NCBI GenBank assembly: GCA_964463915.1
Contig: CAYXEH010000001.1
Coordinates: 3,293-67,292 of the forward strand
Length of the DNA stretch: 64,000 bases
Source of the DNA: an uncultured Bacteroidales bacterium
GTDB lineage: Bacteria > Bacteroidota > Bacteroidia > Bacteroidales > UBA7960
Reading direction: 5' to 3'
The position numbers and the translations under genes were made by a program. A model generated the notes under the pieces. The model ran no database searches. It saw only the letters and a list, made by a program, of their open reading frames with translations, and was not told the origin of the DNA. Each line of letters opens with the position of its first letter. Position 1 is the stretch's first letter. Of the stretch, positions 1 to 64,000 are shown one piece after another.

Positions 1-58
1 GGATATTCACACCCCCCGCCAGGACAAGGCATACACTTCCGCATCGCCTGATCAGGTT

Positions 59-3000
59 TTGACCATCAGCCAGGAAGAGATCCAAAAGCTGCTGCGTGAA
101 AAAAAGGAACGTCTGAAAGAACTGGGAGCCATCCATCAGACAACCAATATTCTGAAGGAAGAAAAGCCCATCCCGGAAACGTTGCAGCAAATCACAAAAG
201 TACTTCCTCCCGCATGGCAACACCCGGAAGATGCAGCGGCCCGGATCAGGTATGGCGACCAGGTATTTCTCAGCAGGGCAAGATTTGAGGAAACCCCCTG
301 GGTGCAACGCAAAACATTTGAAACCATCGACGGCAAGGAAGGTGCCATTGAAGTGTTTTATCAAAAAGAGTACCCGGAAGAGGAAGAGGGTCCGTTTTTT
401 ATTGAAGAACGGCAATTGATCAACAATCTGAGCAGCCTGATCACCGGGCACCTCAATACACGCATCGGGAAAGAGCTGCTGCAAAAGGAAAATCCGGCCA
501 GACAAGAAACCGAGGCCCTGCCTGCCGCAAGAACCCACTCCGCAATGAGCCGGCGGCTGCTGCAGAAATTTCTCAACAAACACAATTCCGACCGCGACAT
601 TTACCACGACCTGATGCAGTACAAGGTCCGTGAAATCCTGCTTGTGGCCAACCTGTATGACGCTTACATCATTGAAGAAGAGGGTCGGTTTTTTGAACAG
701 GTGACCGGAGAATATCATCAGTTAAATCTTTCTTCTGCCCCGCGCATCACAGGCGTATCTACCCCTGAAGAAGCCCTGGAGAAATTACAGGAGAAACATT
801 TTGATATGGTAATTGTTATGATGGGAGTGGAAAAATCAACCCCCATCCAGCTGAGCCGTATCATCAAGCAGATTTACAACAACATCCCCATTTTTATGTT
901 GCTGAACAACAACAGCGACATTGCCCTGTTTGAAGACGGTAAAAAGCCCATCACCTCTATTGATAAGGTGTTTGTATGGAATGGTGACTCCAAGGTTTTC
1001 CTGGCCATGGTCAAATACAATGAGGACAGGAGAAATGTGGAGAATGACACAAAAATTGGGATGGTACAGGTGATCTTGCTGGTCGAAGATTCCGCAAAAT
1101 ATTACTCCCGGTACCTTCCCATATTGTACTCCATTGTAATTGAACAAACCCAGCACCTGATCGAGGAAGTCAACACCGATGAACTCTACAAGCTACTCAA
1201 AATGCGGGTCAGGCCCAAAATTTTGCTTGCGTCTACCTATACGGAGGCCATTAACCTGTTCAATCAATATAAGGACAACATGCTTTGCCTTATTTCGGAT
1301 GTAAAATTTGAGAAGGATGGTGAAATGGACAACAGGGCAGGGCTGAAACTGATGGAGTATGCCAAGCACTCCACCCCAAATCTCCCCACGGTGCTCCAGT
1401 CGTCTGACCCGGAAAATGCCACCGAAGCCTATAAACTGCAAAGTACTTTCATCAATAAAAATTCGGATACCCTTAAACAGGATTTGCAGAGTTTTATCAA
1501 CTATTACCTTGGATTCGGGCATTTTATCTATAAGGATGAAACCGGTCGCCGCGACATTGCCGTGGCCCGCTCAATGAAAGAATTCCGCACCCACCTGAAG
1601 ACCATTCCGGAAAAGTCCCTGCTCTATCATGCGAAAAAAGACCATTTTTCACATTGGCTCATGGCCAGGGGAGAAATTCAGATCGCACGACGCATTAAAC
1701 CACTGAAAGTGGCTGATTTCAAATCTCCCGGCAGCCTGCGCCAATACCTGATTGATGTCATTGACGAATGCATCCATGACAAGCAGCGTGGAAAGGTGAT
1801 CAATTATGAGGAATCTGCCCTGCTAGACGACACCAATATCGTGAGTCTGTCGCCGGGCTCACTGGGAGGCAAAGGGCGTGGCCTGGCTTTCATCAACATG
1901 ATCATCAATAGCTTTAACTTCATTGAACTGGTGGCTGATATCCGGATCTCAACGCCTCGTACATCCATCATCGGCACCGAAGAGTTTGAACGCTTTATTC
2001 ACAACAATAATCTGTACAACGAAATATACGGTGAAACGGATTATGACAAAATCAAAACCCTGTTCCTGAGCGGACACCTGACCCCTACCCTGCGTAAACG
2101 CCTTAAAACATACCTTTCGGTAAATCATAAACCATTGGCCATACGGTCATCCAGTTTGTTTGAGGATTCATTGATGCAGCCTTTTGCCGGGATTTTTGAT
2201 ACTTTTCTGCTCCCAAACAACCATCCTGATCTTGAGGTTCGGCTCAAACAGACCATGGATGCCATCAGGCTGGTGTACGCCTCTATCTTCTCCCCCACGG
2301 CCCAGTCTTACTTCAAAGCGGTGAATTATAAAATCGAAGAGGAAAAGATGGCGGTGGTGATACAGGAAGTGGTCGGCCATAAATATGATGGCTTTTTTTA
2401 CCCGCATATCAGTGGCGTGGCACAGTCTTACAATTTTTATCCTTATTCTTATATGAAGCCGGAAGAGGGCTTCGCTTCCATAGCCATGGGTTTGGGCAAA
2501 TATGTGGTGGAAGGGGAAAAGACCTATCGGTTTTCCCCGGTTCATCCTCAACTGGAGATGTATACTCCAAAAGAGTTGTTCAAAAATTCACAGGTTCATT
2601 TCTATGCCGTGGATCTGCACAAGAAAGAGCTGAACCTGCTTGACGGGGAGGATGCCGGGCTTACCAAGCTGGAGATCGATCAGGCAGAAAAACATGGCAC
2701 CCTGAAGCACTGCGCATCGGTTTACGATTTCAATAGTGAGCGGACAATACCAGGAATTACGGATGAAGGCCCCCGCGTGGTTAACTTTGCAAACATCCTC
2801 AAGTACGACTACATTCCGCTGGCCAAATCAATTGAAACCATTCTGGATATTATTTCAGAATCGATGGGAACGCCTATCGAGATGGAATTTGCCATTGATC
2901 TGAATAAAGACAGGGAAGGACACGCTTCTTTCTATTTACTGCAGATCAAGCCCCTGATCAAGAACATCATCGAAACGGACATCAATATCGACAATATCGA

Positions 3001-3550
3001 CAATGAACGGCTGCTGCTTTACAGTGAAAACGGCATGGGCAATGGACGGATCAACGGCCTGCAGGACGTAGTGTTTGTGGACCCGGAACGCTTTGACAAA
3101 CTGAAAACAGAAAAGATCAGGGACGAGATTGATGAAATCAATACCACCATGGCCCAACAGGACAGAAAGTATGTTTTGGTCGGACCGGGAAGATGGGGAA
3201 CACGCGACCGCTTTATCGGGATCCCGGTGAACTGGTCACAGATATCCAATGCACGCATTATTGTGGAAGTAAGCATGGAGGACTTTCCTCTTGATGCCTC
3301 CCTGGGTTCACACTTTTTCCATAACGTGATTTCCATGAATGTGGGCTATTTCTCAGTGAAGCACAACGACCTGATCGATTTCATCGATTGGGATAAGCTA
3401 AAAGATGCCCCCATCATCAGTGAAAAAAAATACGTAAAACACATCCGTTTCAATAAACCGCTGGAAGTGGTCATGGACGGAAAAAAGCGGGCTGCCCTGA
3501 TCTATCACCAGGAAAACGGAACCAATAAACAAGCAAGCGACCAGGAATGA
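59..3550 (+). CDS. Multidomain signalling/ATP-grasp protein: N-terminal sensor-like module, pseudo-receiver, receiver (REC), PEP/pyruvate-binding (PPDK_N-type) domain and a conserved unknown C-terminal module. Possibly 5'-truncated by the window edge.
   Basis: Long ORF. The track start at 59 is TTG and the frame stays open back to position 2. ATP-grasp signatures: SLGGKGRGLAFIN, LAIRSSSLFEDSLMQPFAGIFDT, EEKMAVVIQE, SGVAQSYNFYP. REC-like: ILLVEDS...CLISDVKF...VLQSSD...FINK. An earlier receiver-like segment lacks the acidic pocket (LLVANLYD, DMVIVMMG). No GG-TSHAA phosphohistidine motif is present. Confidence 0.8.
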   Translation: MTISQEEIQKLLREKKERLKELGAIHQTTNILKEEKPIPETLQQITKVLPPAWQHPEDAAARIRYGDQVFLSRARFEETPWVQRKTFETIDGKEGAIEVFYQKEYPEEEEGPFFIEERQLINNLSSLITGHLNTRIGKELLQKENPARQETEALPAARTHSAMSRRLLQKFLNKHNSDRDIYHDLMQYKVREILLVANLYDAYIIEEEGRFFEQVTGEYHQLNLSSAPRITGVSTPEEALEKLQEKHFDMVIVMMGVEKSTPIQLSRIIKQIYNNIPIFMLLNNNSDIALFEDGKKPITSIDKVFVWNGDSKVFLAMVKYNEDRRNVENDTKIGMVQVILLVEDSAKYYSRYLPILYSIVIEQTQHLIEEVNTDELYKLLKMRVRPKILLASTYTEAINLFNQYKDNMLCLISDVKFEKDGEMDNRAGLKLMEYAKHSTPNLPTVLQSSDPENATEAYKLQSTFINKNSDTLKQDLQSFINYYLGFGHFIYKDETGRRDIAVARSMKEFRTHLKTIPEKSLLYHAKKDHFSHWLMARGEIQIARRIKPLKVADFKSPGSLRQYLIDVIDECIHDKQRGKVINYEESALLDDTNIVSLSPGSLGGKGRGLAFINMIINSFNFIELVADIRISTPRTSIIGTEEFERFIHNNNLYNEIYGETDYDKIKTLFLSGHLTPTLRKRLKTYLSVNHKPLAIRSSSLFEDSLMQPFAGIFDTFLLPNNHPDLEVRLKQTMDAIRLVYASIFSPTAQSYFKAVNYKIEEEKMAVVIQEVVGHKYDGFFYPHISGVAQSYNFYPYSYMKPEEGFASIAMGLGKYVVEGEKTYRFSPVHPQLEMYTPKELFKNSQVHFYAVDLHKKELNLLDGEDAGLTKLEIDQAEKHGTLKHCASVYDFNSERTIPGITDEGPRVVNFANILKYDYIPLAKSIETILDIISESMGTPIEMEFAIDLNKDREGHASFYLLQIKPLIKNIIETDINIDNIDNERLLLYSENGMGNGRINGLQDVVFVDPERFDKLKTEKIRDEIDEINTTMAQQDRKYVLVGPGRWGTRDRFIGIPVNWSQISNARIIVEVSMEDFPLDASLGSHFFHNVISMNVGYFSVKHNDLIDFIDWDKLKDAPIISEKKYVKHIRFNKPLEVVMDGKKRAALIYHQENGTNKQASDQE

Positions 3551-6525
3551 CAACTGAACAATCAAAATACCAATACGACGAGAAATTCGCCACCGACACC
3601 TATGAATTTAAGGAGATCTCCTACGAGGACCTGATGCAGAAACGGATCATCAATGTGTTGCTCATATGCAGCAACTATGATGCCTTTATGCTGGAGGAAG
3701 ACGGCCGGATTAATGAAAAGATCTTTCTGGAATACACCTCAAAAAACCTTCGTTACCCCCCCCAGTTCACCCAGGCCAGTTCTTCAGAAGAGGCTTTCCG
3801 CAAACTGGAGGAAAAGGACTATGACCTGGTAATCACCATGCTCAACGTGGGCAGGATCGATTGTTTTGAGATGGCCAAGAAAGTGAAGAAACGTCACCCG
3901 GGTATCCCCATCGTGGTGCTGACCCATTTCTCCAGGGAAGTATCCCTGAAACTTCGCAACGAAGACCTGAGTTCGATCGACTATGTATTCAGCTGGCTGG
4001 GCAACGCAGGGCTTCTGCTCGCTATTATTAAGCTACTGGAAGACAGGATGAATGCGGATTTTGACATCGAAAAAGTGGGGGTACAGGGCATTCTGCTGGT
4101 GGAAGATTCGGTCCGGTATTATTCATCTTATCTGCCTACCATTTATAAGGTGATTTTCGACCAGACCAATGAACTGATGACAGAAGGACTCAATGAGCAC
4201 CGTAAAACCCTGAGAATGCGGGCCCGCCCGAAAATCCTGCTGGCCAAGTCCTACGAGGAGGCCTTATCGCTGTACAAGAAATATAAAGACAACCTGTTAG
4301 GGATTATCTCAGATATCAGCTACGCCAAAGGAGGCAAAAGAGACAACCAGGCCGGGGTCAAGCTGGCCACCCATGTCCGGAAAAAAAACAGTCAGATTCC
4401 CATCCTGCTCCAGTCATCTGAAAAGTGGGATGCCAGGATTAACAAAAACATTGATGTCAGTTTTATTAACAAATATTCCAAAACACTGCTCATTGAACTC
4501 AAGCATTACATTAAGGAAAATTATGGCTTTGGTGATTTTGTTTTTAAAAACAAGGACACAGGCATGGAACTGGGCAGGGCCAATAATCTGCATTCCCTGC
4601 AGGTAAAGATCACCCATGCAGACCCTAAGGTTCTGGAGTACCATGTTTCCAATAATCATTTCTCCAGGTGGCTTAAAGCCCGGGCTCTGTTTTCGATCGC
4701 CAATGTGTTTGCCAAGAAAAGCCGCGATGATTTCAATAATGTGGAAGAGATCAGAAGCTACCTGATCGACACCATTGCCAATTACCGGCGCACAAAAGGC
4801 CGGGGGATCATCGCCAGTCATCTTGACGAATACGCTGTGTTCACCCGTTTGGGTGACGGCCAGCTGGGGGGCAAAGCACGTGGGCTGGCTTTCATTGACT
4901 CGGTGATCCACAAACACAAGATCATGAATCAATGGAATGGTGTGAGTATCTCCATCCCCCGCACTGTGGTACTGACCACTGATATCTTTGATGAATTCAT
5001 GGAGGAAAATGACCTCTACGATTTTGCGCTGTCTGACGTAAGCGATGAGGAAGTACTCAATCGTTTTGTCCAAAGTAAGAGTCCGTCCAGGATGCGCTCC
5101 TACATAAAAGAGATCGTCGACTTTTTTAAATCCCCGCTGGCCATCAGGTCATCCAGCTTGCTGGAAGATAGTCATTACCAGCCTTTTGCCGGGGTCTACT
5201 CCACATACATGATCTCCAATAATCACAACGACCGGAACGTGCGCATACAGCAACTGGACCAGGCCATCAAAAGTGTCTATGCCTCTGTTTTTTATCAGGA
5301 GAGCAAAGCCTATATCGAAGCCACATCCAATGTCATTGATGAAGAGAAAATGGCAGTGGTGATCCAGGAATTATCCGGACGATCCTATGGCAACATGTTT
5401 TATCCCACCATTTCAGGCGTAGCCAGGTCGGTAAACTTCTACCCCATTGAGCCGGAGAAATACGAAGACGGCGTGGCCAACATCGCCTTTGGCCTGGGCA
5501 AAACCATTGTGGATGGGGAGGTCTCTTTCCGCTTCTCGCCCAGGCATCCGCACAAAGCTTTACAGCTGGCCAACACCGATATCGCACTGCGTGACAGCCA
5601 GCGGGAGTTTTACAGCCTGAACCTGGATCCGGAGAAATATCACCCGGCAGTGGACGATTCAGTCAGCCTGAATAAACTCAGCATCCGTAAACTGAAAGGC
5701 TCTTCTTCACTGAAATATGTGGCCTCCACCTTTGATTATGAGGATCAGATCATTCGCGACGGAATCTATGAGGGAGGAACCCTTATCATCACCTTTGCCA
5801 ATGTGTTGAAGCACGGGTCTTTCCCCCTGGCCGATATCCTGAATAAATTGCTTCGCATCGGGCAAAGGGAAATGAACAACCAGGTAGAGATTGAATTTGC
5901 AGTAAGCCTGGATGTGCCCAAAGGTGAAAAACAACAATTTCATTTTCTTCAGATTCGCCCGGTGGTTGAAACACAGGAGAAAAATCAGGTCAAACTCAGT
6001 GCCCATAAAAAGAGCAGCACCCTCGTAATCAGTCATAATGCACTTGGCAATGGCATCATTGAAGGGATTCATGACTTCATTTATGTAAAGCCCGAATCAT
6101 TTGATGCAGCCCATACTGAAAAGATTGCCGAAACCATCGGAAAGTTAAATAAACAATGTCAGCAGGAGAAGAAACACTATATTCTGGCGGGCCCCGGTCG
6201 ATGGGGGTCCAATGACCCCTGGCTCGGCATTCCGGTTAAATGGGCACAAATATCGGCAGCCCGTCTGATCATCGAATCCGGCCTGAGGAATTTCAGGATC
6301 GACCCAAGCCAGGGCACCCATTTCTTCCAGAATCTTACCTCTTTCAGTGTCGGGTATTTCACCATCAACCCTTATATGAATGAAGGACATTATGATGTTG
6401 AGTTTCTCAACAAACAGGAAGCGATTTATGAAGATGAATTTGTCAGACACGTCCGTTTTGACTGCCCCCTCACCGTGAAAATTGACGGCAGCAAAAAGGC
6501 AGGAATTGTACTGAAACCAAGCTAA
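3547..6525 (+). CDS. Paralog of the preceding gene: pseudo-receiver, receiver, PEP/pyruvate-binding ATP-grasp domain and the same unknown C-terminal module, but no N-terminal sensor module.
   Basis: ATG at 3547 overlaps the upstream stop (ATGA). Motifs: ILLVEDSVRYYSSYLP, GIISDISY, QLGGKARGLAFID, LAIRSSSLLEDSHYQPFAGVYSTY, EEKMAVVIQE, SGVARSVNFYP. C-terminal ILAGPGRWGSNDPWLGIPVKWAQIS and SQGTHFFQN match LVGPGRWGTRDRFIGIPVNWSQIS and LGSHFFHN in the first paralog. Confidence 0.85.
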   Translation: MTTEQSKYQYDEKFATDTYEFKEISYEDLMQKRIINVLLICSNYDAFMLEEDGRINEKIFLEYTSKNLRYPPQFTQASSSEEAFRKLEEKDYDLVITMLNVGRIDCFEMAKKVKKRHPGIPIVVLTHFSREVSLKLRNEDLSSIDYVFSWLGNAGLLLAIIKLLEDRMNADFDIEKVGVQGILLVEDSVRYYSSYLPTIYKVIFDQTNELMTEGLNEHRKTLRMRARPKILLAKSYEEALSLYKKYKDNLLGIISDISYAKGGKRDNQAGVKLATHVRKKNSQIPILLQSSEKWDARINKNIDVSFINKYSKTLLIELKHYIKENYGFGDFVFKNKDTGMELGRANNLHSLQVKITHADPKVLEYHVSNNHFSRWLKARALFSIANVFAKKSRDDFNNVEEIRSYLIDTIANYRRTKGRGIIASHLDEYAVFTRLGDGQLGGKARGLAFIDSVIHKHKIMNQWNGVSISIPRTVVLTTDIFDEFMEENDLYDFALSDVSDEEVLNRFVQSKSPSRMRSYIKEIVDFFKSPLAIRSSSLLEDSHYQPFAGVYSTYMISNNHNDRNVRIQQLDQAIKSVYASVFYQESKAYIEATSNVIDEEKMAVVIQELSGRSYGNMFYPTISGVARSVNFYPIEPEKYEDGVANIAFGLGKTIVDGEVSFRFSPRHPHKALQLANTDIALRDSQREFYSLNLDPEKYHPAVDDSVSLNKLSIRKLKGSSSLKYVASTFDYEDQIIRDGIYEGGTLIITFANVLKHGSFPLADILNKLLRIGQREMNNQVEIEFAVSLDVPKGEKQQFHFLQIRPVVETQEKNQVKLSAHKKSSTLVISHNALGNGIIEGIHDFIYVKPESFDAAHTEKIAETIGKLNKQCQQEKKHYILAGPGRWGSNDPWLGIPVKWAQISAARLIIESGLRNFRIDPSQGTHFFQNLTSFSVGYFTINPYMNEGHYDVEFLNKQEAIYEDEFVRHVRFDCPLTVKIDGSKKAGIVLKPS

Positions 6526-6636
6526 ATTATTTTGTTCTTTTCGTTTGGTTTATATACAAATAAGGTATAAATTCGCTACCGAATTGCTAATTAATTAACA
6601 GCAGTTGATTTATTCATTTTTTTAAATCACCCTATT

Positions 6637-7974
6637 ATGAATTTAGAAAAAATAATGGCAGATCTGGAGCGTAAGAATCCAGGCGAAAAAGAGTTCTTGC
6701 AGGCAGCAAGGGAAGTTTTGGAAACCATCATCGACGTGGTGGAAGAAAACCCAAAATACCAGGCTGCCAATATTATTGAACGGATCACCGAACCGGATCG
6801 CGTGATCTCCTTTAAAGTGGAATGGGTTGATGACAAGGGTAACGTTCAGGTAAACCGTGGCTTCCGCGTTCAGTTTAACAACGCCATCGGTCCTTACAAA
6901 GGAGGTTGCCGTTTCCACCCAAGTGTTACACTGAGCGGACTGAAATTCCTGGGCTTTGAGCAGATCTTCAAAAACAGTCTTACCACATTGCCTATGGGCG
7001 GTGCAAAAGGCGGAAGTGATTTCAACCCCAAGGGCAAATCACAGGCTGAGATCATGCGATTCTGCCAGGCATTCATGGCCGAACTTTACAAGTATATCGG
7101 TCCAGACACCGACATTCCTGCCGGTGACATCGGCGTAGGGGGTCGCGAGATCGGCTATATGTATGGTATGTACAAGAAACTGGTAGGCGAACACACCGGC
7201 ACCTTTACCGGTAAGGGACGCAACTGGGGCGGCAGCCTCATTCGCCCCGAAGCCACAGGTTTCGGTGCGGTTTATTTTGCCGAGGAAATGCTGAAGACCA
7301 AAGGTGAGAAGCTTACAGGTAAAACCGTTGCCCTCTCAGGTTTTGGTAACGTTACCTGGGGTGCAGCACTCAAGGCCACCCAGCTTGGAGCAAAAGTTTT
7401 AACCATCAGTGGACCTGACGGATATGTATACGACCCAGATGGCATTTCAGGTGAAAAGATCGATTATTTGCTGGAGCTGCGTGCCTCCAACCAGGACATC
7501 GTCAAACCATACACCTATGAATTCCCCAACGCCCAGTTCTTTGAAGGCAAGCGTCCCTGGGAACAAAAGGTAGACATTGCCATGCCTTGCGCCATTCAGA
7601 ACGAACTGGATGAAGAAGATGCCAAAAACCTGGTAAATAACGGGGTAATTGCCATTTCGGAAGGCGCCAACATGCCCTGTACAGCAGAAGCTGTAGAGAT
7701 CATCCAGGAAGCAAAGGTTCTCTATGGTCCCGGTAAGGCAGCCAACGCAGGTGGTGTAGCGACTTCCGGTCTGGAACAAACACAAAACGCCATGAAACTG
7801 AACTGGCCGGCAGAAGAAGTAGAAGAAAAACTGCATGAAATCATGAAGAACATCCATGAAGCATGCAAGAAATATGGTCAGGAAGAAGACGGGTATATCA
7901 ACTATGTAAAAGGTGCCAACGTGGCCGGCTTTATTAAGGTTGCCGATGCCATGATCGATCAGGGCGTAATCTGA
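6637..7974 (+). CDS. gdhA: NADP-specific glutamate dehydrogenase
   Basis: 445 aa, full-length hexameric GDH pattern: KGGCRFHPSV, LPMGGAKGGSDFNPKG (active-site Lys region), dinucleotide fold SGFGNVTWGAA. ATG start at 6637. Confidence 0.95.
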   Translation: MNLEKIMADLERKNPGEKEFLQAAREVLETIIDVVEENPKYQAANIIERITEPDRVISFKVEWVDDKGNVQVNRGFRVQFNNAIGPYKGGCRFHPSVTLSGLKFLGFEQIFKNSLTTLPMGGAKGGSDFNPKGKSQAEIMRFCQAFMAELYKYIGPDTDIPAGDIGVGGREIGYMYGMYKKLVGEHTGTFTGKGRNWGGSLIRPEATGFGAVYFAEEMLKTKGEKLTGKTVALSGFGNVTWGAALKATQLGAKVLTISGPDGYVYDPDGISGEKIDYLLELRASNQDIVKPYTYEFPNAQFFEGKRPWEQKVDIAMPCAIQNELDEEDAKNLVNNGVIAISEGANMPCTAEAVEIIQEAKVLYGPGKAANAGGVATSGLEQTQNAMKLNWPAEEVEEKLHEIMKNIHEACKKYGQEEDGYINYVKGANVAGFIKVADAMIDQGVI

Positions 7975-8018
7975 TCCGGGCTATAATCGCATAAGCGATA
8001 CCTGAACCCAAATAAGCA

Positions 8019-8053
8019 AAAGAGCCGGACGGAAATACCGTTCGGCTTTTTTT
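8019..8053 (+). terminator. Rho-independent terminator after gdhA
   Basis: agccggacgg / ccgttcggct stem with one G-T pair and a 5-nt loop, followed by a T-run (ctttttttatt), about 45 nt after the gdhA stop. Confidence 0.7.
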
Positions 8054-8109
8054 ATTCATTCCAACCCAGCGGAAACCTTAACTTCGTGGTGCAGTATTAA
8101 TACCCGTTC

Positions 8110-10341
8110 ATGAATCCTGGGAAAGAACTTGCATCAAGGTTTATCAACAGCACAGGCTGTCATGTATTTCTGACAGGGAAAGCTGGAACCGGGAAAACCA
8201 CCTTCCTGAGGGAATTAGTTGGTACTACCCACAAAAAAACAATCGTAGCAGCCCCCACGGGCATAGCATCCATCAATGCCGGCGGAGTCACCCTTCATTC
8301 CCTGCTTCAGCTTCCATTCGGGGCCTTCTGCCCAACGGAGGATTTGCCGGGAGGATACCCCATCCAAACGGAAATTTACACCTCAAAAAGCCTCCTGCGA
8401 AACAGCAGGTTTTTTGAGGCCAAACGAAGGCTGCTGCGTGAGATGGAACTGCTGATTATTGATGAGGTCAGTATGCTGCGGGCAGATACCCTTGATGCCA
8501 TTGATACCATCCTGCGTCATGTAAGGCGTATAAGCCATAGACCATTTGGCGGTGTACAGCTTCTTTTTATAGGTGACCTGCTGCAACTGCCCCCAGTAGT
8601 AAAAAAACAGGAATGGGCATTACTGAAGGCCCATTACCCCAGTCTGCATTTTTTTCATGCCAGGGCCTTGAAGCAGAACCCACCTCTTTACATTGAATTC
8701 GAGCACATATACCGTCAGCATGACCCTGTTTTCATCAACCTGCTGGCAAAGCTCAGGGAAAACAAAATGAACAGAAAGGATTTAGCTCTACTGAACCGCC
8801 ATGTAAAGCACGGGTTTGATCCGCTGGAAGAATCCGGTCAAATTTTCCTTACCACACACAACCATAAAGCAGACCTTATCAACAGCAGGGCCCTGGAAAA
8901 ACTTAAGGGTCAACCGCTGTATTTTGATGCGGCAATTACTGGTGATTTTAGTAAAGCTCTTTATCCGGCAGAGTATTCCCTGCAGCTCAAGATAGGCGCC
9001 CAGGTAATGTTTATCAAAAATGACCACACCGGCGAACAGCGATATTTCAACGGCAAAATTGGCACCATCGAAGAACTCAGCAAAGAAAGGATCGTGGTAG
9101 GTTTCCCGGATGGTTCTGCTCCTGCTGAGGTAGAACGTTACACCTGGGAAAACAAAAAATTCAACCTTAACAGGGTAAACAACGAAATTGAGGAAAAGGT
9201 GACCGGAACCTTTTCACACTATCCCATAAAACTGGCCTGGGCAGTTACCGTGCACAAAAGCCAGGGGCTGACATTTGACAAAGCGGTAATTGATGTTTCC
9301 GGGGCATTTGCACCGGGGCAGATCTATGTGGCATTGTCAAGACTCAGGGGCCTTGAAGGACTTGTACTGAGCGAACCGGTCCCGGAACAACAGTTTGCTC
9401 AGGATGACCATGTCAAATTTTTTTCAGCAGGCAAAAGCCCGGTGAAAGAATTAAAACAAAAGCTTCAATCAGAATCCAGGCACTTCATTGAACAAGAACT
9501 TTCAGATACTTTCAATTTTGATCAGTTGCAGGAAAACCTCCGGCACCACCTACGGGGATATGACAAAAAAGAAGGTCGTTCAGTAAAGCAGTCAAACAAG
9601 TCATGGGCGGAGAATTTAATCCGCGAATTCCTGCCCGTTAAAACGATTGCTGACCGTTTTTCAAACCAGTTAAAACGCGACTTAAGTAATCATGAACTCG
9701 TCTACATAAGAAGCAGGGTACATAAGGCGAATGACTATTTTTCTCCTTTGCTGAGGAAGGTTTCTGAACAAATTTTCGAGCACATTTCCAGTGTCAGTGA
9801 ACAAAGCGGCACAAAAGGGTATGTGCGTGAATTACGTGAGTTGGAATCCGGATTCCATGCGCGGGTTCAAAAGTTACACAAAATGGAATCCCTGATCACG
9901 GCCATACTGGAAAATACAGAACCAACCCGCGACAATACACAGAATCCCGGGCTGATCAGGGATCGGGAAGATATGCTGGAAGAATTCAGCAAAGGCATTC
10001 TTGCCAAAAACAAACAGAAATCCCCCCGGCCGGCTAAAGGAAAACCAGCCAAAACACCATCCGCCGAGGTAAGTCTCCAGCTTTTCCTGGATGGAAAGAG
10101 TATGGAGGAAATTATTGAGATCCGGTCTCTTGCCTACAGCACCATTCAGTCGCATATGGTCAGTTGCGTGCAAAAAGGTCTCATTGATGCAGAACGGTTT
10201 GTGGAAAAAGAAAAAATGACACAAATCATGAAAGCCTCAGAAGCCATAGGAAGCAGGAAAGCCGGCGACATCATGGCCGTACTTGGAGATGAATTCTCAT
10301 TTGCCGAAGTGAGGATGGTAATGGCAGGAAAAAACGAATAA
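8110..10341 (+). CDS. PIF1/RecD-like SF1 helicase with C-terminal helix-turn-helix-like domain
   Basis: Walker A LTGKAGTGKTTFL, Walker B LLIIDEVSML, LLFIGDLLQLPPV, late SF1 motifs VHKSQGLTFD and YVALSRL. The C-terminal ~90 aa (SLAYSTIQSHMVSCVQKGLID) resembles the HTH tail seen on bacterial Pif1-like helicases. Confidence 0.8.
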   Translation: MNPGKELASRFINSTGCHVFLTGKAGTGKTTFLRELVGTTHKKTIVAAPTGIASINAGGVTLHSLLQLPFGAFCPTEDLPGGYPIQTEIYTSKSLLRNSRFFEAKRRLLREMELLIIDEVSMLRADTLDAIDTILRHVRRISHRPFGGVQLLFIGDLLQLPPVVKKQEWALLKAHYPSLHFFHARALKQNPPLYIEFEHIYRQHDPVFINLLAKLRENKMNRKDLALLNRHVKHGFDPLEESGQIFLTTHNHKADLINSRALEKLKGQPLYFDAAITGDFSKALYPAEYSLQLKIGAQVMFIKNDHTGEQRYFNGKIGTIEELSKERIVVGFPDGSAPAEVERYTWENKKFNLNRVNNEIEEKVTGTFSHYPIKLAWAVTVHKSQGLTFDKAVIDVSGAFAPGQIYVALSRLRGLEGLVLSEPVPEQQFAQDDHVKFFSAGKSPVKELKQKLQSESRHFIEQELSDTFNFDQLQENLRHHLRGYDKKEGRSVKQSNKSWAENLIREFLPVKTIADRFSNQLKRDLSNHELVYIRSRVHKANDYFSPLLRKVSEQIFEHISSVSEQSGTKGYVRELRELESGFHARVQKLHKMESLITAILENTEPTRDNTQNPGLIRDREDMLEEFSKGILAKNKQKSPRPAKGKPAKTPSAEVSLQLFLDGKSMEEIIEIRSLAYSTIQSHMVSCVQKGLIDAERFVEKEKMTQIMKASEAIGSRKAGDIMAVLGDEFSFAEVRMVMAGKNE

Positions 10342-10431
10342 ACCGAATTTCTATATAAATTTTATTGATATTTACAAGTTTTTCTTCCAAAAAAATATAT
10401 ACTATTTCTTTTGGCTGACCGATGATTTTTT

Positions 10432-10995
10432 ATGTATTATTGCCTCGAAAAACGACAATTCACGGAATTTATGCGCATTCAACGAATTCAACCCACCACG
10501 CCTCAGCAGGAAACCACCCGGGAATCGGTTGACCTGACTTTGATGGATGAACTACTGGAGAAATACAAAAACCAAAAAGGGAATTTAATTCCCTTACTCC
10601 AGGGAACCCAGGACATATATGGCTATCTCCCGAAAGCAGCATTTGCAAGAATTCACCGGGCAACCGGGCTGGAGCTGAATGAAATGTACGGGGTTGCCAC
10701 ATTCTATGCCCAGTTCAGGCTGGAACCCGCCGGCAAGTATATTGTGAAAATGTGCCATGGCACCGCATGCCACGTACAAAATGTGACTGCCATCACAGAT
10801 GAGATACTGGATACTTTAGGGATTAAGGACGGGGAAACCACCAGCGACGGGATCCTCACTGTAGAGACCGTAGCCTGCCTCGGCTGTTGTTCACTGGCGC
10901 CCGTAATGATGATTGGAGATGAAACTTACGGAAAACTTACCCCGAAAGAAGCCGTCCGCATCATCAAAGAAATACGCAGAAACGAGAACGGATAA
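10432..10995 (+). CDS. NuoE/HydC-like thioredoxin-like [2Fe-2S] ferredoxin subunit
   Basis: GNLIPLLQGTQDIYGYLP, CHGTACHV, CLGCCSLAPVMMI give the four-Cys pattern of the 24-kDa NuoE family. The start is uncertain: alternative Met codons at 10471 and 10543. Confidence 0.85.
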   Translation: MYYCLEKRQFTEFMRIQRIQPTTPQQETTRESVDLTLMDELLEKYKNQKGNLIPLLQGTQDIYGYLPKAAFARIHRATGLELNEMYGVATFYAQFRLEPAGKYIVKMCHGTACHVQNVTAITDEILDTLGIKDGETTSDGILTVETVACLGCCSLAPVMMIGDETYGKLTPKEAVRIIKEIRRNENG

Positions 10996-11015
10996 ACACA
11001 AAAACTATATTGACA

Positions 11016-12794
11016 ATGGGAAACACAAAGGTTATTGTGGGATTGGGTAGCTGCGGAATTGCAGCAGGAGCCAACAAGACCTACAATGAGTTTCAGCGCA
11101 TCATGAAAGCTGACAAGCTGGATTTCGAATTGAAAAAAACCAGCTGTATCGGCATGTGCTACAGGGAACCTTTGGTAGAGATCATCGACGACAATGGTAC
11201 CTACCTTTATGGGGAAGTAAACCAGGAAAGGGTCGAAGACATCATCGATAAGCACATCAAAAAATTCTCACCCATTCCCGAGTATATTGTACAATCAGAC
11301 AAGTATCCTTCAAAAGACCAGGCCTTTTTTGACGGACAGGTGAAGATCAGCCTGCGTAATTGCGGGCACATCGACCCGGAATCCATCGAAGAATACGAGG
11401 CGAGAGACGGATACGAAGCGATTCGTAAGATCGCCAGGGAAAAGCTCAGTCCTGCATCCGTCATTCAACAGGTACTTGATTCAGGGATCCGCGGGAGGGG
11501 TGGCGGAGGATTTCCCACAGGCTTAAAGTGGAAGTTCGCGCACAACAACAAGTCTGACAAAAAATATGTGATCTGCAATGCCGACGAAGGTGACCCCGGT
11601 GCCTTCATGGACCGCTCCATCCTGGAGGGTGACCCGCATGGGGTACTCGAGGGCATGATCATATGTGGCTATTCAATCGGGGCAAGTGAAGGATACATTT
11701 ATTGCCGGGCAGAGTATCCCCTGGCCATCAAGCGGCTCAACCTCGCCATTAAACAGGCGCATGAGAAGGGTTACCTGGGCAAAGACCTCTTCGGCATCAA
11801 AGGCTTTCACTTTGACCTGAAGATCAAAGAGGGTGCCGGAGCCTTTGTTTGTGGGGAGGAAACTGCCCTGATCGCCTCCATTGAAGGGGCCCGCGGCATG
11901 CCCCGAAGGCGCCCGCCATTTCCTGCGGAAGCAGGATTATGGAAACATCCCACCAACATTAACAACGTAGAGACATTTATCAATATTCCCTGGATCATTC
12001 ATCAGGGGCCCCAGGCCTATGCGCAGTACGGCACCGAGAAAAGCAAAGGCACCAAGGTGTTTGCCCTCACCGGGAAGATCCGTCACGGAGGGCTGGTGGA
12101 AGTCCCCATGGGAATCACCATCAAGGACATTATTTATAAACTGGGAGGCGGTATCACCGGAGACAAGAAATTCAAAGCAGTACAGCTTGGAGGCCCTTCC
12201 GGCGGATGCATTCCGGAATATCTTTCACATACCCGGGTGGATTATGACTCGGTCAATGCCACCGGTGCCATTATGGGATCAGGCGGAATGGTGGTTATGG
12301 ATGAAACAACCTGCGTCGTGGACATTGCAAAATTCTTCCTTGATTTCACCCAGAAAGAATCCTGCGGGAAATGTACCTTCTGCCGGCTGGGCACCAAAAG
12401 AATGCTGGAGATCCTTACCCGGATCACAGAGGGAGAAGGTCGCGAAGGCGACATTGAAATGCTGGAGCAACTGGCGGAAACAATTAAAGACAGTTCTTTG
12501 TGCGGATTGGGGCAAACCGCGCCCAACCCCGTTCTGACTACCCTTAAGTACTACCGGGATGAGTATGAGGCGCACATCCGCGACAGGAAGTGCCCGGCGC
12601 TCAGCTGTAAGAAATTGCTGACTTACACAGTGATTGAAGAGAATTGTACCGGTTGTACCGTTTGCGCCAAAGGTTGCCCGGTAAATGCCATTGAAGGCGA
12701 AAGGAAACAAATCCATCATATTGACCAGGATATATGCATCCAATGTGGAGTTTGTTTTACGCGCTGTAAATTCGATGCCATCAAATTGTCTTAA
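11016..12794 (+). CDS. NuoF/HydB-like NAD(H)- and FMN-binding subunit with extra N-terminal [2Fe-2S]-like and C-terminal 2x[4Fe-4S] domains
   Basis: GRGGGGFPTGLKWKF, ICNADEGDPGAF, ESCGKCTFCRLG, SLCGLGQTAPNP, plus ferredoxin motifs CTGCTVCAKGCP and CIQCGVCFTRC. The track start at 11010 is TTG; the first ATG is at 11016. Confidence 0.9.
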   Translation: MGNTKVIVGLGSCGIAAGANKTYNEFQRIMKADKLDFELKKTSCIGMCYREPLVEIIDDNGTYLYGEVNQERVEDIIDKHIKKFSPIPEYIVQSDKYPSKDQAFFDGQVKISLRNCGHIDPESIEEYEARDGYEAIRKIAREKLSPASVIQQVLDSGIRGRGGGGFPTGLKWKFAHNNKSDKKYVICNADEGDPGAFMDRSILEGDPHGVLEGMIICGYSIGASEGYIYCRAEYPLAIKRLNLAIKQAHEKGYLGKDLFGIKGFHFDLKIKEGAGAFVCGEETALIASIEGARGMPRRRPPFPAEAGLWKHPTNINNVETFINIPWIIHQGPQAYAQYGTEKSKGTKVFALTGKIRHGGLVEVPMGITIKDIIYKLGGGITGDKKFKAVQLGGPSGGCIPEYLSHTRVDYDSVNATGAIMGSGGMVVMDETTCVVDIAKFFLDFTQKESCGKCTFCRLGTKRMLEILTRITEGEGREGDIEMLEQLAETIKDSSLCGLGQTAPNPVLTTLKYYRDEYEAHIRDRKCPALSCKKLLTYTVIEENCTGCTVCAKGCPVNAIEGERKQIHHIDQDICIQCGVCFTRCKFDAIKLS

Positions 12795-12821
12795 GCACTA
12801 AAATATACAACCTGCTGACCT

Positions 12822-15800
12822 ATGAGTAAGCTCAATATCATCATAAACGGAAAGATCTTTCAGGGATACCAGGGAGAAACCATCCTGGAAATGTCTCGTC
12901 GCCTCAATATCGAAATACCCACGCTTTGCAACGACGACAGGCTGGAGCCTTTCTCCTCCTGCTATTTGTGTGTGGTGGAGGTGGAAGGAATGCGTGGCCT
13001 GCAACCTGCCTGCTCAACCAGGGTAACGGAGGGAATGCGTATTGAAACAGATAATGAAAGGGTGCGCAAGTCAAGGCAGTTTGCCCTGGATCTACTGGTA
13101 AGTAACCATTATGCCGATTGCGTCCCCCCTTGTAAGGAAGAGTGTCCTGCAGGAGTAGATGTGCAGGGATATATCTCCATGATTAGCAAGGGGAAATACA
13201 GGGAAGCCGTTGAACTGATCAAACAGACCAATCCTCTGCCGGCCATATGCGGCAGGGTTTGCGTCCGGCCGTGTGAGGATGTCTGCCGTCGCAACCTACT
13301 GGAAGAAGTGGGTGTTGGAATTGATTACCTGAAACGCTACACCTCTGACATCGACCTTTTCTCTCCGGATCGTTTCATGCCTGAAGTAAAACCGGATACG
13401 GGGAAGAATGTGGCCGTAATCGGAGCAGGGCCCGGAGGGCTCACCGCAGCTTACTTCCTGGCCAAAGAAGGGCACCGGGTGGAAATTTTCGAGGCTCATA
13501 AACATGCCGGCGGGATGCTTCGTTACGGAATCCCTCCCTATCGTCTTCCCAACGACATTATCGACAAGGAGGTTGAAGGGATTACCAGGCTGGGGGTAAA
13601 GATCCACTATGAACAAAAACTCGGTGACAACCTGAGTTATCAAACACTGAAAGACCAGTTCGACTCGGTAATCCTGGGGATCGGCTCACAGAAAGGAACC
13701 GGGATTGGATGCGAAAACGACGATGCCGGTAATATTTTTTCCGGAATCGACTTTTTAAGGAACATGGAGGCGACCGGGCAGAAGTATGACTTCACCGGAA
13801 AAAGGGTGGCAGTGATTGGTGGGGGAAACACAGCCATGGACTGTTGCCGGACAGCGAAACGCTGTGGGGCTGAAGAGGTAACGGTCATTTACCGGCGTAC
13901 TGAAAAGGAAATGCCCGCAAACCCCATTGAGATTCATGAATCCAAACTGGAAGGGATCAATTATATGTTTCTGACTGCCCCGGCCAAAGTGAATAAAGAT
14001 GACGAGGGCAATCTGGAATCCCTGACCTGCATACGAATGCAGCTCGGAGAACCTGACGCTTCGGGAAGAAGGCGGCCGGTTAAAATTGAAGGTTCCGAAT
14101 TTGATGTAGAATTGGATTACATCCTGGCAGCCATCGGTCAAAAAACAGTGGTCGATTTTATTGAGGATATCAGCAAGCACTCAGATAAAGAACTGAAACT
14201 CAACAAATGGGGCGACATTGATGCTGCTCAGGGTACTTTACAAACTTCCATTGACAGTGTGTTTGCCTGTGGAGACGGGGTCACAGGCCCGGCCACCCTG
14301 ATAGAAGCCATCGCCCAAGGGAGGATTGCTGCACAAAGTTGCAATAAATTCCTTGGACAACAACCGGTGACTCCAGCAGACAAAGAGTTTCTGAGCAAAA
14401 AAGACAACTTTGAAAAACAACAGAAAGAAGAATACCAGGGATATTTCCAGGCACAGCTCAGGGAGGAAATGCCTACCCTGGATCCGGATAAAAGAAACAA
14501 TTTTGAGGAGGTGGAAAGGGGCTATTCTGATGAGGCAGCCCAAAATGAAACGCAACGTTGCCTGGAGTGTGGTTGTTCTGAACTCCATACCTGCGACCTG
14601 AAACAATATGCCACCACCTACGGGGCGGAGCAGAAAAAATTCGGGGGAGATTATAAAAAGCACCACGTAGACTTTTCCCACCCTTATGTGGAAATTGACA
14701 ACAACAAGTGTATCCTGTGCTCCCGTTGCATCAGGATTTGCTCCGAAATGAACGGCGCCAATGCACTGGGCCTGGTAAACCGGGGGTTCGAAACCTATGT
14801 GGCTCCAAGTATGGATGGTCCTTTATCGGCCACAAACTGCGACTCATGCGGTTTATGTATTGATACCTGCCCCACCGGGGCAATCACGGAAAACGTTCCT
14901 TTTAAAACCATGCCGGTCAAAACAGACATGACCACTACAATCTGCAATTATTGCTCTATCGGATGTACGGTTTCCTATCACCATAAAGACGGGTTTGCAG
15001 GAAGGGCCACAGGAAGTGCAGGACTGGTGAACAAGGACGGCAGTATCTGCCGGCAAGCCAAGTTCGGCTACCGTTACCTGAATGAGTCCGGTCGCCTTAC
15101 CCATCCTATGAAGAAAGTAAATGGAAGTTTTGAAGCGATCAGTTTCAGGGAAGCATGGAAGCTCATCAAGGAGAAGGTTGCAGCAGTCCGGCCCGAAGAA
15201 AACGGGGTATATATCGGGGCAAGACTGACCAATGAAGAGATCTACCTGCTTCAGAAGCTGGCAAGGGCCGGATTGGGCACGGCTAATGTGGATAGTTTCC
15301 ATTATATGGGCCGCGGAAACGGTTACCTGGAAAACAGTCGTCACGTGGTCCCGATGGATCAGATCCGTCAGGCCAAAAAAATCTATTTTCTGGACAGTGA
15401 GATAAGCAAGGACAACCCGGTAGCAGGGTTTTATGCCGTCAATACCGCTTTTAAGGAAGCCGCAAAGCTGGAGTTGATCACCACAAGGGAAAATAGCAGC
15501 ATGGCGCATAAGGCTGATATCGTTACCGGTATTCAGTCCCCTTACCATTTTGTCAAGGCAACCATCCATTTTATCCTGTCCAATAAAATGGAGAATGGGG
15601 TGTACCTTGATGATCACTGCATGGATTTTGACAGCTACCGTAAGAAAGCACTTTCAGAAAGCTTTGACAAACTGATCCGGGAGGCCGGATGTACGCCGGG
15701 ACAAATTGCCCGCTTTGCAGAGGAATTCAACAGGGAAGCCCAGGCACTGATCATGTTTTCTGAGAAGGACCTTTCGGCCAACACCTGCCAGGAATTACGG

Positions 15801-16544
15801 AACCTTTGTCATCTGACCGGGAAATCCGGCAAAACGGGAACCGGCCTTCTCCCACTTAAGGAAAAGAACAATGCACAGGGGCTCTTTGATATGGGTGCAA
15901 ACTCAAAACTTGCACCAGGAGGAGGGGACATCCGCAATGACAAAGTGAGGGCCTCCCTTGCTGAGGCATGGAAAGTAAGCAACCTGCCCGCCGAAGCAAC
16001 AGAGGAACAGTGGGAACTCCTTAATTCAGGTAAAATTAAAAATGCATTTATCTTCGGAGAAGACCCCCTGGGATGCGCCATCAATAAAGAGGAGATGGAA
16101 AGAGCCCTGGACAAAACCGGGTTTCTGGTGGTACAGGATCTGTTTATGAGTGAAACAGCCGGTAAAGCCGACCTGGTGTTGCCGGCATCCCTGCATATGG
16201 AGATCGGTGGCAGTTTTACCAATACCCAGCGATTCATCCAGCAATTTGAGGCCAATTGGTCAGGGCCGTTGAAAAAGAACAGCTTTGACCAGCTACTCAA
16301 TTTGCTTGCTTTATTTGATGTGAAAGCTGATTACGAAGGACCGGCTGAGGTTATGCTGGAAACAGCTGCCATGATGCAGGCTGCCGCTGAATCTGCCAGT
16401 GGCCCATGCAGGCTGGTACACACAGACAATGACAACCAGGACAGGAAATTTGATTATGGATGCGACATCCTGACCAAAAAATTCGAAACAGCCTGGAATG
16501 AATCATTTAACAACATTAAAGAAACAAGCTATGAAAACGTTTAA
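12822..16544 (+). CDS. 1240-aa fusion oxidoreductase: 2Fe-2S ferredoxin, GltD/NfnB-like NADPH-FAD module, NuoG/HydA-type Fe-S domains and a degenerate formate-dehydrogenase-like (molybdopterin oxidoreductase fold) domain
   Basis: aa 1-80 CNDD..CYLC..ACST. aa 85-160 CVPPCKEECPAG..AICGRVCVRPCEDVC (GltD N-terminal Fe-S). aa 195-510 VIGAGPGGL, VIGGGNTAMDC, ACGD. aa 575-690 CLECGC..C, CILCSRCIRIC, CDSCGLCIDTCP. aa 705-720 ICNYCSIGC. The remainder aligns by eye to E. coli FdhH but reads NVDSFHYMGRG where FdhH has NVDCCARVUHG. Confidence 0.85.
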   Translation: MSKLNIIINGKIFQGYQGETILEMSRRLNIEIPTLCNDDRLEPFSSCYLCVVEVEGMRGLQPACSTRVTEGMRIETDNERVRKSRQFALDLLVSNHYADCVPPCKEECPAGVDVQGYISMISKGKYREAVELIKQTNPLPAICGRVCVRPCEDVCRRNLLEEVGVGIDYLKRYTSDIDLFSPDRFMPEVKPDTGKNVAVIGAGPGGLTAAYFLAKEGHRVEIFEAHKHAGGMLRYGIPPYRLPNDIIDKEVEGITRLGVKIHYEQKLGDNLSYQTLKDQFDSVILGIGSQKGTGIGCENDDAGNIFSGIDFLRNMEATGQKYDFTGKRVAVIGGGNTAMDCCRTAKRCGAEEVTVIYRRTEKEMPANPIEIHESKLEGINYMFLTAPAKVNKDDEGNLESLTCIRMQLGEPDASGRRRPVKIEGSEFDVELDYILAAIGQKTVVDFIEDISKHSDKELKLNKWGDIDAAQGTLQTSIDSVFACGDGVTGPATLIEAIAQGRIAAQSCNKFLGQQPVTPADKEFLSKKDNFEKQQKEEYQGYFQAQLREEMPTLDPDKRNNFEEVERGYSDEAAQNETQRCLECGCSELHTCDLKQYATTYGAEQKKFGGDYKKHHVDFSHPYVEIDNNKCILCSRCIRICSEMNGANALGLVNRGFETYVAPSMDGPLSATNCDSCGLCIDTCPTGAITENVPFKTMPVKTDMTTTICNYCSIGCTVSYHHKDGFAGRATGSAGLVNKDGSICRQAKFGYRYLNESGRLTHPMKKVNGSFEAISFREAWKLIKEKVAAVRPEENGVYIGARLTNEEIYLLQKLARAGLGTANVDSFHYMGRGNGYLENSRHVVPMDQIRQAKKIYFLDSEISKDNPVAGFYAVNTAFKEAAKLELITTRENSSMAHKADIVTGIQSPYHFVKATIHFILSNKMENGVYLDDHCMDFDSYRKKALSESFDKLIREAGCTPGQIARFAEEFNREAQALIMFSEKDLSANTCQELRNLCHLTGKSGKTGTGLLPLKEKNNAQGLFDMGANSKLAPGGGDIRNDKVRASLAEAWKVSNLPAEATEEQWELLNSGKIKNAFIFGEDPLGCAINKEEMERALDKTGFLVVQDLFMSETAGKADLVLPASLHMEIGGSFTNTQRFIQQFEANWSGPLKKNSFDQLLNLLALFDVKADYEGPAEVMLETAAMMQAAAESASGPCRLVHTDNDNQDRKFDYGCDILTKKFETAWNESFNNIKETSYENV

Positions 16545-16986
16545 CTCTGTAGATGAGATCCTTGATTTTGCCATGCAATCAGAACAGGAGGCTGTGGATT
16601 TCTACAACGGGCTGGCAGAAAGAATGAAAAACGAGGAAATGAAACAGGTTTTCCTCCAGTTTGCCAGGGAAGAAGTCGGACACAAAGCAAGGCTCCGTAA
16701 AATCAAAGAAGAAGGACTGTTTGACATGGATGTGGAGAAAGTGAAAGATCTTAAGATCGCCGATTACGTTGTTCAGTCAGGGGATGCCGGTGAGATGGAA
16801 TACAGGGATGCCCTGATACTTGCCATGAAAAAGGAAAAAGCAGCCTTTAAGCTATACACGAAGCTTTCGGAACGCACGGACCATCCTGAACTCCGGAAAG
16901 TATTTCAGGCACTGGCCGTAGAAGAATCCAAACACAAACTTCGGTTCGAACTTGAATACGATGACCATGTGATGCGTGAAAACTAA
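16531..16986 (+). CDS. Rubrerythrin/ferritin-like diiron protein (no rubredoxin domain)
   Basis: Two E...ExxH half-sites: EQEAVDFY...AREEVGHKARL and EKAAFKLY...VEESKHKLRFE. The likely ATG at 16531 (MKTFNSV) overlaps the end of the fusion gene by 14 nt. The track start at 16498 is less likely. Confidence 0.8.
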   Translation: MKTFNSVDEILDFAMQSEQEAVDFYNGLAERMKNEEMKQVFLQFAREEVGHKARLRKIKEEGLFDMDVEKVKDLKIADYVVQSGDAGEMEYRDALILAMKKEKAAFKLYTKLSERTDHPELRKVFQALAVEESKHKLRFELEYDDHVMREN

Positions 16987-17004
16987 TTTTTCATTTAGGA
17001 AATT

Positions 17005-17047
17005 GCAAAGAAAAGGGGACCTCATTCTGAAGTCCCCTTTTCTTTGC
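17005..17047. terminator. Bidirectional terminator hairpin between convergent rubrerythrin-like and hsp20 genes
   Basis: Perfect 16-bp inverted repeat gcaaagaaaaggggac / gtccccttttctttgc with an 11-nt loop. The arms are A/T-rich on both strands. Confidence 0.8.
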
Positions 17048-17065
17048 ATGCCCAATAGAAATCAG

Positions 17066-17503
17066 TTATGAAATATCAATTTGCTTTGGCGCTTTGCGCC
17101 TGGCTTCTTCCCGTTTCGGGATAACCACCAGTAAAATACCGTCCTTGTGTTTGGCCTTGATATTTTCGGCATCCACCGCATCAGGTAAGCTAAAAGAACG
17201 GCTGAAGGATGAATAGCTAAACTCTCTGCGCATGTACTTATCCCCATCCTTTTGCTCATCTTTATGCTCTTTTTCAGATGAGATGGTAAGTACATTGTTG
17301 TCCAGATCTACTTTAAAATCTTTTTTGTCCAACCCTGGTGCAGCCACTTCAATCTGGTAATCGTCATTGGTTTCCTTGACATTTACAGCAGGTGTGCTGA
17401 TCCCGGGCTGTTCACTGAAAACACTATCCATCCAATCCTTTCCGAAAAATTCATCAATAAAACTGGGCATGTTTTCACGGTTTCGTCTTCGCATTGGTAA
17501 CAT
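17066..17503 (-). CDS. Small heat-shock protein, Hsp20/alpha-crystallin family
   Basis: PAVNVKETNDDYQIEVAAPGLDKKDFKVDLDNNVLTISSEK...FSRSFSLPDAVDAENIKAKHKDGILLVVIPK. AAGGAGG sits 8 nt upstream of the ATG. Confidence 0.92.
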   Translation of the reverse strand: MLPMRRRNRENMPSFIDEFFGKDWMDSVFSEQPGISTPAVNVKETNDDYQIEVAAPGLDKKDFKVDLDNNVLTISSEKEHKDEQKDGDKYMRREFSYSSFSRSFSLPDAVDAENIKAKHKDGILLVVIPKREEARRKAPKQIDIS

Positions 17504-17574
17504 ACGACAACCCTCCTTTTTTTTGGTTAATACTATTGTTAGTTTGTTATTTCATCCAATCATATTCAAATGAT

Positions 17575-17668
17575 ATGCCATTTTACCTTGTAGCCGAATG
17601 ACATCATAACATTACGCCATTATGGCATTTTTAAAAAACCCATTACATGTTTTGTGTCATTATGGCAT
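17575..17668. promoter_or_regulatory. Candidate operator set upstream of hsp20: three ATGGCAT motifs, two embedded in near-identical palindromes
   Basis: gccattatggc (17616-17626; GCCAT-T-ATGGC palindrome) and gtcattatggc (17656-17666) share the 11-mer cattatggcat 40 bp apart. An inverted ATGCCAT lies at 17575-17581. Confidence 0.35.
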
Positions 17669-17717
17669 CTTATTTTCGATAATCTTATCTGTATTGACAG
17701 ATGAACCTGTAAATGTG

Positions 17718-17725
17718 TACTTTTG
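17718..17725 (+). promoter_or_regulatory. Candidate Bacteroidota -7 promoter box (TAnnTTTG) for the methyltransferase gene
   Basis: tacttttg matches TAnnTTTG about 45 nt upstream of the ATG at 17771. Only a weak ATTG lies in the -33 region. Confidence 0.35.
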
Positions 17726-17770
17726 ACAGAGCCGTTGTATAATAGCCACTGCCTTTAATTAATCACACTG

Positions 17771-18877
17771 ATGATTGACAGCAAACCGGAGTGTTTACCT
17801 GAAGAATTGATTCGGCCTGTCATCCGTCCTTCCGGCCAGGCCACCGGAGAAAATATTCCGGAAATGTATCCGGGCACACCCTTCGGAGCAATGTACCGCT
17901 TGTTGAAAAACCACCAGGCCATTTGCCTGCGCGGCAGCTGGGGTTTTGCCATGACATTCTACGCCTGGCTTAAAAAGAAAACAACCAGCCTTTACCCCAT
18001 TGGCGGTTACGAATCATCGCGGCGACAGCAGGATGCGCTGAAGGCAATATTCTCTGGTTTCTGGGTTCCAGTAGAAGAACACCGGGTCACCCTCGAAAAA
18101 GCCCCCAAAAACCCATGGCTCCGGTCTTTTTACCCGAATCATGAGTCATTCCTGATCAATTTCTCAGATCTACTTGGAATGAACGGGGCCAGGCAATGGT
18201 TTGAAAAAGGGATCCAATACCCCGTACTAAATCACCCGATACATCCATTTTATGGAGTTTATTTCCCGACACGGCATGAGCACCTTCACCTGCTGGATGA
18301 CTGGTTAAAAGACCATAACCGGTTTCAGAAAGCTGTGGATATCGGCTGTGGCTGCGGGGTGCTGTCATTTATTCTTTACAAGCATGGCATCAGAACCATT
18401 CACGCCACAGACATTAACCCCAATGCAGTATACAGTTTCCGGCAAGACCTCCGGCGGTTAAACCATCAGATGCAGAAAAATGTAAACGTGGAACAAGCCA
18501 GCCTGCTGGGATCTTCTCGCCCTTCCCCCAATGACCTTGTGGTCTTCAACCCCCCATGGATTCCCGAAAACCCACAAAAAATGATGGATACTGCTTTTTA
18601 TTTCGAAGACCGGTTCTTTGATGACTTTTTCAGCGAGATGGATAAAACCTGCATGCCAGGAACGACCATCGCCCTGATTTTTTCCGATTTCAGTATCGCC
18701 GCAGGTATTGCGACCGAACATCCCGTAGAACAGGCATTGCAAAAACATCAGAGCCATTTCAGCTTGCTTTCACGTATCCAACAACCGGTAAGACAGAAAG
18801 TATCACTGAAAAAATCATGGATACAACAGGTACGCAATAAAGAAACAGTGGAATTATTTGTTATAAGGAAAGACTGA
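17771..18877 (+). CDS. Class I SAM-dependent methyltransferase (HemK/PrmC-like N-methyltransferase core) with an unknown ~170-aa N-terminal domain
   Basis: Motif I VDIGCGCGVLS and motif IV VVFNPPW ((N/D)PP(Y/F/W) type). The N-terminal half has no motif I recognise. Confidence 0.7.
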   Translation: MIDSKPECLPEELIRPVIRPSGQATGENIPEMYPGTPFGAMYRLLKNHQAICLRGSWGFAMTFYAWLKKKTTSLYPIGGYESSRRQQDALKAIFSGFWVPVEEHRVTLEKAPKNPWLRSFYPNHESFLINFSDLLGMNGARQWFEKGIQYPVLNHPIHPFYGVYFPTRHEHLHLLDDWLKDHNRFQKAVDIGCGCGVLSFILYKHGIRTIHATDINPNAVYSFRQDLRRLNHQMQKNVNVEQASLLGSSRPSPNDLVVFNPPWIPENPQKMMDTAFYFEDRFFDDFFSEMDKTCMPGTTIALIFSDFSIAAGIATEHPVEQALQKHQSHFSLLSRIQQPVRQKVSLKKSWIQQVRNKETVELFVIRKD

Positions 18878-18970
18878 TCAGGTTGATTCAGGAATTCTGA
18901 TCAGGTCGGCTCAGGAATACTTGTTCAGGCCAGCTCGGAAGCACCTATCAGGTCGGCTCAAACAAGCTTT
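18876..18970. repeat. Tandem array of about four 23-24-bp units spanning the gap between convergent gene ends
   Basis: Units: gatcaggttgattcaggaattct / gatcaggtcggctcaggaatactt / gttcaggccagctcggaagcacct / atcaggtcggctcaaacaagcttt. tcaggtcggctca is exact at 18901 and 18948. Confidence 0.75.
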
Positions 18971-19665
18971 ACCCAGCTAACCTCCCGGTCAAAAGCAAAG
19001 CCCAGCTTCTTTACCAGATTGATCGACTGATGGTTATGAGGCTCAATATTCACAAAGACGGGCTTTTTCCTGCCTTGCTTCTCGATTACTAAAAAGCGCA
19101 TAATGCTTTCCCCCAATCCCTGTCCACGGTAATCCGGTATGACATGTAAAAAACCCATGGAGCTGTCATCATGAGTCAGCCCCCATCCTACCAATTCCCC
19201 ATTGATCCAGATTCCTGCTGATACATCCTTTTGCAGGCGGTCTTTAATATAGGCTTCAGAAGTAAAATCCTTATAGGCGGAATGGCTGAAAATATAATTG
19301 GCCATAGAAGGATCAAGTGACTGGGAAATGTGGTCGGTTGGCTCCACGGTTTTTCCTTCCGGCAGGTAGTACCTATGGGTAGTGAGCTTCCATTCAATTT
19401 TACGGGTGTGAGTCAGCACAGGTAACATCCATTCCTCTACATTGGCAAAATATAAGCTTTCAAAACCAAAAAGTTCCAGCAAAACAAGCAGATCTTCCGG
19501 GTTATCACCGCAAAGGAAAGTCCAGAGGTAATCGCTTTTTCCGCACACAAGCAGAAAATCATTTTGTTGCATCCACTTCCATACGGGATAGTTGGCAAAA
19601 AAGCCTTTCACCGGTAAACTCTGCAAGGGCTTCCTGGAAAGCGAACGTTTCAGTTGTGCATCCAT
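18958..19665 (-). CDS. GNAT family N-acetyltransferase
   Basis: C-terminal acetyl-CoA-binding pattern HVIPDYRGQGLGESIMRF...VNIEPHNHQSINLVKKLGF. The track start at 19674 is TTG; the first ATG is at 19665. Confidence 0.75.
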   Translation of the reverse strand: MDAQLKRSLSRKPLQSLPVKGFFANYPVWKWMQQNDFLLVCGKSDYLWTFLCGDNPEDLLVLLELFGFESLYFANVEEWMLPVLTHTRKIEWKLTTHRYYLPEGKTVEPTDHISQSLDPSMANYIFSHSAYKDFTSEAYIKDRLQKDVSAGIWINGELVGWGLTHDDSSMGFLHVIPDYRGQGLGESIMRFLVIEKQGRKKPVFVNIEPHNHQSINLVKKLGFAFDREVSWVKLV

Positions 19666-19780
19666 ATACGTCAAAGGTTTACGTACGGATCATGATAGAT
19701 TGTGGCTTACCTATGATAGATCAATAACAGTCTAAAGATACATACATTCTCCACACAAATCAACCGTGATTTTCTTTTCC

Positions 19781-20968
19781 TCAAAGCTGATTTTCTTCCA
19801 CTGCTTCCAGTATGATATGACAGGCCTCTTTCACCTCCATTTCTGTAATTGTAAGGGGTGGGGCAATACGTAAACAATTGTCTGCGAACAAGAACCAATC
19901 GGTCAACACTCCCTTTTGGATGCATCGGTCAATCACCCCCTTGGCCCGGCCGAAATTCTCAAATTCTACTGCCAACAGCAATCCTTTGCCACGTACACCT
20001 ATAATATCCGGATGTACAAGCATTTTACGAAAAACATGCTCAAGTTGAGCAGCATTGAGCCAAAGCCTTTCCTCCAGGACCTCTGTAAGGCAAGCTTTTG
20101 CGGCAGCCGCACAAACAGCGTTGCCACCAAAGGTGTTGATATGCCCAAGCACCGGATTTTCAGTCAGACAGCGCATCACCTCTCTTCCAGCAATAAACGC
20201 ACCAAGAGGCATTCCACCCCCCAGGGCTTTTGCCAACGTAAGTATATCGGGCACAATACCATAATGACTGAAAGCCCACAAGGCACCTGATCGCCCCATC
20301 CCCGCCTGGATCTCATCAAGGATCAATAAGGCTCCTGTTTCATCACAACGTTTGCGCAAGGCCTTCATGAACGCCTTGTTCGGAACGACAGCCCCAGCCT
20401 CCCCCTGAATGGTCTCGGCAATGACACAGGCGGTCCGTTCAGATATCTGTGAAAGTTGCTCTGTTGCGCCAAAACACAAATGACGGACATCAGGAAGAAG
20501 AGGGCGGAAAGCATTTTTCAACTTTTCATTTCCGCCCACACTCAATGACCCATGACTACTTCCGTGATAGGCATCATAAAAACTTACGATCTCAGTCCGG
20601 CCGGTATACCTCTTGGCAAGTTTCAATGCCCCCTCCACAGATTCACTGCCTGAGTTCACAAAGAACACATTGTCCAGTCCGGGCGGTAAATTCTCTACCA
20701 GCATTTTCGCCAGCTCAACCTGGGGAGACTGTACGAACTCACCATAAACCATCAGGTGCAGATACCGTTCTGCCTGCTCTTTAACAGCCTGAACCACTTT
20801 GGGATGACGGTGGCCCAATGCACTTACTGATATCCCACTGATCAGATCAAGGTACCTCTTACCGTCGGAATCATACATGTACAACCCTTCAGCTTCCTTA
20901 ATTTCCAGGGAAAGCGGGAAAGAAGATGTCTGAGCCAGGTGTCGGAGAAAAAGTTCACGTTGGAGCAT
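19781..20968 (-). CDS. Class-III PLP-dependent aminotransferase (acetylornithine/ornithine aminotransferase-like)
   Basis: SGSESVEGALKLAK, LILDEIQAGMGRSG, DILTLAKALGGGMPLGA (PLP lysine context), 395 aa. Confidence 0.88.
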   Translation of the reverse strand: MLQRELFLRHLAQTSSFPLSLEIKEAEGLYMYDSDGKRYLDLISGISVSALGHRHPKVVQAVKEQAERYLHLMVYGEFVQSPQVELAKMLVENLPPGLDNVFFVNSGSESVEGALKLAKRYTGRTEIVSFYDAYHGSSHGSLSVGGNEKLKNAFRPLLPDVRHLCFGATEQLSQISERTACVIAETIQGEAGAVVPNKAFMKALRKRCDETGALLILDEIQAGMGRSGALWAFSHYGIVPDILTLAKALGGGMPLGAFIAGREVMRCLTENPVLGHINTFGGNAVCAAAAKACLTEVLEERLWLNAAQLEHVFRKMLVHPDIIGVRGKGLLLAVEFENFGRAKGVIDRCIQKGVLTDWFLFADNCLRIAPPLTITEMEVKEACHIILEAVEENQL

Positions 20969-21421
20969 ATTTTATTGGTTGTTAGTTTGTCGGGGGCTGA
21001 TGCCCCCCCGGTTAGCCAGCGCTGACGCGCCTTCGGTTATTAGTTGGTCGGAGGCTGTTGCGTCTCCGGTTGATAGTTTGTCGGGGGCTGTCGTTCTCTC
21101 CGGTTGTTGGTTAGTCGTGGCTCCGCCACCCCAGTTTAACGGGAGCTGCGCCTCCTTAGTTGTTGGTTAGTCGTGGCTTCGCCACTCCGGTTAACGGTGC
21201 TGCGCGCCTGATGGTGGTGGGATCTGCGACCCCTGGTTCGTAACGTTTGATCCCTCCGGGATCGACCTCTGCCCCCACGAACCAACACCCTGCCTGCCTC
21301 GTCCAACGGTTATCGGCTACCCCCAAAACACTCACCCCATGAGAACCAACAACCTCTCTGCCCGTTTACCAAACCATCGGCAACCATCCCATCACCCTGC
21401 CCATGAGAACCAAACAACCCC
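20969..21421. repeat. Composite structured intergenic element filling the whole rarA-to-aminotransferase spacer: about 10 short hairpin units followed by a G-poor module with internal repeats
   Basis: Hairpins: gggggc-tgat-gccccc (20992-21007), gtggc-tcc-gccac, gtggc-ttc-gccac, gatccc-tcc-gggatc (21249-21263). 27-nt direct repeat ttgttggttagtcgtggct[c/t]cgccac at 21104 and 21160. ccatgagaaccaa occurs at 21337 and 21401. ggttgttggtt in the left half is complementary to aaccaacaacc in the right half. Confidence 0.85.
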
Positions 21422-22696
21422 CTAATACCCATACTTGTCTTTCCAAAACCTTTTCAACCTTGTCCGCATTTCATTTTCCCTTGCATTATCGGCCGGATCA
21501 TAGAGCTTTTTTCCGGAGACCTGTTCAGGCATAAACTCCTGGAAGGCAAAATGCTGGTCATAATCATGGGAATACTTGTAATCACTGCCGTAACCTGCCT
21601 CTCGCATCAGTTTGGTCGGAGCATTACGGATGGCAAGAGGAACCGGCAAGTCCCCGGTCTTCCGAACCAGATCCTGTGCCTTTCCTATAGCAAGGTAAGC
21701 GGCATTACTCTTGGGAGAAGCAGCCAGGTAGGTGGTGGTCTGGGATAAAATAATCCGGCTTTCCGGCATTCCGATCATGGTCACAGCCTGGAAACAATTG
21801 GTGGCGAGCAATAGGGCATTGGGGTTGGCATTGCCAATATCCTCCGAAGCCAGGATGACGAGTCTCCGGGCAATGAACTTGGGGTCTTCGCCTCCTTCAA
21901 TCATCCGTGCCAGGTAATAGACAGCGGCATTGGGGTCACTGCCACGGACAGATTTGATAAATGCAGAGATCACATCATAGTGCATCTCCCCACCCTTGTC
22001 ATAAAAAGCCAGGTTTTGCTGAATAACGGACAACACCTCCTTATTTGTCACCGTTACCTCACGGCTTTCACTGGCATAAACAGCCAGCTCCAGGGCATTG
22101 AGCAACTTTCTGGCGTCTCCCCCTGAGATCCTGAACAAAGCTTCTGTCTCACTTACATGTATTTTCTTGCCTGTATCTTTTTCCAGCTGTCGCACTCCCG
22201 TATCCAACAGTTTTCTCAACTCTTTGACATCCAAAGATTGCAGGATATAAACCTGGCAACGCGACAATAAAGGAGAAATAACCTCAAATGAGGGGTTTTC
22301 CGTTGTGGCTCCAATCAGGGTAATGATGCCTTTTTCCACGGCACCAAGCAAACTGTCCTGTTGGGATTTACTGAAGCGATGAATCTCATCGATAAATAAA
22401 ATGGAATTGCCCCCGGAAGCTTTGGCCCGTTGAATCACTTCCCGCACATCCTTTACCCCTGAATTAATGGCACTCAATGTATGAAAAGGACGTTTAAGTT
22501 TCCTGGCAACCAATGAGGCCAGGGTTGTTTTTCCTACTCCGGGAGGGCCCCAAAGGATCATGGAAGGGATGTTTCCGGAATCAATGGTTTTTCTAAGGAT
22601 GGCCCCCTCTCCCACCAGGTGATCCTGCCCCAGGTATTCATCCAGGGAAGTGGGCCGAAGTTTTTCAGCAAGAGGTATGGAAGGAGGTCTCATCAT
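21422..22696 (-). CDS. rarA: Replication-associated recombination protein A (AAA+ ATPase)
   Basis: LWGPPGVGKTTLA, ILFIDEIHRFSKSQQD, MgsA C-terminal AVYYLARMIEGGEDPKFIARRL. The track start at 22711 is TTG; ATG codons lie at 22696 and 22693. Confidence 0.92.
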   Translation of the reverse strand: MMRPPSIPLAEKLRPTSLDEYLGQDHLVGEGAILRKTIDSGNIPSMILWGPPGVGKTTLASLVARKLKRPFHTLSAINSGVKDVREVIQRAKASGGNSILFIDEIHRFSKSQQDSLLGAVEKGIITLIGATTENPSFEVISPLLSRCQVYILQSLDVKELRKLLDTGVRQLEKDTGKKIHVSETEALFRISGGDARKLLNALELAVYASESREVTVTNKEVLSVIQQNLAFYDKGGEMHYDVISAFIKSVRGSDPNAAVYYLARMIEGGEDPKFIARRLVILASEDIGNANPNALLLATNCFQAVTMIGMPESRIILSQTTTYLAASPKSNAAYLAIGKAQDLVRKTGDLPVPLAIRNAPTKLMREAGYGSDYKYSHDYDQHFAFQEFMPEQVSGKKLYDPADNARENEMRTRLKRFWKDKYGY

Positions 22697-22715
22697 CACA
22701 ATATTACACAATTAT

Positions 22716-23963
22716 TTAGTTTGTTGCTTCACGAAACTTATCTAAATGCCTCAGCCTCTGTAACAGGGGTGGATGTGAATAGTACACATAAACATAAGCA
22801 GGATGGGGCCGAAGATTGCTCAGGTGATTAACCGACAACTTTTTAAGTGCCTCCTGAAGGGGTTCCGGATCATACTTCCTGGCCGCAAAGGCGTCGGCTT
22901 CATATTCATACCTGCGACTCATCCGGTTACTGATAATACCAAGAAGCAAAGAAATAGGAGAATACAACAAACCGAAAGCAAGTATTCCCATATGAAAGCT
23001 TGCCTCCTGTGCACCAAGGGCCATAGATAATTCAGGACGGTTAATAAACAGTCCCAGCAAGAAAAGCATGATCCCTGTATGAAGCACAGAAACTGCCATC
23101 CCCTTAACGGTATGCTTTTTCTTGTAATGTCCGATCTCATGAGCCAGGACAGCCACGAGTTCTTCGGTGGTGTGTTCTTTGATCAGTGTGTCAAATAGCA
23201 CAATGCGTTTTTTCGGGCCAAGACCGCTGAAATAAGCGTTGGCTTTGGAACTCCTTTTGGATCCGTCAATCACAAAAATATTATCCAGCCGAAACCCGGC
23301 CTTATCAGCAAAATCCTCGATGGCCGACCGCAGGGGGCCCTCTTCCAGGGGCCTTTGTTTATTGAACATTGGGACAATCAGGGTACTGTAAAACATCATC
23401 ATGAACACACTGAACCCGGTAACAACAATCCAGGCATACAGCCAGAAAAGGTTGCCGGCCGTGTCATAGAACCAGACAAAAACTGCGAGAAGCCCCCCGC
23501 CGATCACCAGGGCAATCATCCATCCCTTGATCTTGTCAAGCACATAGGTCTTTGGAGTGGTTCTGTTAAACCCGAAACGTTCCTCGATCACAAAAGTTCC
23601 GTAAAGATCAAATGGTGTCGACAAAATATCCGAAGCCAGCCCCAGAATACCAAAAAACAACAGGGCCATCCACACGGGATGTTCTGTATAGTTTCTTACC
23701 AGACTGTCCAGGTAGCCGAATCCTCCCAGCACAAGCATCAGTAAAATAAAGAGGAAAGAAAGGGTGCCTGTAAGGATGCCAAAGCGCATATTCGCCCTTG
23801 AATACTCCTGGGATTTGCGGTATTTTTCTTCATCATAAATCCCCCTGAGTTCATCTGGAAGTTTCTTACTCCACCGGCTGGCATTGAGGTAATCCATCAC
23901 ACGATCAAAAACATAATCCAGTACGATAATGGTGACAATAACATACAATATCGATTGTTCCAT
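22716..23963 (-). CDS. Ste24/HtpX-type M48 zinc metalloprotease, polytopic membrane protein
   Basis: HEIGHYKKKH zinc motif, multiple hydrophobic segments, long N-terminal region typical of CAAX-protease-like M48A enzymes. Confidence 0.85.
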   Translation of the reverse strand: MEQSILYVIVTIIVLDYVFDRVMDYLNASRWSKKLPDELRGIYDEEKYRKSQEYSRANMRFGILTGTLSFLFILLMLVLGGFGYLDSLVRNYTEHPVWMALLFFGILGLASDILSTPFDLYGTFVIEERFGFNRTTPKTYVLDKIKGWMIALVIGGGLLAVFVWFYDTAGNLFWLYAWIVVTGFSVFMMMFYSTLIVPMFNKQRPLEEGPLRSAIEDFADKAGFRLDNIFVIDGSKRSSKANAYFSGLGPKKRIVLFDTLIKEHTTEELVAVLAHEIGHYKKKHTVKGMAVSVLHTGIMLFLLGLFINRPELSMALGAQEASFHMGILAFGLLYSPISLLLGIISNRMSRRYEYEADAFAARKYDPEPLQEALKKLSVNHLSNLRPHPAYVYVYYSHPPLLQRLRHLDKFREATN

Positions 23964-23985
23964 AACTATAACTATTTCTGGTCTG

Positions 23986-26073
23986 TCAGTAACTGCCGCT
24001 CCTTTTTCTTACCACCCATTCGATCGAAAGCAATAAAAGTAATACCAGGAACAACCATTTCAAATCAATTACCTCAGTAAAATCTTTTTGTGAAAACATC
24101 CTGGGGGTTATGTCATCACGCGCACGAATATGGGCCGACATTTCATCCCACTCTCCCGGGTAATACATTTCTCCTCCCGTACTTTCCGCAATGTCATGAA
24201 GTACATTGTGATCGGCTACTGTACGCAGATCCTCCAGATTAAGGGCGGACACGGAAAATACACCTTCTTCTATGAAGGTTTCCCCGCCGTGGGAAGCCCT
24301 CGCTTCCCAGGAATAACTGCCAGGCTCAAAAGTTCCGGCATCAAGGCTGTATGCATTGGATGTTCTGCCCATAGTATATGGGAAAGACATCTCTTCCTCA
24401 TTGGTTATCACCAGCTGAATCTCCGGTTCATTTACAAGTTCATACGTGGGATTATATAACTCGGCATCGAAAACAACCGATTCATTTTCATGCACAAGAG
24501 TGGGGGCATCCACCCTGAATAAACTTCGGTCCTCCTGTACAGCGAGGTACTGCACCATGCTGGTCAGCATCTCGTCGAATGCCCGGTGGTTTCCGTGTTG
24601 CATGAAGGCATGCAGTGGCCATCTCCAGATCCCTTCCCCGGTTACCACACCAAAACGCCTTTCTCCCGATTCAGAAAACATCAGCAAGGGCTGTTCCGTT
24701 TCCACCTGGCCAATTCGCTGATAAAGCATCACCTCCGACACAGATGGTACCTGGTACTCTGCAAACGGCGTATGTAAAGGAGGAAGCTGGTTAAACAGTC
24801 TTATTGAAGTCTCTCTCACTGAAAAAAGAGAAAAACTCCGATTGAAGACCGGATGAGACTCTGACACGTCTTCAGATCGCGGATGGATCTTTAGCCCGTG
24901 CCCAAGCCGGTTAAACGCTTCCAGGTCAGTACGTGCACCTATTATAAACAATATTGGGGTTTCTGCCTCTGAAAATAATTCCAGAATGGTCGTTGCGGGA
25001 TGTCTGGATGAGGGCAACTGATGCATGATCACCAGGTCATATGCTTCAGCACTGCCGTCAAAATCACCTGCCATAATGACTTCGGCTTCGTAATGGTCAG
25101 TCCGGGTCAGTGATTCCATTATGGCTCCTGCATCCGGGTGAGGAGCAGCTGCCAGTATAAGTACCTGGCGGCGTCCGTCAATTACATCAATAAAGAAACT
25201 TTGACGATTGTTGCCCATACTTACCTCACTATCAAACGATGACAGAGATACTTCGTACTGCTGCATCCCGGTCTGATCCGCCTCAAGGTGTAAATCGATT
25301 GTTTCTGTGTGGTGGTCCGAGGTAAAACGAATGCTCTCCGAATACACTTCTTCTCCGTCGCGGCTGATGGTCAGGCGGGTTGACCGGCCTTCACTTTCAA
25401 GAGCCTCCACTTCAACCTCAACCGGAAACTCATTTCCCAGATAAGTGACCTCATTGTGATTCACTCCTTTCAGAATCACATCGCGCCTGGGAAGGGTATC
25501 GCCCAGGGCCATTGTATAGACGGGGTAAGGAAGATTTGCCGCTGCATATAAAGGGTTAAACCCCCGATTGTACAATCCGTCACCGGCTATGATCACTGCT
25601 CCGATATTCCTGTTACTGTAACGCGCTTCCAACTCACGGAAAGCATTCGACATGTTTGTTACCCGTCCGGAAAAATCAATCATTCCGGCCTCCCTGAAAT
25701 CTTCCCCAAACGAATACAATGCAGGCTGATGACCTTCAGACATCACCTCCAGGAATCCCTCGAGATCAGGAATATAATCGTTGTAATAAAATGCAGAATC
25801 TTCAGCAAACAAGAGTGAAGAAGAGTTGTCCTGAAGAAAAACAACAATGGGGTCTTCCACATCCCGGGTGGTTCGCTCCACAAATGGAGCCAGGAGCAAC
25901 AGTGCCAGCAAAGTTACAGTCACAAAGCGAATCAGTGCCAGTGTCCGGGTAATCAGGGGGCTAAAAGGGATTCGCCTGTTCCTGTAGTAAAGCAAGGCAG
26001 CATAAATGAGCCCGGTAAGGACGCATACCAATATCAGCCAGGATGGATAATCAAAAAGGAAGTGTATATTCAT
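23986..26073 (-). CDS. Large membrane protein of unknown function with an N-terminal double transmembrane hairpin and a C-terminal anchor
   Basis: N-terminus WLILVCVLTGLIYAALLYY...TLALIRFVTVTLLALLLLAPF gives two TM segments, reminiscent of BatA-type N-terminal double-TM domains. C-terminus WLFLVLLLLLSIEWVVRKR. No catalytic motif recognised. Confidence 0.6.
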   Translation of the reverse strand: MNIHFLFDYPSWLILVCVLTGLIYAALLYYRNRRIPFSPLITRTLALIRFVTVTLLALLLLAPFVERTTRDVEDPIVVFLQDNSSSLLFAEDSAFYYNDYIPDLEGFLEVMSEGHQPALYSFGEDFREAGMIDFSGRVTNMSNAFRELEARYSNRNIGAVIIAGDGLYNRGFNPLYAAANLPYPVYTMALGDTLPRRDVILKGVNHNEVTYLGNEFPVEVEVEALESEGRSTRLTISRDGEEVYSESIRFTSDHHTETIDLHLEADQTGMQQYEVSLSSFDSEVSMGNNRQSFFIDVIDGRRQVLILAAAPHPDAGAIMESLTRTDHYEAEVIMAGDFDGSAEAYDLVIMHQLPSSRHPATTILELFSEAETPILFIIGARTDLEAFNRLGHGLKIHPRSEDVSESHPVFNRSFSLFSVRETSIRLFNQLPPLHTPFAEYQVPSVSEVMLYQRIGQVETEQPLLMFSESGERRFGVVTGEGIWRWPLHAFMQHGNHRAFDEMLTSMVQYLAVQEDRSLFRVDAPTLVHENESVVFDAELYNPTYELVNEPEIQLVITNEEEMSFPYTMGRTSNAYSLDAGTFEPGSYSWEARASHGGETFIEEGVFSVSALNLEDLRTVADHNVLHDIAESTGGEMYYPGEWDEMSAHIRARDDITPRMFSQKDFTEVIDLKWLFLVLLLLLSIEWVVRKRSGSY

Positions 26074-26160
26074 TGCCTTTCAGCCGGATATCCGAAATCA
26101 AAAAAATCATAATCAGAACAAAGATAGTGGTAATCCCACAGACAACCATGTAATTCACAA

Positions 26161-26199
26161 ACACAAAACAGGCCATCTGTCAGAGGCAGATGGCCTGTT
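26161..26199 (-). terminator. Rho-independent terminator after floA
   Basis: 13-bp stem aacaggccatctg / cagatggcctgtt with a 7-nt loop. On the minus strand it is followed by TTTGTGTTTG. It starts about 25 nt after the floA stop. Confidence 0.75.
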
Positions 26200-26223
26200 G
26201 CTGTTCAGGTAATGAAAAACGCT

Positions 26224-27234
26224 TTATTTGATCGGTCCTTCATCAGAGCCAGACTTTCCGGACGATTTACTGCTTCCCGGTTTGCTGATCTGCTCCCTCA
26301 TGGAAGTGTCTGCCTGAATATTTTGCATGCGATAATAATCCATGATACCAAGGTTTCCGCTCCGGAAGGATTCGGAGATGGCCTTGGGAATTTCTGCTTC
26401 TTCCTGGATTACCTTGGCCCTGGCTTCCTGTGCCTTGGCCTTCATCTCCTGCTCGGCAGCAACGGCCATAGCGCGGCGCTCCTCAGCCTTGGCCTGTGCA
26501 ATGTTCTTATCGGCATTGGCCTGATCGATCTGCAACATGGCACCGATGTTTTTACCCACATCAATGTCTGCAATATCGATGGAAAGAATCTCATAAGCTG
26601 TACCTGAATCAAGTCCCTTTGACAGCACTACCTTGGAAATACTGTCGGGGTTTTCCAGTACTTGTTTATGATGCTGGGCAGATCCGATGGACGTAACGAT
26701 TCCTTCACCCACCCTGGCCAGGATGGTCTCTTCTCCGGCACCACCAACGAGTTGTTTGATATTGGCACGGAGGGTTACACGGGCCTTGGCCACCAACTGA
26801 ATACCATCTTTGGCAACGGCCGCAACCGGCGGTGTATTGATCACCTTGGGTTTCACCGACATCTGTACCGCTTCAAGCACATCACGTCCTGCCAGATCGA
26901 TGGCAGTAGCGGTTTTGAAATCGAGCGGGATATTCGCTTTATCGGCACTGATCAGGGCATTGACCACGGCTTTCACCCGTCCCCCAGCCAGGTAGTGTGC
27001 TTCCAGGTCATTACGGTTCAGTGTAAGACCCGCTTTGGTTGCCGAGATCAGGTTGTTGACAATCACTGCCGGTGGTATTTTACGCCAGCGCATGAGCACC
27101 AGCTGCAACAGACTGATCCGCACGCCCGAAACCAGGGCAGAAAACCAGAGTCCGACAGGAATGAAATAAAAAATGATCCATAAACCCACGATCGCCACCA
27201 GGGCAATGGCTACAATAATACCAATGTCTTCCAT
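26224..27234 (-). CDS. floA: Flotillin-like protein FloA (UPF0365/YqfA family, SPFH fold)
   Basis: N-terminal [52 protein letters not shown], which is highly characteristic of YqfA/FloA. C-terminal Ala/Glu-rich coiled region. Confidence 0.88.
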
Positions 27235-27237
27235 GTG

Positions 27238-27708
27238 TTATTCTTCTTTTGATTTAACAATAATTTTGTTTCCGTCTACCTTTACCACCATTATGGGGGT
27301 ATTTTCTGCTATTAAATTATCTTTGGATGTAACTTCATAGTACACTTCTTTTATCAGCGCTTTACCCATGGGATTCAAACGGGTAACAGAGATTCCCTCA
27401 TCCCCTTTTGCCACTAAGTCTGCTTCCACCACATTCACTCGTCCCTCCAGTGAAGAATTGTGCATGGCCTTCTTCCAGGTGTTCGATCGAAGCGCAATTC
27501 CAATGGAAACAAGGCTGACCACCAGAGTGCCCAGAATGGTCATGACCCCCACTCCAGTCCCATATTGGTTAAAGGAAACCACCACGCCGGCTATCAGCAG
27601 CACGACACCAAAGAGCCCTACTACCGTGGCACCGGGCACCACCAGGATCTCAAGAAGGAGAAACACGATCCCAGCAAGGATCAAACTAAGAACTACCAAC
27701 CAAATCAT
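27238..27708 (-). CDS. NfeD-family membrane protein (short form with C-terminal OB-fold)
   Basis: Three N-terminal TM segments followed by GISVTRLNPMGKALIKEVYYEVTS...IMVVKVDGNKIIV. Sits immediately upstream of floA, as NfeD genes do for SPFH partners. Confidence 0.8.
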   Translation of the reverse strand: MIWLVVLSLILAGIVFLLLEILVVPGATVVGLFGVVLLIAGVVVSFNQYGTGVGVMTILGTLVVSLVSIGIALRSNTWKKAMHNSSLEGRVNVVEADLVAKGDEGISVTRLNPMGKALIKEVYYEVTSKDNLIAENTPIMVVKVDGNKIIVKSKEE

Positions 27709-28508
27709 GTCTTATTGTAATATTCCATCGCTTCCGGCAGGTAATCAGCTGCGGCCTGTATGCGGGCTTCGTTAGAAGGATGGGTCTTTAAAAACTGCGG
27801 GATGTCTGAACTGCCGGAATATTCCAGCATTCTTTCCCAGAATGTAATTGTACGGGAGGGGTCATACCCTGCCATGGCCATAAATACCATACCAAGGGCA
27901 TCCGCCTCGTACTCGTGCTGACGACTGTATGCGAGCGACCCCAGGGTGCTTCCTGCTCCAAATGCCATCATAAAAATATCTCTGGTCATCTCCGGTTTCT
28001 CCTGCAAGGCAGCTTCCAGGCTCACCGCACCCATCATAATCAAAAGCTGCTGGCTCATCCTTTCGTTCCCGTGCCGGGCAACGGCATGGGCAATTTCGTG
28101 CGCCATCACCACAGCAAGGCCCTCTTCATCCCGGGTCAGATCAAGGATACCGGTATAAATAGCTACTTTCCCTCCCGGCATAGCCCAGGCATTGACCTGG
28201 TCACTTTCCACCAGATTAAATTCCCATTCAAACTCCCGGACACGCCTGGCCTGGCCTGTATTCTCCAGGTAGGCAACCACCGCATTTGCAATAAGATCTC
28301 CCGTACGATGCACCATGTCGGCCCGGTGGTCTCCAGAAGGCAGCACCGGGTGTTCATCCTTAAAAGCCTGGTAATTGGCAGTAGCCATATCCCCCACCAT
28401 CCCTTCAGGAAGCATCCTGAACTGCCGGCGTCCTGAAACCGGGACATGTGAACATGCAGTCCAAATAATCAGGCAGGCAAGCAGAATAATGACGCGGTTT
28501 GTCTTCAC
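27705..28508 (-). CDS. M48-family zinc metalloprotease, predicted lipoprotein (LoiP/BepA-like)
   Basis: Signal/lipobox LLACLIIWTAC and HEIAHAVARH. GTG start at 28508. Its stop overlaps the nfeD start (ATGA). Confidence 0.85.
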   Translation of the reverse strand: MKTNRVIILLACLIIWTACSHVPVSGRRQFRMLPEGMVGDMATANYQAFKDEHPVLPSGDHRADMVHRTGDLIANAVVAYLENTGQARRVREFEWEFNLVESDQVNAWAMPGGKVAIYTGILDLTRDEEGLAVVMAHEIAHAVARHGNERMSQQLLIMMGAVSLEAALQEKPEMTRDIFMMAFGAGSTLGSLAYSRQHEYEADALGMVFMAMAGYDPSRTITFWERMLEYSGSSDIPQFLKTHPSNEARIQAAADYLPEAMEYYNKT

Positions 28509-28567
28509 GTTATACTGGATTTCGACGAGGAAATACTGAACAAAGTTAACGAAAAAACAATACGTTC

Positions 28568-29215
28568 CTATCTTTTGAATGATATCCGGTTTTCCTTACC
28601 CCTCAAGAGGCGCCTGATATTATTCTTGTGTGTAACCGGTACGAAAAGTGCGATGGCAACAGCAAAAATTATCTTGGGAAGCAGGGTAACATCTTTGACC
28701 AGTATCACAATAAATGGCAAGGCAATGGCAGCGACCAGCGAACCCAACGACACATAGCGGGTAAGAGAAAAAACCAACAAAAAGATCCCCAGAGAAATCA
28801 GAAAGGCTTCAGGGAGCAGGACAATGATAATTCCAACCAGTGAAGCAATCCCTTTCCCGCCTTTGAAGGAGGCAAAAACCGGAAAGACGTGTCCGGTAAT
28901 GGCCGAGGCACCCAACAGGATCTGGAAAACCACAAAAAGATCCGGTGAGGTAAAGCTGCCCTCCATCCAGTAAGAAAGACTTACAGCAGCTACCGCTTTC
29001 AGGGCATCAATCAGCAATACCACCACGCCTATGCGGGGTCCAAGCACCCGCATGGCATTGGTAGCTCCGGCATTGCCGCTTCCATGATCCCTTAAATCAA
29101 TATTACGCAGCCATCTCCCAAGCCATACGGAAGAAGGCAGGGATCCAAGGAGATAAGCAAAAATGATCAGCAAAATGGCTGAACCAATAAAAAGCAAGTT
29201 AAATTCCATTGGCAT
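28568..29215 (-). CDS. plsY: Acyl-phosphate:glycerol-3-phosphate acyltransferase
   Basis: HGSGNAGATNAMR, FKGGKGIA, about 6 TM segments, 215 aa. Confidence 0.93.
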   Translation of the reverse strand: MPMEFNLLFIGSAILLIIFAYLLGSLPSSVWLGRWLRNIDLRDHGSGNAGATNAMRVLGPRIGVVVLLIDALKAVAAVSLSYWMEGSFTSPDLFVVFQILLGASAITGHVFPVFASFKGGKGIASLVGIIIVLLPEAFLISLGIFLLVFSLTRYVSLGSLVAAIALPFIVILVKDVTLLPKIIFAVAIALFVPVTHKNNIRRLLRGKENRISFKR

Positions 29216-30054
29216 TAAGGTTTGACGAGCATCAGCGACACCCAGTCTCTCATTGTTTTTTCACCTCCAAGCCGGAACCCCAGGCGGTTCCCTTCGGCAA
29301 AAATAGTATCTTTATCAAAGTACAGGAATCCACTCAGGAAAAGCAAACCGCCGGGGTTCAGCACCTTTTCGTAAACCGCCATATCTTCCAGCAACACATT
29401 GCGTGTAATATTTGCAATAACCACATCATAATGTTCATCGCCCAGCAACGACGCATCACCATGTAACACCTTCATATCGGATACATTATTCCGTTCAGCA
29501 TTTTCCATGGTGTTCTCCCATGCAAATAAATAATTGTCAATGGCGGTAACAGGCCCGGCACCCTTTTTCGAGGCCAGAATAGCCAGCACCCCGGTACCAC
29601 AACCCATATCAAGGGTAGCTTTGTCTTTCATATCTGTCTCAAGCAACCACTCCACAACAAGGGTGGTGGTCTCATGGTGCCCCGTGCCAAATGACATTTT
29701 TGGCTCTATCACAATATCATATTCGACCCCCGGGACAGGATCATGGAAAGGAGCACGTATCCGGCATTTACCCAAAATCGTCACCGGCTCGAAATTGCTT
29801 TCCCAAACCGCATTCCAGTTTTTGCCCCCAATGCGTGTGATCTCGAAAGATAGTTTCTCCGGCGGATCCTGGCGGGGTTGTTCAAATACCTGTTTTACCG
29901 CTTTTGCACGATAATGACAAGCGGAAACATAAGCTTTGAAGCCATCCTCTTCTTCGGAAAAACTTTCAAACCCAATGTCTGCCAGCTCGGCAATCAGTAT
30001 TTCATTCCAGGGAGTTACCGGCTCAACCTGGCAATAGAGTTCAATATAGTCCAT
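29215..30054 (-). CDS. prmA: Ribosomal protein L11 methyltransferase
   Basis: FGTGHHETT, LDMGCGTGVLAI, VIANI, 279 aa. Confidence 0.9.
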   Translation of the reverse strand: MDYIELYCQVEPVTPWNEILIAELADIGFESFSEEEDGFKAYVSACHYRAKAVKQVFEQPRQDPPEKLSFEITRIGGKNWNAVWESNFEPVTILGKCRIRAPFHDPVPGVEYDIVIEPKMSFGTGHHETTTLVVEWLLETDMKDKATLDMGCGTGVLAILASKKGAGPVTAIDNYLFAWENTMENAERNNVSDMKVLHGDASLLGDEHYDVVIANITRNVLLEDMAVYEKVLNPGGLLFLSGFLYFDKDTIFAEGNRLGFRLGGEKTMRDWVSLMLVKP

Positions 30055-30089
30055 CGAAGTATGTTTTTATTACCAGACAAGTAAGGAGG

Positions 30090-30887
30090 TCATCCATTTT
30101 CCTGCCTGCGCCTGATGATTTCAAAAAAATCTTCCGCCTTCAGTGAAGCCCCGCCGATCAATCCGCCATCTACATCCGGATTGGCAAACAACTCTCCGGC
30201 ATTTTTCGCATTGCAGCTGCCCCCATATAGGATAGAAATGTTTTCTGCGATCTGTTCCCCATATGAATCGGAAATCAGTTTGCGGATGTGAGCATGCATT
30301 TCCTGGGCCTGATCCGGAGTGGCTGTTTTGCCGGTACCAATAGCCCATACGGGCTCATAGGCAATGACCACACGTTTTACCTGTGACTCTTCCATCCATA
30401 AAATACCGTGCAACAACTGGTCAGCCACTACCTGGAAATGCTTCCCGGCCTCCCGCTCGGGCAACTTTTCACCGCAACAATACACCGGGGTGAGGTTATT
30501 TTTCAGGGCCTGTTTCACTTTTTCTGCAAGCAGCTTATCGCCCTCACCAAACTGGCTCCTGCGTTCAGAATGTCCGATGATGACATGGGAGGCTCCCACG
30601 GAGCGTATCATCGAGGCTGCCACTTCACCGGTAAAGGCCCCACCTTCCTCTTGATGGCAATTCTGGGCACCCACGGAAACCCCGTCAGAATGCATGAACA
30701 AATCAATCATTCTTGTAAGGTACACGTAAGGCGGAAAAATAACCACCTCCGGAATATTGTTTCCGGATTCATCGACAATTGTATTTTTGTAGTGATCCAT
30801 TTTGACCTTCAATTCACCTGCAAGTGTCCTGGCCTCTTCCAGGCTAAGGTTCATTTTCCAGTTTCCTGCAACAATCTTTTTTCTCAT
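30090..30887 (-). CDS. tpiA: Triosephosphate isomerase
   Basis: VAGNWKMN, IIGHSERR, AYEPVWAIGTGKTA, ILYGGS. Confidence 0.96.
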   Translation of the reverse strand: MRKKIVAGNWKMNLSLEEARTLAGELKVKMDHYKNTIVDESGNNIPEVVIFPPYVYLTRMIDLFMHSDGVSVGAQNCHQEEGGAFTGEVAASMIRSVGASHVIIGHSERRSQFGEGDKLLAEKVKQALKNNLTPVYCCGEKLPEREAGKHFQVVADQLLHGILWMEESQVKRVVIAYEPVWAIGTGKTATPDQAQEMHAHIRKLISDSYGEQIAENISILYGGSCNAKNAGELFANPDVDGGLIGGASLKAEDFFEIIRRRQENG

Positions 30888-30924
30888 GGTGATATGATTT
30901 ATATGTCCGTATATTTATTGTTCT

Positions 30925-31998
30925 TCAAAGTCTTACACGCGGATCAAGCCATGCATAAATAATGTCTACCGCAATATTCACAAGCACAAGTATTACAGAG
31001 ATCAGCAAAACTGCTCCCATCAGCACCGGAAAATCATAGTACTCCAGTGCATCCACAATCACTACTCCAATCCCCTTCCAGCCAAATACATATTCAACAA
31101 AAACTGCGCCGGCCATCAGGGAAGCGAACCAACCGGAAACCGCAGTTATTACAGGATTCAGGGCGTTTTTAAGGGCATGCCGGGTAACAATTCTGAATTC
31201 TGAGAGGCCCTTGGCCCTGGCGGTTCGGATATAATCCTGTGCCATAACCTTTTCCAGTGAACTCCGCGTCAGTTCTGTTACAATGGCCAGCGGTCGGATG
31301 CCCAGGGTGAGCGCAGGCAAAACAATGTTCTGCCAGGCCATATATTCACCCCGCCCGTAATCATCCACCTCCCACAAAGAACCAGTCATTGGAAGACCGG
31401 TGAGATCTCCAAGCAGGAAGGCAAACACCCAGGCAATGATTATTGCTGCAAAAAAAGAAGGCAGCGACATGCCGAGTACGGAAAACACAAGGGCACTCCG
31501 GCTGAGCCAAACTTTCCTTTTCAATGCAAAAAAGGTTCCGAGGATGACTCCTGCAAGCATGGCGAAAACGATGGATACCGATGCCAGTAACATGGTATTG
31601 GGAAATGCAGCCCCCAGGATCCCGGTAACCTCCCGGTCACTCTGGTAGGAACGCCTCAGGTAAGGCTGCTTGGCCACAAACACATAATCACCGGCTGTCA
31701 TGAGTTTTGTATAAGTATAATCATCCCGGTCAAGGTATATCAGACTTTCTTCGGCACTGTACCGATGAATGCTTAACGGAGATATGTCATTCAGGTAATG
31801 CAGGTATTGATGATGCAGCGGACGATCGAGCCCAAGTTCCGACTGGATGGATTCCACTGAGGAAATATCAGCCCGCTGACCGAGCATCATTCGGGCGGGA
31901 TCTCCGGGGAGCACGGTGAACAAAAAGAAAACCAGGCTTACTACCCCAAATAATACCAACACCCCATACCATAACCTTCTGCTTAAAAATGTCAGCAC
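30925..31998 (-). CDS. ABC transporter permease, DppB/OppB-like
   Basis: N-terminal RRLWYGVLVLFGVVSLVFFL..LPGDP and the EAA-type loop YIRTARAKGLSEFRIVTRHALKNAL. GTG start. No partner ABC genes are adjacent. Confidence 0.85.
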   Translation of the reverse strand: MLTFLSRRLWYGVLVLFGVVSLVFFLFTVLPGDPARMMLGQRADISSVESIQSELGLDRPLHHQYLHYLNDISPLSIHRYSAEESLIYLDRDDYTYTKLMTAGDYVFVAKQPYLRRSYQSDREVTGILGAAFPNTMLLASVSIVFAMLAGVILGTFFALKRKVWLSRSALVFSVLGMSLPSFFAAIIIAWVFAFLLGDLTGLPMTGSLWEVDDYGRGEYMAWQNIVLPALTLGIRPLAIVTELTRSSLEKVMAQDYIRTARAKGLSEFRIVTRHALKNALNPVITAVSGWFASLMAGAVFVEYVFGWKGIGVVIVDALEYYDFPVLMGAVLLISVILVLVNIAVDIIYAWLDPRVRL

Positions 31999-32036
31999 AA
32001 CTTTCCCGGATTTATGAAATCAATGTTCCGTATCAC

Positions 32037-32594
32037 TCATTTTTCAGCCTCCAGCTCCATCTTGATCAACGCAAATACGGCATAGTTCACAATGTCATAA
32101 TAATTGGCATCAATCCCTTCTGATACAACGGTTTTCCCTTCATTATTCTCAATTTGCTTGATACGCAGAAGCTTCATCAGGATGATATCGGTCAGCGACG
32201 TAACGCGCATATCCCGCCAGGCTTCCCCATAATCATGGTTCTTTTTTTGCATCAGCTCTTTAGACCTCCCGGCATACTGGTCATAAAGCTCAATGACTTT
32301 TTGTTCATCCATGTCAATTTCATCGGCCGCACCAAGCTCAAGCTGAATCAGCCCCATGAGTGAATAGTTTATGATCCCGATGAATTCAGGGGGAATACCC
32401 TCCAGGATTTTTTGCGTACCTTTGCGCTGCAAGGAACGTATACGCTGGGCTTTAATATAGATCTGGTCGGTCAGTGAGGATGGCCGCAGGATACGCCAGG
32501 CACTTCCGTAATCAGTCATTTTCCGGACAAATACGTCCCTGCACATATCCACGATCTGGTCGTATTGTGTATCTGTATCAGATTTTGAACCCAT
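32037..32594 (-). CDS. DUF1599-type protein (internally duplicated helical domain)
   Basis: Two repeats: MTDYGSAWRILRPSSLTDQIYIKAQRIRSL and NHDYGEAWRDMRVTSLTDIILMKLLRIKQI. Divergent from folP, an arrangement I recall as common in Bacteroidota. Confidence 0.7.
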   Translation of the reverse strand: MGSKSDTDTQYDQIVDMCRDVFVRKMTDYGSAWRILRPSSLTDQIYIKAQRIRSLQRKGTQKILEGIPPEFIGIINYSLMGLIQLELGAADEIDMDEQKVIELYDQYAGRSKELMQKKNHDYGEAWRDMRVTSLTDIILMKLLRIKQIENNEGKTVVSEGIDANYYDIVNYAVFALIKMELEAEK

Positions 32595-32627
32595 TATTCA
32601 GATTAACATTATTGATTGCAAGCTTAT

Positions 32628-33488
32628 ATGGCGAAAGATACGGTTTTTTGGCCAAAAAAGACCCTGAACTGCGGGGGCAAAATTATAAAATTATCCTCAC
32701 CCCTGGTGATGGGGATTATGAATATTACTCCCGATTCATTTTATGACGGGGGCCGGTACAAAAACCCGCTCAATGCACTCACGCATGCAGGGGAGCTTCT
32801 TTCTGCCGGCGCATCCATTATCGACATGGGTGCGGCTTCCAGCCGTCCCGGGGCGGGCATCATCGACCCCGAAACTGAACAAAACCGCCTCATGCCGGCC
32901 CTTAAGGCAGTGGTTAAACAATACCCTGAAGCCATCATCTCCATTGACACTTATCATTCTTCCACGGCAAAACTTGCCATCGAGTCCGGGGCACACATGA
33001 TCAATGACATTTCGGCCGGCAACTTTGATCCTGCCATGTTTAAAACAATTGCCACCCTGCAGGTTCCTTATATTATGATGCATATGCAGGGGACCCCCGA
33101 AAATATGCAGCATAACCCTTCCTATAAACATCTGGTCAAAGAAATTGCCGGTTTCTTTTCAGAAAAATCAGCACAACTGAAGCAACTTGGGGTTCATGAC
33201 ATTCTGATAGATCCCGGATTTGGTTTTGGAAAAACTTTGGAGCAAAATTTCCAGTTACTGGGGGAGCTGGATTATTTCTCCATATTTGAACTTCCCCTGG
33301 TAGTGGGTATGTCAAGAAAATCTATGGTAAACAAAGTACTGGGCGTTGGCCCCTCAGAAGCCCTGAACGGCACCACTGTATTGCATACACTGGCCCTTGA
33401 GAAGGGAGCAGATATTCTACGTGTGCATGATGCGAAAGAGGCCGCTGAGGCCATAAAAATTGTAGGATATTATCAAAAGCATCGGTAA
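32628..33488 (+). CDS. folP: Dihydropteroate synthase
   Basis: VMGIMNITPDSFYDGG, IIDMGAASSRPGA, MINDISAG, IDPGFGFGKT, VGMSRKS. The track start at 32616 is TTG; ATG at 32628. Confidence 0.94.
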   Translation: MAKDTVFWPKKTLNCGGKIIKLSSPLVMGIMNITPDSFYDGGRYKNPLNALTHAGELLSAGASIIDMGAASSRPGAGIIDPETEQNRLMPALKAVVKQYPEAIISIDTYHSSTAKLAIESGAHMINDISAGNFDPAMFKTIATLQVPYIMMHMQGTPENMQHNPSYKHLVKEIAGFFSEKSAQLKQLGVHDILIDPGFGFGKTLEQNFQLLGELDYFSIFELPLVVGMSRKSMVNKVLGVGPSEALNGTTVLHTLALEKGADILRVHDAKEAAEAIKIVGYYQKHR

Positions 33489-33529
33489 AAATCCATTATC
33501 TTTAACTTTTCCGGAAATTGACCTCCGTT

Positions 33530-34396
33530 ATGTTCGATTTTTTCGCATTGGGATTTCTTCAGATTCGGCTGCCGGATATACTGGACATTGTGCTGGTAGC
33601 CCTCCTGATATACCAGCTCTACCTATTGATCAGGGGTACGGGCGCCATGAATATTTTCCTTGGGATCCTCTCGATCTATGTCATTTGGTGGCTGGTCCGG
33701 TTATTTGAAATGGAACTTCTTACGGCCATTCTCGGACAATTCATGTCTGTCGGTGTCCTTGCCCTGATCATTGTTTTTCAGCCGGAAATCAGGAAGTTCC
33801 TCTTGTTGCTGGGAAAACGCAGTTTCTTCAGCAAAACTTCACGTACCTTTTTTAAAGGACTGTGGCAACCCGATACGGATCAACTGAATATCCCACCCAT
33901 TGTCAATGCCGTTGAAACCTTTGCCGAACAACGAACAGGGGCACTCATTGTAATTACCCGGGAGAACGAACTGGAATTATTTGTGGAAACCGGTGAACGA
34001 ATGGATGCCCTGATCTCTGAGCAACTCCTTGGTTCCATCTTCTACCTGAACAGCCCGTTGCACGACGGAGCTGTCATTATCACCAATAACAGGATCAAAG
34101 CCGCCCGTTGTGTATTGCCGGTATCAGGGGTCAGAAAATTACCGCCCTCTATGGGGCTGCGCCACCGGGCAGCTGTTGGAATTACAGAGCAATCAGATGC
34201 CATCGCCCTGGTGGTCAGCGAACAGGTTGGCAAGATCTCATGGTGTAAAGGGGGTGAGATCATTCGTCACATCAAACCTTTGCAACTCAAGGAGCTTTTG
34301 GCAAAAGAGTTTCTTTCAATTGACCACACAAGGGACAATACCAGGGAAAAGAGTTCGTTTTTTTCAAGCATTTTTAAACAAAAAAAGCAGAAATGA
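33530..34396 (+). CDS. cdaA: Diadenylate cyclase (c-di-AMP synthase), membrane-anchored CdaA type
   Basis: Three N-terminal TM segments, GALIVITREN, LHDGAVII, GLRHRAAVGITEQSDAIALVVSE. ATG at 33530; the track TTG is at 33518. Confidence 0.92.
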   Translation: MFDFFALGFLQIRLPDILDIVLVALLIYQLYLLIRGTGAMNIFLGILSIYVIWWLVRLFEMELLTAILGQFMSVGVLALIIVFQPEIRKFLLLLGKRSFFSKTSRTFFKGLWQPDTDQLNIPPIVNAVETFAEQRTGALIVITRENELELFVETGERMDALISEQLLGSIFYLNSPLHDGAVIITNNRIKAARCVLPVSGVRKLPPSMGLRHRAAVGITEQSDAIALVVSEQVGKISWCKGGEIIRHIKPLQLKELLAKEFLSIDHTRDNTREKSSFFSSIFKQKKQK

Positions 34397-35232
34397 TACT
34401 ACTGGCTGATAGCGGAAGTACGAAGACTGACTGGCAATTGGTCATGGGGAAAGAAGTGATTAAACCCCTGAAGTCAGAAGGGTTGAACCCATACTTTATC
34501 AACACGGATAAAGCTGCGGCTATTTTACAGAGAACCTTCGCAGACCTGCCGGAGAGGGATGAAGTAGAAGCAGTATATTTCTATGGTGCCGGATGCTCAT
34601 CCGCGTCAAAACAGGAAGTGATTAACAAAGCCCTGCAAATCGTTTTCCCCGGCAGTCATACAGAGGTAGAACATGATATGCTGGCCGCTGCGAGGGCCCT
34701 GTTCGCCAACAAGGCCGGGATTCCATGCATACTGGGAACCGGTTCCAACTCCTGCGTCTATGATGGGAAGCAGATCACAGACAGCCTCTTTTCACTCGGG
34801 TATATGTTCGGAGATGAGGGAAGCGGGGCCCATCTGGGAAAAACTTTCATTGCGGATCATCTAAAAAAAAGGGCGCCACAGGATATTCAGGAGGCATTTG
34901 TAAACACATATGGCCTCTCTGATGAAGATATACTGACCAATATTTACAACAATTCCAACCCCAATCGTTTTCTGGCTTCATTCGCCCCCTTTATCAGGGA
35001 GCACCTTGAACACCCCTATATTAACCGACTGGCTGAAGGTTGTTTTGACGAATTTTTCCAGGAGCAGGTCACCATCTACAAGAACCACCGTTTACTCCCC
35101 CTTGGGTGTGTCGGATCGGTGGGCTATCATTTCCGCCATATTATTGAAAATTCAGCCCGTAAATACGGGGTGCAGGCTGAGACCTTCATGATCTCCCCAA
35201 TGGAGGGCCTGATCAGTTATCACGCCGGATAA
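34393..35232 (+). CDS. BadF/BadG/BcrA/BcrD-type ATPase (N-acetylglucosamine kinase-like)
   Basis: LLADSGSTKTDW, CILGTGSNS, FGDEGSGAHLG. The start overlaps the cdaA stop (ATGA). Confidence 0.78.
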   Translation: MILLADSGSTKTDWQLVMGKEVIKPLKSEGLNPYFINTDKAAAILQRTFADLPERDEVEAVYFYGAGCSSASKQEVINKALQIVFPGSHTEVEHDMLAAARALFANKAGIPCILGTGSNSCVYDGKQITDSLFSLGYMFGDEGSGAHLGKTFIADHLKKRAPQDIQEAFVNTYGLSDEDILTNIYNNSNPNRFLASFAPFIREHLEHPYINRLAEGCFDEFFQEQVTIYKNHRLLPLGCVGSVGYHFRHIIENSARKYGVQAETFMISPMEGLISYHAG

Positions 35233-36127
35233 AATCAAGGATTTTTTCTGTTTCCTCCGGGTGAATCCAGGCTGCATCCTCATATCGTCTGAACCAGGTT
35301 AACTGTCTTTTGGCATAGCGGCGCGTATTTGTCCGGATCTTTTCCACGGCTTCCTTAAGGCTCCACTGGTTGTCAAGCCAGGAAAACACCTCTTTATATC
35401 CCACCGTATTCAGGGCATTCAGGTGCCGATAGTGATGTAACCCGAGGGTTTCTTCAATAAGGCCATCAGCTACCATCTGACTGGTGCGCTGATTGATACG
35501 GGAGAAAAGTTCAGGCCGCGGACGATCCAGGACGACATGCCTGATGCGAAAAGACCTTGTTTTAAAGGTACTTTTACGAAGCACAGAAAAGGGTGTGCCG
35601 GATGACAGAAAGACCTCAATGGCCCTTATCATACGCTTGGGATTACCCGGATCCACTTCCGCATAATATGCCGGATCAACCCGGCGAAGCCATTGCCTGA
35701 GTCCGGGCAGACCCTCTTGCCGGAAAACCTCCTGTACCTTTTCCCTGGTACCTGGATCCGGGTCAGGCAATTCATCAATCCCATGACAAAGTGTATCAAT
35801 ATAAAGCCCGGAACCTCCCGTTACCACCACATAATCAGATTCGGAGAAAAGTTCCTCCGCAACTTTCAGGGCCTCCTGTTCGAAAAGAGAAACATTGTAG
35901 TAATCGTGCATGGAAAGGTGTCCGATGAAGTAGTGGGGGACCTTGCTGCACTGGATTTTGGTCGGAGCAGCCGTACCAATTTTCAGTTCCCTGTAAAACT
36001 GGCGTGCATCGGCTGATATAATCCCGGTGTTGAGTGCCCGGGCAACATCTATACTCAGGTCGGTTTTCCCCACCGCAGTGGGCCCGGTAATAATAGCCAG
36101 GGTTTTATTTGTTTTGTTCAAAATCAT
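35213..36127 (-). CDS. miaA: tRNA dimethylallyltransferase
   Basis: IITGPTAVGKTDLS, ISADARQFYRELKIGTA, VTGGSGLY. Start chosen at MILNKTNK (36127). The longer track ORF would overlap the upstream gene. Confidence 0.92.
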   Translation of the reverse strand: MILNKTNKTLAIITGPTAVGKTDLSIDVARALNTGIISADARQFYRELKIGTAAPTKIQCSKVPHYFIGHLSMHDYYNVSLFEQEALKVAEELFSESDYVVVTGGSGLYIDTLCHGIDELPDPDPGTREKVQEVFRQEGLPGLRQWLRRVDPAYYAEVDPGNPKRMIRAIEVFLSSGTPFSVLRKSTFKTRSFRIRHVVLDRPRPELFSRINQRTSQMVADGLIEETLGLHHYRHLNALNTVGYKEVFSWLDNQWSLKEAVEKIRTNTRRYAKRQLTWFRRYEDAAWIHPEETEKILDFIRRDN

Positions 36128-36146
36128 CCCGTTGATCTGCCTGGTC

Positions 36147-36692
36147 TTACTCAAAATAATCATCTTGCCCTTCTTCCAACTGGTCAGATCCCGAAAGATC
36201 CCCGGGGGCTTCCTCATCATCTTCAAAACGAAAATCATTGTCCGGTTCCACACCCGGCACCTGTTTCGGCGTAGCAGTCAATTCCCGGGGAACACCACCC
36301 TCCTGCCGGGTGATGGCCGGATAAACGGTATTTTTTTCAGCAGGCTGGATTTTTACCATTTCAATGTAAAAGTTCCATTGATTCAGGGAGTCATAGATAA
36401 AAAGCAAGCGCTGATGAGGATCATCAATATAATCCTTCAGAACCGCATCCTGCATAAGTGGCGGGGTCTGACTCTCTTCAGATACGGTATTGGTGTCGGC
36501 CAGCCTGATCTCCTTACGTTTCCTGAAATGATGGTCACAAAGATAGAAGGAAGCCAGCATACCCGGATCAAGCCCCAGGTTTCCCAAAAGTGCCTGGTGA
36601 AAGTCCTCAAAGGTCTGGTCTGCACGCAAAGCGATTTCACGCGAGAAATCGGTCTGATCTTCAAAAGAAATTTTAAACTTATAAATCAGCAT
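36147..36692 (-). CDS. Hypothetical protein with a compact N-terminal domain (possibly pRiA4b ORF-3/MM3350-like) and an acidic C-terminal tail
   Basis: IYKFKISFEDQTDFSREIALRADQTFEDFHQALLGNLGLD..FYLCD resembles the opening pattern of that family from memory only. The tail is FEDDEEAPGDLSGSDQLEEGQDDYFE. Confidence 0.5.
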   Translation of the reverse strand: MLIYKFKISFEDQTDFSREIALRADQTFEDFHQALLGNLGLDPGMLASFYLCDHHFRKRKEIRLADTNTVSEESQTPPLMQDAVLKDYIDDPHQRLLFIYDSLNQWNFYIEMVKIQPAEKNTVYPAITRQEGGVPRELTATPKQVPGVEPDNDFRFEDDEEAPGDLSGSDQLEEGQDDYFE

Positions 36693-36740
36693 AAAGGCGG
36701 ATTTGGTGCCGCTAATATATTACTGCAACAAAGATACGGA

Positions 36741-38183
36741 TTAATTCAACGATTTTTTCAGGCTGAGCCCCATTTTTGCCCCTTCTTCCTCCATTCTGCG
36801 TAAGGCCTCAGTCCTGTCATTGGAAATTTCACCCTCCAGTATCGCTTCCCTGATGGCCGTCTTGATCTCCCCGATTTCCCGGCAGGGGGGCAGCCCGAAG
36901 GCTTCCATGATATCCTCTCCGGATACCGGCGGCTGCCAGTTACGCAACCTGTCTTTTTCTTCAATCTCTTTCAGCTTTTGCCTGACATTTTCAAAATTTT
37001 TCAGGTACCTCTTAACTTTTACAGGGTTCCCAGAGGTTATATCAGCCTCGCATAATGTCATCAGGTCATCAATGTCATCCCCGGCTTCAAAAAGCAGTCT
37101 CCTGACAGCAGAGTCGGTTACGATACTTTCGGTCAGGGCAATGGGCCGGAGGTGAAGCAATACAAGTTTCTGTACATAGCGCATCTTTTCATTCATGGGA
37201 AGTTTCAGACGCCTGAATATCCCTTTCACCATTTTGTGTCCGGCAAACTCATGCCCGTAAAATGTCCACCCAATCTGCGGATCAAACCGCCTGGTGGCCG
37301 GCTTTGCAATGTCATGCAGCAAGGCAGCCCATCTGAGCCACAAATCTTCAGATTTTGCCGCCACATTGTCAAGCACCTGCAGGGTATGGAAAAAATTATC
37401 CTTGTGGCCTTTTCCTTCAATTTCTTCAACCCCGTACAGGGCATCCAGTTCAGGAAAAAAATGCTTCAGCAGCCCGGAAGAACGGAGTTTTTTAATTCCT
37501 TCTCCCGGGAAGGGAGAAAGCATGATCTTATTAAATTCATCCATCACCCTTTCAACCGATACAATAGAAATGCGCCCGGCATGACGCTGAATGGACTCAT
37601 ATGAAGAAGGATCCACAAAAAAGCCCAGCTGGGCTGAAAAGCGAATGGCCCGCATCATACGCAAAGGATCATCGGAATAGGTCACATCGGGGTTCAACGG
37701 TGTCCGGATGCAACGTTCAAGAATATCCTGCATTCCGTTAAAAGGATCCAGCATATTTCCAAAATCATTCCTGTTAAGGCTCAATGCCATGGCATTGATG
37801 GTAAAATCACGTCGTCGCATATCATCCTCCAGGCTACCATCTTCCACAATGGGTTTGCGGGAGCTGGCGCGATAAGATTCTTTCCGTGCCCCTACAAATT
37901 CAACCTGCCATTCGCCGTACCTTAGCATGGCCGTTCCGAAATTCTTGAAAATCTTAAGTTTACCTGTCTTGTTCAGCTTTTCAGCCACCCTTTTGGCTAC
38001 ATCCACCCCACTTCCGGCCACTACAATATCAATGTCGGTTGAAGGCCTCTTCAGAATCAGGTCCCGAACCCACCCCCCGATCACATAGGAGGATACGCCC
38101 AGTTCTTCCGAGACCTCAGCAACCAACTGGAAGATCTTATTGTTTAGTTTTTCTTTCGGGAAAAAGTATGGTTGATCAGGCAC
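36741..38183 (-). CDS. cca: CCA-adding tRNA nucleotidyltransferase / poly(A) polymerase family protein with HD domain
   Basis: GGWVRDLIL, TDIDIVV, RRDFTINAMA, DPLRMMRAIRF, HD region LLHDIAKP. GTG start. Confidence 0.85.
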   Translation of the reverse strand: MPDQPYFFPKEKLNNKIFQLVAEVSEELGVSSYVIGGWVRDLILKRPSTDIDIVVAGSGVDVAKRVAEKLNKTGKLKIFKNFGTAMLRYGEWQVEFVGARKESYRASSRKPIVEDGSLEDDMRRRDFTINAMALSLNRNDFGNMLDPFNGMQDILERCIRTPLNPDVTYSDDPLRMMRAIRFSAQLGFFVDPSSYESIQRHAGRISIVSVERVMDEFNKIMLSPFPGEGIKKLRSSGLLKHFFPELDALYGVEEIEGKGHKDNFFHTLQVLDNVAAKSEDLWLRWAALLHDIAKPATRRFDPQIGWTFYGHEFAGHKMVKGIFRRLKLPMNEKMRYVQKLVLLHLRPIALTESIVTDSAVRRLLFEAGDDIDDLMTLCEADITSGNPVKVKRYLKNFENVRQKLKEIEEKDRLRNWQPPVSGEDIMEAFGLPPCREIGEIKTAIREAILEGEISNDRTEALRRMEEEGAKMGLSLKKSLN

Positions 38184-38193
38184 AGGGATAATT

Positions 38194-38766
38194 TTAATTT
38201 CTCAGAATATGCATTTCTCCGGTTTCGTCAATCCTGACAATTGAAGAAGGCTTGGGACGACTGATGGTGTCCTGTTCCAGTGGTACAATAAAATCCACCT
38301 CCTTTTTTATTTCCTGGCTGATGACCCTGTAAGAATGCGGGTTGGGTGCCCCACTCACATTGGCTGAAGTAGAAGTTACAGGGCGCCCGAAAGCATGAAG
38401 CAGCTTCTGACAGAATTGATGATTGGGAATACGGATGGCAATGGAACCGTCTTGAGCCATCAAATTTTTTGGCAAATTGCAGGCTTCAGGATAAATTACC
38501 GTTAACGGTTCAGACACACTGCTGATCAGTTCAACCACAATCTCGGGAACCTCCTTTACATATTTCTGTAGCATATTCAGGTCACTCACCAGAATAATCA
38601 GTGATTTATCCAGCAGCCTCTCCTTAATCCGGTAGACCTTCTCAACTGCCCGTGAATTGGTGGCATCACAACCTATCCCCCATATGGTATCCGTGGGATA
38701 TAAAATTGTGCCGCCTCCCTTTAGCACGTCCACCACCTTATTTATGTCAAATTCCTGGTTATGCAT
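38194..38766 (-). CDS. tsaC: L-threonylcarbamoyladenylate synthase (YrdC/Sua5 family)
   Basis: GGTILYPTDTIWGIGCDA, VTSTSANVSG. ATG at 38766; the track TTG is at 38775. Confidence 0.88.
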   Translation of the reverse strand: MHNQEFDINKVVDVLKGGGTILYPTDTIWGIGCDATNSRAVEKVYRIKERLLDKSLIILVSDLNMLQKYVKEVPEIVVELISSVSEPLTVIYPEACNLPKNLMAQDGSIAIRIPNHQFCQKLLHAFGRPVTSTSANVSGAPNPHSYRVISQEIKKEVDFIVPLEQDTISRPKPSSIVRIDETGEMHILRN

Positions 38767-38881
38767 CTTAATCAATCAAATTAGCAACAGGTAAGAATCA
38801 ATGCCCTGTAAAAACCTGTCAAAAATCCATATAGTTATCTACCATTAAACATATTCAATTGTTGTGCCAAACCATCCATTT

Positions 38882-39724
38882 TCAAGGATAATTTTCCGGC
38901 ATATGTCCTGTCACCCCATTTTTTGTCCAGGTCAGCCCCTTCTTCTTTACCTCCCTGCGAATGGCCTTGTTCTTCCTGATAACTGATAATTGCTTGTACG
39001 GTCTCTGATGATCAAGGTGTACACAAATGGCACTGTAGCGAATCTGACGGCCAGTTACCCCGGCATTCATCAATCGCTCTCCAAGCTCCCTGTCCAGACC
39101 TCCATACATCATTTCTTCATTGTAACCGTTCACTTTTATGATATCTGCCTTCCAGCCACTGACATTATGTCCGTTCCAGGTGGCCCGGGTGGGGGTGATC
39201 CTGTTCAAGAGATCCGCTATTGCGGGATTGCGAACCAGTTTCATCAACTTACTGCTCATTGGCTGTCCCATTTTCAGCAGCCAGCGGAAATTAAAAGGTC
39301 TTTGGGCATCCACATCCTGACTGGTAATTGCTTCGGAAACCTTCCTGTTTAGTTTGATATTTCCTCCGCTCAGAAAAAACCCTTTACGAAGGCTGCGAAG
39401 GTGCTTTTCAACAAAGTCAGCCCGGGGAATACAATCACCATCGCTGAAGATCAAATAATCCGCATTTGTTTCCAGAATGGCCTGGTTCAGAATCCGGCAT
39501 TTCCGGAAGCCTTTATCCGGATGCCAGGTATGATAAAGGTTTAATGCACTGTTTTCCTGGTAATACCTGATCATTTCAGCTGTTTCCTCTCCTGATCCGT
39601 CATCCGCAATGATTAAATCAAATGCCCGGAAAGTTTGCTTCATATAGCCCCACAATACCTTTTCCAGCCAACGGGGTTGATTGTAGGTGCTTAAAATTAC
39701 TGCAACTTCGGGCAGACGCTTCAT
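38882..39724 (-). CDS. Family 2 glycosyltransferase
   Basis: VAVILSTYNQPRWLEKVL, LIIADDGSGEET, IFSDGDCIP (DxD). Confidence 0.82.
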   Translation of the reverse strand: MKRLPEVAVILSTYNQPRWLEKVLWGYMKQTFRAFDLIIADDGSGEETAEMIRYYQENSALNLYHTWHPDKGFRKCRILNQAILETNADYLIFSDGDCIPRADFVEKHLRSLRKGFFLSGGNIKLNRKVSEAITSQDVDAQRPFNFRWLLKMGQPMSSKLMKLVRNPAIADLLNRITPTRATWNGHNVSGWKADIIKVNGYNEEMMYGGLDRELGERLMNAGVTGRQIRYSAICVHLDHQRPYKQLSVIRKNKAIRREVKKKGLTWTKNGVTGHMPENYP

Positions 39725-40494
39725 ATCCCTTCCTCCTGCTTATTTTTAAGAATCAACTGTCGCAGCCTGGCATATTTCTGAAAACACAAAAAAGCAGCAT
39801 GCCGGCTCACGACCAGCCCCATATAACCATCCATAAACCCGTGTTTTACAAGGTAGTACTGAATAAAACGCCACACGGGTTTATAGAAAACCTTCCAGGA
39901 TGAGCAGGAAGCTCCCCCTTCATAGGCCTCTCTGGCAGCAATACTGCTGAAACGATTAATGGTTTCCACATGCTCTTCCAGTGAATCACACATATAATGA
40001 AGCAAATCGCCCTTAAGAAAACCCGTGGAGGCTTCTGCATTTAACTCAACCCTGTCGTGGGGGTTCACTCCACCCCACTTCCCCTTTCGCCGGTCAAACA
40101 GCCTGAGCTTTCTGTCAGGATAGTAATTTGTGTGGCGCATCCATTTACCGCAAAACCTGTTCAACCGGTTAAAGCGATAAGCATCGTGTGTCCATTGATC
40201 TTTAATCTCTAAGATGGAGGAAGCCAGTTTATCCGATAAAGCTTCGTCCGCATCCAAAGACAATACATGATCGTAAGAGGCCAGGCCAAGTGCAAAATTC
40301 TTCTGTTCTACATACCCCAGAAATGGTTGGGTTAAAAACCTTACTCCCAGTGATTTGCATATTTCCGGGGTACGGTCTGACGAACAGGAATCAACCACCA
40401 CTATTTCATCAGCAACCGGCTGAACTGACCGGATGCAACGTTCAATATGTTTTTCTTCATTAAGGGTGATGATGACCCCGGAAACAGAAGGCAT
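39721..40494 (-). CDS. Family 2 glycosyltransferase (LPS-core type)
   Basis: VSGVIITLNEEKHIERCIRSV, EIVVVDSCSSDRT, SLDADE. Start chosen at MPSVSGV (40494). The stop overlaps the downstream GT2 start (ATGA). Confidence 0.82.
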   Translation of the reverse strand: MPSVSGVIITLNEEKHIERCIRSVQPVADEIVVVDSCSSDRTPEICKSLGVRFLTQPFLGYVEQKNFALGLASYDHVLSLDADEALSDKLASSILEIKDQWTHDAYRFNRLNRFCGKWMRHTNYYPDRKLRLFDRRKGKWGGVNPHDRVELNAEASTGFLKGDLLHYMCDSLEEHVETINRFSSIAAREAYEGGASCSSWKVFYKPVWRFIQYYLVKHGFMDGYMGLVVSRHAAFLCFQKYARLRQLILKNKQEEGI

Positions 40495-40531
40495 ATCCGC
40501 TCTTTTTGAAGCAAATGTAAGATATTTTTCA

Positions 40532-41347
40532 CTAGACTGCCACCTGATGGTTCCGCAAGGCCTCATTCAGGCTGGTCTTACGGTCAGTACTTGCTTTTCG
40601 TTTGCCGATGATCAGGGCACAGGGAACCTGGTAGGTTCCTGCAGGAAACTGTTTGGGCATACTTCCCGGAATCACCACCGCACGCTCCGGCACATATCCC
40701 TGATATTCCACGGGCTCCGAACCACTCACATCAATAATCCGCGTGGAGCCGGTCAGTACCACGTTGGCTCCCAGCACAGCCTCTTTCTTCACATGCACCC
40801 CCTCTACTACAATGCAGCGGGAGCCAATAAAGCAATTATCTTCAATGATTACCGGAGCAGCCTGAACGGGCTCAAGGACACCACCAATACCAACTCCGCC
40901 GCTCAGATGAACTCCCTTCCCTATCTGGGCACAGGAACCAACTGTTGCCCAAGTATCTACCATACTGCCACGTCCCACATAAGCACCAATATTCACATAA
41001 GAGGGCATCATAATCACATCCGGAGCAAGATAGGCCCCGTGACGGGCAATGGCATGGGGAACAACACGCACACCTAGCTTTTTATAACCCTTTTTCAGGG
41101 GCATCTTGTCATGAAACTCAAAGGGGCCCACCTCAATGGTTTCCATTTTTCTGATGGGGAAATACAATATGACCGCCTTTTTAACCCAATCGTTGACCAG
41201 CCACTGGTCTGCCGCAGGGGCAGCCACCCTGAGCCGGCCCGTGTCAAGCAGATTGATCACCTTCCCGATTGTTTCGCGTACCTTTTCCTGCTGAAGCAAC
41301 TCCCGGTTCTCCCAGGCTTCTTCAATGATCTTTTTCAATTCATCCAT
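40532..41347 (-). CDS. dapD: Tetrahydrodipicolinate N-succinyltransferase
   Basis: Hexapeptide-repeat core MMPSYVNIGAYVGRGSMVDTWATVGSCAQIGKGVHLSGGVGIGGVLEP. The start at MDELKKIIEEAW gives about 271 aa. The upstream 131 codons of the track ORF look spurious. Confidence 0.9.
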   Translation of the reverse strand: MDELKKIIEEAWENRELLQQEKVRETIGKVINLLDTGRLRVAAPAADQWLVNDWVKKAVILYFPIRKMETIEVGPFEFHDKMPLKKGYKKLGVRVVPHAIARHGAYLAPDVIMMPSYVNIGAYVGRGSMVDTWATVGSCAQIGKGVHLSGGVGIGGVLEPVQAAPVIIEDNCFIGSRCIVVEGVHVKKEAVLGANVVLTGSTRIIDVSGSEPVEYQGYVPERAVVIPGSMPKQFPAGTYQVPCALIIGKRKASTDRKTSLNEALRNHQVAV

Positions 41348-41494
41348 AGAATATAGAGTGGTTTTATATTTGAAGATGGCTCCCAGGGGCCTGCCTGATA
41401 ATCGATCAACAAAGATATGACTATTTTTGTGCATGTAGTAATGACAGCTGCTCATTTCTCCCGGGCTTTCGTTATCTTTGCAAAAAACTGGCGG

Positions 41495-41923
41495 ATGGGA
41501 CGAATCATGGCCATCGATTACGGAAGAAAACGTGTAGGGATTGCCGTTACGGATGAACTCAGGATTGTGGCAGGCGGATTGACCACGGTACATTCCAAAG
41601 ACGTGATTGATTTCCTGAAAGATTATACCAGCAAAGAGCATGTGGAATGTATTGTGGTTGGCGAACCATTCGACATGCAGCACAACGCCTCTGATGCCTC
41701 CCGTTTTATCGAACCTTTTGTCAAGCACCTTCGTAAACAATTACCTGGGATAACTGTTGAAAGACTGGATGAACGCTTTACCTCAAAGATGGCCCTGCAA
41801 ACCATGATCGATGCCGGACTAAAAAAGAAAGCGAGGCAAAACAAAGCCCTGGTTGACACCATTAGTGCCACCATTTTATTACAGAATTATCTGGAAAAAA
41901 TATCCAATAAATATTCATCATGA
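41495..41923 (+). CDS. ruvX: Holliday-junction resolvase-like / pre-16S rRNA nuclease YqgF
   Basis: MGRIMAIDYGRKRVGIAVTD, VVGEP. Start chosen at 41495; alternative at 41507. Confidence 0.88.
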   Translation: MGRIMAIDYGRKRVGIAVTDELRIVAGGLTTVHSKDVIDFLKDYTSKEHVECIVVGEPFDMQHNASDASRFIEPFVKHLRKQLPGITVERLDERFTSKMALQTMIDAGLKKKARQNKALVDTISATILLQNYLEKISNKYSS

Positions 41924-42486
41924 GTATACTATCCATACGTGCTTACGGAGATCCCGTGCTAAAAAAAAAGGCCGTAGCGGTTAATCCGGAACATCCCGGC
42001 TTAAAAGAACTGATCGATAATATGTGGGAAACCATGTACAAAGCCAGTGGTCTGGGGCTTGCCGCTCCACAGGTAGGAGAAAGCTTACGGATTTTTATCA
42101 TTGATGCCTCTCCTTTCGGGGATGAAGAACCCCAGTTATCAGACTTTAAAAAGGTTTTCCTTAATGCCGAGATGCTGGAAGAATCAGGAAAAACCTGGTC
42201 CTTCAATGAAGGCTGCCTGAGTTTCCCCGGCTTGCGTGAAGATATCAGCCGGCCTCCACATATCCGTATCAGGTATCAGGATGAGGAGTTCAATGAATAC
42301 GAGGAAGAATATACCGGCCTGGCTGCACGGGTTATTCAGCACGAATACGACCACATCGAAGGAACACTGATGGTGGACCGCCTGATGCCCCTGAAGCGCA
42401 CCCTGCTTCGGAAAAAACTAAGCAACATTGCCAAAGGGCTGGTTGATGTGGATTATAAGATGCAATTCCCCCTGAAAAAGAAATGA
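41920..42486 (+). CDS. def: Peptide deformylase
   Basis: GLGLAAPQVG, EGCLSFPG, QHEYDHIEG. The start overlaps the ruvX stop (ATGA). Confidence 0.95.
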   Translation: MSILSIRAYGDPVLKKKAVAVNPEHPGLKELIDNMWETMYKASGLGLAAPQVGESLRIFIIDASPFGDEEPQLSDFKKVFLNAEMLEESGKTWSFNEGCLSFPGLREDISRPPHIRIRYQDEEFNEYEEEYTGLAARVIQHEYDHIEGTLMVDRLMPLKRTLLRKKLSNIAKGLVDVDYKMQFPLKKK

Positions 42487-43709
42487 CCTACCAACAACAC
42501 AGGCTCTCCAACGGCATACGGATTATTCACCGGTACACTGATTCTTATGTGGCTCATTGCGGATTAATGATCAATGCCGGGTCACGTGACGAACAACCTG
42601 AAGAACAGGGCCTGGCACACTTTATTGAGCATGTGATCTTCAAGGGTACTGAAAAGAGAAGAGCCCACCATATTCTGAGCCACATGGAGAATGTGGGAGG
42701 AGAGATCAATGCTTTCACCTCAAAGGAGGAAACCTGTATTTATGGTTCCTTCATGCACCCCTATTACCAAAGATGGTTTGACCTGGTGACTGACATCGTT
42801 TTTCGGTCTGTATTTCCTGAAAAGGAACTAAAGAAAGAAAAAGACATTGTGATTGACGAGATCAATTCCTATAAAGACAATCCTTCAGAGCAAATCGTTG
42901 ATGATTTTGATGAGATCATTTTCGATGGTCACCCCCTGGGAAACAACATTCTCGGCACACCGGCACATCTGAAACATTTTGACGGTGACATGGTCCGGCG
43001 TTATATCCGGAGAAATTATGTGACTGAAGAGATGGTTATTTGTTCAGTAGGACGTATCGGGTTCTCAAGGCTGGTGCAAATGGCTGAAAAATACTTCGGT
43101 GACATCCCGGCTTCTTCCAGGAAATCAGCACGCCAGAAAACAACAGGCTACCATCACAGGCAAAAAGAGGTCAAAAGACACAACCACCAGGCGCATTGTA
43201 TGATCGGCAACCAGGCCTATAGTATGTCACATCCCCGGCATACTGTTATGCTACTGCTGAATAACATTCTCGGAGGACCGGGTATGAATTGTCGTCTGAA
43301 CATGTCCATTAGAGAAAAACATGGTTTTTGTTATCATATTGAAAGCATGTACCAGCCATATTCTGATGCCGGCATTTTCGGAATATATTTCGGAACAGAT
43401 CCGGGCTTTGTAAGTAAAACGGTGCGGCTTGTCAACAAGGAACTCTCCAGGTTGCGTGATCAAAAACTGGGAACCCTGCAGCTCAAACGAGCAAAAAACC
43501 AGATAATCGGGCAGGTGGCCATCGCTTATGAATCAAACCTGAATGAAATGCTTTCGGCCGGAAAAAGTATGTTGCACCTGAATACAATTCACACCCCTGA
43601 AATGATCGGGAGAAAAGTAGACATGATCACTGCCGGAGAACTTATGGAAACAGCCAATGAATTACTTGATCCTGAATGCATGAGTAGGCTGACATATAAA
43701 CCTGCATAA
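42483..43709 (+). CDS. M16 (pitrilysin/insulinase) family zinc peptidase
   Basis: Inverted zinc motif GLAHFIEHVIFKGT (HxxEH), 408 aa. The start overlaps the def stop (ATGA). Confidence 0.88.
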   Translation: MTYQQHRLSNGIRIIHRYTDSYVAHCGLMINAGSRDEQPEEQGLAHFIEHVIFKGTEKRRAHHILSHMENVGGEINAFTSKEETCIYGSFMHPYYQRWFDLVTDIVFRSVFPEKELKKEKDIVIDEINSYKDNPSEQIVDDFDEIIFDGHPLGNNILGTPAHLKHFDGDMVRRYIRRNYVTEEMVICSVGRIGFSRLVQMAEKYFGDIPASSRKSARQKTTGYHHRQKEVKRHNHQAHCMIGNQAYSMSHPRHTVMLLLNNILGGPGMNCRLNMSIREKHGFCYHIESMYQPYSDAGIFGIYFGTDPGFVSKTVRLVNKELSRLRDQKLGTLQLKRAKNQIIGQVAIAYESNLNEMLSAGKSMLHLNTIHTPEMIGRKVDMITAGELMETANELLDPECMSRLTYKPA

Positions 43710-43717
43710 ACTTTTTT

Positions 43718-44359
43718 ATGGAGCTCATCCCTGAATTTATTGAAGATTATGCCTCCGCCTTCAGCGATGCTGAACCGGAAGTACTAAAAAAGTTAAACCG
43801 GGACACCCGCGCAAAAGTACTGCAATCCAGGATGCTGTCAGGTCATCTGCAGGGTCGCCTGCTTTCATTTATCAGCCGGATGATAAAACCCACCCGAATT
43901 CTCGAGATCGGCACCTATACAGGTTACTCAGCCCTGTGTCTGGCTGAAGGTCTCACGAAAACGGGGAAACTACACACCATCGACCACAATCCTGAGCTGG
44001 AAGATTTCGCGGCAGTGTATTTTGAAATGGCAGGTATGGATTCCCGGATTGTCCAGCATGTGGGTGAGGCCATTGATGTGATTCCTTCACTGAAAGAATC
44101 TTTTGACCTTGTGTTTCTGGATGCCGACAAAAAAAATTATGTGCGTTATTTTGAGCTCATATTACCTAAATTACCCAAAGGAGGTGTAGTTCTGGCTGAC
44201 AATGTGTTATGGAGCGGCAAAGTAGTTGAGCCGCCGGACGAAAAGGATGAGGAAGCCATGGGCATTGTCCGTTTCAATCAACACGTGCGGGATCATAAGG
44301 GGGTCCGTCAACTGCTTTTACCCCTGCGTGACGGTCTGATGGTCATTGAGAAAATCTGA
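43718..44359 (+). CDS. Class I SAM-dependent O-methyltransferase (family 3, caffeoyl-CoA OMT/YrrM-like)
   Basis: ILEIGTYTGYSALCLA, FLDADKKNY, GGVVLADNVLW. Confidence 0.85.
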   Translation: MELIPEFIEDYASAFSDAEPEVLKKLNRDTRAKVLQSRMLSGHLQGRLLSFISRMIKPTRILEIGTYTGYSALCLAEGLTKTGKLHTIDHNPELEDFAAVYFEMAGMDSRIVQHVGEAIDVIPSLKESFDLVFLDADKKNYVRYFELILPKLPKGGVVLADNVLWSGKVVEPPDEKDEEAMGIVRFNQHVRDHKGVRQLLLPLRDGLMVIEKI

Positions 44360-44363
44360 GAAT

Positions 44364-44394
44364 AAAACCCCGTAAATGATTTATGGGTTTTTCT
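44364..44394 (+). terminator. Rho-independent terminator after the O-methyltransferase gene
   Basis: aaaaccccgtaaa / tttatgggttttt stem with one mismatch and one G-T pair, a short loop, and a trailing T-run. Confidence 0.65.
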
Positions 44395-44432
44395 ACGTAA
44401 CGGACTGAGGATCACAGGGAAAACCGGAGAGT

Positions 44433-45560
44433 CTAATCCAGGAATAAATCCTGCAGACTGGTACTCACAGATAAGTGGTTTGGGGCTCCGGCCAGGTGGT
44501 AATTGGATCGACCATAATTAATCCGGAATCGGGAGATCTGCATACCAAACCCCCACGAAAAACCCACCGTAGAAAGCCTGGTGTCTACCTTCATTTCCTG
44601 CCTGCGCCTGTAATTATATCCAATTCTGAAAGTAAAATTCTCACCTGGAATAAACTCCACGCCTGCCACCAGGTGTCGCATCAGGTTATCTCCCAGGTCT
44701 CCGATCTGTTCATTCACCCCCTTGTCTTCCTCTTCCTGCTGGTTATCAAACATTCCAGGCAACAGCACCGGAGAATCATATGTAAGGTTATAGTTATGCA
44801 AATTATTAGCCACAAGCGAAAAACGGAACGGTGCATTGGCCAGTTCCTTTGACACCCCCAGCACCAGGTCAAACGGAAGCGGCTCCCGGCTGCCGTCATG
44901 ATAATAGGTCAGTTGCCGGCCTGCATTTCTTGCCACCAGAGATGCAGCCAATTGTTGTTCGGGATTGAAATAGGCTACGGAAACATCCACTGCTACACCA
45001 AATGACGAGTAATCATGAAAAGAGGAATAGATCAGTTTCATATTGCTCCCAATGGAAAAGTTCTCGCTCAGCGGACGCCCCCAGCCAACCTGGAAACTAT
45101 ACTCCCCGGCGGAAAACTGTCCGGTTACCTGTCCTGTATGGTTTGCTTCCACAAAAGAGCCATAGTTGATATATTGCAAGGAACCGCTGAATTGCCCCAG
45201 ACCCTCAAAAAACCGGGTAAAGGCAACTGTCCCGTAATTAATGTCATCAAAATAATCCACGAAATTCAGAGAAAGATGATTGTCCATTTCCCGGTTCAAA
45301 AGTGCAGGAATGTGCAGGGCCATTCCAGGATCATTGTCAAGGGCTGGAAATGCATGGCCTCCCGAGGCAGTGATTCTTGCTGTAGAAGAAAGACCAAGGA
45401 ATTCATACACCCGGCCGCTCTGCCTCTGTGCCGCAGCATCCGATGGCAATACCAGGAACAGAACCATCAGGCAAAATATGTGGGATAAGGTCTTCAAATG
45501 AACAGGATATAATATAATGCGACAATACAAAAACGATAACTCCCTGCAAATATTTTTCAT
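44433..45560 (-). CDS. Outer-membrane beta-barrel protein, PorQ-like (type IX secretion associated)
   Basis: Signal-like MVLFLVLPSDAAAQ followed by YEFLGLSSTARITASGG, which matches my memory of PorQ N-termini. The rest has alternating beta-strand character and ends in an aromatic-rich strand. The start is uncertain (45560 or 45467). The track start at 45653 lies inside a DNA tandem repeat. Confidence 0.55.
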   Translation of the reverse strand: MKNICRELSFLYCRIILYPVHLKTLSHIFCLMVLFLVLPSDAAAQRQSGRVYEFLGLSSTARITASGGHAFPALDNDPGMALHIPALLNREMDNHLSLNFVDYFDDINYGTVAFTRFFEGLGQFSGSLQYINYGSFVEANHTGQVTGQFSAGEYSFQVGWGRPLSENFSIGSNMKLIYSSFHDYSSFGVAVDVSVAYFNPEQQLAASLVARNAGRQLTYYHDGSREPLPFDLVLGVSKELANAPFRFSLVANNLHNYNLTYDSPVLLPGMFDNQQEEEDKGVNEQIGDLGDNLMRHLVAGVEFIPGENFTFRIGYNYRRRQEMKVDTRLSTVGFSWGFGMQISRFRINYGRSNYHLAGAPNHLSVSTSLQDLFLD

Positions 45561-45716
45561 CCGGGGCATCTCGCTGACCTCCGGGGCACCTTGTTGACAT
45601 TCCGGCGGCATTTTGCTGACCTCCGGGGCATCTTGTTGACATTCCGGCGGCATTTTGCTGACCTCCGATGGGATTTTACTGGCTTCCGGGAGTCTCTTGC
45701 TAACTTCCGGGGGATC
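45561..45716. repeat. Tandem array of about 7.5 units of 21 bp filling the coaE to PorQ-like spacer
   Basis: Units begin with ccgg: ccggggca[c/t]cttgttgacatt / ccggcggcattttgctgacct. The 42-bp block 45581-45622 is repeated at 45623-45664 with a single mismatch. Degenerate units continue to 45716. Confidence 0.9.
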
Positions 45717-46319
45717 TTAACAGGATGACGCTCCCGCTGCCTTTAAAAGCTCCTCATGGACCTCCGTAACCTGATCAATCACCAGGGCGGACTCATCATT
45801 TTCTATGACATAATCTGACATAGGTACTTTGTACTTCTCACTCCACTGATGGCTGGCCCGCTGCCGGACGGAATCCTCCTCCACCCCATCCCGCTTACAT
45901 ACACGATTGATCCTTAACTCTTCAGGAGCTGAAACCAGCACAATCTTATCAAAATCGCCGGCAAGACCACTTTCAAACAAAATGGCTGCTTCTTCCATCA
46001 CATAAGGGTGACCGGCCTGTTTCTTTGCCCACTGCCGGAAATCTTTCCTTACCAGGGGATGAATGACCTCATTCAACCGCCTGAGCTTCCCTTTATCGGC
46101 AAACACCACAGAGGCGAGCTTTTTGCGATCAATCTTACCGTTATTATCCAATACAACCTCCCCGAAAAGCGAAATTACCTTATCCTGCACTTCTGGAAGA
46201 ACAAGAAAATGCCGTCCTTTTTCATCGGCATGATAAACAGGGACATCAAGCATGGAAAACAGGCGACTAACAGTCGTTTTACCGCTTCCGATATTTCCGG
46301 TGAGTCCTACAAGCATCAT
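45717..46319 (-). CDS. coaE: Dephospho-CoA kinase
   Basis: VGLTGNIGSGKTTV, 200 aa. Confidence 0.92.
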   Translation of the reverse strand: MMLVGLTGNIGSGKTTVSRLFSMLDVPVYHADEKGRHFLVLPEVQDKVISLFGEVVLDNNGKIDRKKLASVVFADKGKLRRLNEVIHPLVRKDFRQWAKKQAGHPYVMEEAAILFESGLAGDFDKIVLVSAPEELRINRVCKRDGVEEDSVRQRASHQWSEKYKVPMSDYVIENDESALVIDQVTEVHEELLKAAGASSC

Positions 46320-46374
46320 GGTTCAACACATATTTAATCAGACGGTGGGCGTGATGGTTTCTCAGGAAGCGGCC

Positions 46375-47382
46375 TTATTCCAGGATAATATATTCCACTG
46401 AAGAAGGACGGATATGCAGAATTTGTACAAAACGGGGGAAACTCTCGAGCTGAACGTCCAACCGTCCATCACTGTCCTCAACGGCAGCGGGACATTTTAC
46501 AAAAGCCTCGAACATCTGGGCATCAACCGAAGGATAATCGCGCAATGATACAAGAAAACTGACCGTAACGCTGGAGGGGAATAGGCGCAGATCAACCTCA
46601 GCGTATTCATCCGGACATCTCACATTCAGTTCAAGATCAAGCGTTGATTCAGTATACTCTTCCACGGGCACGGTCACTTCCACCTGGCGGACATCTGCCT
46701 GTAACGACGGAATCTCATCCGGGAATTGAAGCGGAAGGGTCCTTGTCGTGGTCTGACGCAAATTGGAACCTTCCCAGTACCTGGTAGATACAAATTCCAG
46801 GGTATCCAGAACGGTACCTGGTCCTGCCAGTGTCACACTGTCAGGATCAATATCAATGCTTCCATATTGATCAAAACGGGAAGCAAAGGATATGTCTGCC
46901 TCAAATTTGACCGGGAGCTTCTTTTTGGCAGCGGGAACCAGCTGAAGAAACAGGGAGTCGGGAAAGACGGATCTCACCTCCGCACCGGGTTCAATCCGGC
47001 CGGAAATCTCGTCGGCAATTTGATCACTGGTCAGGTAATGCAATTCATTGCCATCCCTGGCCAGGGAGGACATCCGATCTGTCTCAAACCGAAGGGTGTC
47101 AATCTGGGGAAAAAACCTTAATTTTATAAGCCTGGCTCCTGTGGCTTGCAAGGTATACTCCACCAGGCTATCACTCTGGCTGGCTGCCAGTTCCCCTTCC
47201 GGGAAATTTTCGAATCTGACAGGTACAATGAAATCGGCCTGATTTTCCTGGGATAATTTGGAAACCACCCAGAAGAGGGTACTGATAATCAGGCATACAA
47301 AAAAAATGTATGCCTTACGCTTGGTAGCCGCCTCCCCTGGTGTAAGGACATCCTTATTTCGCCATAAAAACCGCCAATTCAT
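46375..47382 (-). CDS. YbbR-domain protein (CdaR-like)
   Basis: One N-terminal TM segment (YIFFVCLIISTLFWVV) followed by repeated beta-rich segments. The position between yajC and coaE is typical of Bacteroidota as I recall it. Assignment is by architecture, not a sharp motif. Confidence 0.6.
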   Translation of the reverse strand: MNWRFLWRNKDVLTPGEAATKRKAYIFFVCLIISTLFWVVSKLSQENQADFIVPVRFENFPEGELAASQSDSLVEYTLQATGARLIKLRFFPQIDTLRFETDRMSSLARDGNELHYLTSDQIADEISGRIEPGAEVRSVFPDSLFLQLVPAAKKKLPVKFEADISFASRFDQYGSIDIDPDSVTLAGPGTVLDTLEFVSTRYWEGSNLRQTTTRTLPLQFPDEIPSLQADVRQVEVTVPVEEYTESTLDLELNVRCPDEYAEVDLRLFPSSVTVSFLVSLRDYPSVDAQMFEAFVKCPAAVEDSDGRLDVQLESFPRFVQILHIRPSSVEYIILE

Positions 47383-47709
47383 CTATCGCTTTTCGCCGAG
47401 CTGATCAGATGCACCGTCCATGGCAATGGCAGATTTCTCGACACGCAGTCTGTTGCCCTCTTCCACTTCAATGGTAAATGAACGTTCCTGCTCTTCAACA
47501 ATCTTACCGTGAATACCACCTATAGTAATCACCTTATCTCCCTTTTTCAGGCTTTCACGGTATTGGCGCAATTGCTTCTGCTTCTTCATCTGCGGCCGGA
47601 TAAAAAACAGGTAAAAAACAAGCACAATAAGGATAAGTGGGAGAAAAGCACCAATACCACTTCCCCCATTTTCAGGTTGAGCCATCAATAATACATTCAG
47701 CAAATTCAT
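47383..47709 (-). CDS. yajC: Preprotein translocase subunit YajC
   Basis: IVLVFYLFFIRPQMKKQK...LKKGDKVITIGGIHGKIVE. Confidence 0.92.
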   Translation of the reverse strand: MNLLNVLLMAQPENGGSGIGAFLPLILIVLVFYLFFIRPQMKKQKQLRQYRESLKKGDKVITIGGIHGKIVEEQERSFTIEVEEGNRLRVEKSAIAMDGASDQLGEKR

Positions 47710-47761
47710 CGGTTGGACTATTTAATTAAAAAATGATCTGTTTATGGCAAAGTTAATAAAA

Positions 47762-48715
47762 TCATTCAGATGCATTGCCTCGCAACTTCCCGTACTGACC
47801 GGGAATTTTTCCTTCTCTGTTGAGCTGCTCTACAAGCTTATCCAAAACACCGTTTACAAAAACCTTGCTTTTGGGTGTACTGTACATTTTTGATAGTTCA
47901 ATATATTCATTCAGACTGACCTTAACAGGGATGTCCGGAAACTTCAATACCTCCGTAAGGGCCATCTCCATGATAATCATATCCATCAATGCAATTCTTT
48001 CCACATCCCAATTCCGGGCTTTGGATGAAATGACCTCGTTAAAGGTACTGTGATTGATAATCGCTTTCCGAAAAAGCTCAATGGCAAAAACCCTGTCAGA
48101 CTCTTCCTTGAAGAGATCCATAAGTGCCAGTTTACCATTGTTCATATCGGATTGTTTCAGTGTCTTGATCAGCATTTTACTGACCAGCTCCCAGTCATCG
48201 ATCCAGTAAATACTTTTCTCCTCGTAAAAAGAATGCAACAACTCAAATGGCAATACATCCTTTTTAAAAAGTCTGATCACGAAACGGGTATCTTCTTCAG
48301 GTTCTCCTGAAGAAGATGTCATATATTCGGCATAATAATTCTGTGATTTTACCTTGGCCAGAAGTTTTCTGACCAGATCCTGGTCGTTGTTCCAGGAGAT
48401 CCCCTTTGCATTTGCCCGCTTTTGCAGGGTTTCATCTCCAGCGATCATTTTCAGACAGGCATTATCTACAAAACGGGAATTGGGATTCAGGTCTTCTTTC
48501 GTAGGTAGCCGCTTTAAGCGGTTTTCCTCTATAATGCGTTCCTCCTGGGCTATCAGTTCTCCCAGCAGGGTCAGCTGGTACAAATATAGGTCATAGATCT
48601 TCTCTATTCCAAATAACAGCTCCTTTTCACCAGAAGCAATGTCTTGATTATGCGACTGATGATAAGCATACAGGCTTTGGAGTACTTTTACGCGGAGATG
48701 CCTTCTGTTTAACAT
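47762..48715 (-). CDS. nusB: Transcription antitermination factor NusB (long Bacteroidota form)
   Basis: MLNRRHLRVKVLQSLYAY at the N-terminus; C-terminal NusB core ERIALMDMIIMEMALTE..INEYIELSKMYS..FVNGVLD. An alternative upstream ATG lies at 48748. Confidence 0.88.
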   Translation of the reverse strand: MLNRRHLRVKVLQSLYAYHQSHNQDIASGEKELLFGIEKIYDLYLYQLTLLGELIAQEERIIEENRLKRLPTKEDLNPNSRFVDNACLKMIAGDETLQKRANAKGISWNNDQDLVRKLLAKVKSQNYYAEYMTSSSGEPEEDTRFVIRLFKKDVLPFELLHSFYEEKSIYWIDDWELVSKMLIKTLKQSDMNNGKLALMDLFKEESDRVFAIELFRKAIINHSTFNEVISSKARNWDVERIALMDMIIMEMALTEVLKFPDIPVKVSLNEYIELSKMYSTPKSKVFVNGVLDKLVEQLNREGKIPGQYGKLRGNASE

Positions 48716-48804
48716 GGGTAATTTGTCAATTATTTGGAATCGCGGCATTGATGAAACGAATGTGTCAGAAATGCCTCAAAAAAACATTGCAAAAGTAAGG
48801 GATT

Positions 48805-48836
48805 TTTGAAAGGGAGGCGATTTTTTTCTATATTTG
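48805..48836 (+). promoter_or_regulatory. Bacteroidota-type promoter (TTTG-N20-TAnnTTTG) for the PUR-like gene
   Basis: TTTG at 48805-48808 and tatatttg at 48829-48836 with 20-nt spacing. This predicts a ~90-nt leader containing the palindrome cccttaaggg. Confidence 0.55.
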
Positions 48837-48930
48837 ACTCCATAAATAAGATTCAATGCCCCTTAAGGGCCAACGTTCTTAAAGGTTTGCCAGGATTTTT
48901 TTAGAAAAGAAAGAAAACAGGAGTACTACC

Positions 48931-49371
48931 ATGGATGAATTTGGCACTAATGTTCCCAGGGATGATATTTATTCAAAAGCAGTAAGGGCAGGGAAAAGAA
49001 CCTACTTTTTTGATGTAAAATCCACCCGGTCAAACGAGTTGTACCTCACCATTACGGAGAGTAAAAGAAGGTTTAACCAGCAGACAGGTAAGTTTTTTTA
49101 TGAAAAGCACAAGCTTTTCCTTTACCAGGAAGACTTTGACAAGTTCAGAGAAGCGCTTGGAGAATCATTTAAAGCAATCGATGAACTGCAGGGTGAAATA
49201 ATAAAGCCTGACCAACAGGAAGACTCAACAGCCGGTGCAGGAAACGGTGACTCACCTGAAACCCCTGCCGGTGAAACGAAGCCGGCCGATGACATTTCCT
49301 TCGAAGACCTGGATGACCAGGACAACGAGTCAGGAGAAGAAGGGGAAGAAGGGGACAAGGATAAGCATTAG
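48931..49371 (+). CDS. PUR-alpha-like (DUF3276) nucleic-acid-binding protein with an acidic tail
   Basis: VRAGKRTYFFDVKSTRSNELYLTITESKRR...FYEKHKLFLYQEDFDKF. The tail is DLDDQDNESGEEGEEGDKDKH. Confidence 0.75.
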   Translation: MDEFGTNVPRDDIYSKAVRAGKRTYFFDVKSTRSNELYLTITESKRRFNQQTGKFFYEKHKLFLYQEDFDKFREALGESFKAIDELQGEIIKPDQQEDSTAGAGNGDSPETPAGETKPADDISFEDLDDQDNESGEEGEEGDKDKH

Positions 49372-49375
49372 GCGG

Positions 49376-50149
49376 TTATTGCTTTTTTTTTCCCAACACT
49401 TTGTGTTTGGTTTTCTGACGCGCCCTGCGCTGATGGTTGGCCATCGTATGGCGTAACATTTTTTCGTATACCCGTTCACAGGATACGCCGGTGATACTTG
49501 CATATTCATCACTCATGATCCTGATCATACTTTCAGTTGCCGACAAGCGCGCAAAGTTCCTAAGCCGTTTTTCCATATCCATCTTAACCTGCATCCGCAT
49601 TCTGTTCAGGTCTACCAGGTAAAAGGCATATTGATTTTTACCCTTCTTCTTCACCAGGGTATTCCCCGGAGAATGGTCCAGGAACAACACCCCGTTTTCA
49701 TGCATTCGATGTGTAAAATGTGTAAACTGCCGAAGAATGATCTCGCGGTCCGGATAGTCCGGGTTTTCAATAAGTGTTCTGAATATAAGATCTTCATCTA
49801 TATGTTCACTCACATAATAGCTTTCACCGAACAAAGGTCCGTCTGACTCCATGTAGGCCACCGGAGCAGGAGTCCCGATTCCCAGGGAAAGCAATTGATG
49901 CGCATATTCAAAAGACCGGCGGGCTTTCGATTTACGGAAGTAACGATAGGCCATCCTGTTAAATGCATTGGGCTTTTTAAAGGCCTTAATATTCAGTAAG
50001 AGGCCTCCGCTTTCAATTCGTTTAACCACATTGCGCTCTCCTGGACCTACTTTCGTCCCGGCATGTTCAAAGCCGTTAATGGCCTCCCATACATGTTTTC
50101 TGTAAGATTCAAAATCCGGTGAAAAAACCTCCTTCATGACAAGTGACAA
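49376..50149 (-). CDS. Lipopolysaccharide kinase (Kdo/WaaP/InaA) family protein
   Basis: Kinase-like catalytic loop GVLFLDHSPGNTLVKK and YLVDLNR. Convergent with the PUR-like gene, 4 nt apart. Confidence 0.72.
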   Translation of the reverse strand: MSLVMKEVFSPDFESYRKHVWEAINGFEHAGTKVGPGERNVVKRIESGGLLLNIKAFKKPNAFNRMAYRYFRKSKARRSFEYAHQLLSLGIGTPAPVAYMESDGPLFGESYYVSEHIDEDLIFRTLIENPDYPDREIILRQFTHFTHRMHENGVLFLDHSPGNTLVKKKGKNQYAFYLVDLNRMRMQVKMDMEKRLRNFARLSATESMIRIMSDEYASITGVSCERVYEKMLRHTMANHQRRARQKTKHKVLGKKKQ

Positions 50150-50167
50150 GTTCGCATTGCGAATAAT

Positions 50168-51412
50168 TTACCTTTTTCGGCGATTCTTCCCTGGAGGTCG
50201 TTTCCCATGGGGTCCTTTCCTGGAAAAATGTTTGCCGGATCCGCCACCCCGGCTTACTTTTCCTGGGTTGTATTCCGGCGCCTCACCCATCGACGGCGGA
50301 AGTGAAGGCTTTTCCACCGTACGGCGAAGAAGACGCTCTATGGATGCAAACCTGCGCTGATCGTCGGGAGAAACAAGAGTACAGGCCTTTCCGTGGGCTC
50401 CTGCCCTTGCAGTGCGACCAATGCGATGAACATAATCTTCTGCATCGTGGGGGACGTCATAATTGATCACCATATCAATATCTTCCACATCTATTCCGCG
50501 CGAGATAATATCGGTGGCAACAAGCACACGCGTATTGCGACTCTTGAAACGGTTCATCACCTGTTCCCGCTCTGACTGATCCAGATCAGAATGAATCTCC
50601 TCCACCGAAAGCCCCTTGTTTTTCAGGTTCCTGCTAAGTTGCTTAACCCCGATCTTGGTATCACTGAATATTAAAATACTTTTCATCCGCTGGTCAGAGG
50701 TCAGATGCCTGACCATGGGCATTTTCTGTTCCTCGTGCAATATATAGGCCTCCTGGCGGATCTGATCCGGGGGCGCAGACAAGCCAATATTGATTTCTCT
50801 GGCATTTTTCAGGGTTTTCCGGGCAAGCTCCCTGATTTTGGGAGGCATTGTAGCAGAAAACAACAGTCGCTGGGTACTTCGCGGAACTGAAGAGGCAATC
50901 TTCATGATGTCATCAAAAAAGCCCATATCAAGCATACGGTCAGCTTCATCAAGAATAAAAAAGTCAAGACCGCTGAAATCCACATAGCCGAGATTCAGAT
51001 GACTGATCATCCTGCCGGGCGTACAAACCACCAGGTCAGCTCCGCTGGTAAGGGCACGCTTCTCATTGGAATACACAGCACCGGTACCTCCCCCGTAAAC
51101 AGCCAGAGAGCTCACCGGGGCAAAGTAGCTAAATCCCTCCATCTGCTGAGAGATTTGAATGGCCAGTTCTCGTGTGGGCACCACAACCAGGGCCCTGATC
51201 TTATCATTTTTGGATGACCTGATGATCCGATGAATTACCGGCAGCAGAAAAGCGGCCGTTTTACCGGTACCTGTCTGCGCACACGCAATTACGTCTTTTC
51301 CCTCAAGAATGGTAGGAATTACCTCCTCCTGAACAGGGGTTGCTTCTTCAAAACGCATGGCCTCAATGCCATCCATTACTTGTTGATCCAGTCCGAATTG
51401 TGTAAATTTCAA
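50168..51412 (-). CDS. DEAD-box ATP-dependent RNA helicase (RhlE-like) with a basic C-terminal tail
   Basis: Q-motif region FEEATPVQ, AQTGTGKTAAF, PTRELA, LDEADRMLDMGF, SAT, HRIGRTARAG. Only a TTG (51412) is available as a start, because an in-frame stop lies 18 nt upstream. Confidence 0.92.
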   Translation of the reverse strand: MKFTQFGLDQQVMDGIEAMRFEEATPVQEEVIPTILEGKDVIACAQTGTGKTAAFLLPVIHRIIRSSKNDKIRALVVVPTRELAIQISQQMEGFSYFAPVSSLAVYGGGTGAVYSNEKRALTSGADLVVCTPGRMISHLNLGYVDFSGLDFFILDEADRMLDMGFFDDIMKIASSVPRSTQRLLFSATMPPKIRELARKTLKNAREINIGLSAPPDQIRQEAYILHEEQKMPMVRHLTSDQRMKSILIFSDTKIGVKQLSRNLKNKGLSVEEIHSDLDQSEREQVMNRFKSRNTRVLVATDIISRGIDVEDIDMVINYDVPHDAEDYVHRIGRTARAGAHGKACTLVSPDDQRRFASIERLLRRTVEKPSLPPSMGEAPEYNPGKVSRGGGSGKHFSRKGPHGKRPPGKNRRKR

Positions 51413-51546
51413 AATAAGTGTATTTATTGGTTAGTCGGGTGCTTCGCACCTCCAGGTTTGTCGTGGCTTCGCCACTCCAGTTAGTCGGCGCTGCCCGTTT
51501 ACCAGACTACTGGCAACTCCCCATCACTCAGCCCATGAGAACCCCC
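51413..51546. repeat. Short copy of the 20969-21421 intergenic element (hairpin units plus G-poor module)
   Basis: gtcgtggcttcgccactcc (51460-51478) is identical to 21170-21188. The hairpin ggtgc-ttc-gcacc is present. The module ctgcccgtttacca...cccatcac...gcccatgagaacc (51491-51543) matches 21358-21411 at roughly four of five positions. It overlaps the last ~7 codons of pyrF. Confidence 0.85.
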
Positions 51547-52414
51547 TTAACAGTCCTTCCATTTCTTGCTGCAGCTTTGCAGCTACCTCCCCGGCTTTTT
51601 TATCAAAATCCTCACCGGATGAGGCATACAGTATTCCCCTGGAACTGTTCACCAAAATACCCACGTCATTATTCATAGCAACAGATGCGATTGCTGACAA
51701 ATCGCCACCTTGCGCACCCACTCCGGGAATCAGGAAAAAATGATCCGGAACCAGTTGCCTGATTGATCCAAGCATACCCGCACGCGTGGCCCCCACCACA
51801 AACATCGTGTTATCCGGCGACCCCCAGTCCATACATCTGGTCATCACAACCTCATAGAGCTGTTGTTCCACAGTGGAGAGAGCTGCAGAAACAGTCCCAT
51901 CCGCAGAAGCAGCCTGATTCGCTCCAACAGACAATACCTGGAAGTCAGCCGCTCCCGGATTGGAGGTAAGGGCCAGGATTGCTGCCCATTTCCCCGAATA
52001 GGAAAGAAAGGGTTTGACAGAATCATGCCCCATGTATGGGCTTACTGTCACCGCGTCAAAAGGCATGGACTCAAAAAAGGTACGGGCATAAGCGGCCGAA
52101 GAATTGCCGATATCAGCTCTCTTGGCATCGGCAATGGTAAAAACGGGTCCGGCCTTATGCGCCGCAATATATGCCATTGTTTTTTCCAGGCTTTCCCAGC
52201 CTTTGCTTCCGTGCATTTCGTAAAAGGCCACATTGGGTTTAAAAGCAACGGCCTGATCAATGGTCGCGTCAATAATCCTTCGGTTAAAATCAAACAAAGG
52301 ATCATCCGAATTATTGCGTACACACTCCGGAATACGGTTCATATCGGGATCCAACCCTATACATAAAAACGATTTTTTCCGGCGTATCAGTGCCGTCAGT
52401 GCAGACCTGGTCAT
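51524..52414 (-). CDS. pyrF: Orotidine 5'-phosphate decarboxylase (type 2)
   Basis: FLCIGLDPD, FTIADAKRADIGNS, LIPGVGAQGG. Confidence 0.9.
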   Translation of the reverse strand: MTRSALTALIRRKKSFLCIGLDPDMNRIPECVRNNSDDPLFDFNRRIIDATIDQAVAFKPNVAFYEMHGSKGWESLEKTMAYIAAHKAGPVFTIADAKRADIGNSSAAYARTFFESMPFDAVTVSPYMGHDSVKPFLSYSGKWAAILALTSNPGAADFQVLSVGANQAASADGTVSAALSTVEQQLYEVVMTRCMDWGSPDNTMFVVGATRAGMLGSIRQLVPDHFFLIPGVGAQGGDLSAIASVAMNNDVGILVNSSRGILYASSGEDFDKKAGEVAAKLQQEMEGLLRGFSWAE

Positions 52415-52416
52415 TA

Positions 52417-53502
52417 TTATTCGGTTTCGGAGGACACGCCCTCTTTCAATTTTTCTGCATTTTCAGCCACCTGCAAGGCATCAATGATCTCGTGAATGTC
52501 ACCGTCCATTACGGCGGACAGATTATATAAAGTTAACCCGATACGGTGTTCAGTCACCCTGCCCTGGGGAAAATTGTAGGTACGGATTTTTGCGGAACGA
52601 TCGCCGGTAGAAACCATGGTTTTTCTTTTAGATGCGATTTCATCCAGGTATTTTTTGTATTCCATGTCAAAAATCCGGCTACGCAACACTTTCATGGCTT
52701 TATCCATGTTCTTGATCTGGGATTTCTGATCCTGGCAGCTAACAACAATCCCGGTAGGAATGTGAGTAAGCCGGACAGCAGAATAGGTGGTATTTACCGA
52801 CTGTCCTCCCGGGCCGGAAGAACAAAAGGTTTCCTTCTTAATGTCATTCATCTTCAGTTCAATATCAAACTCATCGGCTTCCGGCAATACGGCCACAGTT
52901 GCCGCAGAGGTGTGCACCCTGCCCTGGGTTTCGGTCTGCGGAACCCGTTGCACCCTGTGCACACCGGACTCATATTTCAATACACCGTATGCCCCTTCGC
53001 CTATTACATTAAAGATTACCTCTTTAAATCCTCCTGACGTTCCTTCGTTCATCTCGACCAACTCGGTTTTCCATTTGCGGCTTTCGCAGAACTTTGTGTA
53101 CATGCGATAAAGGTCACCGGCAAAAATGGCTGCTTCATCACCCCCTGTACCGGCACGGATTTCAACAATGGCATTTTTATCATCCTGCGGATCCTTGGGA
53201 ACCAGCAATACACGGATTTCCTCTTCAAGGTTTTCTTTACGTTCTTCCAATGTTTCCAGTTCATTTCTGGCCATTTCCTTGAACTCAGGGTCTTTTTCAT
53301 TGGTCAGCAATTCCTGGGCTGATGCGATGTTGTCAAGAATGTTTTTATATTCCTCATATGCCTCCACAATGGGCTCTAAGTCCTTGTACTCCTTATTGAG
53401 CCTAATATAACGCTTCATGTCGGCAATGATCTCCGGGTCTGTGATCAATTGCGCAACTTCGTTGTGCCGCTCCTTGATTGCTTCCAGTTTCTCCAATAAC
53501 AT
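52417..53502 (-). CDS. prfA: Peptide chain release factor 1
   Basis: GGQSVNTT (GGQ), RF1-type tripeptide region [14 protein letters not shown], 361 aa with no frameshift signal. Confidence 0.95.
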
Positions 53503-53558
53503 ACAGGGTACTATTTATTTAAGCCAGCAAAGGTACAAAAATTCAAATCCAATTAAAA

Positions 53559-54722
53559 TCAGGTATATACATATTCTCCTTCCGCATCCCTGATCGTAAG
53601 TTGTTTTTTCTCAGAATCCAGTACCTCACCGACGATTTTTGCCTTTAGTTGAAAAGCATCACAAATCGCAATAATATCACTGGCAACTTCCTTTCTGACG
53701 TAGAACTCAAGGCGATGGCCCATATTGAACACCTGGTACATCTCTTTAGGCGGGGTACCGGAGGCTTCCCTGATATAACGGAACAATGGAGGAGGCTTAA
53801 ACAGGTTGTCTTTTATTACATGCTGGTTGTCAAGGAAATGAAGGACCTTCGTCTGACCTCCTCCGCTGCAATGAATCATTCCATGTATGTGATGCTTCAC
53901 CTGCTCAAATACCTGTTTTACCACCGGGGCATAAGTCCGTGTCGGGCTTAATACCAGCCGGCCAATATCAAGCGGAACCCCTTTCATCGGATCCGTCAAC
54001 CGGGCTTTCCCCGTGTATACCACATCGTTATCCAGGCTATTATCAAAGCTTTCCGGAAACTGTTCTGCATACACATGGTGGAATACATCGTGACGTGCGG
54101 AAGTCAATCCGTTACTTCCCATCCCACCGTTATAATCGTCTTCATAGGATGTCTGGCCGTCAGATGCCAGTCCGACAACCACATCTCCCGGTGCGATCTT
54201 CTCATTGGAAATGATCTCATTCCTGGGAACCCTCGCGGTAACCGTGGAGTCAACAATCACCGTTTGCACAAGATCTCCCACATCAGCCGTTTCTCCACCG
54301 GTAAGTACCATGCCCACACCGAGTTCATTCATCCTGTCCAAAAAAGACGCGGTACCTTGTATGATGGCTGAAATAACCTCTCCGGGTATTCGCTTTTTGT
54401 TTCTTCCAATTGTAGATGAAACCAACATATTACCCGTAATCCCGGCACATAACATATCATCCAGGTTCATGACCACCGCATCCTGCGCAATGCCTTTCCA
54501 AACTGACAGGTCACCGGTTTCTTTCCAATACATATACGCCAGGGAAGATTTGGTTCCCGCTCCGTCGGCATGCATCACATTGCACCAGGCAGGATCCCCT
54601 CCCAGGTAATCAGGAACCACCTTACAGAAGGCATTTGGGAAAAGTCCCTTGTCAAGATTCTGGATGGCTTTGTGCACATCTTCCTTGGACGAAGACACAC
54701 CTCGTTTGTTATACTTCATCAA
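53559..54722 (-). CDS. purM: Phosphoribosylformylglycinamidine cyclo-ligase (AIR synthase, long form)
   Basis: MHADGAGTKS, VVMNLDDMLCAG, LTGGETADV. PurM N/C domain layout, 387 aa. Confidence 0.85.
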   Translation of the reverse strand: MMKYNKRGVSSSKEDVHKAIQNLDKGLFPNAFCKVVPDYLGGDPAWCNVMHADGAGTKSSLAYMYWKETGDLSVWKGIAQDAVVMNLDDMLCAGITGNMLVSSTIGRNKKRIPGEVISAIIQGTASFLDRMNELGVGMVLTGGETADVGDLVQTVIVDSTVTARVPRNEIISNEKIAPGDVVVGLASDGQTSYEDDYNGGMGSNGLTSARHDVFHHVYAEQFPESFDNSLDNDVVYTGKARLTDPMKGVPLDIGRLVLSPTRTYAPVVKQVFEQVKHHIHGMIHCSGGGQTKVLHFLDNQHVIKDNLFKPPPLFRYIREASGTPPKEMYQVFNMGHRLEFYVRKEVASDIIAICDAFQLKAKIVGEVLDSEKKQLTIRDAEGEYVYT

Positions 54723-54770
54723 AAAAACCTATTTATTAATTACCAATAGACTGCCAGACTGCAGCAAATG

Positions 54771-56882
54771 CTACCTGTCCCCGGCCCGCCCTTCATCTTG
54801 CGGACCTTCTTCCGGAGCACCCTCATCCGGTTCCTCTTCCTCCGGGGGCTCATAATCTTCACGCAGAACCCTGAATTCGGTACGCCTGTTCATTTGATGC
54901 GCCGCATCCCGGATCTCTTCAGAAGGAAGCCCTTCAATAAATTCCGGTGTAAGCACAGTACCTTCCTCGAATAAAAATCCTTCCCGTTCCACATCATGTT
55001 CCAGGACCCGGGGTTCCCGCATTCCGTACCCGGCAGCTTCCAGCCTTTCCCGGGCAATTCCCTGTTCCACCAGGTAGTCTACAACGGCTTGTGCCCGCCG
55101 GTAAGAAAGGGTATCGTTATAAGCTTCTGTTCCCTGGCTGTCGGTATGGGAGGCCAGCTCAATGACAAGATTCGGATTGTCATTCATGGTTTGTACCAAC
55201 CCGTTCAGTGAATCCCTGAACTGTTCCTGAAGTTCCCAGCTGTCGAATTCATAAAGAATTTCGGGTAGTTCAATGGGGGTTTCAGGAATGGGTGCTATGC
55301 CTATATCCACGACAAATTCACGACTCTGCTCCACATCAAACGTGGATACCTCTCCCCTGCCAGCAAAATAACCGGGTTTATTCACCACAATATCGTATCG
55401 GGTATTCTCCCTTATGATGGAAGGGTCAAAAACGTAGCCACCTTCCCTGTCTGATTCAACCTTGCGTAAAGAACCATCAGAGCCTACAAGCTGAACTTCA
55501 GCACCTGGCACGGTTGTCTGAGTACTATCGTCTAAAACCACGCCGGTAATAAAAAGTTCCAGTGGCGGCAAAATAAAAGAATATATATCATAAATACCCA
55601 TGCGGCTTCGGTTTGAAGAGAAAAATCCCTGCTCTTCGCCGGGTTTGAAAATGATGCCAAAATCATCGGCAGAACTATTTACCGGTGCGCCGATATTCTC
55701 CGGTTCACTCCATCCTTCAGGGGTATAATCAATTTTGAAGATATCCAGCCCCCCCATTCCGGGATGGCCATCAGAAGCAAAATAAAGGGTTCCGTCGTCC
55801 CTGACATAAGGAAACATTTCATTGCCGGGAGTATTCACCGGTTCACCCAGGTTTCTGGGCGGGCCGAAATCATCCCCCTGGCTTCTGCGGCTGACAACCC
55901 ATATATCCCTGTCACCTGAACTCCCGGGCAGATCAGCCGTAAAGTACAGTTCCAGGCCGTCCGGGCTGATGGCCGGATGGCCAACGGTAACCAAACTGTC
56001 ATTGGTCAGCTTCACTTCACGGGGTGAACCCCACTGTGCTCCATCCCTGCGGGACCGGTAGATCCGGCAACCGACATCAGCTCCATCACTCCTGGTACAT
56101 CTTGTGAAGAACATTTCAGTAGCATCCATATTGACAGAAGGAGCCCCTTCATTGAATTCTGTGTTAATTGGGCCCTCATCCAGCAGCACAGGCTTATTCC
56201 AGTCCCCCGTCCTGTCTTGCTGGGATACAAAAAGCGAGGAAGTCTGGTTACCTGTCCAGGGATCTTCAAGGTTTCCAAGCGCGTTATCCCTGGATGAAGC
56301 GAAGATCAAAGTACTCGCCCTGTGATCACCAAAAGCGGCGGTATAGTCATCCTGACGAGAGTTAAGGATCCTGATATCATCCACTTCATACTGTGTCGGA
56401 TTCTCCCGAAGCTCCCGGGCCATCTCCACCGAAGCGATCCCACGTGGGCCACGCCAGTCATCCGGAACCAGGTCGGTGTATTCCCGGTAACGTTCCTCCG
56501 CCTCTTCGTATTTCTCATTCATCATCATGGCATCTGCCAGATAAAGCAGGGCCTCAGGGTCATCATACCCTGCCCTGACTACCCTGTTGAACCAGGCTTC
56601 AGCCATACGATGCTGATTGGTGTAATGGTAACTAAGCGCCACCTTGTACATCAGGCGGGTAGCCTCTTCCCGGTCATTGCGCCTGACACGGTCGTATGCC
56701 TTCCGGTAAAGGTCAATCGCTTCATGGTACTGGTGAAGTTCAAAAGCCTTTTCAGCCCTTTCCACCCGTCTGTTCTGGGCCGAAACACTGTTTATACAGC
56801 ACGCAAAAACCACGAACAGCAATATCAGGAGTGGTCTGGAGAACGAAAACATATGCTGAAAAAACATTGAATATATAATCAT
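54771..56882 (-). CDS. OmpA-family outer-membrane/peptidoglycan-associated protein with TPR, TolB-like beta-propeller repeats and a CarboxypepD_reg-like domain
   Basis: Signal peptide ending SVSAQ. TPR-like N-terminus. Repeated P.IS.DG..LYF / G..DI motifs. OmpA C-terminal ELASHTDSQGTEAYNDTLSYRRAQAV. Acidic tail PPEEEEPDEGAPEEGPQDEG. Confidence 0.85.
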   Translation of the reverse strand: MIIYSMFFQHMFSFSRPLLILLFVVFACCINSVSAQNRRVERAEKAFELHQYHEAIDLYRKAYDRVRRNDREEATRLMYKVALSYHYTNQHRMAEAWFNRVVRAGYDDPEALLYLADAMMMNEKYEEAEERYREYTDLVPDDWRGPRGIASVEMARELRENPTQYEVDDIRILNSRQDDYTAAFGDHRASTLIFASSRDNALGNLEDPWTGNQTSSLFVSQQDRTGDWNKPVLLDEGPINTEFNEGAPSVNMDATEMFFTRCTRSDGADVGCRIYRSRRDGAQWGSPREVKLTNDSLVTVGHPAISPDGLELYFTADLPGSSGDRDIWVVSRRSQGDDFGPPRNLGEPVNTPGNEMFPYVRDDGTLYFASDGHPGMGGLDIFKIDYTPEGWSEPENIGAPVNSSADDFGIIFKPGEEQGFFSSNRSRMGIYDIYSFILPPLELFITGVVLDDSTQTTVPGAEVQLVGSDGSLRKVESDREGGYVFDPSIIRENTRYDIVVNKPGYFAGRGEVSTFDVEQSREFVVDIGIAPIPETPIELPEILYEFDSWELQEQFRDSLNGLVQTMNDNPNLVIELASHTDSQGTEAYNDTLSYRRAQAVVDYLVEQGIARERLEAAGYGMREPRVLEHDVEREGFLFEEGTVLTPEFIEGLPSEEIRDAAHQMNRRTEFRVLREDYEPPEEEEPDEGAPEEGPQDEGRAGDR

Positions 56883-56934
56883 GATAATAATTACTGATAA
56901 TGAAACGGAGCACCAGCTAATTAATTGTTATTCC

Positions 56935-57414
56935 TCATGAGCGATTTAAGCCATCATCATTTTTCTTCCTTCCGTATGGATAAGGAAGGTCATCATCCTC
57001 GTTATCTGCAGGGGTATCTGGCTGGGCAATCTCATTTTTATTGTCTCCTGATTGACCTGTCTGTCCTTCTTCTCTGCTTTTTTCCTCTGCCTGATATTCG
57101 CTCCGGGGTTTCTTATGAATATGATCGTCTCCAGTTTCGGATGCAGCACCTTCCTGATTGCTCCCCTGGTTTCCCCCCGGCTTACCCGTCAGTTCCGAAC
57201 GCATTTCCCGGGCTTCCTTTTCAATGTCTGAAGAGTACCTGTGAATCTCTGTATTGATCTCCCTTTGCACTTTCTTGACTTCCCGCATGCCGCGTCCTAC
57301 CATCCGGGCCATTTCCGGAATTTTTCCCGGCCCGAACAACAAAAGAACCAGCAACAACAGGACAAGAATTTCCCCACCACTGATCCCGAACAGCAAAATA
57401 TTAGGATGTACCAT
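56935..57414 (-). CDS. tatA: Twin-arginine translocase TatA/TatE-family protein with a long charged tail
   Basis: GGEILVLLLLVLLLFGPGKIPEMARMVGRGMREVKK. No tatC gene is in the window. Confidence 0.8.
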   Translation of the reverse strand: MVHPNILLFGISGGEILVLLLLVLLLFGPGKIPEMARMVGRGMREVKKVQREINTEIHRYSSDIEKEAREMRSELTGKPGGNQGSNQEGAASETGDDHIHKKPRSEYQAEEKSREEGQTGQSGDNKNEIAQPDTPADNEDDDLPYPYGRKKNDDGLNRS

Positions 57415-57541
57415 TACCAGTCAGCTTATACAGAGACAAAAATAATGCTTTTCTGCAAGAAACGAGTAAAAAGGCGCGTACAGAAAAAAGATATCATAAA
57501 CTTATTAAAATTCGTATTTTTATCTTCCAAAAAAGAACAAT

Positions 57542-59128
57542 ATGCTTCCTTTTCAGAAGAATCTTACCAATACATTCTACGCCCTGCTAAGTCTTCCGGC
57601 CACAGCCATGGGATTTGGCCTGGCTGTTCAGATCGCTGCCCTGAGTTGGTTGTTAAGCACGAAATACGGCCTGGATATCAGTGACATCGGTTTGGTATGG
57701 GCCACCGGACCACTGGCTGGAATCATCGGACAGGTAGTCATAGGTATCGTCAGTGACAATGTTTGGGTGATGAATGGCCGTCGCCGGGTCTTTATACTGG
57801 TGGGGGGCGTACTGGCAGCACTGGGTCTGCTCGCCCTGCCAAATATCGGGATCATTCAGGCAGGAATGGGACTGGAGGGCGTATTGGGCATTGCCATCGT
57901 TGTGTCCCTGAGCATCGACCTTGCCATCAACATCAGCTTCAACCCAACGAGGGCAATTATTGCCGATGTAACCCCGGAAGGAAGACCCAGGACCAAAGGA
58001 TATACCTGGATGCAGACTGTCTCCGGTACCTTTGGTGTATTGGCCTACCTCATCGGGGCCCTCTGGGACAATTATGTCCTGATCTATTTCGGTGTCGGAT
58101 TGGTGTTTCTGTTCTCTGTTGTTCCTCCATTCTTTATCAGGGAACCGAGATATCTCGGCCAATATGGCAAAGACGACGAGGAGGCAGCGGCTGCAGACAA
58201 AGCGGAAACAGAGAACAATAAAGACCGCGTAAATGAAGCCTCTCTTTATGAGATCATGAGAACCATTCTGCCACTCTGGGGATTCCTGCTTTACGCGTTC
58301 TATGGTATTTTCAGAAGAATCGGATTGTTTCCGGATATTCCTTATTACGGACTTGAGGTCTTTTGTTTCCTCCTCACCATTGTGGTGGTAATTGTCACCA
58401 TGACCCAGAAAGAATACGGGATTTCAAGAGAGAAAGACGGACTGATCGGGTTCAGAAAAGTGCTTGCTGCCCATTCATTTACCTGGATCGGTGTACAAAC
58501 CATGTTCATTTACCTGTTTGCCTTTGTACGTTTTCGGGTCCCTGAACTGGCAGATGTAGACATTGACCCCGAAGTACTCCCGGAAACCGGTGTACTTGAA
58601 TCGGCCCGACTACAGGAAGTCAATAACACCATCGGGCGGATCGTCAACTGGAGCTTTTTCTCCCTCAATCTGGTGGCAGCCATTATCCCGGTTTTGATCC
58701 TGGAACCTCTGGCTGCCCGTTTTGGCAGGGTGAGGACACATGCTGTCAGCATCACCATCATGGCCCTGGGTTATTTAAGCATTCTGCAATTCGGATACAC
58801 CCCTGCAGTCATCTATATGCTGATGGCCATTGTCGGCATCGGCTGGGCTGCCACCATCAGCCTTCCATTCGCCATCATGTCACAGAAAATTTCGCAATCA
58901 CGGATGGGCCTATACATGGGATTGTTCAACCTTTCTGTGGTACTGCCCCAATTTGTCTCCAGTTTTGGCGTGGGTGAACTGGTCCAGGAAGCAGAAAACA
59001 AAGGGGTGATTTTCATTGTAAGTGCCCTCACTGTTGGCATTTCCGCCCTGCTGTGGTTCTTTGTTAAAGAACCCAAAGATGTATTTACAGAAAACCCGGT
59101 CCTGGCAGAACAGGAAAAAGGGGAATAA
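57542..59128 (+). CDS. MFS transporter, glycoside-pentoside-hexuronide/SLC45 sucrose-transporter-like
   Basis: About 12 hydrophobic segments. N-terminal GLVWATGPLAGIIGQVVIGIVSD..GRRRVFIL resembles the conserved R-x-G-R-R loop. A charged central loop is present. Confidence 0.8.
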   Translation: MLPFQKNLTNTFYALLSLPATAMGFGLAVQIAALSWLLSTKYGLDISDIGLVWATGPLAGIIGQVVIGIVSDNVWVMNGRRRVFILVGGVLAALGLLALPNIGIIQAGMGLEGVLGIAIVVSLSIDLAINISFNPTRAIIADVTPEGRPRTKGYTWMQTVSGTFGVLAYLIGALWDNYVLIYFGVGLVFLFSVVPPFFIREPRYLGQYGKDDEEAAAADKAETENNKDRVNEASLYEIMRTILPLWGFLLYAFYGIFRRIGLFPDIPYYGLEVFCFLLTIVVVIVTMTQKEYGISREKDGLIGFRKVLAAHSFTWIGVQTMFIYLFAFVRFRVPELADVDIDPEVLPETGVLESARLQEVNNTIGRIVNWSFFSLNLVAAIIPVLILEPLAARFGRVRTHAVSITIMALGYLSILQFGYTPAVIYMLMAIVGIGWAATISLPFAIMSQKISQSRMGLYMGLFNLSVVLPQFVSSFGVGELVQEAENKGVIFIVSALTVGISALLWFFVKEPKDVFTENPVLAEQEKGE

Positions 59129-59227
59129 CAGCAGGTAAAGAGGATGCAGCGTTGAGACGGCCACAAATGTGGTAATAGATAATATAGCTACAATGTGGTA
59201 ACAGGACTGGGGACAAGTAAGGCAATA

Positions 59228-59268
59228 AAAAAACGCTATCCGTTGATATTCAATAGATAGCGTTTTTT
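59228..59268. terminator. Bidirectional terminator hairpin between the MFS gene and tRNA-Pro
   Basis: Perfect 13-bp inverted repeat aaaaaacgctatc / gatagcgtttttt with a 15-nt loop. It provides an A/T-run on either strand. Confidence 0.7.
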
Positions 59269-59273
59269 GTAAG

Positions 59274-59347
59274 TCGGGGTGAGAAGACTCGAACTTCCGA
59301 CCCCTTGCACCCCATGCAAGTGCGCTAGCCAACTGCGCCACACCCCG
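59274..59347 (-). tRNA. tRNA-Pro (anticodon GGG)
   Basis: The reverse complement folds as a cloverleaf: acceptor CGGGGTG/CACCCCG plus discriminator A, D-arm GCGC-AGTTGGCTA-GCGC, anticodon arm CTTGC-ATGGGGT-GCAAG, T-arm GGAAG-TTCGAGT-CTTCT. CCA is not encoded. Confidence 0.9.
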
Positions 59348-59404
59348 ATTTTGCTTTGCAAAAGTAACACATTACGTTTACCGGACAAAACTTTTTTAAA
59401 AAAT

Positions 59405-59962
59405 TTACGGCTTTGGCTTCCACTCGATGTCGCCAATACCGGCATCATGAGCGATTTTTCTGGCCAGCACAAAAAAGTAATCTGACAAACGGTTAAAAAA
59501 CTGGAGCACCATTTCATTCACGGCTTCCTGTTCACTGAGTTGAATCACAATTCGCTCTGTGCGTCTACATACACAACGGCACACATGGGCATAAGATACG
59601 GCTGGATCCCCCCCAGGAAGTATGAAATGTTTGAGGTCCGGCAGGTATTGATTCATGGCATCTATTTCCTTTTCCAGGAAACGGACATCCTTTTCTGTAA
59701 TATCAGGCAGCTCTTCAGATCTGCATCCCTGATCACAAGCCAGTATCGATTCAGCCACAAACACTTTTTCCTGAATGTTCAGCAAAATCGGTTTGTAGGA
59801 TTCATTCATCTCCTGGTCACGCAACAACCCGATAAATGAATTCAATTCATCAGCTGTGCCATAGGCTTCAATTTTCAGATGGTATTTTGGCACGCGGCGT
59901 CCTCCAAGAAGTGAAGTTTCCCCACGGTCGCCGGTTTTTGTATATATTTTCCACTCTGTCAT
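59405..59962 (-). CDS. ATP:cob(I)alamin adenosyltransferase, PduO type
   Basis: MTEWKIYTKTGDRGETSLLGG, then a helical bundle with RRTER. Start chosen at 59962. Confidence 0.85.
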   Translation of the reverse strand: MTEWKIYTKTGDRGETSLLGGRRVPKYHLKIEAYGTADELNSFIGLLRDQEMNESYKPILLNIQEKVFVAESILACDQGCRSEELPDITEKDVRFLEKEIDAMNQYLPDLKHFILPGGDPAVSYAHVCRCVCRRTERIVIQLSEQEAVNEMVLQFFNRLSDYFFVLARKIAHDAGIGDIEWKPKP

Positions 59963-60040
59963 ACACTTTCTTTCTCCGGGTATAAAAAAATAAATCGCAT
60001 AGAAATTCGCTGGCGACAACAACTATATTACAGGCATTGA

Positions 60041-60769
60041 TTACACTTCAGCTGACTTTGTTTGCTCCAGGGTAACCACTTCCATGTTTTTTTCGTCTGA
60101 TTCGATCAGCCCGTCACGCAGGCGGATGATGCGATGGGCATGCAATGCGATATCTTCCTCGTGCGTAACCAGAATAATCGTATTCCCGGCATTATGGATA
60201 TCCTGCAGCAATCCCATTATTTCGATGGATGTCTTTGTGTCCAGGTTTCCGGTAGGCTCATCGGCAAGAATGATAGAAGGATTATTGACCAGGGCCCTGG
60301 CTACCGCCACCCGCTGCCGCTGTCCACCTGACAATTCATTGGGCCGGTGATGGGTCCGGTCTGAAAGCCCGACCTGTTCCATCACCTCCTCTGCCCGACG
60401 GAGTCGGTCATTCCGGGTCTGACCGGCATATACCAGTGGCAGAGCCACATTATCCAGGGCGGTACTTCTGGGCAACAGGTTAAAGGTCTGAAATACAAAA
60501 CCAATTTCCTTGTTTCTGATCTCAGCCAATTCATTATCCTGTAATTTGCTGACATCTTTACCATTGAGGAAATAACTTCCACTGGTCGGGGTGTCGAGGC
60601 ATCCCAGTATATTCATCAGTGTGGATTTGCCGGATCCGGACGGCCCCATCAGTGCCACATATTCATTGCGATGGATTGATACGGAAACTCCGCGAAGCGC
60701 GCGTACGATTTCCATACCAACTTTATAGTTTTTGTGGATGGAAGTAAGACGAATGATTTCTTCTGACAT
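60041..60769 (-). CDS. ABC transporter ATP-binding protein (LolD/MacB-type)
   Basis: [38 protein letters not shown]. Start chosen at MSEEIIRL (60769). Confidence 0.9.
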
Positions 60770-61001
60770 GGAGAGGGATAAGATTAGTGAACAGGTTACA
60801 TGAACGACAAAGGTATATAATTTCAAAAATCAACGATGGTTTTTTGATGAACGGATTTAATTCCCCGGCGGTTCTTACTGTTGCCCATAAAAACCTGAGG
60901 CCAGACCCGCAAACAGTCAGGCAGGAAGGAATCCGGTTTTGCAGCATTCATCATCAAAGTGGGATATGAAGCGGTATCAGGTCATAAAAAGCTTCTTTCG
61001 A

Positions 61002-61601
61002 TCAATCACGGACCTTAATGGTACAACCAATGGCCCTGGTAAATTCAGGATCCGGCCGCTCACCGGCGAGCAATGCATCAATGGCATTGGCCAGGAAAGG
61101 TTCTTCCACAGCAGATGCATCCCGGTAATTGTCATCAATGGCTCCAATATAAGCCACCCTGAATTGATCTCCCTCTTTTTCCAGAAGAAATACATGGGGC
61201 GTGCGCGTAGCACCATACTCGGGATAAATGAGCTGATCTGCATCCAGAAGGTAATCAAACGGAAAGTTCTTTTCTTCCACACGTTCAATCATTTTGGTAT
61301 AAGAATCTCTGGGTTCAGCAATGGAGTCATTCGAATTTACGGCAACCACAGGGAACCCCCGGGGAGCGTATGTATTGTGCAGCTCAATCATCCTGTCTTC
61401 GTAAGCCACTACATAGGGACAGTGGTTACAGGAAAAGATCAAAACGATTCCTTCTGCATCTTCGTAATCAGCCATGGAAACAAAATTGCCATCCACATTC
61501 AACAATCGAAAATCCGTGGCAACGTCGCCAACCTCGTAACCCTGAGCGAATAAGCCGGTACCAAACATACCCGTCAATAATAGCAAAAAGATCTTTTTCA
61601 T
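61002..61601 (-). CDS. Secreted thioredoxin-fold protein (redoxin/AhpC-TSA-like)
   Basis: Signal peptide LLLLTGMFGTGLFAQ and the CxxC motif SCNHCPYV. Confidence 0.78.
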   Translation of the reverse strand: MKKIFLLLLTGMFGTGLFAQGYEVGDVATDFRLLNVDGNFVSMADYEDAEGIVLIFSCNHCPYVVAYEDRMIELHNTYAPRGFPVVAVNSNDSIAEPRDSYTKMIERVEEKNFPFDYLLDADQLIYPEYGATRTPHVFLLEKEGDQFRVAYIGAIDDNYRDASAVEEPFLANAIDALLAGERPDPEFTRAIGCTIKVRD

Positions 61602-61627
61602 TGTTCTAGAGTTTGGTTAATAAAGAT

Positions 61628-62137
61628 TTATTGGATTAGGGGTAACACCAGTTCTTCAAGTTCTTCAAATTCAAACTCCCTTTCATGAAAACTACGGTAG
61701 CCCGATGAGTAAATTACCGTTGCAGGAATTGCGCCGCTCCACTCATCACTAACCAGGGGGATCCAGCGGTTTGAATTCGGGTCATCAAGTAATATCACCT
61801 CGCTTTGTAAATCCAGTCGTTCCAAAAACGGAAGTACCCGGTCATCGATCAGATCCGGGTTGTCGAGACTCACCAGAATCACCTTTACCTTCTGGCCGCT
61901 GTATGTTTCGTTTAATTGCTCAAAGGCCGGGAGTTCCCTGACACATGGCGCACACCAGGTTGCCCAGAAATTGATCACATAAATCGAATCGTTGTGCATT
62001 TCCAGGCGCGGGGAAAAAGTGTCGAAGTCCATCACCTCAATGTCTTTGCCTTCATCTGAGGCGGGCAAGCCATGCGTCAGTGAGAGATTCAGCAAAGTAA
62101 GAAACATCAGCATTATAATTGTTCCGATATACTTCAT
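61628..62137 (-). CDS. TlpA-like thiol:disulfide oxidoreductase
   Basis: Signal peptide and INFWATWCAPC. Confidence 0.82.
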   Translation of the reverse strand: MKYIGTIIMLMFLTLLNLSLTHGLPASDEGKDIEVMDFDTFSPRLEMHNDSIYVINFWATWCAPCVRELPAFEQLNETYSGQKVKVILVSLDNPDLIDDRVLPFLERLDLQSEVILLDDPNSNRWIPLVSDEWSGAIPATVIYSSGYRSFHEREFEFEELEELVLPLIQ

Positions 62138-62280
62138 AAGCCCGGATCCATATTTAACAATTTAAAATGACAGGACAATATACCTGATACCCGCAGCAGC
62201 TGTAAGGATTCATTTATAGTAAACAGCAAGCAGGAATTTTTGTTTACTGAAGGGCCGTATCATATGGTGACTATAGGCTG

Positions 62281-62323
62281 AAAACAAAAAAGGTAAAAAC
62301 CGTGATATTCGATTTCTACCTTT
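62281..62323 (-). terminator. Rho-independent terminator after rny
   Basis: On the minus strand: AAAGGTAGAAATCG-loop-CGGTTTTTACCTTT followed by TTTTGTTTT, about 70 nt after the rny stop. Confidence 0.7.
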
Positions 62324-62394
62324 CCTGAGTGTATGGTAAAGCCCGGTAAGTAAAAGCGGTAAACTGTACCGGGGGGCGATCTCACGTATACCCG

Positions 62395-63954
62395 CTATTT
62401 GGCATAGGCCACAGCCCTTGTTTCACGAATAACGGTGATCTTGATCTGGCCGGGATAAGTCATCTCGGTCTGGATTTTCTTGCTTAGATCCTGGGAGATC
62501 TGGTCTGCCTCCGCATCGGTGATCTTCTCGCTTCCCACAATTACCCGCAATTCACGGCCTGCCTGTATGGCATATGTTTTCACCACACCCGGGTAAGACA
62601 AAGCGAGTTCCTCCAGGTCATTGAGGCGCTTAATGTAAGATTCAACAACTTCACGGCGGGCCCCCGGACGGGCGCCTGAAATGGAGTCGCATATCTGGAT
62701 GATAGGTGAGATCAGGCTTTCCATATCCACCTCATCGTGGTGCGAACCAATGGCATTACATACTTCAGGCTTTTCTTTATACTTTTCCGCCAGTTTCATT
62801 CCAAGAACAGCATGGGGCAACTCAGGCTCATTATCCGGTACCTTCCCAATATCATGCAATAAGGCCGCACGTTTGGCAACTTTGGGATTCAGGCCAAGTT
62901 CAGCGGCCATGGTTGCAGCAAGATTAGCCACTTCCTTGGAATGCTGAAGCAGGTTCTGCCCGTAGGAAGAACGGTACTTCATTCGACCCACCAATCTGAC
63001 AAGTTCATGGTGCATCCCGTGTATACCCAGGTCAATCGTGGTACGTTTGCCTATTTCTATGATCTCCTGCTCAATCTGTTTCTGGGTCTTGGCAACGACT
63101 TCTTCAATCCGCGCGGGATGAATACGCCCATCAGTAACCAGTTTATGCAGAGATAAACGGGCGATCTCACGTCGAACAGGGTCAAACCCACTCAGGATGA
63201 TGGCCTCCGGTGTATCATCCACGATGATCTCTACACCGGTAGCAGCTTCCAGGGCCCGTATGTTACGGCCCTCACGTCCGATGACTCTTCCCTTGATCTC
63301 ATCGCTTTCGATCGGAAATACCGAAACGGAGTTTTCAATGGCGACTTCCGTTGCAGTCCGCTGAAGAGACTGAATGACCAGTTTTCTAGATTCCATATTG
63401 GCGGTCAGTTTGGCCTCTTCCATTATTTCCCTGATATAAGATTGTGCATCAGACTGAGCTTCCTGTTTGAGTGTTTCCACAAGCTGAAGTTTCGCTTCCT
63501 GTGCAGACATGCCGCTGATGCTTTCCAGTTCCTCAAGCTGTCTCTTATAGGTTTTATCCAGATCTGTCTGCTTGTTATTAAGGATTTCAAGCTGATTATT
63601 CAGATTCTCACGGATTGCTTTGACTTCGGTCTGTTTCCGACTGAGTTCTTCCATCTTTTGGGAAAAGGAAGACTCCTTCTGCTTGAGTTTGTTTTCAGCC
63701 TGAGATAGCTGATGGTTCTTTTCGGCAACATACTTTTCATGTTCGGCCTTCAACTGCAAAAACTTTTCTTTTGCCTGAAGTATTTTCTCTTTTTTCAGCA
63801 CCTCTGCCTCCGAGGTGGCTTCTTTGAGTATCTGGTTACTCTTGCGCAAAACAGATTTACGCAATACAGTGCCGGCTATCAGCACACCGAGTCCCAGCGA
63901 TATGGCCGAAATGACAACAATTAGAATCACGTTGACATTAAATAATAGGATCAT
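62395..63954 (-). CDS. rny: Ribonuclease Y
   Basis: N-terminal TM segment, long coiled-coil, KH domain ([15 protein letters not shown]), HD domain (LLHDIGK), 519 aa. Confidence 0.95.
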
Positions 63955-64000
63955 ATCACAATTGGTTTGTGTTTAATAAATAAAAAAACCCGCATTGAAT

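Follow-up and report, generated by a model that had tools for sequence, protein, structure and literature searches.

A receiver-bearing family of PPDK_N ATP-grasp proteins in Bacteroidota that has no detectable canonical swivel domain and recurs beside glutamate dehydrogenase genes

Background

PEP synthase, pyruvate, phosphate dikinase (PPDK), and rifampicin phosphotransferase (RPH) relay phosphate through a mobile histidine domain carrying a GG-TSHAA motif, and to our knowledge a histidine relay operates in every PPDK_N enzyme studied so far. At the glutamate/2-oxoglutarate junction, signal-controlled ATP-using enzymes set the activity of metabolic enzymes, as in the PknG-GarA/OdhI system of Actinobacteria and in the adenylylation of glutamine synthetase by GlnE; Bacteroidota, so far as we are aware, do not have the classical enterobacterial scheme for regulating this junction.

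Here we analyse a tandem gene pair, A and B, in a 64,000-nucleotide stretch of DNA from an uncultured Bacteroidales bacterium (GenBank GCA_964463915.1, contig CAYXEH010000001.1; hereafter the window). The family to which both genes belong breaks the rule that PPDK_N ATP-grasp domains are paired with a GG-TSH swivel domain. An earlier note, made from the letters of the window, would have taken its reading as refuted if this exact architecture belonged to a characterised enzyme family; we found no characterisation of it in the full-text literature searched, where the family is not mentioned; its members carry generic or wrong names.

A tandem pair upstream of gdhA

The locus is laid out as follows.

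2..3550, + strand: gene A, the long paralog, open at the 5′ edge of the window
3547..6525, + strand: gene B (992 aa), the widespread type, usually single-copy
3547..3550, + strand: ATGA, in which the start of B and the stop of A overlap
6637..7974, + strand: gdhA, a PRK14030-type glutamate dehydrogenase (NCBIfam PRK14030, 819 bits), conserved neighbour of the family
8018..8052, + strand: intrinsic-terminator-like hairpin with a 15-bp stem and a T run, 3′ of gdhA

The main observations of the earlier note hold: two large co-directional ORFs share one architecture, the ATG of B lies over the TGA of A, gdhA follows directly on the same strand, and all the motifs quoted are present in the translations. 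The length of 1163 aa given for A requires correction. The ORF listing places the two genes at 59..3550 (+) and 3547..6525 (+, 992 aa), but the TTG at 59 is a mechanical artefact of ORF calling: the reading frame continues upstream as far as window base 2 with no stop codon in 2..58, and the codons of this interval align with the N-terminus of a 93%-identical A orthologue in a related locus (L004) whose ATG lies 5 codons past the window edge. A is therefore truncated by the window, and the real protein has about 1187-1196 residues; its orthologues have 1150-1230 (65-93% identity, 98-100% coverage). Nor is the ATGA junction itself generally conserved, since the -4 overlap recurs in 2 relatives and is replaced elsewhere by gaps of 2-29 nt.

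By consensus scan, the hairpin after gdhA is the only strong intrinsic-terminator-like one in positions 1-8200, and its location is compatible with a predicted A-B-gdhA transcript. A scan for sigma-70 promoters returned fewer sites than shuffled controls and is uninformative for Bacteroidota promoters.

Domain architecture

Both proteins can be divided into the following segments.

2..631, + strand: N-terminal domain specific to A, made up of a coiled coil (ER.KEL) and then a small domain with EGPF..EE..L at its end
632..1060, + strand: A pseudo-receiver (REC1), LLVANLYD, acidic pocket absent, Met at the Asp position
1067..1507, + strand: A receiver (REC2), complete phospho-acceptor pocket, positions by BLASTP alignment to B
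1508..1858, + strand: A linker, DUF5752-like, with DHFSHWLMARG (Pfam PF19027 at A 503-576)
1859..2962, + strand: A PPDK_N-type ATP-grasp nucleotide-binding domain (Pfam PF01326, A 601-968, E 4.2e-40)
2972..3514, + strand: A C-terminal module (GPGRWGT ... SLGSHFFHN), invariant His at nt 3311-3313
3652..4077, + strand: B pseudo-receiver (REC1), M98 (nt 3838-3840) at the phospho-Asp position
4084..4521, + strand: B receiver (REC2), with E186/D187, D256 (nt 4312-4314), S290, and K309
4522..4860, + strand: B linker, NHFSRWLKARA, DUF5752-like by homology to A
4861..6009, + strand: B PPDK_N ATP-grasp domain (Pfam PF01326, B 439-821, E 2.4e-41)
6010..6522, + strand: B C-terminal module, modelled as residues 812-992

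The earlier note had read the first receiver as lacking the acidic pocket and the second as canonical, and an alignment of 75 sequences (B numbering) bears out both readings. REC1 has an invariant Met (M98) in the phospho-Asp place and no acidic pair or Lys, and is thus a pseudo-receiver; in REC2, E186, D187, D256, and K309 are invariant and S290/S291 nearly so. In A REC2 the phospho-Asp is predicted to be D414 (nt 1298-1300, counting residues from base 59), and B REC2 has a helical insertion located after the first helix. Pfam Response_reg matches weakly, at A 226-285 (below cut-off) and B 73-131 (37.7 bits), in both cases on the degenerate REC1. In an AF2 model of B the secondary structures of REC1 and REC2 fit the (beta-alpha)5 receiver fold, and Foldseek with the whole model returns as best match the tandem-receiver protein PleD (E 1.5e-7), along with PhoP, VicR, and other receivers. 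DUF5752 (PF19027) scores 24.8 bits in the A linker against a cut-off of 23, over part 20-107 of the 208-position profile, and 9.6 bits in the B linker; several relatives exceed the threshold. The N-terminal domain of A, which B does not have, is conserved among A orthologues and has no Pfam, NCBIfam, or PDB match; it also occurs in the proteins P0258 and P0264, where it lies between two PPDK_N units. Consistent with the earlier note's failure to see a histidine kinase in the window, HisKA and HATPase_c are absent from its 24 ORFs of at least 330 aa, and there are no histidine kinase genes among the gene clusters that recur across related loci.

Both proteins carry a PPDK_N-type nucleotide-binding domain, with the Pfam E-values listed above. 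Its GGK..RG, RSSS..ED, E-x-E, and Q motifs are invariant in A and B alike in the 75-sequence alignment; the corresponding residues of B are GGKxRG (441-446), RSSS..ED (534-541), E781/E783, and Q802. The closest sequence matches of the domain are PigC (E 2.6e-16) and rifampicin phosphotransferase structures (E 3e-4), Foldseek matches the B domain to PPDK (1ggo, E 1e-4), and B weakly matches NCBIfam PRK05849 (E 9e-8).

What normally accompanies such a domain was not found. The full A and B proteins have no Pfam match to the PF00391 swivel domain at E<=1, the PF02896 PEP/pyruvate TIM barrel is absent from their Pfam output, and both end about 180 aa past the ATP-grasp domain; against TIGR01418 (NCBIfam PEP_synth) they score 38.4 and 36.2 bits, far below the equivalog cut-off of 739.75. 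Pfam, NCBIfam, PDB search, profile-profile comparison, and Foldseek thus agree with the earlier note in finding no canonical swivel phosphohistidine domain in either protein. Because neither swivel domain nor barrel was detected, we consider the database name "PEP synthase" to be wrong; source names on some members include "phosphoenolpyruvate synthase" and "pyruvate, phosphate dikinase". We also reject a swivel protein supplied in trans, since the swivel domains of PpsA and PtsI, used as tblastn queries, had no match either in the window or among 82 related loci. Two Lentisphaeria loci outside that set (L108/L109) contain a canonical ptsP, two genes away from the family member.

The C-terminal module

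The earlier note had described a C-terminal module common to both proteins that it could not place. The module is indeed shared: its signature, NG ... G-x-GRWGS ... E ... S-x-G-[ST]-H-F-F, follows directly after PPDK_N across the family, is present in A and B, and is kept in divergent double-unit proteins. In B it comprises GPGRWGS (882-888), E910, and S921-x-G-T-H925-F-F, with the His codon at nt 6319-6321. Many acidic and polar residues are invariant, and a single His, at a helix start, is invariant throughout the wider family, highly divergent variants included. At 50% identity, 2246 protein clusters are matched by the module; PPDK_N is present in every Pfam-scanned family member, and the two occur together in all architectures examined. 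Three proteins (P0242, P0258, and P0264) contain units in which PPDK_N and the C-terminal module come without a receiver. We do not count the receiver-less "variants" of 570-720 aa as true forms, since each one that was checked is located at the end of a contig and is probably a fragment.

The 180-aa module gives a compact and confident AF2 model (pLDDT 88.5, pTM 0.88), but Foldseek with this model finds no PDB fold match, its weak neighbours being generic three-layer alpha/beta domains, and neither Pfam nor the PDB holds a sequence relative. We considered a diverged swivel domain and rejected it, as homology is not supported by PDB profile search, Foldseek, Pfam, or hhalign: in 29 C-terminal modules there was no Pfam match to the swivel domain at E<=10, and hhalign against swivel profiles made from 2 sequences (E. 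coli PpsA/PtsI) and from 15 diverse plasmid-borne sequences gave probabilities of 0.1-0.2%. By eye, the module recalls PPDK and PpsA in the order of its secondary-structure elements, in a His that opens a helix following a strand, and in its terminal [IM]DGxK..G.[IV] motif, a resemblance that we keep as a lead. The earlier statement that these proteins lack a phosphohistidine domain therefore stands insofar as no canonical one is detected, but is too strong functionally, since the module bears an invariant His, the obvious candidate replacement for the swivel histidine.

Paralogy and distribution

BLASTP aligns A with B over 970 aa at 38% identity, with 10 gaps. In the tree, A-type genes form a clade that is the sister group of the B-type genes as a whole, and A and B separated before the B type diverged between Bacteroidia and Flavobacteriia. 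Both are under strong purifying selection, with dN/dS at 0.044 in A and 0.027 in B. The old split, the low dN/dS, and the invariant motifs contradict a recent duplication with one decaying copy, a scenario the earlier note had entertained as fatal to its reading. The family is common in Bacteroidota, gut Bacteroides included, and the major human gut Bacteroides contribute 90%-identity clusters of 2000-5000 sequences each. In 65 of the 82 related loci the B type occurs alone, which argues against the earlier suggestion of a heteromer as the general mode: an A-B heteromer cannot be obligatory because most species retain only the B type. We infer that B works alone in those species, in which A is absent.

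Gene neighborhood

The gdhA neighbour, passed over briefly in the earlier note, is the most informative conserved feature of the locus. A GDH gene is present in 31 of the 82 related loci and lies within 600 bp of the family gene, in several orientations, in 25; the loci are phylogenetically non-independent, so these counts overstate the number of events. In 51 loci, including several from Bacteroides, Muribaculaceae, and Prevotellaceae, no GDH gene falls within the stored flanks. Adjacency is seen in Bacteroidia, Flavobacteriia, and Lentisphaerota, spanning two phyla, and the adjacent GDH is of the PRK14030 type in about 24 loci. At least 5 arrangements are known (X denoting the family gene): i) gdh<- ->A->B->gdh; ii) gdh->X->gdh in Flavobacteriia; iii) gdh<- ->X in Bacteroides, Parabacteroides, and Paludibacter; iv) X gdh X; and v) large-GDH<- ->X <-gdhA in Lentisphaerota. 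In the 95%-identical relative L004, a second GDH gene, divergently oriented, is found 314 bp upstream of A, at a place just beyond the edge of the window.

The second recurrent neighbour, in one large clade, is 2-oxoacid:ferredoxin oxidoreductase; genes for the alpha and beta subunits of a 2-oxoacid:acceptor oxidoreductase immediately precede the family gene, co-directionally, in 14-15 loci, and glutamate racemase is also among the recurrent neighbours. In a single case (L105), 15 nt separate an A-like gene (1524 aa) from the gene of a REC+GerE regulator downstream of it. Given the GDH adjacency in two phyla, the family probably controls or feeds the nitrogen/carbon junction.

Bacteroides has an assimilatory and a catabolic GDH with opposite responses to organic nitrogen (PMC4539542), and Baggio & Morrison 1996 (cited in PMC4539542) reports in its title that GDH activity is affected by one or more trans-acting genes located 3′ of gdhA in B. 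thetaiotaomicron. In the B. ovatus group the family gene is two genes from gdhA, upstream of and divergent from the pepS9-gdhA pair; as it is divergent, not downstream of gdhA, the 1996 observation is so far not assignable to it. An identification of the family gene as BT1971/BT1972 fails for BT1971, which is a catalase.

Discussion

We tentatively lean toward A and B being signal-gated phosphotransfer enzymes of an uncharacterised family that act on or at the GDH/2-oxoglutarate node. Of the earlier proposal of a phosphorylation-gated kinase or ligase pair, this retains the gating, together with the supported architecture of pseudo-receiver, true receiver, and PPDK_N, and drops the heteromer as a general mode. 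We envisage that an unlinked histidine kinase would phosphorylate REC2 (D256 in B), shifting oligomeric state or domain packing and switching on the catalytic core, as in PleD-type tandem receivers; that the ATP-grasp domain would move phosphate from ATP to the invariant His of the C-terminal module (H925 in B), standing in for the swivel histidine; that H925 would hand the phosphate to an acceptor, the likeliest candidate being the neighbouring GDH or a partner controlling GDH; and that the outcome would be post-translational control of the glutamate/2-oxoglutarate junction by a nitrogen or amino-acid signal. Where present, A would add a second sensor input through its N-terminal domain and may pair with B. 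The most specific form of this proposal, in which the module is a new phosphohistidine carrier and the protein a receiver-gated protein dikinase that covalently switches GDH on or off, we judge unlikely as it stands. The invariant acidic and polar residues of the module are just as compatible with an independent domain for catalysis or ligand binding, and GDH adjacency is expected for a metabolite-directed enzyme too.

An alternative is somewhat unlikely in our estimation: receiver-gated small-molecule dikinases or ligases that phosphorylate or otherwise activate a metabolite of the glutamate/glutamine/2-oxoglutarate pool, with the C-terminal module in the role of histidine domain, substrate-binding domain, or both. 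In that case GDH and the 2-oxoacid oxidoreductase would neighbour the family as makers or users of that metabolite, and these two and glutamate racemase all handle glutamate or 2-oxoglutarate; besides PEP synthase and PPDK, the characterised PPDK_N enzymes all act on small molecules or glucans; B has its weak PRK05849 match; and the invariant polar residues of the module are numerous, as in a binding site. Yet there is no conserved adjacent enzyme that would use a phosphorylated product and no domain like any known substrate-binding domain, and regulatory input this heavy (two receivers, and in A an extra sensor domain) is commoner in regulators than in pathway enzymes. It is quite unlikely, we think, that the module carries no phosphate at all and is instead a regulatory, oligomerisation, or partner-binding domain (for example GDH-docking or ligand-sensing), with the ATP-grasp domain acting directly, like classical ATP-grasp ligases, or only as a nucleotide-binding sensor. 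None of the methods used shows similarity of the module to swivel domains, and its weak fold neighbours are generic, as this reading would have it; but the invariance of S-x-G-[ST]-H-F-F and GRWGS over the 2246 clusters and divergent variants would be unusual for a docking domain, and the histidine relay of all studied PPDK_N enzymes speaks for a carrier.

The invariant His and the intact receiver Asp in one protein could also point to a non-canonical phosphorelay, in which the ATP-grasp domain and the His of the module form an unconventional "histidine kinase" for the protein's own REC2 or for a separate regulator. This would explain the missing linked histidine kinase, and the L105 layout resembles a kinase-regulator operon; but that layout was found once, orphan response regulators are common, the N-terminal place of the receivers is the usual input position, and the core needs no receiver as substrate, because P0242, P0258, and P0264 have receiver-less units. 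We hold a phosphorelay to be very unlikely. Finally, the database names borne by some members would suit ordinary PEP synthases or PPDKs with added regulatory domains, and tandem paralogs might reflect a recent duplication with a decaying copy. Both are refuted, and we give them almost no weight: swivel domain and PEP/pyruvate TIM barrel are both missing, PEP_synth gives 36-38 bits where its cut-off is 740, A and B had split before the B types of Bacteroidia and Flavobacteriia diverged, and dN/dS is below 0.05 in both genes with all catalytic invariants retained.

The family is large, present in the major gut Bacteroides, and its GDH adjacency makes it a concrete candidate for post-translational regulation of the glutamate/2-oxoglutarate junction in Bacteroidota. 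If a GDH-switching dikinase were confirmed, it would be the missing post-translational regulator of ammonia assimilation as against glutamate catabolism in this phylum, dominant gut Bacteroides included; if the module were confirmed as a new phosphohistidine carrier, one branch of the PPDK-type enzymes would use it in place of the swivel domain.

Comparison with known systems

A and B resemble PEP synthase and PPDK in having a PPDK_N ATP-grasp domain with all conserved ATP/Mg residues, but differ in having neither the PF00391 swivel domain (no GG-x-T-[SC]-H motif) nor the PF02896 barrel, and in placing two receivers ahead of the ATP-grasp domain and an unrelated 180-aa module behind it. Rifampicin phosphotransferase (PDB 5hv6, 5fbs), the L-glutamine kinase Cj1418, and PigC/RedH are similar in the ATP-grasp part and in overall order, with the ATP-grasp domain first and a histidine-bearing domain at the C-terminal end, and Cj1418 shows this scaffold at work on an amino acid that belongs to the metabolic node considered here; those enzymes, however, keep the canonical swivel histidine and a dedicated substrate-binding domain and have no receivers. 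A and B do not belong among them, the ATP-grasp part alone matching, with scores far below equivalog cut-offs. PleD-type proteins likewise carry one competent and one degenerate receiver before an enzyme domain, but A and B put the pseudo-receiver first, have a helical insertion in REC2, and use an ATP-grasp domain, not a GGDEF cyclase, as output. The likeness to PknG-GarA/OdhI and GlnE is a functional analogy only: there is no kinship with A and B in sequence or fold, and it is the neighbouring GDH and 2-oxoacid oxidoreductase that would be the counterparts of the enzymes controlled in those systems.

Two tandem genes with an intact receiver and ATP-grasp site

The 5′ end of the window carries two paralogs in tandem, A and B, which the ORF listing places as follows:

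59-3550, + strand: gene A, ORF as called
3547-6525, + strand: gene B, 992 aa

B's ATG overlaps A's TGA in the ATGA at 3547-3550, as the earlier note had it; the shared architecture it described is borne out by BLASTP, in which A 182-1148 and B 26-988 share 38% identity over an alignment broken by just ten gaps, and every motif it quoted is found in the A and B translations. The length of 1163 aa it gave for A must be revised to about 1187-1196 aa: the frame is open from window base 2, with no stops in 2-58, and the codons upstream of 59 align to the N-terminus of the 93% identical orthologue in the related locus L004, whose ATG lies five codons past the window edge; A is therefore cut by the 5′ edge of the window. 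A orthologues are 1150-1230 aa long. The TTG start at 59 is an ORF-calling result despite a frame open to the window edge (1-58), and ORF starts close to window ends cannot be relied on at face value. Residue numbers below are those of B, with A numbered from base 59.

Pfam finds the proposed PPDK_N-type nucleotide-binding domain in both proteins (A 601-968, E 4e-40; B 439-821, E 2e-41), a weak Response_reg match to the first of the two receiver-like segments (37.7 bits at B 73-131; in A under the cut-off), a DUF5752 match in the linker of A (24.8 bits; cut-off 23), and no match to the first ~180 residues of A or the last ~180 residues of either protein; both the phosphohistidine swivel domain (PF00391) and the PEP/pyruvate TIM barrel (PF02896) are absent from both. 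All NCBIfam matches fall below threshold and lie in the ATP-grasp part (models for PigC, PEP synthase, and rifampicin phosphotransferase; PEP_synth, for instance, scores 36-38 bits, with a cut-off of 740). A PDB sequence search matched only the rifampicin phosphotransferase ATP-grasp and receiver domains. When 75 A- and B-type proteins are aligned, i) the second receiver, claimed to be canonical, has invariant E186, D187, D256, and K309, with S290/S291 nearly so; ii) the first, claimed to lack the acidic pocket, has an invariant M98 at the phospho-Asp position and neither the acidic pair nor the lysine; and iii) GGK443-x-R445-G, R534-S-S, E540-D541, E781-x-E783, and Q802 of the ATP-grasp domain are invariant in both paralogs. 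The receiver and the ATP site of the ATP-grasp domain are intact. An AlphaFold2 model of B (pLDDT 81, pTM 0.65) has the tandem-receiver protein PleD as its best structural match (E 1.5e-7), and its core best matches PPDK 1ggo (E 1e-4).

A conserved, histidine-bearing C-terminal domain

Modelled alone from a 29-sequence alignment, B 812-992 gives a confident structure (pLDDT 88.5, pTM 0.88), a compact alpha/beta fold extended by a beta-sheet. Foldseek against the PDB gave a best E of 0.045 (probability 0.3) with no PEP-utilizer domains listed, the module profile matched no PDB sequences, and all 29 members searched against Pfam at E ≤ 10 returned nothing relevant. An exhaustive search of 1.84 billion representatives with the profile recovered 2246 clusters at E ≤ 1e-3, 586 of them at E ≤ 1e-30; PPDK_N directly precedes the module, and PF00391 never occurs, in all architectures checked. 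In three divergent family proteins with two PPDK_N + C-module units (P0242, P0258, P0264), both module copies keep NG ... N ... G-x-GRWGS ... D ... G ... E ... S-x-G-[ST]-H-F-F ... Y, and H925 of B ('GTHFF'), located after a strand at the start of a short helix in the module model, is the sole histidine conserved across family modules including these. The C-terminal domain is conserved and histidine-bearing.

These three giant proteins (1523-1654 aa) carry an A-type N-terminal domain between the two units, the first of which is without a receiver; the C-terminal tail of P0242 and P0264 resembles by eye a Pol-beta-type nucleotidyltransferase (FGS ... D-x-D-L-L).

By eye, the module and the swivel domain have a similar secondary-structure order and three similar short motifs; descent of the module from a swivel domain was tested with hhalign, which gave a probability of 0.1-0.2% against swivel profiles of 2 and of 15 diverse sequences, and the statement that there is no canonical swivel domain therefore stands. 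Nor could a swivel-domain gene acting in trans be found by tblastn in the 64-kb window or 82 related loci.

Linkage to glutamate dehydrogenase and other neighbors

Genomic context is our main new result. Of 82 loci surveyed with flanks up to 10 kb, 31 contain a glutamate dehydrogenase (GDH) gene, which in 25 is no farther than 600 bp from the family gene (X), so that the linkage to gdhA seen in the window recurs among relatives without being universal; by our own estimate (1-3 GDH genes in a genome of a few thousand genes) chance would produce direct adjacency in ~0.1% of cases, the loci not being independent. The order is gdh← →A→B→gdh in the window clade, with a second GDH 314 bp upstream of A, just beyond the window edge, in L004 and L024; gdh→X→gdh on a single strand in Lutibacter, Gillisia, and Polaribacter; gdh← →X in Bacteroides sp., Phocaeicola, Parabacteroides, Paludibacter, and Porphyromonadaceae; and X-gdh-X in L041. 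The Lentisphaerota loci have a gene for a large GDH (1040 aa) upstream of the family gene, in divergent orientation; in L001 and L108/L109 a convergent gene for a 445-aa GdhA also lies downstream. By subtype, about 24 loci have a PRK14030-type GDH next to the family gene and 8 have a PRK09414-type enzyme as second neighbor; the PRK14031 type never occupies the adjacent position. Within window positions 1-8200, the sole strong terminator-like hairpin comes after gdhA. No GDH lies within 10 kb in several loci from Bacteroides, Muribaculaceae, and Prevotellaceae, and in the B. ovatus group the family gene is two genes from gdhA. A 1996 paper, going by its title, reportedly describes trans-acting gene(s) near gdhA that affect GDH activity; the B. 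ovatus-group gene order does not match its 'downstream of gdhA'. In one genome of this group (GCA_040241505.1; L089, 8114-9996), AAA_21/SMC_N ATPase and HNH nuclease genes, which look like a small mobile or defence insertion, separate an S9 peptidase-gdhA pair from the family gene.

Both subunits of a 2-oxoacid:acceptor oxidoreductase (alpha TIGR03710, 660 bits, with beta alongside) are encoded immediately ahead of the family gene, in the same direction, in 14-15 loci; glutamate racemase often comes before them, and GDH sometimes follows, as in L030 (KorA-KorB-X-gdh). A third, redox-related recurrent neighbor may be the trio at window 10432-16544 (+) encoding a NuoE-like protein (187 aa), a NuoF-like protein (594 aa), and a 1240-aa fusion with 2Fe-2S, GltD-like (Fer4_20 + Pyr_redox_2), Nqo3-type ferredoxin, and molybdopterin-oxidoreductase domains; it is directly upstream of the family gene in L007 (3816-9867) and nearby in L024, L032, and L034. 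Between gdhA and this trio, a gene for a 743-aa protein (8110-10341, +) with weak RecD/RecD2-type helicase N-terminal matches (57-59 bits, far under cut-offs) has no counterpart in related loci. The 695-aa and 406-aa products of 23986-26073 (-) and 44433-45653 (-) have no Pfam match at E ≤ 1e-5.

The absence of a visible histidine kinase, also claimed earlier, holds for every window ORF of at least 330 aa. In L105 (62-5307), an A-like gene encodes 1524 aa, about 600 of them an N-terminal addition, and 15 nt after it comes the gene for a REC+GerE (NarL-type) response regulator, an order typical of kinase-regulator pairs. The Lentisphaeria MAG loci L108/L109, fetched after the tblastn survey, have the order ptsP-large GDH-family gene-gdhA (2166-12679); this ptsP, two genes from the family gene, is canonical (GAF + enzyme I, nitrogen-PTS sensor type) and contains PF00391.

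Age and constraint of the pair

B has more than 8000 matches, the best 120 at 63-95% identity, and A has 4097, the best 120 at 57-93% with the N-terminal extension conserved. A neighbor-joining tree with receiver-less units as the root places the A-type genes in a single clade; its sister group comprises every B-type and single-copy gene, whether from Bacteroidales, Flavobacteriia, or Lentisphaerota. Measured against the L004 orthologues, dN/dS is 0.044 (A) and 0.027 (B). We conclude that the duplication is old and that both copies are under constraint, which rules out a recent duplication with one decaying copy. An A gene stands in front of B in just 17 of 82 loci, so in most species B works without it. 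A and B always lie close together, and the ATGA overlap proved not to be generally conserved, recurring only in L004 and L013, with gaps of 2-29 nt elsewhere. Outside its own clade, the closest relatives of window B are from Victivallales/Lentisphaerota (63-70% identity) and group with it in the tree, suggesting that the B gene may have moved between phyla together with its GDH neighbor.

Possible mechanism

We infer that an unlinked kinase would phosphorylate D256 and so activate the core, probably through a changed oligomeric state as in PleD-type tandem receivers; that the ATP-grasp domain would phosphorylate H925, the invariant module histidine doing the job of the swivel histidine; and that H925 would pass the phosphate on to an acceptor belonging to the glutamate/2-oxoglutarate node. 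For this acceptor our leading if tentative candidate is GDH or a factor that controls it, because the family gene is found beside GDH genes in two phyla and with both size classes of GDH, and because the family protein itself has heavy regulatory input. In Bacteroides, the assimilatory GDH (NAD(P)H) and the catabolic GDH (NADH) respond in opposite ways to organic nitrogen (PMC4539542).

The main rival, a dikinase or ligase whose substrate would be a metabolite (glutamate, glutamine, or 2-oxoglutarate), is somewhat unlikely; its precedent is Cj1418, an L-glutamine kinase that was formerly annotated as a PEP synthase (PMC10971088). We consider it improbable that the C-terminal module serves in a non-carrier role, and slightly less probable still that the pair feeds an unconventional phosphorelay to a receiver, for which L105 is the one suggestive locus.

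Relation to known systems

Family members are named 'PEP/pyruvate-binding domain-containing protein', 'CheY-like chemotaxis protein', 'phosphoenolpyruvate synthase', or 'hypothetical protein' in databases, and our full-text literature searches turned up no mention of the A/B architecture. The family is abundant in gut Bacteroides (clusters of 2000-5000 sequences), and this abundance is noteworthy together with the GDH link, which makes the regulatory hypothesis directly testable. We class A and B as putative PPDK_N enzymes gated by a receiver, whose new C-terminal module would be catalytic or a carrier: the ATP site resembles that of PPDK_N dikinases and the receiver input that of PleD, but the pair belongs neither with PEP synthase/PPDK nor with RPH/Cj1418-type enzymes, because it lacks the swivel and substrate domains.

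Follow-up and report, generated by a model that had tools for sequence, protein, structure and literature searches.

A Bacteroidales gene cluster very probably encodes a transhydrogenase of the known StnABC/NfnABC type and carries a conserved di-iron gene beside it

The question raised by this locus is which enzyme its tightly packed genes encode, and whether that enzyme is new. The initial annotation had read it as a Stn-like NADH/ferredoxin:NADP+ transhydrogenase of the Bfu family, with no hydrogenase or formate dehydrogenase (Fdh) active site and with a large C-terminal domain added to those of the described Stn enzymes. We analyzed a window, that is, the whole stretch of 64,000 nt, from an uncultured Bacteroidales bacterium, whose habitat is a soda or hypersaline lake mat. 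ORF calling revealed four closely spaced ORFs on the + strand (10432-10995, 11010-12794, 12822-16544 and 16498-16986), and the domain-level HMM annotation that had been proposed, run with Pfam and NCBIfam, upheld the subunit types: a NuoE-like protein, a NuoF-like protein, a 1240-aa GltD/NuoG fusion and a rubrerythrin-like protein, a tight same-strand set as originally described. The features are as follows.

10342..10431, + strand: AT-rich upstream intergenic region (22% GC), putative promoter region
10432..10995, + strand: BfuC/StnA/NfnC homologue, NuoE-like thioredoxin-like [2Fe-2S] subunit (PF01257, E 7e-48)
11016..12794, + strand: BfuB/StnB/NfnB homologue, NuoF-like (bit-score ranking, Cys conservation, StnB start)
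12822..13115, + strand: BfuA/StnC/NfnA residues 1-98, N-terminal [2Fe-2S] domain (PF13510; aligned with StnC 1-101)
13116..14516, + strand: BfuA residues 99-565, GltD/NfnL-like NADPH-FAD module with two [4Fe-4S] (PF14691 and PF07992)
14517..15092, + strand: BfuA residues 566-757, four [4Fe-4S] sites (PF22117, PF04879)
15093..16544, + strand: BfuA residues 758-1240 and stop, degenerate (inactive) Fdh-like domain (PF00384 only)
16531..16986, + strand: rubredoxin-less rubrerythrin-like ("erythrin", COG1633/TM1526-like) di-iron four-helix-bundle protein (PF02915, E 1.9e-17)
17004..17048, no strand assigned: strong hairpin flanked by the rubrerythrin-like (+) and hsp20 (-) genes, which converge on it (17 perfect bp, z-scores)

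Two starts were corrected, after which the intergenic spacings along the cluster are 20 nt, 27 nt and -14 nt. For the NuoF-like gene, the ATG at 11016 (MGNTKVIVGLGSCG) is the most likely start, rather than the TTG at 11010, as judged from the StnB alignment, which begins at MKVRVGLGSCG and fits this ATG. The rubrerythrin-like gene most likely begins at the ATG at 16531, giving 151 aa and a 14-nt overlap with the big gene, and its homologues align from this Met (63 loci); the small fourth gene of the initial annotation is thus kept as a Rubrerythrin-family match, with its start moved from 16498. The start codon of the NuoE-like gene is uncertain because the N-terminal ~30 residues are shared neither with the solved enzymes, to which the alignments start at query residue 30-40, nor with the relatives, whose tblastn matches do not include them. 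Upstream of the cluster, the candidate promoter region contains, at 10406, a single TAnnTTTG-like site (one mismatch; TTTG at 10410), and a sigma-70 scan gave a weak 9/12 match at 10411-10440. Metatranscriptome contigs of closely related strains cover the genes and bridge the junctions between the NuoE-like and NuoF-like genes and between the NuoF-like gene and that of the big subunit.

The adjacency of BfuC-, BfuB- and BfuA-type genes is that of the Nfn-Bfu/StnABC type, and their order is common to Sporomusa, Caldicellulosiruptor, C. carboxidivorans and 80 related loci. The best PDB matches of all three large proteins were the solved enzymes 8OH5, 9BOV and 9N5U, with E values from 1e-51 to 1e-263. 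The NuoE-like ORF (187 aa, 2Fe-2S_thioredx domain in Pfam/NCBIfam) had as its top matches 9bov_C (1.4e-54), 9n5u_C (1.8e-51) and 8oh5_A (4.5e-51), and it keeps all four cysteines of the C-x4-C-x35-C-x3-C pattern (Cys108/113/149/153). The NuoF-like ORF (594 aa counted from 11010) contains Complex1_51K, SLBB and NADH_4Fe-4S domains and a C-terminal 2x[4Fe-4S] domain by Pfam/NCBIfam, with a weak thioredoxin-like match at its N-terminus. Its three best PDB matches were StnABC and both NfnABC enzymes (E 3e-263, 7e-257 and 2e-253), and it aligned with StnB/NfnB across residues 7-592 with all Cys motifs there: the N-terminal thioredoxin-like Cys set, the B1 [4Fe-4S] Cys set, the linker Cys/His (Zn or cluster) site and both C-terminal clusters. 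Of its cysteines, 22/24 were 100% conserved (69 sequences). The description of this protein as a NuoF/HydB-like FMN/NADH subunit with extra ferredoxin clusters was borne out. Bit scores were 878 to StnB (8oh5_B), 857 to archaeal NfnB and 846 to Caldicellulosiruptor saccharolyticus (Csac) NfnB, as against 737 to NiFe-HydB, 722-617 to FeFe-HydB and 409 to Fdh beta. On this ranking, which is by bit score and is not a tree, the NuoF-like subunit appears to group with Nfn-type and not with hydrogenase- or Fdh-type Bfu.

The big subunit has 1240 aa, in the domain order Fer2_4, Fer4_20 and Pyr_redox_2 (GltD), Fer4_Nqo3, Molybdop_Fe4S4, Molybdopterin (Pfam: PF13510 - PF14691/PF07992 - PF22117 - PF04879 - PF00384), and is colinear over its full length with StnC and Csac NfnA. 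Both the Pfam order and this alignment place the GltD/NfnB-type NADPH-FAD module between the N-terminal 2Fe-2S domain and the NuoG-type domains, where the initial annotation had put it. Its top three PDB matches were StnABC (8OH5), Csac NfnABC (9BOV) and archaeal NfnABC (9N5U), with E values of 1e-237, 9e-234 and 1e-183 among them. The cysteines C36/C47/C50/C64 of the N-terminal [2Fe-2S] domain and C100/104/108 and C143/147/151/155 of the GltD module were 100% conserved in 78 sequences. The same was true of C580/583/585/591, C630/633/636/640, C673/676/679/683 and C708/711/715/743, which form the four-site motifs of residues 566-757 (CxxCxC...C, two ferredoxin-type CxxCxxCxxxC, and Molybdop_Fe4S4 CxxCxxxC...C) and are also found in StnC and Csac NfnA. 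In all, 31 ligand-position cysteines and C143 were 100% conserved, and the subunit has the ligands for one [2Fe-2S] and six [4Fe-4S], equal to the cofactor count of StnC. C143 is an extra cysteine, invariant in the clade, in the GltD Fe-S region; the corresponding residue of StnC and Csac NfnA is Ile. The GltD module is 48% identical to those of StnC and Csac NfnA alike, and its GAGPGGL (FAD) and GGGNTAMD...YRRT..EMPA (NADPH) stretches match both in the alignment. The FAD, NADPH and FMN regions line up with those of the solved enzymes, that of FMN/NADH lying in the NuoF-like subunit. Loss of key cofactor ligands, which had been named beforehand as counting against the assignment, was not found, every Fe-S Cys being 100% conserved in 69-78 relatives.

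Taken together, sequence, architecture, cofactor ligands and synteny back the proposed Stn-like Bfu-family NADH/ferredoxin:NADP+ transhydrogenase, and the cluster very probably encodes a Bacteroidales StnABC/NfnABC-type electron-bifurcating (or confurcating) transhydrogenase. The activity and mechanism of Stn/NfnABC have been reported (PMC7483475, PMC10482914, PMC11829005, PMC12018979), and Nfn-type BfuB in Bacteroidetes was noted in 2022 (PMC9304861). Novelty is lost with this assignment, and an outcome named beforehand as refuting the initial reading has come about: the set belongs to a family that had been characterised before and has its full domain order, the big subunit being colinear with StnC/NfnA. 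The enzyme is common: species genomes gave at least 545 related loci, and of the best 80 nearly all carry a Bacteroidota or Ignavibacteria label. Compared with the characterised enzymes, the N-terminal and GltD parts are just 46-49% identical and the Fdh-like domain 22-27%.

Sporomusa ovata StnABC (Sporomusa-type Nfn; 8OH5/8OH9; Kremp 2020, PMC7483475; Kumar 2023, PMC10482914) has the same three genes in the same order, and StnC has the same domain order and ligand count (one [2Fe-2S], six [4Fe-4S]) as the big subunit. The two are 46-48% identical over the N-terminal and GltD region but only 27% over the Fdh-like part, and StnC has 1172 aa against 1240. The clade differs in its invariant Cys143, in keeping an Fdh segment of ~31 residues (roughly 1029-1059) whose counterpart is deleted in Firmicutes, and in missing a Firmicute C-terminal insertion. 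The Sporomusa operon lacks the rubrerythrin-like gene, with anthranilate-synthase-type genes coming next; S. ovata is an acetogen whose operon adjoins Wood-Ljungdahl genes, whereas the host here is a Bacteroidales, and no Wood-Ljungdahl genes were found among the other scanned genes of the window. Csac NfnABC (9BOV/9BP5, PMC11829005) is the top PDB match for the big subunit (E 1e-237) and the NuoE-like subunit. It resembles the present enzyme in its three-domain NfnA (48-49% identical over the N-terminal and GltD region, 26% over the Fdh-like part), in having an incomplete pterin site and a dead-end side branch of Fe-S clusters, and in the N-terminal 3-Cys pattern that NfnB shares with the NuoF-like subunit, but its host is a thermophilic Firmicute and an Fe-ADH gene, not a rubrerythrin-like gene, lies downstream. 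Thermococcus sibiricus Nfn-BfuABC (9N5U, PMC12018979) and T. litoralis NsoABC share the core architecture and the bifurcating BfuBC module, but archaeal NfnA is shorter (963 aa), is monomeric, and lacks three Cys of one ferredoxin-type cluster (C673/676/679 here) and part of the C-terminal domain.

Nor is the large C-terminal domain an addition to the described Stn enzymes, contrary to what had been supposed. StnC (1172 aa) consists of a [2Fe-2S] N-terminal domain, GltD (aa 102-565), NuoG-type clusters and an inactive FdhF-like domain (aa 683-1172) (PMC10482914), and Csac NfnA (1178 aa) has an N-terminal/NfnL-like/Fdh-NuoG-like order (PMC11829005). The enzyme is thus already known, and its "extra" domain is the described inactive Fdh-like part.

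Could the protein nevertheless be a formate dehydrogenase linked to NAD(P)H, or some other molybdopterin oxidoreductase? In public annotation, close homologues carry the labels "formate dehydrogenase major subunit" and "molybdopterin-dependent oxidoreductase", and the Fdh-like domain of the clade is nearer to real Fdhs than that of StnC/NfnA is: the C-terminal 440 aa match real Fdhs with E 6e-36, better than the C-terminal parts of StnC/NfnA, and the AF2 model of residues 690-1240 (pLDDT 91.4) gave Foldseek TMq values of 0.80 for Fdhs, 0.78 for Csac NfnA and 0.73 for StnC. However, the active site appears to be gone. The stretch between residues 744 and 932 is free of Cys, and neither an in-frame stop nor Sec occurs, so that the domain would have no metal ligand; "SFHY" at 825-828 (96-99% conserved) stands in place of the C/U-H active-site segment, and the "CARLCH" segment of the FdhF of hydrogen-dependent CO2 reductase (7qv7_S) is deleted in the alignment. 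K1013 lies in "PLKEKNNAQG" as against "PLRGQNNVQG" of the aligned Fdhs, where Fdhs have their catalytic Arg (Arg333 of E. coli FdhH), and this Lys is >=97% conserved in the clade. None of the 22 matched Pfam families (E <= 0.001) is the pterin-binding cap domain IV, PF01568 (Molydop_binding), and alignments to Fdhs stop near Fdh residue 806 of 989, the protein ending before the cap. The same degenerate, pterin-free state is documented for the Fdh-like domains of Csac NfnA and StnC (PMC11829005, PMC10482914). By its sequence the domain is catalytically inactive, as in these two proteins, and an Fdh reading is extremely improbable. A [FeFe]-hydrogenase of the HydABC type was also rejected: no H-cluster domain (Fe_hyd_lg_C, Pfam) was matched in the big subunit, and hydrogenase models match just its N-terminal Fe-S parts with scores far below cut-off. 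The absence of a hydrogenase or formate dehydrogenase active site, as first annotated, therefore stands.

Database labels also raise another function, that of an NADPH-dependent sulfur/polysulfide reductase (Nso-like), a soluble Fe(III) reductase (Sfr-like) or a glutamate synthase small-subunit part. UniRef calls some Firmicute homologues "NADPH-Fe(3+) oxidoreductase subunit beta", and the top NCBIfam model is "putative NADPH-dependent glutamate synthase small subunit", although its 649 bits fall under the cut-off of 916 and no large-subunit gene adjoins. The complete NuoE/NuoF-like bifurcating core fits Stn/NfnABC and not SfrAB, which presumably has no NuoE/NuoF-like pair. The composition of SfrAB is shown in Fig. 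4 of PMC7483475, and T. litoralis NsoABC is a homologue, but the authors of that paper regard Nso itself as probably a transhydrogenase. These functions are very unlikely in place of that of a transhydrogenase.

Bacterial Nfn-Bfu members are tetramers of heterotrimers, joined through BfuA. By homology, NADP(H) would bind at the non-bifurcating FAD of the GltD/NfnL-like module in the 1240-aa subunit, and electrons would pass one at a time via the [4Fe-4S] and [2Fe-2S] chain of this subunit to the FMN of the NuoF-like subunit. The bifurcation site would consist of this FMN, the adjacent [4Fe-4S] (B1) and the NuoE-like [2Fe-2S]. It would link ferredoxin, reacting at the C-terminal 2x[4Fe-4S] domain of the NuoF-like protein, to NAD(H), which would exchange a hydride with the FMN. 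In fermentative Bacteroidales the likely direction would be NADH + Fd(red) + 2 NADP+ -> NAD+ + Fd(ox) + 2 NADPH, and the NADPH may be supplied to biosynthesis. The FdhF-like domain would be a non-catalytic scaffold carrying the dead-end Fe-S branch; in S. ovata it is required for assembly and oligomerisation.

The sole unusual feature of the cluster is the erythrin-like gene, a conserved companion in the Bacteroidota/Ignavibacteria clade. In 60 of 71 loci it comes directly after the big-subunit gene and on the same strand (median gap ~15 nt), with a stop/start overlap in several, the window included; 9 of the 71 have no copy within ~1 to 6 kb downstream, and in 2 it is ~3.7 kb off. No such gene was found in the three Firmicute operons checked (Sporomusa, Caldicellulosiruptor and C. 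carboxidivorans). The di-iron ligands E18/E48/H51/E102/E132/H135 were 100% conserved (64 sequences). The top PDB sequence matches were 2fzf and 1vjx, and the AF2 model is a four-helix bundle with TM1526 as its closest fold (TM 0.75). TM1526 (1VJX) and P. furiosus 2FZF, ferritin-like di-iron-carboxylate proteins of COG1633, share the bundle and the E/ExxH/E/ExxH ligands at ~23% identity. Since the protein is 151 aa long and has no Cys, it can have no rubredoxin domain. A rubrerythrin proper was rejected: the di-iron ligands are there, but the C-terminal rubredoxin-like FeCys4 domain is missing; the score against RuberyRbr (NCBIfam) was 20.6 bits, the cut-off being 200.

A rubrerythrin-family gene is likewise linked to a BfuBC core in the predicted Rub-Bfu (BfuBC + rubrerythrin, Type 4; Schut et al. 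2022, PMC9304861). Rub-Bfu has no BfuA, however, and its rubrerythrin gene directly follows bfuB, whereas here bfuB and the di-iron gene are separated by the gene of a complete Nfn-type BfuA; this identity was rejected.

Because the conserved di-iron gene is missing from the characterised operons, the clade could have added or altered a third reaction. It may be that the erythrin-like protein is a true partner that binds the big subunit, perhaps where the otherwise dead-end Fe-S branch of its Fdh-like domain lies, although we consider this unlikely. Similarly doubtful is that such a four-component enzyme would also, or instead, send electrons from NAD(P)H and ferredoxin to H2O2 or O2, as an Nfn/Rub hybrid akin to the predicted Rub-Bfu, and it is improbable that Bacteroidota/Ignavibacteria Nfn-Bfu gained a dedicated di-iron component fed by this branch. 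If true, the orphan clusters would gain a function, and the complex would be a transhydrogenase as well as an NAD(P)H/ferredoxin-driven peroxide or O2 reductase. The invariant di-iron ligands, the gene's close linkage and its absence from the three Firmicute operons are consistent with such a component, as are the 57 residues that are >=97% conserved in the clade's Fdh-like domain. The role of the dead-end clusters C1/C2 of StnC is "not clearly understood" (PMC10482914), and peroxide reduction has been predicted for clusters of BfuBC with rubrerythrin (PMC9304861). However, a neighbouring position by itself is no proof of physical or electron-transfer coupling, and in the 11 loci given above the gene does not adjoin. 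No fusion proteins were present among 240 listed homologues, no transcript contig bridging the junction to the di-iron gene was recovered, and the protein has no rubredoxin domain or other evident electron-entry site. Rubrerythrin-like genes are, moreover, common stress genes, frequently found beside redox enzymes. Beside a transhydrogenase of the StnABC/NfnABC type, the erythrin-like protein most likely has an accessory or protective role and is expressed together with the enzyme, probably without being a core catalytic subunit; it may scavenge peroxide or O2 near a very Fe-S-rich, oxygen-sensitive enzyme.

The gene set was described as closing with a perfect hairpin of 16 bp, and a strong hairpin was indeed found, with 17 perfect pairs (21 with one mismatch) between arms 17004-17024 and 17028-17048. 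It is a candidate bidirectional intrinsic terminator because it lies between two convergent genes; a simple terminator scan missed it because the loop and the T-run are outside the rule of the scan. Folding energies (dG) were -34 kcal/mol (+ strand) and -41 kcal/mol (- strand), with z-scores of -6.5 and -7.7, and 0 of 200 shuffles folded as well. The inner GGGGAC/GUCCCC stem is followed on the + strand by UUUUCUUU.

The cluster forms a compact block of four genes on one strand, with successive spacings of 20 nt and 27 nt and then a 14-nt overlap, and the ORF coordinates and short gaps confirm the arrangement described in the initial annotation. The genes and the hairpin that follows them are listed here.

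10432-10995, + strand, NuoE-like gene (BfuC/StnA/NfnC), 187 aa
11010-12794, + strand, NuoF-like gene (BfuB/StnB/NfnB), likelier start ATG 11016
12822-16544, + strand, fusion gene for the big subunit (BfuA/StnC/NfnA), 1240 aa
16531-16986, + strand, rubrerythrin-like di-iron gene, conserved start ATG 16531, 151 aa
17004-17024 and 17028-17048, both strands, arms of a hairpin with 17 perfect pairs

The true start of the NuoF-like gene is more likely ATG 11016 than 11010; the protein predicted from ATG 11016 begins MGNTKVIVGLGSCG, in agreement with the N-terminus of StnB. The fourth gene was assigned to ATG 16531 and not to the upstream ATG 16498 because its counterparts at 63 related loci begin their alignment at the Met encoded there. 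The N-terminus of the NuoE-like protein was not conserved among homologues.

The hairpin, which had been proposed to close the cluster, was recovered both by folding (z-scores of -6.5 and -7.7 on the two strands) and by a repeat finder, and begins 18 bases past the last stop codon. A simple terminator scan did not pick up the hairpin at 17004-17048. Because it lies between the four-gene block and a convergent hsp20 gene (Hsp20/alpha-crystallin, 17066-17503, - strand) that shares it, the hairpin could plausibly terminate transcription in both directions. In two salt-lake metatranscriptomes, the word depth of hsp20 contigs reached about 1,585 in X16 and about 55-59 in X17, whereas that of the transhydrogenase-gene contigs was mostly 1-15, far below hsp20.

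Annotation with Pfam and NCBIfam agreed with the domains that had been read from the sequence in the initial annotation. The NuoE-like protein is a thioredoxin-like [2Fe-2S] protein of the NuoE type. The NuoF-like protein carries the FMN/NADH site, an SLBB domain, the NuoF [4Fe-4S] region and a C-terminal 2x[4Fe-4S] domain, with a weak thioredoxin-like match at its N-terminus. The domain order of the fusion protein is Fer2_4, Fer4_20 with Pyr_redox_2 (GltD), Fer4_Nqo3, Molybdop_Fe4S4 and Molybdopterin, and the fourth protein belongs to the Rubrerythrin family. The H-cluster domain was absent in the Pfam search, and a hydrogenase reading was rejected. A reading of the GltD part as the small subunit of glutamate synthase was also rejected, since the NCBIfam score fell under the cut-off and the large subunit was not nearby.

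The best PDB matches for each of the three large proteins were 8OH5, 9BOV and 9N5U, the structures of StnABC of Sporomusa ovata, NfnABC of Caldicellulosiruptor saccharolyticus (Csac) and an archaeal NfnABC, respectively. E values for the top three matches were 1e-237, 9e-234 and 1e-183 for the big subunit, 3e-263, 7e-257 and 2e-253 (878, 857 and 846 bits) for the NuoF-like subunit, and 1e-54, 2e-51 and 5e-51 for the NuoE-like subunit. Against other enzyme types the NuoF-like subunit scored 737 bits (NiFe-HydB), 722-617 bits (FeFe-HydB) and 409 bits (formate dehydrogenase beta subunit), a placement that is a bit-score ranking against solved structures and not a tree. Judged by sequence, the cluster encodes an orthologue, from Bacteroidales, of the electron-bifurcating transhydrogenase Stn/NfnABC (Nfn-Bfu). 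By homology, NADP(H) would bind at the FAD of the big subunit, and an Fe-S wire would connect this FAD to the bifurcation site (FMN/[4Fe-4S]/[2Fe-2S]) in the NuoF/NuoE-like pair. The FMN would be where NAD(H) reacts, and the C-terminal clusters of the NuoF-like subunit where ferredoxin does.

Loss of cofactor ligands would speak against such a function, and none was lost. Across 78 aligned big-subunit sequences taken from related genomes, every Fe-S cysteine was 100% conserved:

[2Fe-2S] cluster, C36/47/50/64
two GltD clusters, C100/104/108 and C143/147/151/155
further sets, C580/583/585/591; C630/633/636/640; C673/676/679/683; C708/711/715/743

This count corresponds to one [2Fe-2S] and six [4Fe-4S] clusters, the same as reported for StnC. 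StnC and Csac NfnA both align with the window protein across its FAD stretch (GAGPGGL) and its NADPH stretch (GGGNTAMD...YRRT..EMPA). Among 69 NuoF-like sequences, 22 of 24 cysteines were invariant, among them the three-Cys set at the N-terminus, the cysteines of B1 and of the linker pair, and those of the two C-terminal clusters; the NuoE-like protein has the pattern C-x4-C-x35-C-x3-C. Since the ligands are kept, the assignment as a Stn-like transhydrogenase, which the initial annotation had favoured, holds. Cys143 ('PAICGRVC', window 13248-13250, in the GltD Fe-S region) was present in 78/78 sequences of the clade, that is, the Bacteroidota/Ignavibacteria relatives of the cluster; the position is Ile in Csac NfnA and StnC and Leu in archaeal NfnA. 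Cys143 may mean that one of the two GltD clusters is ligated differently.

The large C-terminal domain had been thought to lie outside described Stn enzymes, but it is a described part of the family, as papers on both StnC and Csac NfnA report such a domain. In StnC, which is 1172 aa long, an N-terminal domain with a [2Fe-2S] cluster is fused to a GltD NADPH-FAD domain spanning aa 102-565; NuoG-type clusters come next, and then an FdhF-like domain (aa 683-1172) that is catalytically inactive and required for assembly (PMC10482914). In Csac NfnA (130 kDa) an N-terminal domain, an NfnL-like domain and an Fdh/NuoG-like domain are described; its pterin site is incomplete, and a side branch of Fe-S clusters comes to a dead end (PMC11829005). 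For a full-length alignment with the window protein we used a Caldicellulosiruptor NfnA and, from Sporomusa sp. KB1, a near-identical StnC (98% across 770 queried residues). The proteins were colinear end to end; identity was 46-49% over the N-terminal and GltD regions, 41-44% over the Fe-S linker and 22-27% over the Fdh-like domain. A segment of about 31 residues (about residues 1029-1059, window about 15906-15998), which genuine formate dehydrogenases also have, is kept in the clade and deleted in Firmicute StnC/NfnA, whereas a C-terminal insertion of the Firmicute proteins is missing from the clade. These two differences explain why the last 440 residues score higher against true formate dehydrogenases than against StnC/NfnA.

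The reading of the domain as a formate dehydrogenase or other molybdoenzyme was rejected: the ligand Cys/Sec is missing, Lys replaces the catalytic Arg and there is no cap-domain match. Between residues 744 and 932 of the big subunit we found neither a Cys nor an in-frame stop that could encode Sec, and the clade has a conserved 'SFHY' where formate dehydrogenases carry the Cys/Sec-His segment. The window protein reads 'PLKEKNNAQG' against 'PLRGQNNVQG' in aligned formate dehydrogenases, so that conserved Lys1013 stands where those enzymes have the catalytic Arg (Arg333 in E. coli FdhH numbering). Pfam gave no match to the pterin-capping domain PF01568 in the big subunit. The C-terminal domain is thus predicted not to be an active formate dehydrogenase. 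A confident AlphaFold model of residues 690-1240 (pLDDT 91.4) matched formate dehydrogenase folds with a TMq of 0.80, Csac NfnA with 0.78 and StnC with 0.73. Mean identity within the clade was 46% for the Fdh-like domain and 73% for the remainder of the big subunit, indicating from these alignments that the domain evolves faster, and 57 of its residues are at least 97% conserved within the clade.

When one genome per species was scanned, related loci numbered at least 545. The best 80 of these match at 57-86% identity over the full length, all with the order NuoE-like, NuoF-like, fusion; nearly all are Bacteroidales, Bacteroidota or Ignavibacteria MAGs by label, and several of the closest come from soda-lake sediments. 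Sampled window words were present at 96-99% in runs labelled as microbial-mat and hypersaline-lake metagenomes. Nfn-type BfuB in Bacteroidetes was previously listed by Schut et al. 2022 (PMC9304861). In metatranscriptome contigs from related salt-lake strains the genes were covered, and the junctions between NuoE-like and NuoF-like and between NuoF-like and fusion genes were spanned.

In two protein searches, each scoring 8,000 candidates, at least 7,996 and at least 7,999 homologues had E <= 1e-50, under source names such as 'formate dehydrogenase major subunit', 'molybdopterin-dependent oxidoreductase' and 'FAD-dependent oxidoreductase'. Close big-subunit homologues, among them the listed proteins P0026, P0034 and P0073, bear the first or second of these names. 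Because the active-site residues are missing, this naming looks like systematic misannotation. The main value of the result is therefore one of annotation: thousands of homologues are better regarded as the subunit that binds NADPH in a bifurcating transhydrogenase. In metabolic reconstructions for anoxic-sediment Bacteroidales and Ignavibacteria, a formate dehydrogenase would drop out and a connection among the pools of NADH, ferredoxin and NADPH would be added.

The fourth gene is the only part of the cluster that goes beyond characterised systems, and it is lineage-specific and tightly linked. In 60 of the 71 loci with enough downstream sequence it immediately follows the fusion gene on the same strand, at a median gap of about 15 nt and with stop/start overlap in several loci. 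The three operons examined in Sporomusa, Caldicellulosiruptor and C. carboxidivorans had no such gene downstream. The E/ExxH/E/ExxH di-iron ligands of the 151-aa protein were invariant in 64 sequences; it has no rubredoxin domain, and its closest relatives by sequence and fold are the uncharacterised COG1633 proteins 2FZF and TM1526. A text search found no mention of rubrerythrin in the Stn biochemistry paper (PMC7483475) or the archaeal structure paper (PMC12018979). The Bfu classification paper predicted a 'Rub-Bfu' of BfuBC with rubrerythrin and no BfuA (PMC9304861), which differs from the arrangement here. No metatranscriptome contig from related strains spanned the big-subunit/di-iron junction at >=85% likeness, though the gene was covered, and we consider it improbable that the product is a true functional partner of the complex. 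The conserved gene nonetheless offers an inexpensive, testable lead on the purpose of the dead-end clusters in NfnA/StnC and on whether Bfu cores are coupled to peroxide or oxygen reduction.

The other ORFs scanned in the window are ordinary chromosomal housekeeping genes, with no redox or energy-metabolism gene among them besides an NADP-type glutamate dehydrogenase, so the wider context adds nothing on function. This gene (6637-7974, + strand), situated about 2.5 kb upstream of the cluster, scores 819 bits with the NCBIfam model 'glutamate dehydrogenase' and 712 bits with 'NADP-specific glutamate dehydrogenase', above the cut-off in both cases; its product is a plausible NADPH consumer. Between the two, immediately upstream of the cluster, is a PIF1/RecD-like SF1B helicase gene with a C-terminal HTH_40 (8110-10341, + strand). 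Among the 80 related loci, just one (L013, 57% identity) has it upstream of the cluster. No Pfam match was found for 23986-26073 (- strand, 695 aa; at 1e-5), 34393-35232 (+ strand, 279 aa; at 1e-6) and 44433-45653 (- strand, 406 aa; at 1e-6), and the first also had no NCBIfam match at 1e-10. Two large, overlapping genes on the + strand, 59-3550 and 3547-6525 (1163 and 992 aa), form an unusual pair: in the C-terminal half of each product the sole domain matched is PPDK_N (PEP/pyruvate dikinase ATP-binding), joined in the second by a response-regulator receiver domain, and the N-terminal 450-600 or so residues of each match no family. A flotillin-like FloA gene followed by an NfeD-like gene, the classical membrane-microdomain pair, occupies 26224-27708 on the - strand, and two M48/HtpX-type peptidase genes lie nearby, at 22716-23963 and 27705-28508.
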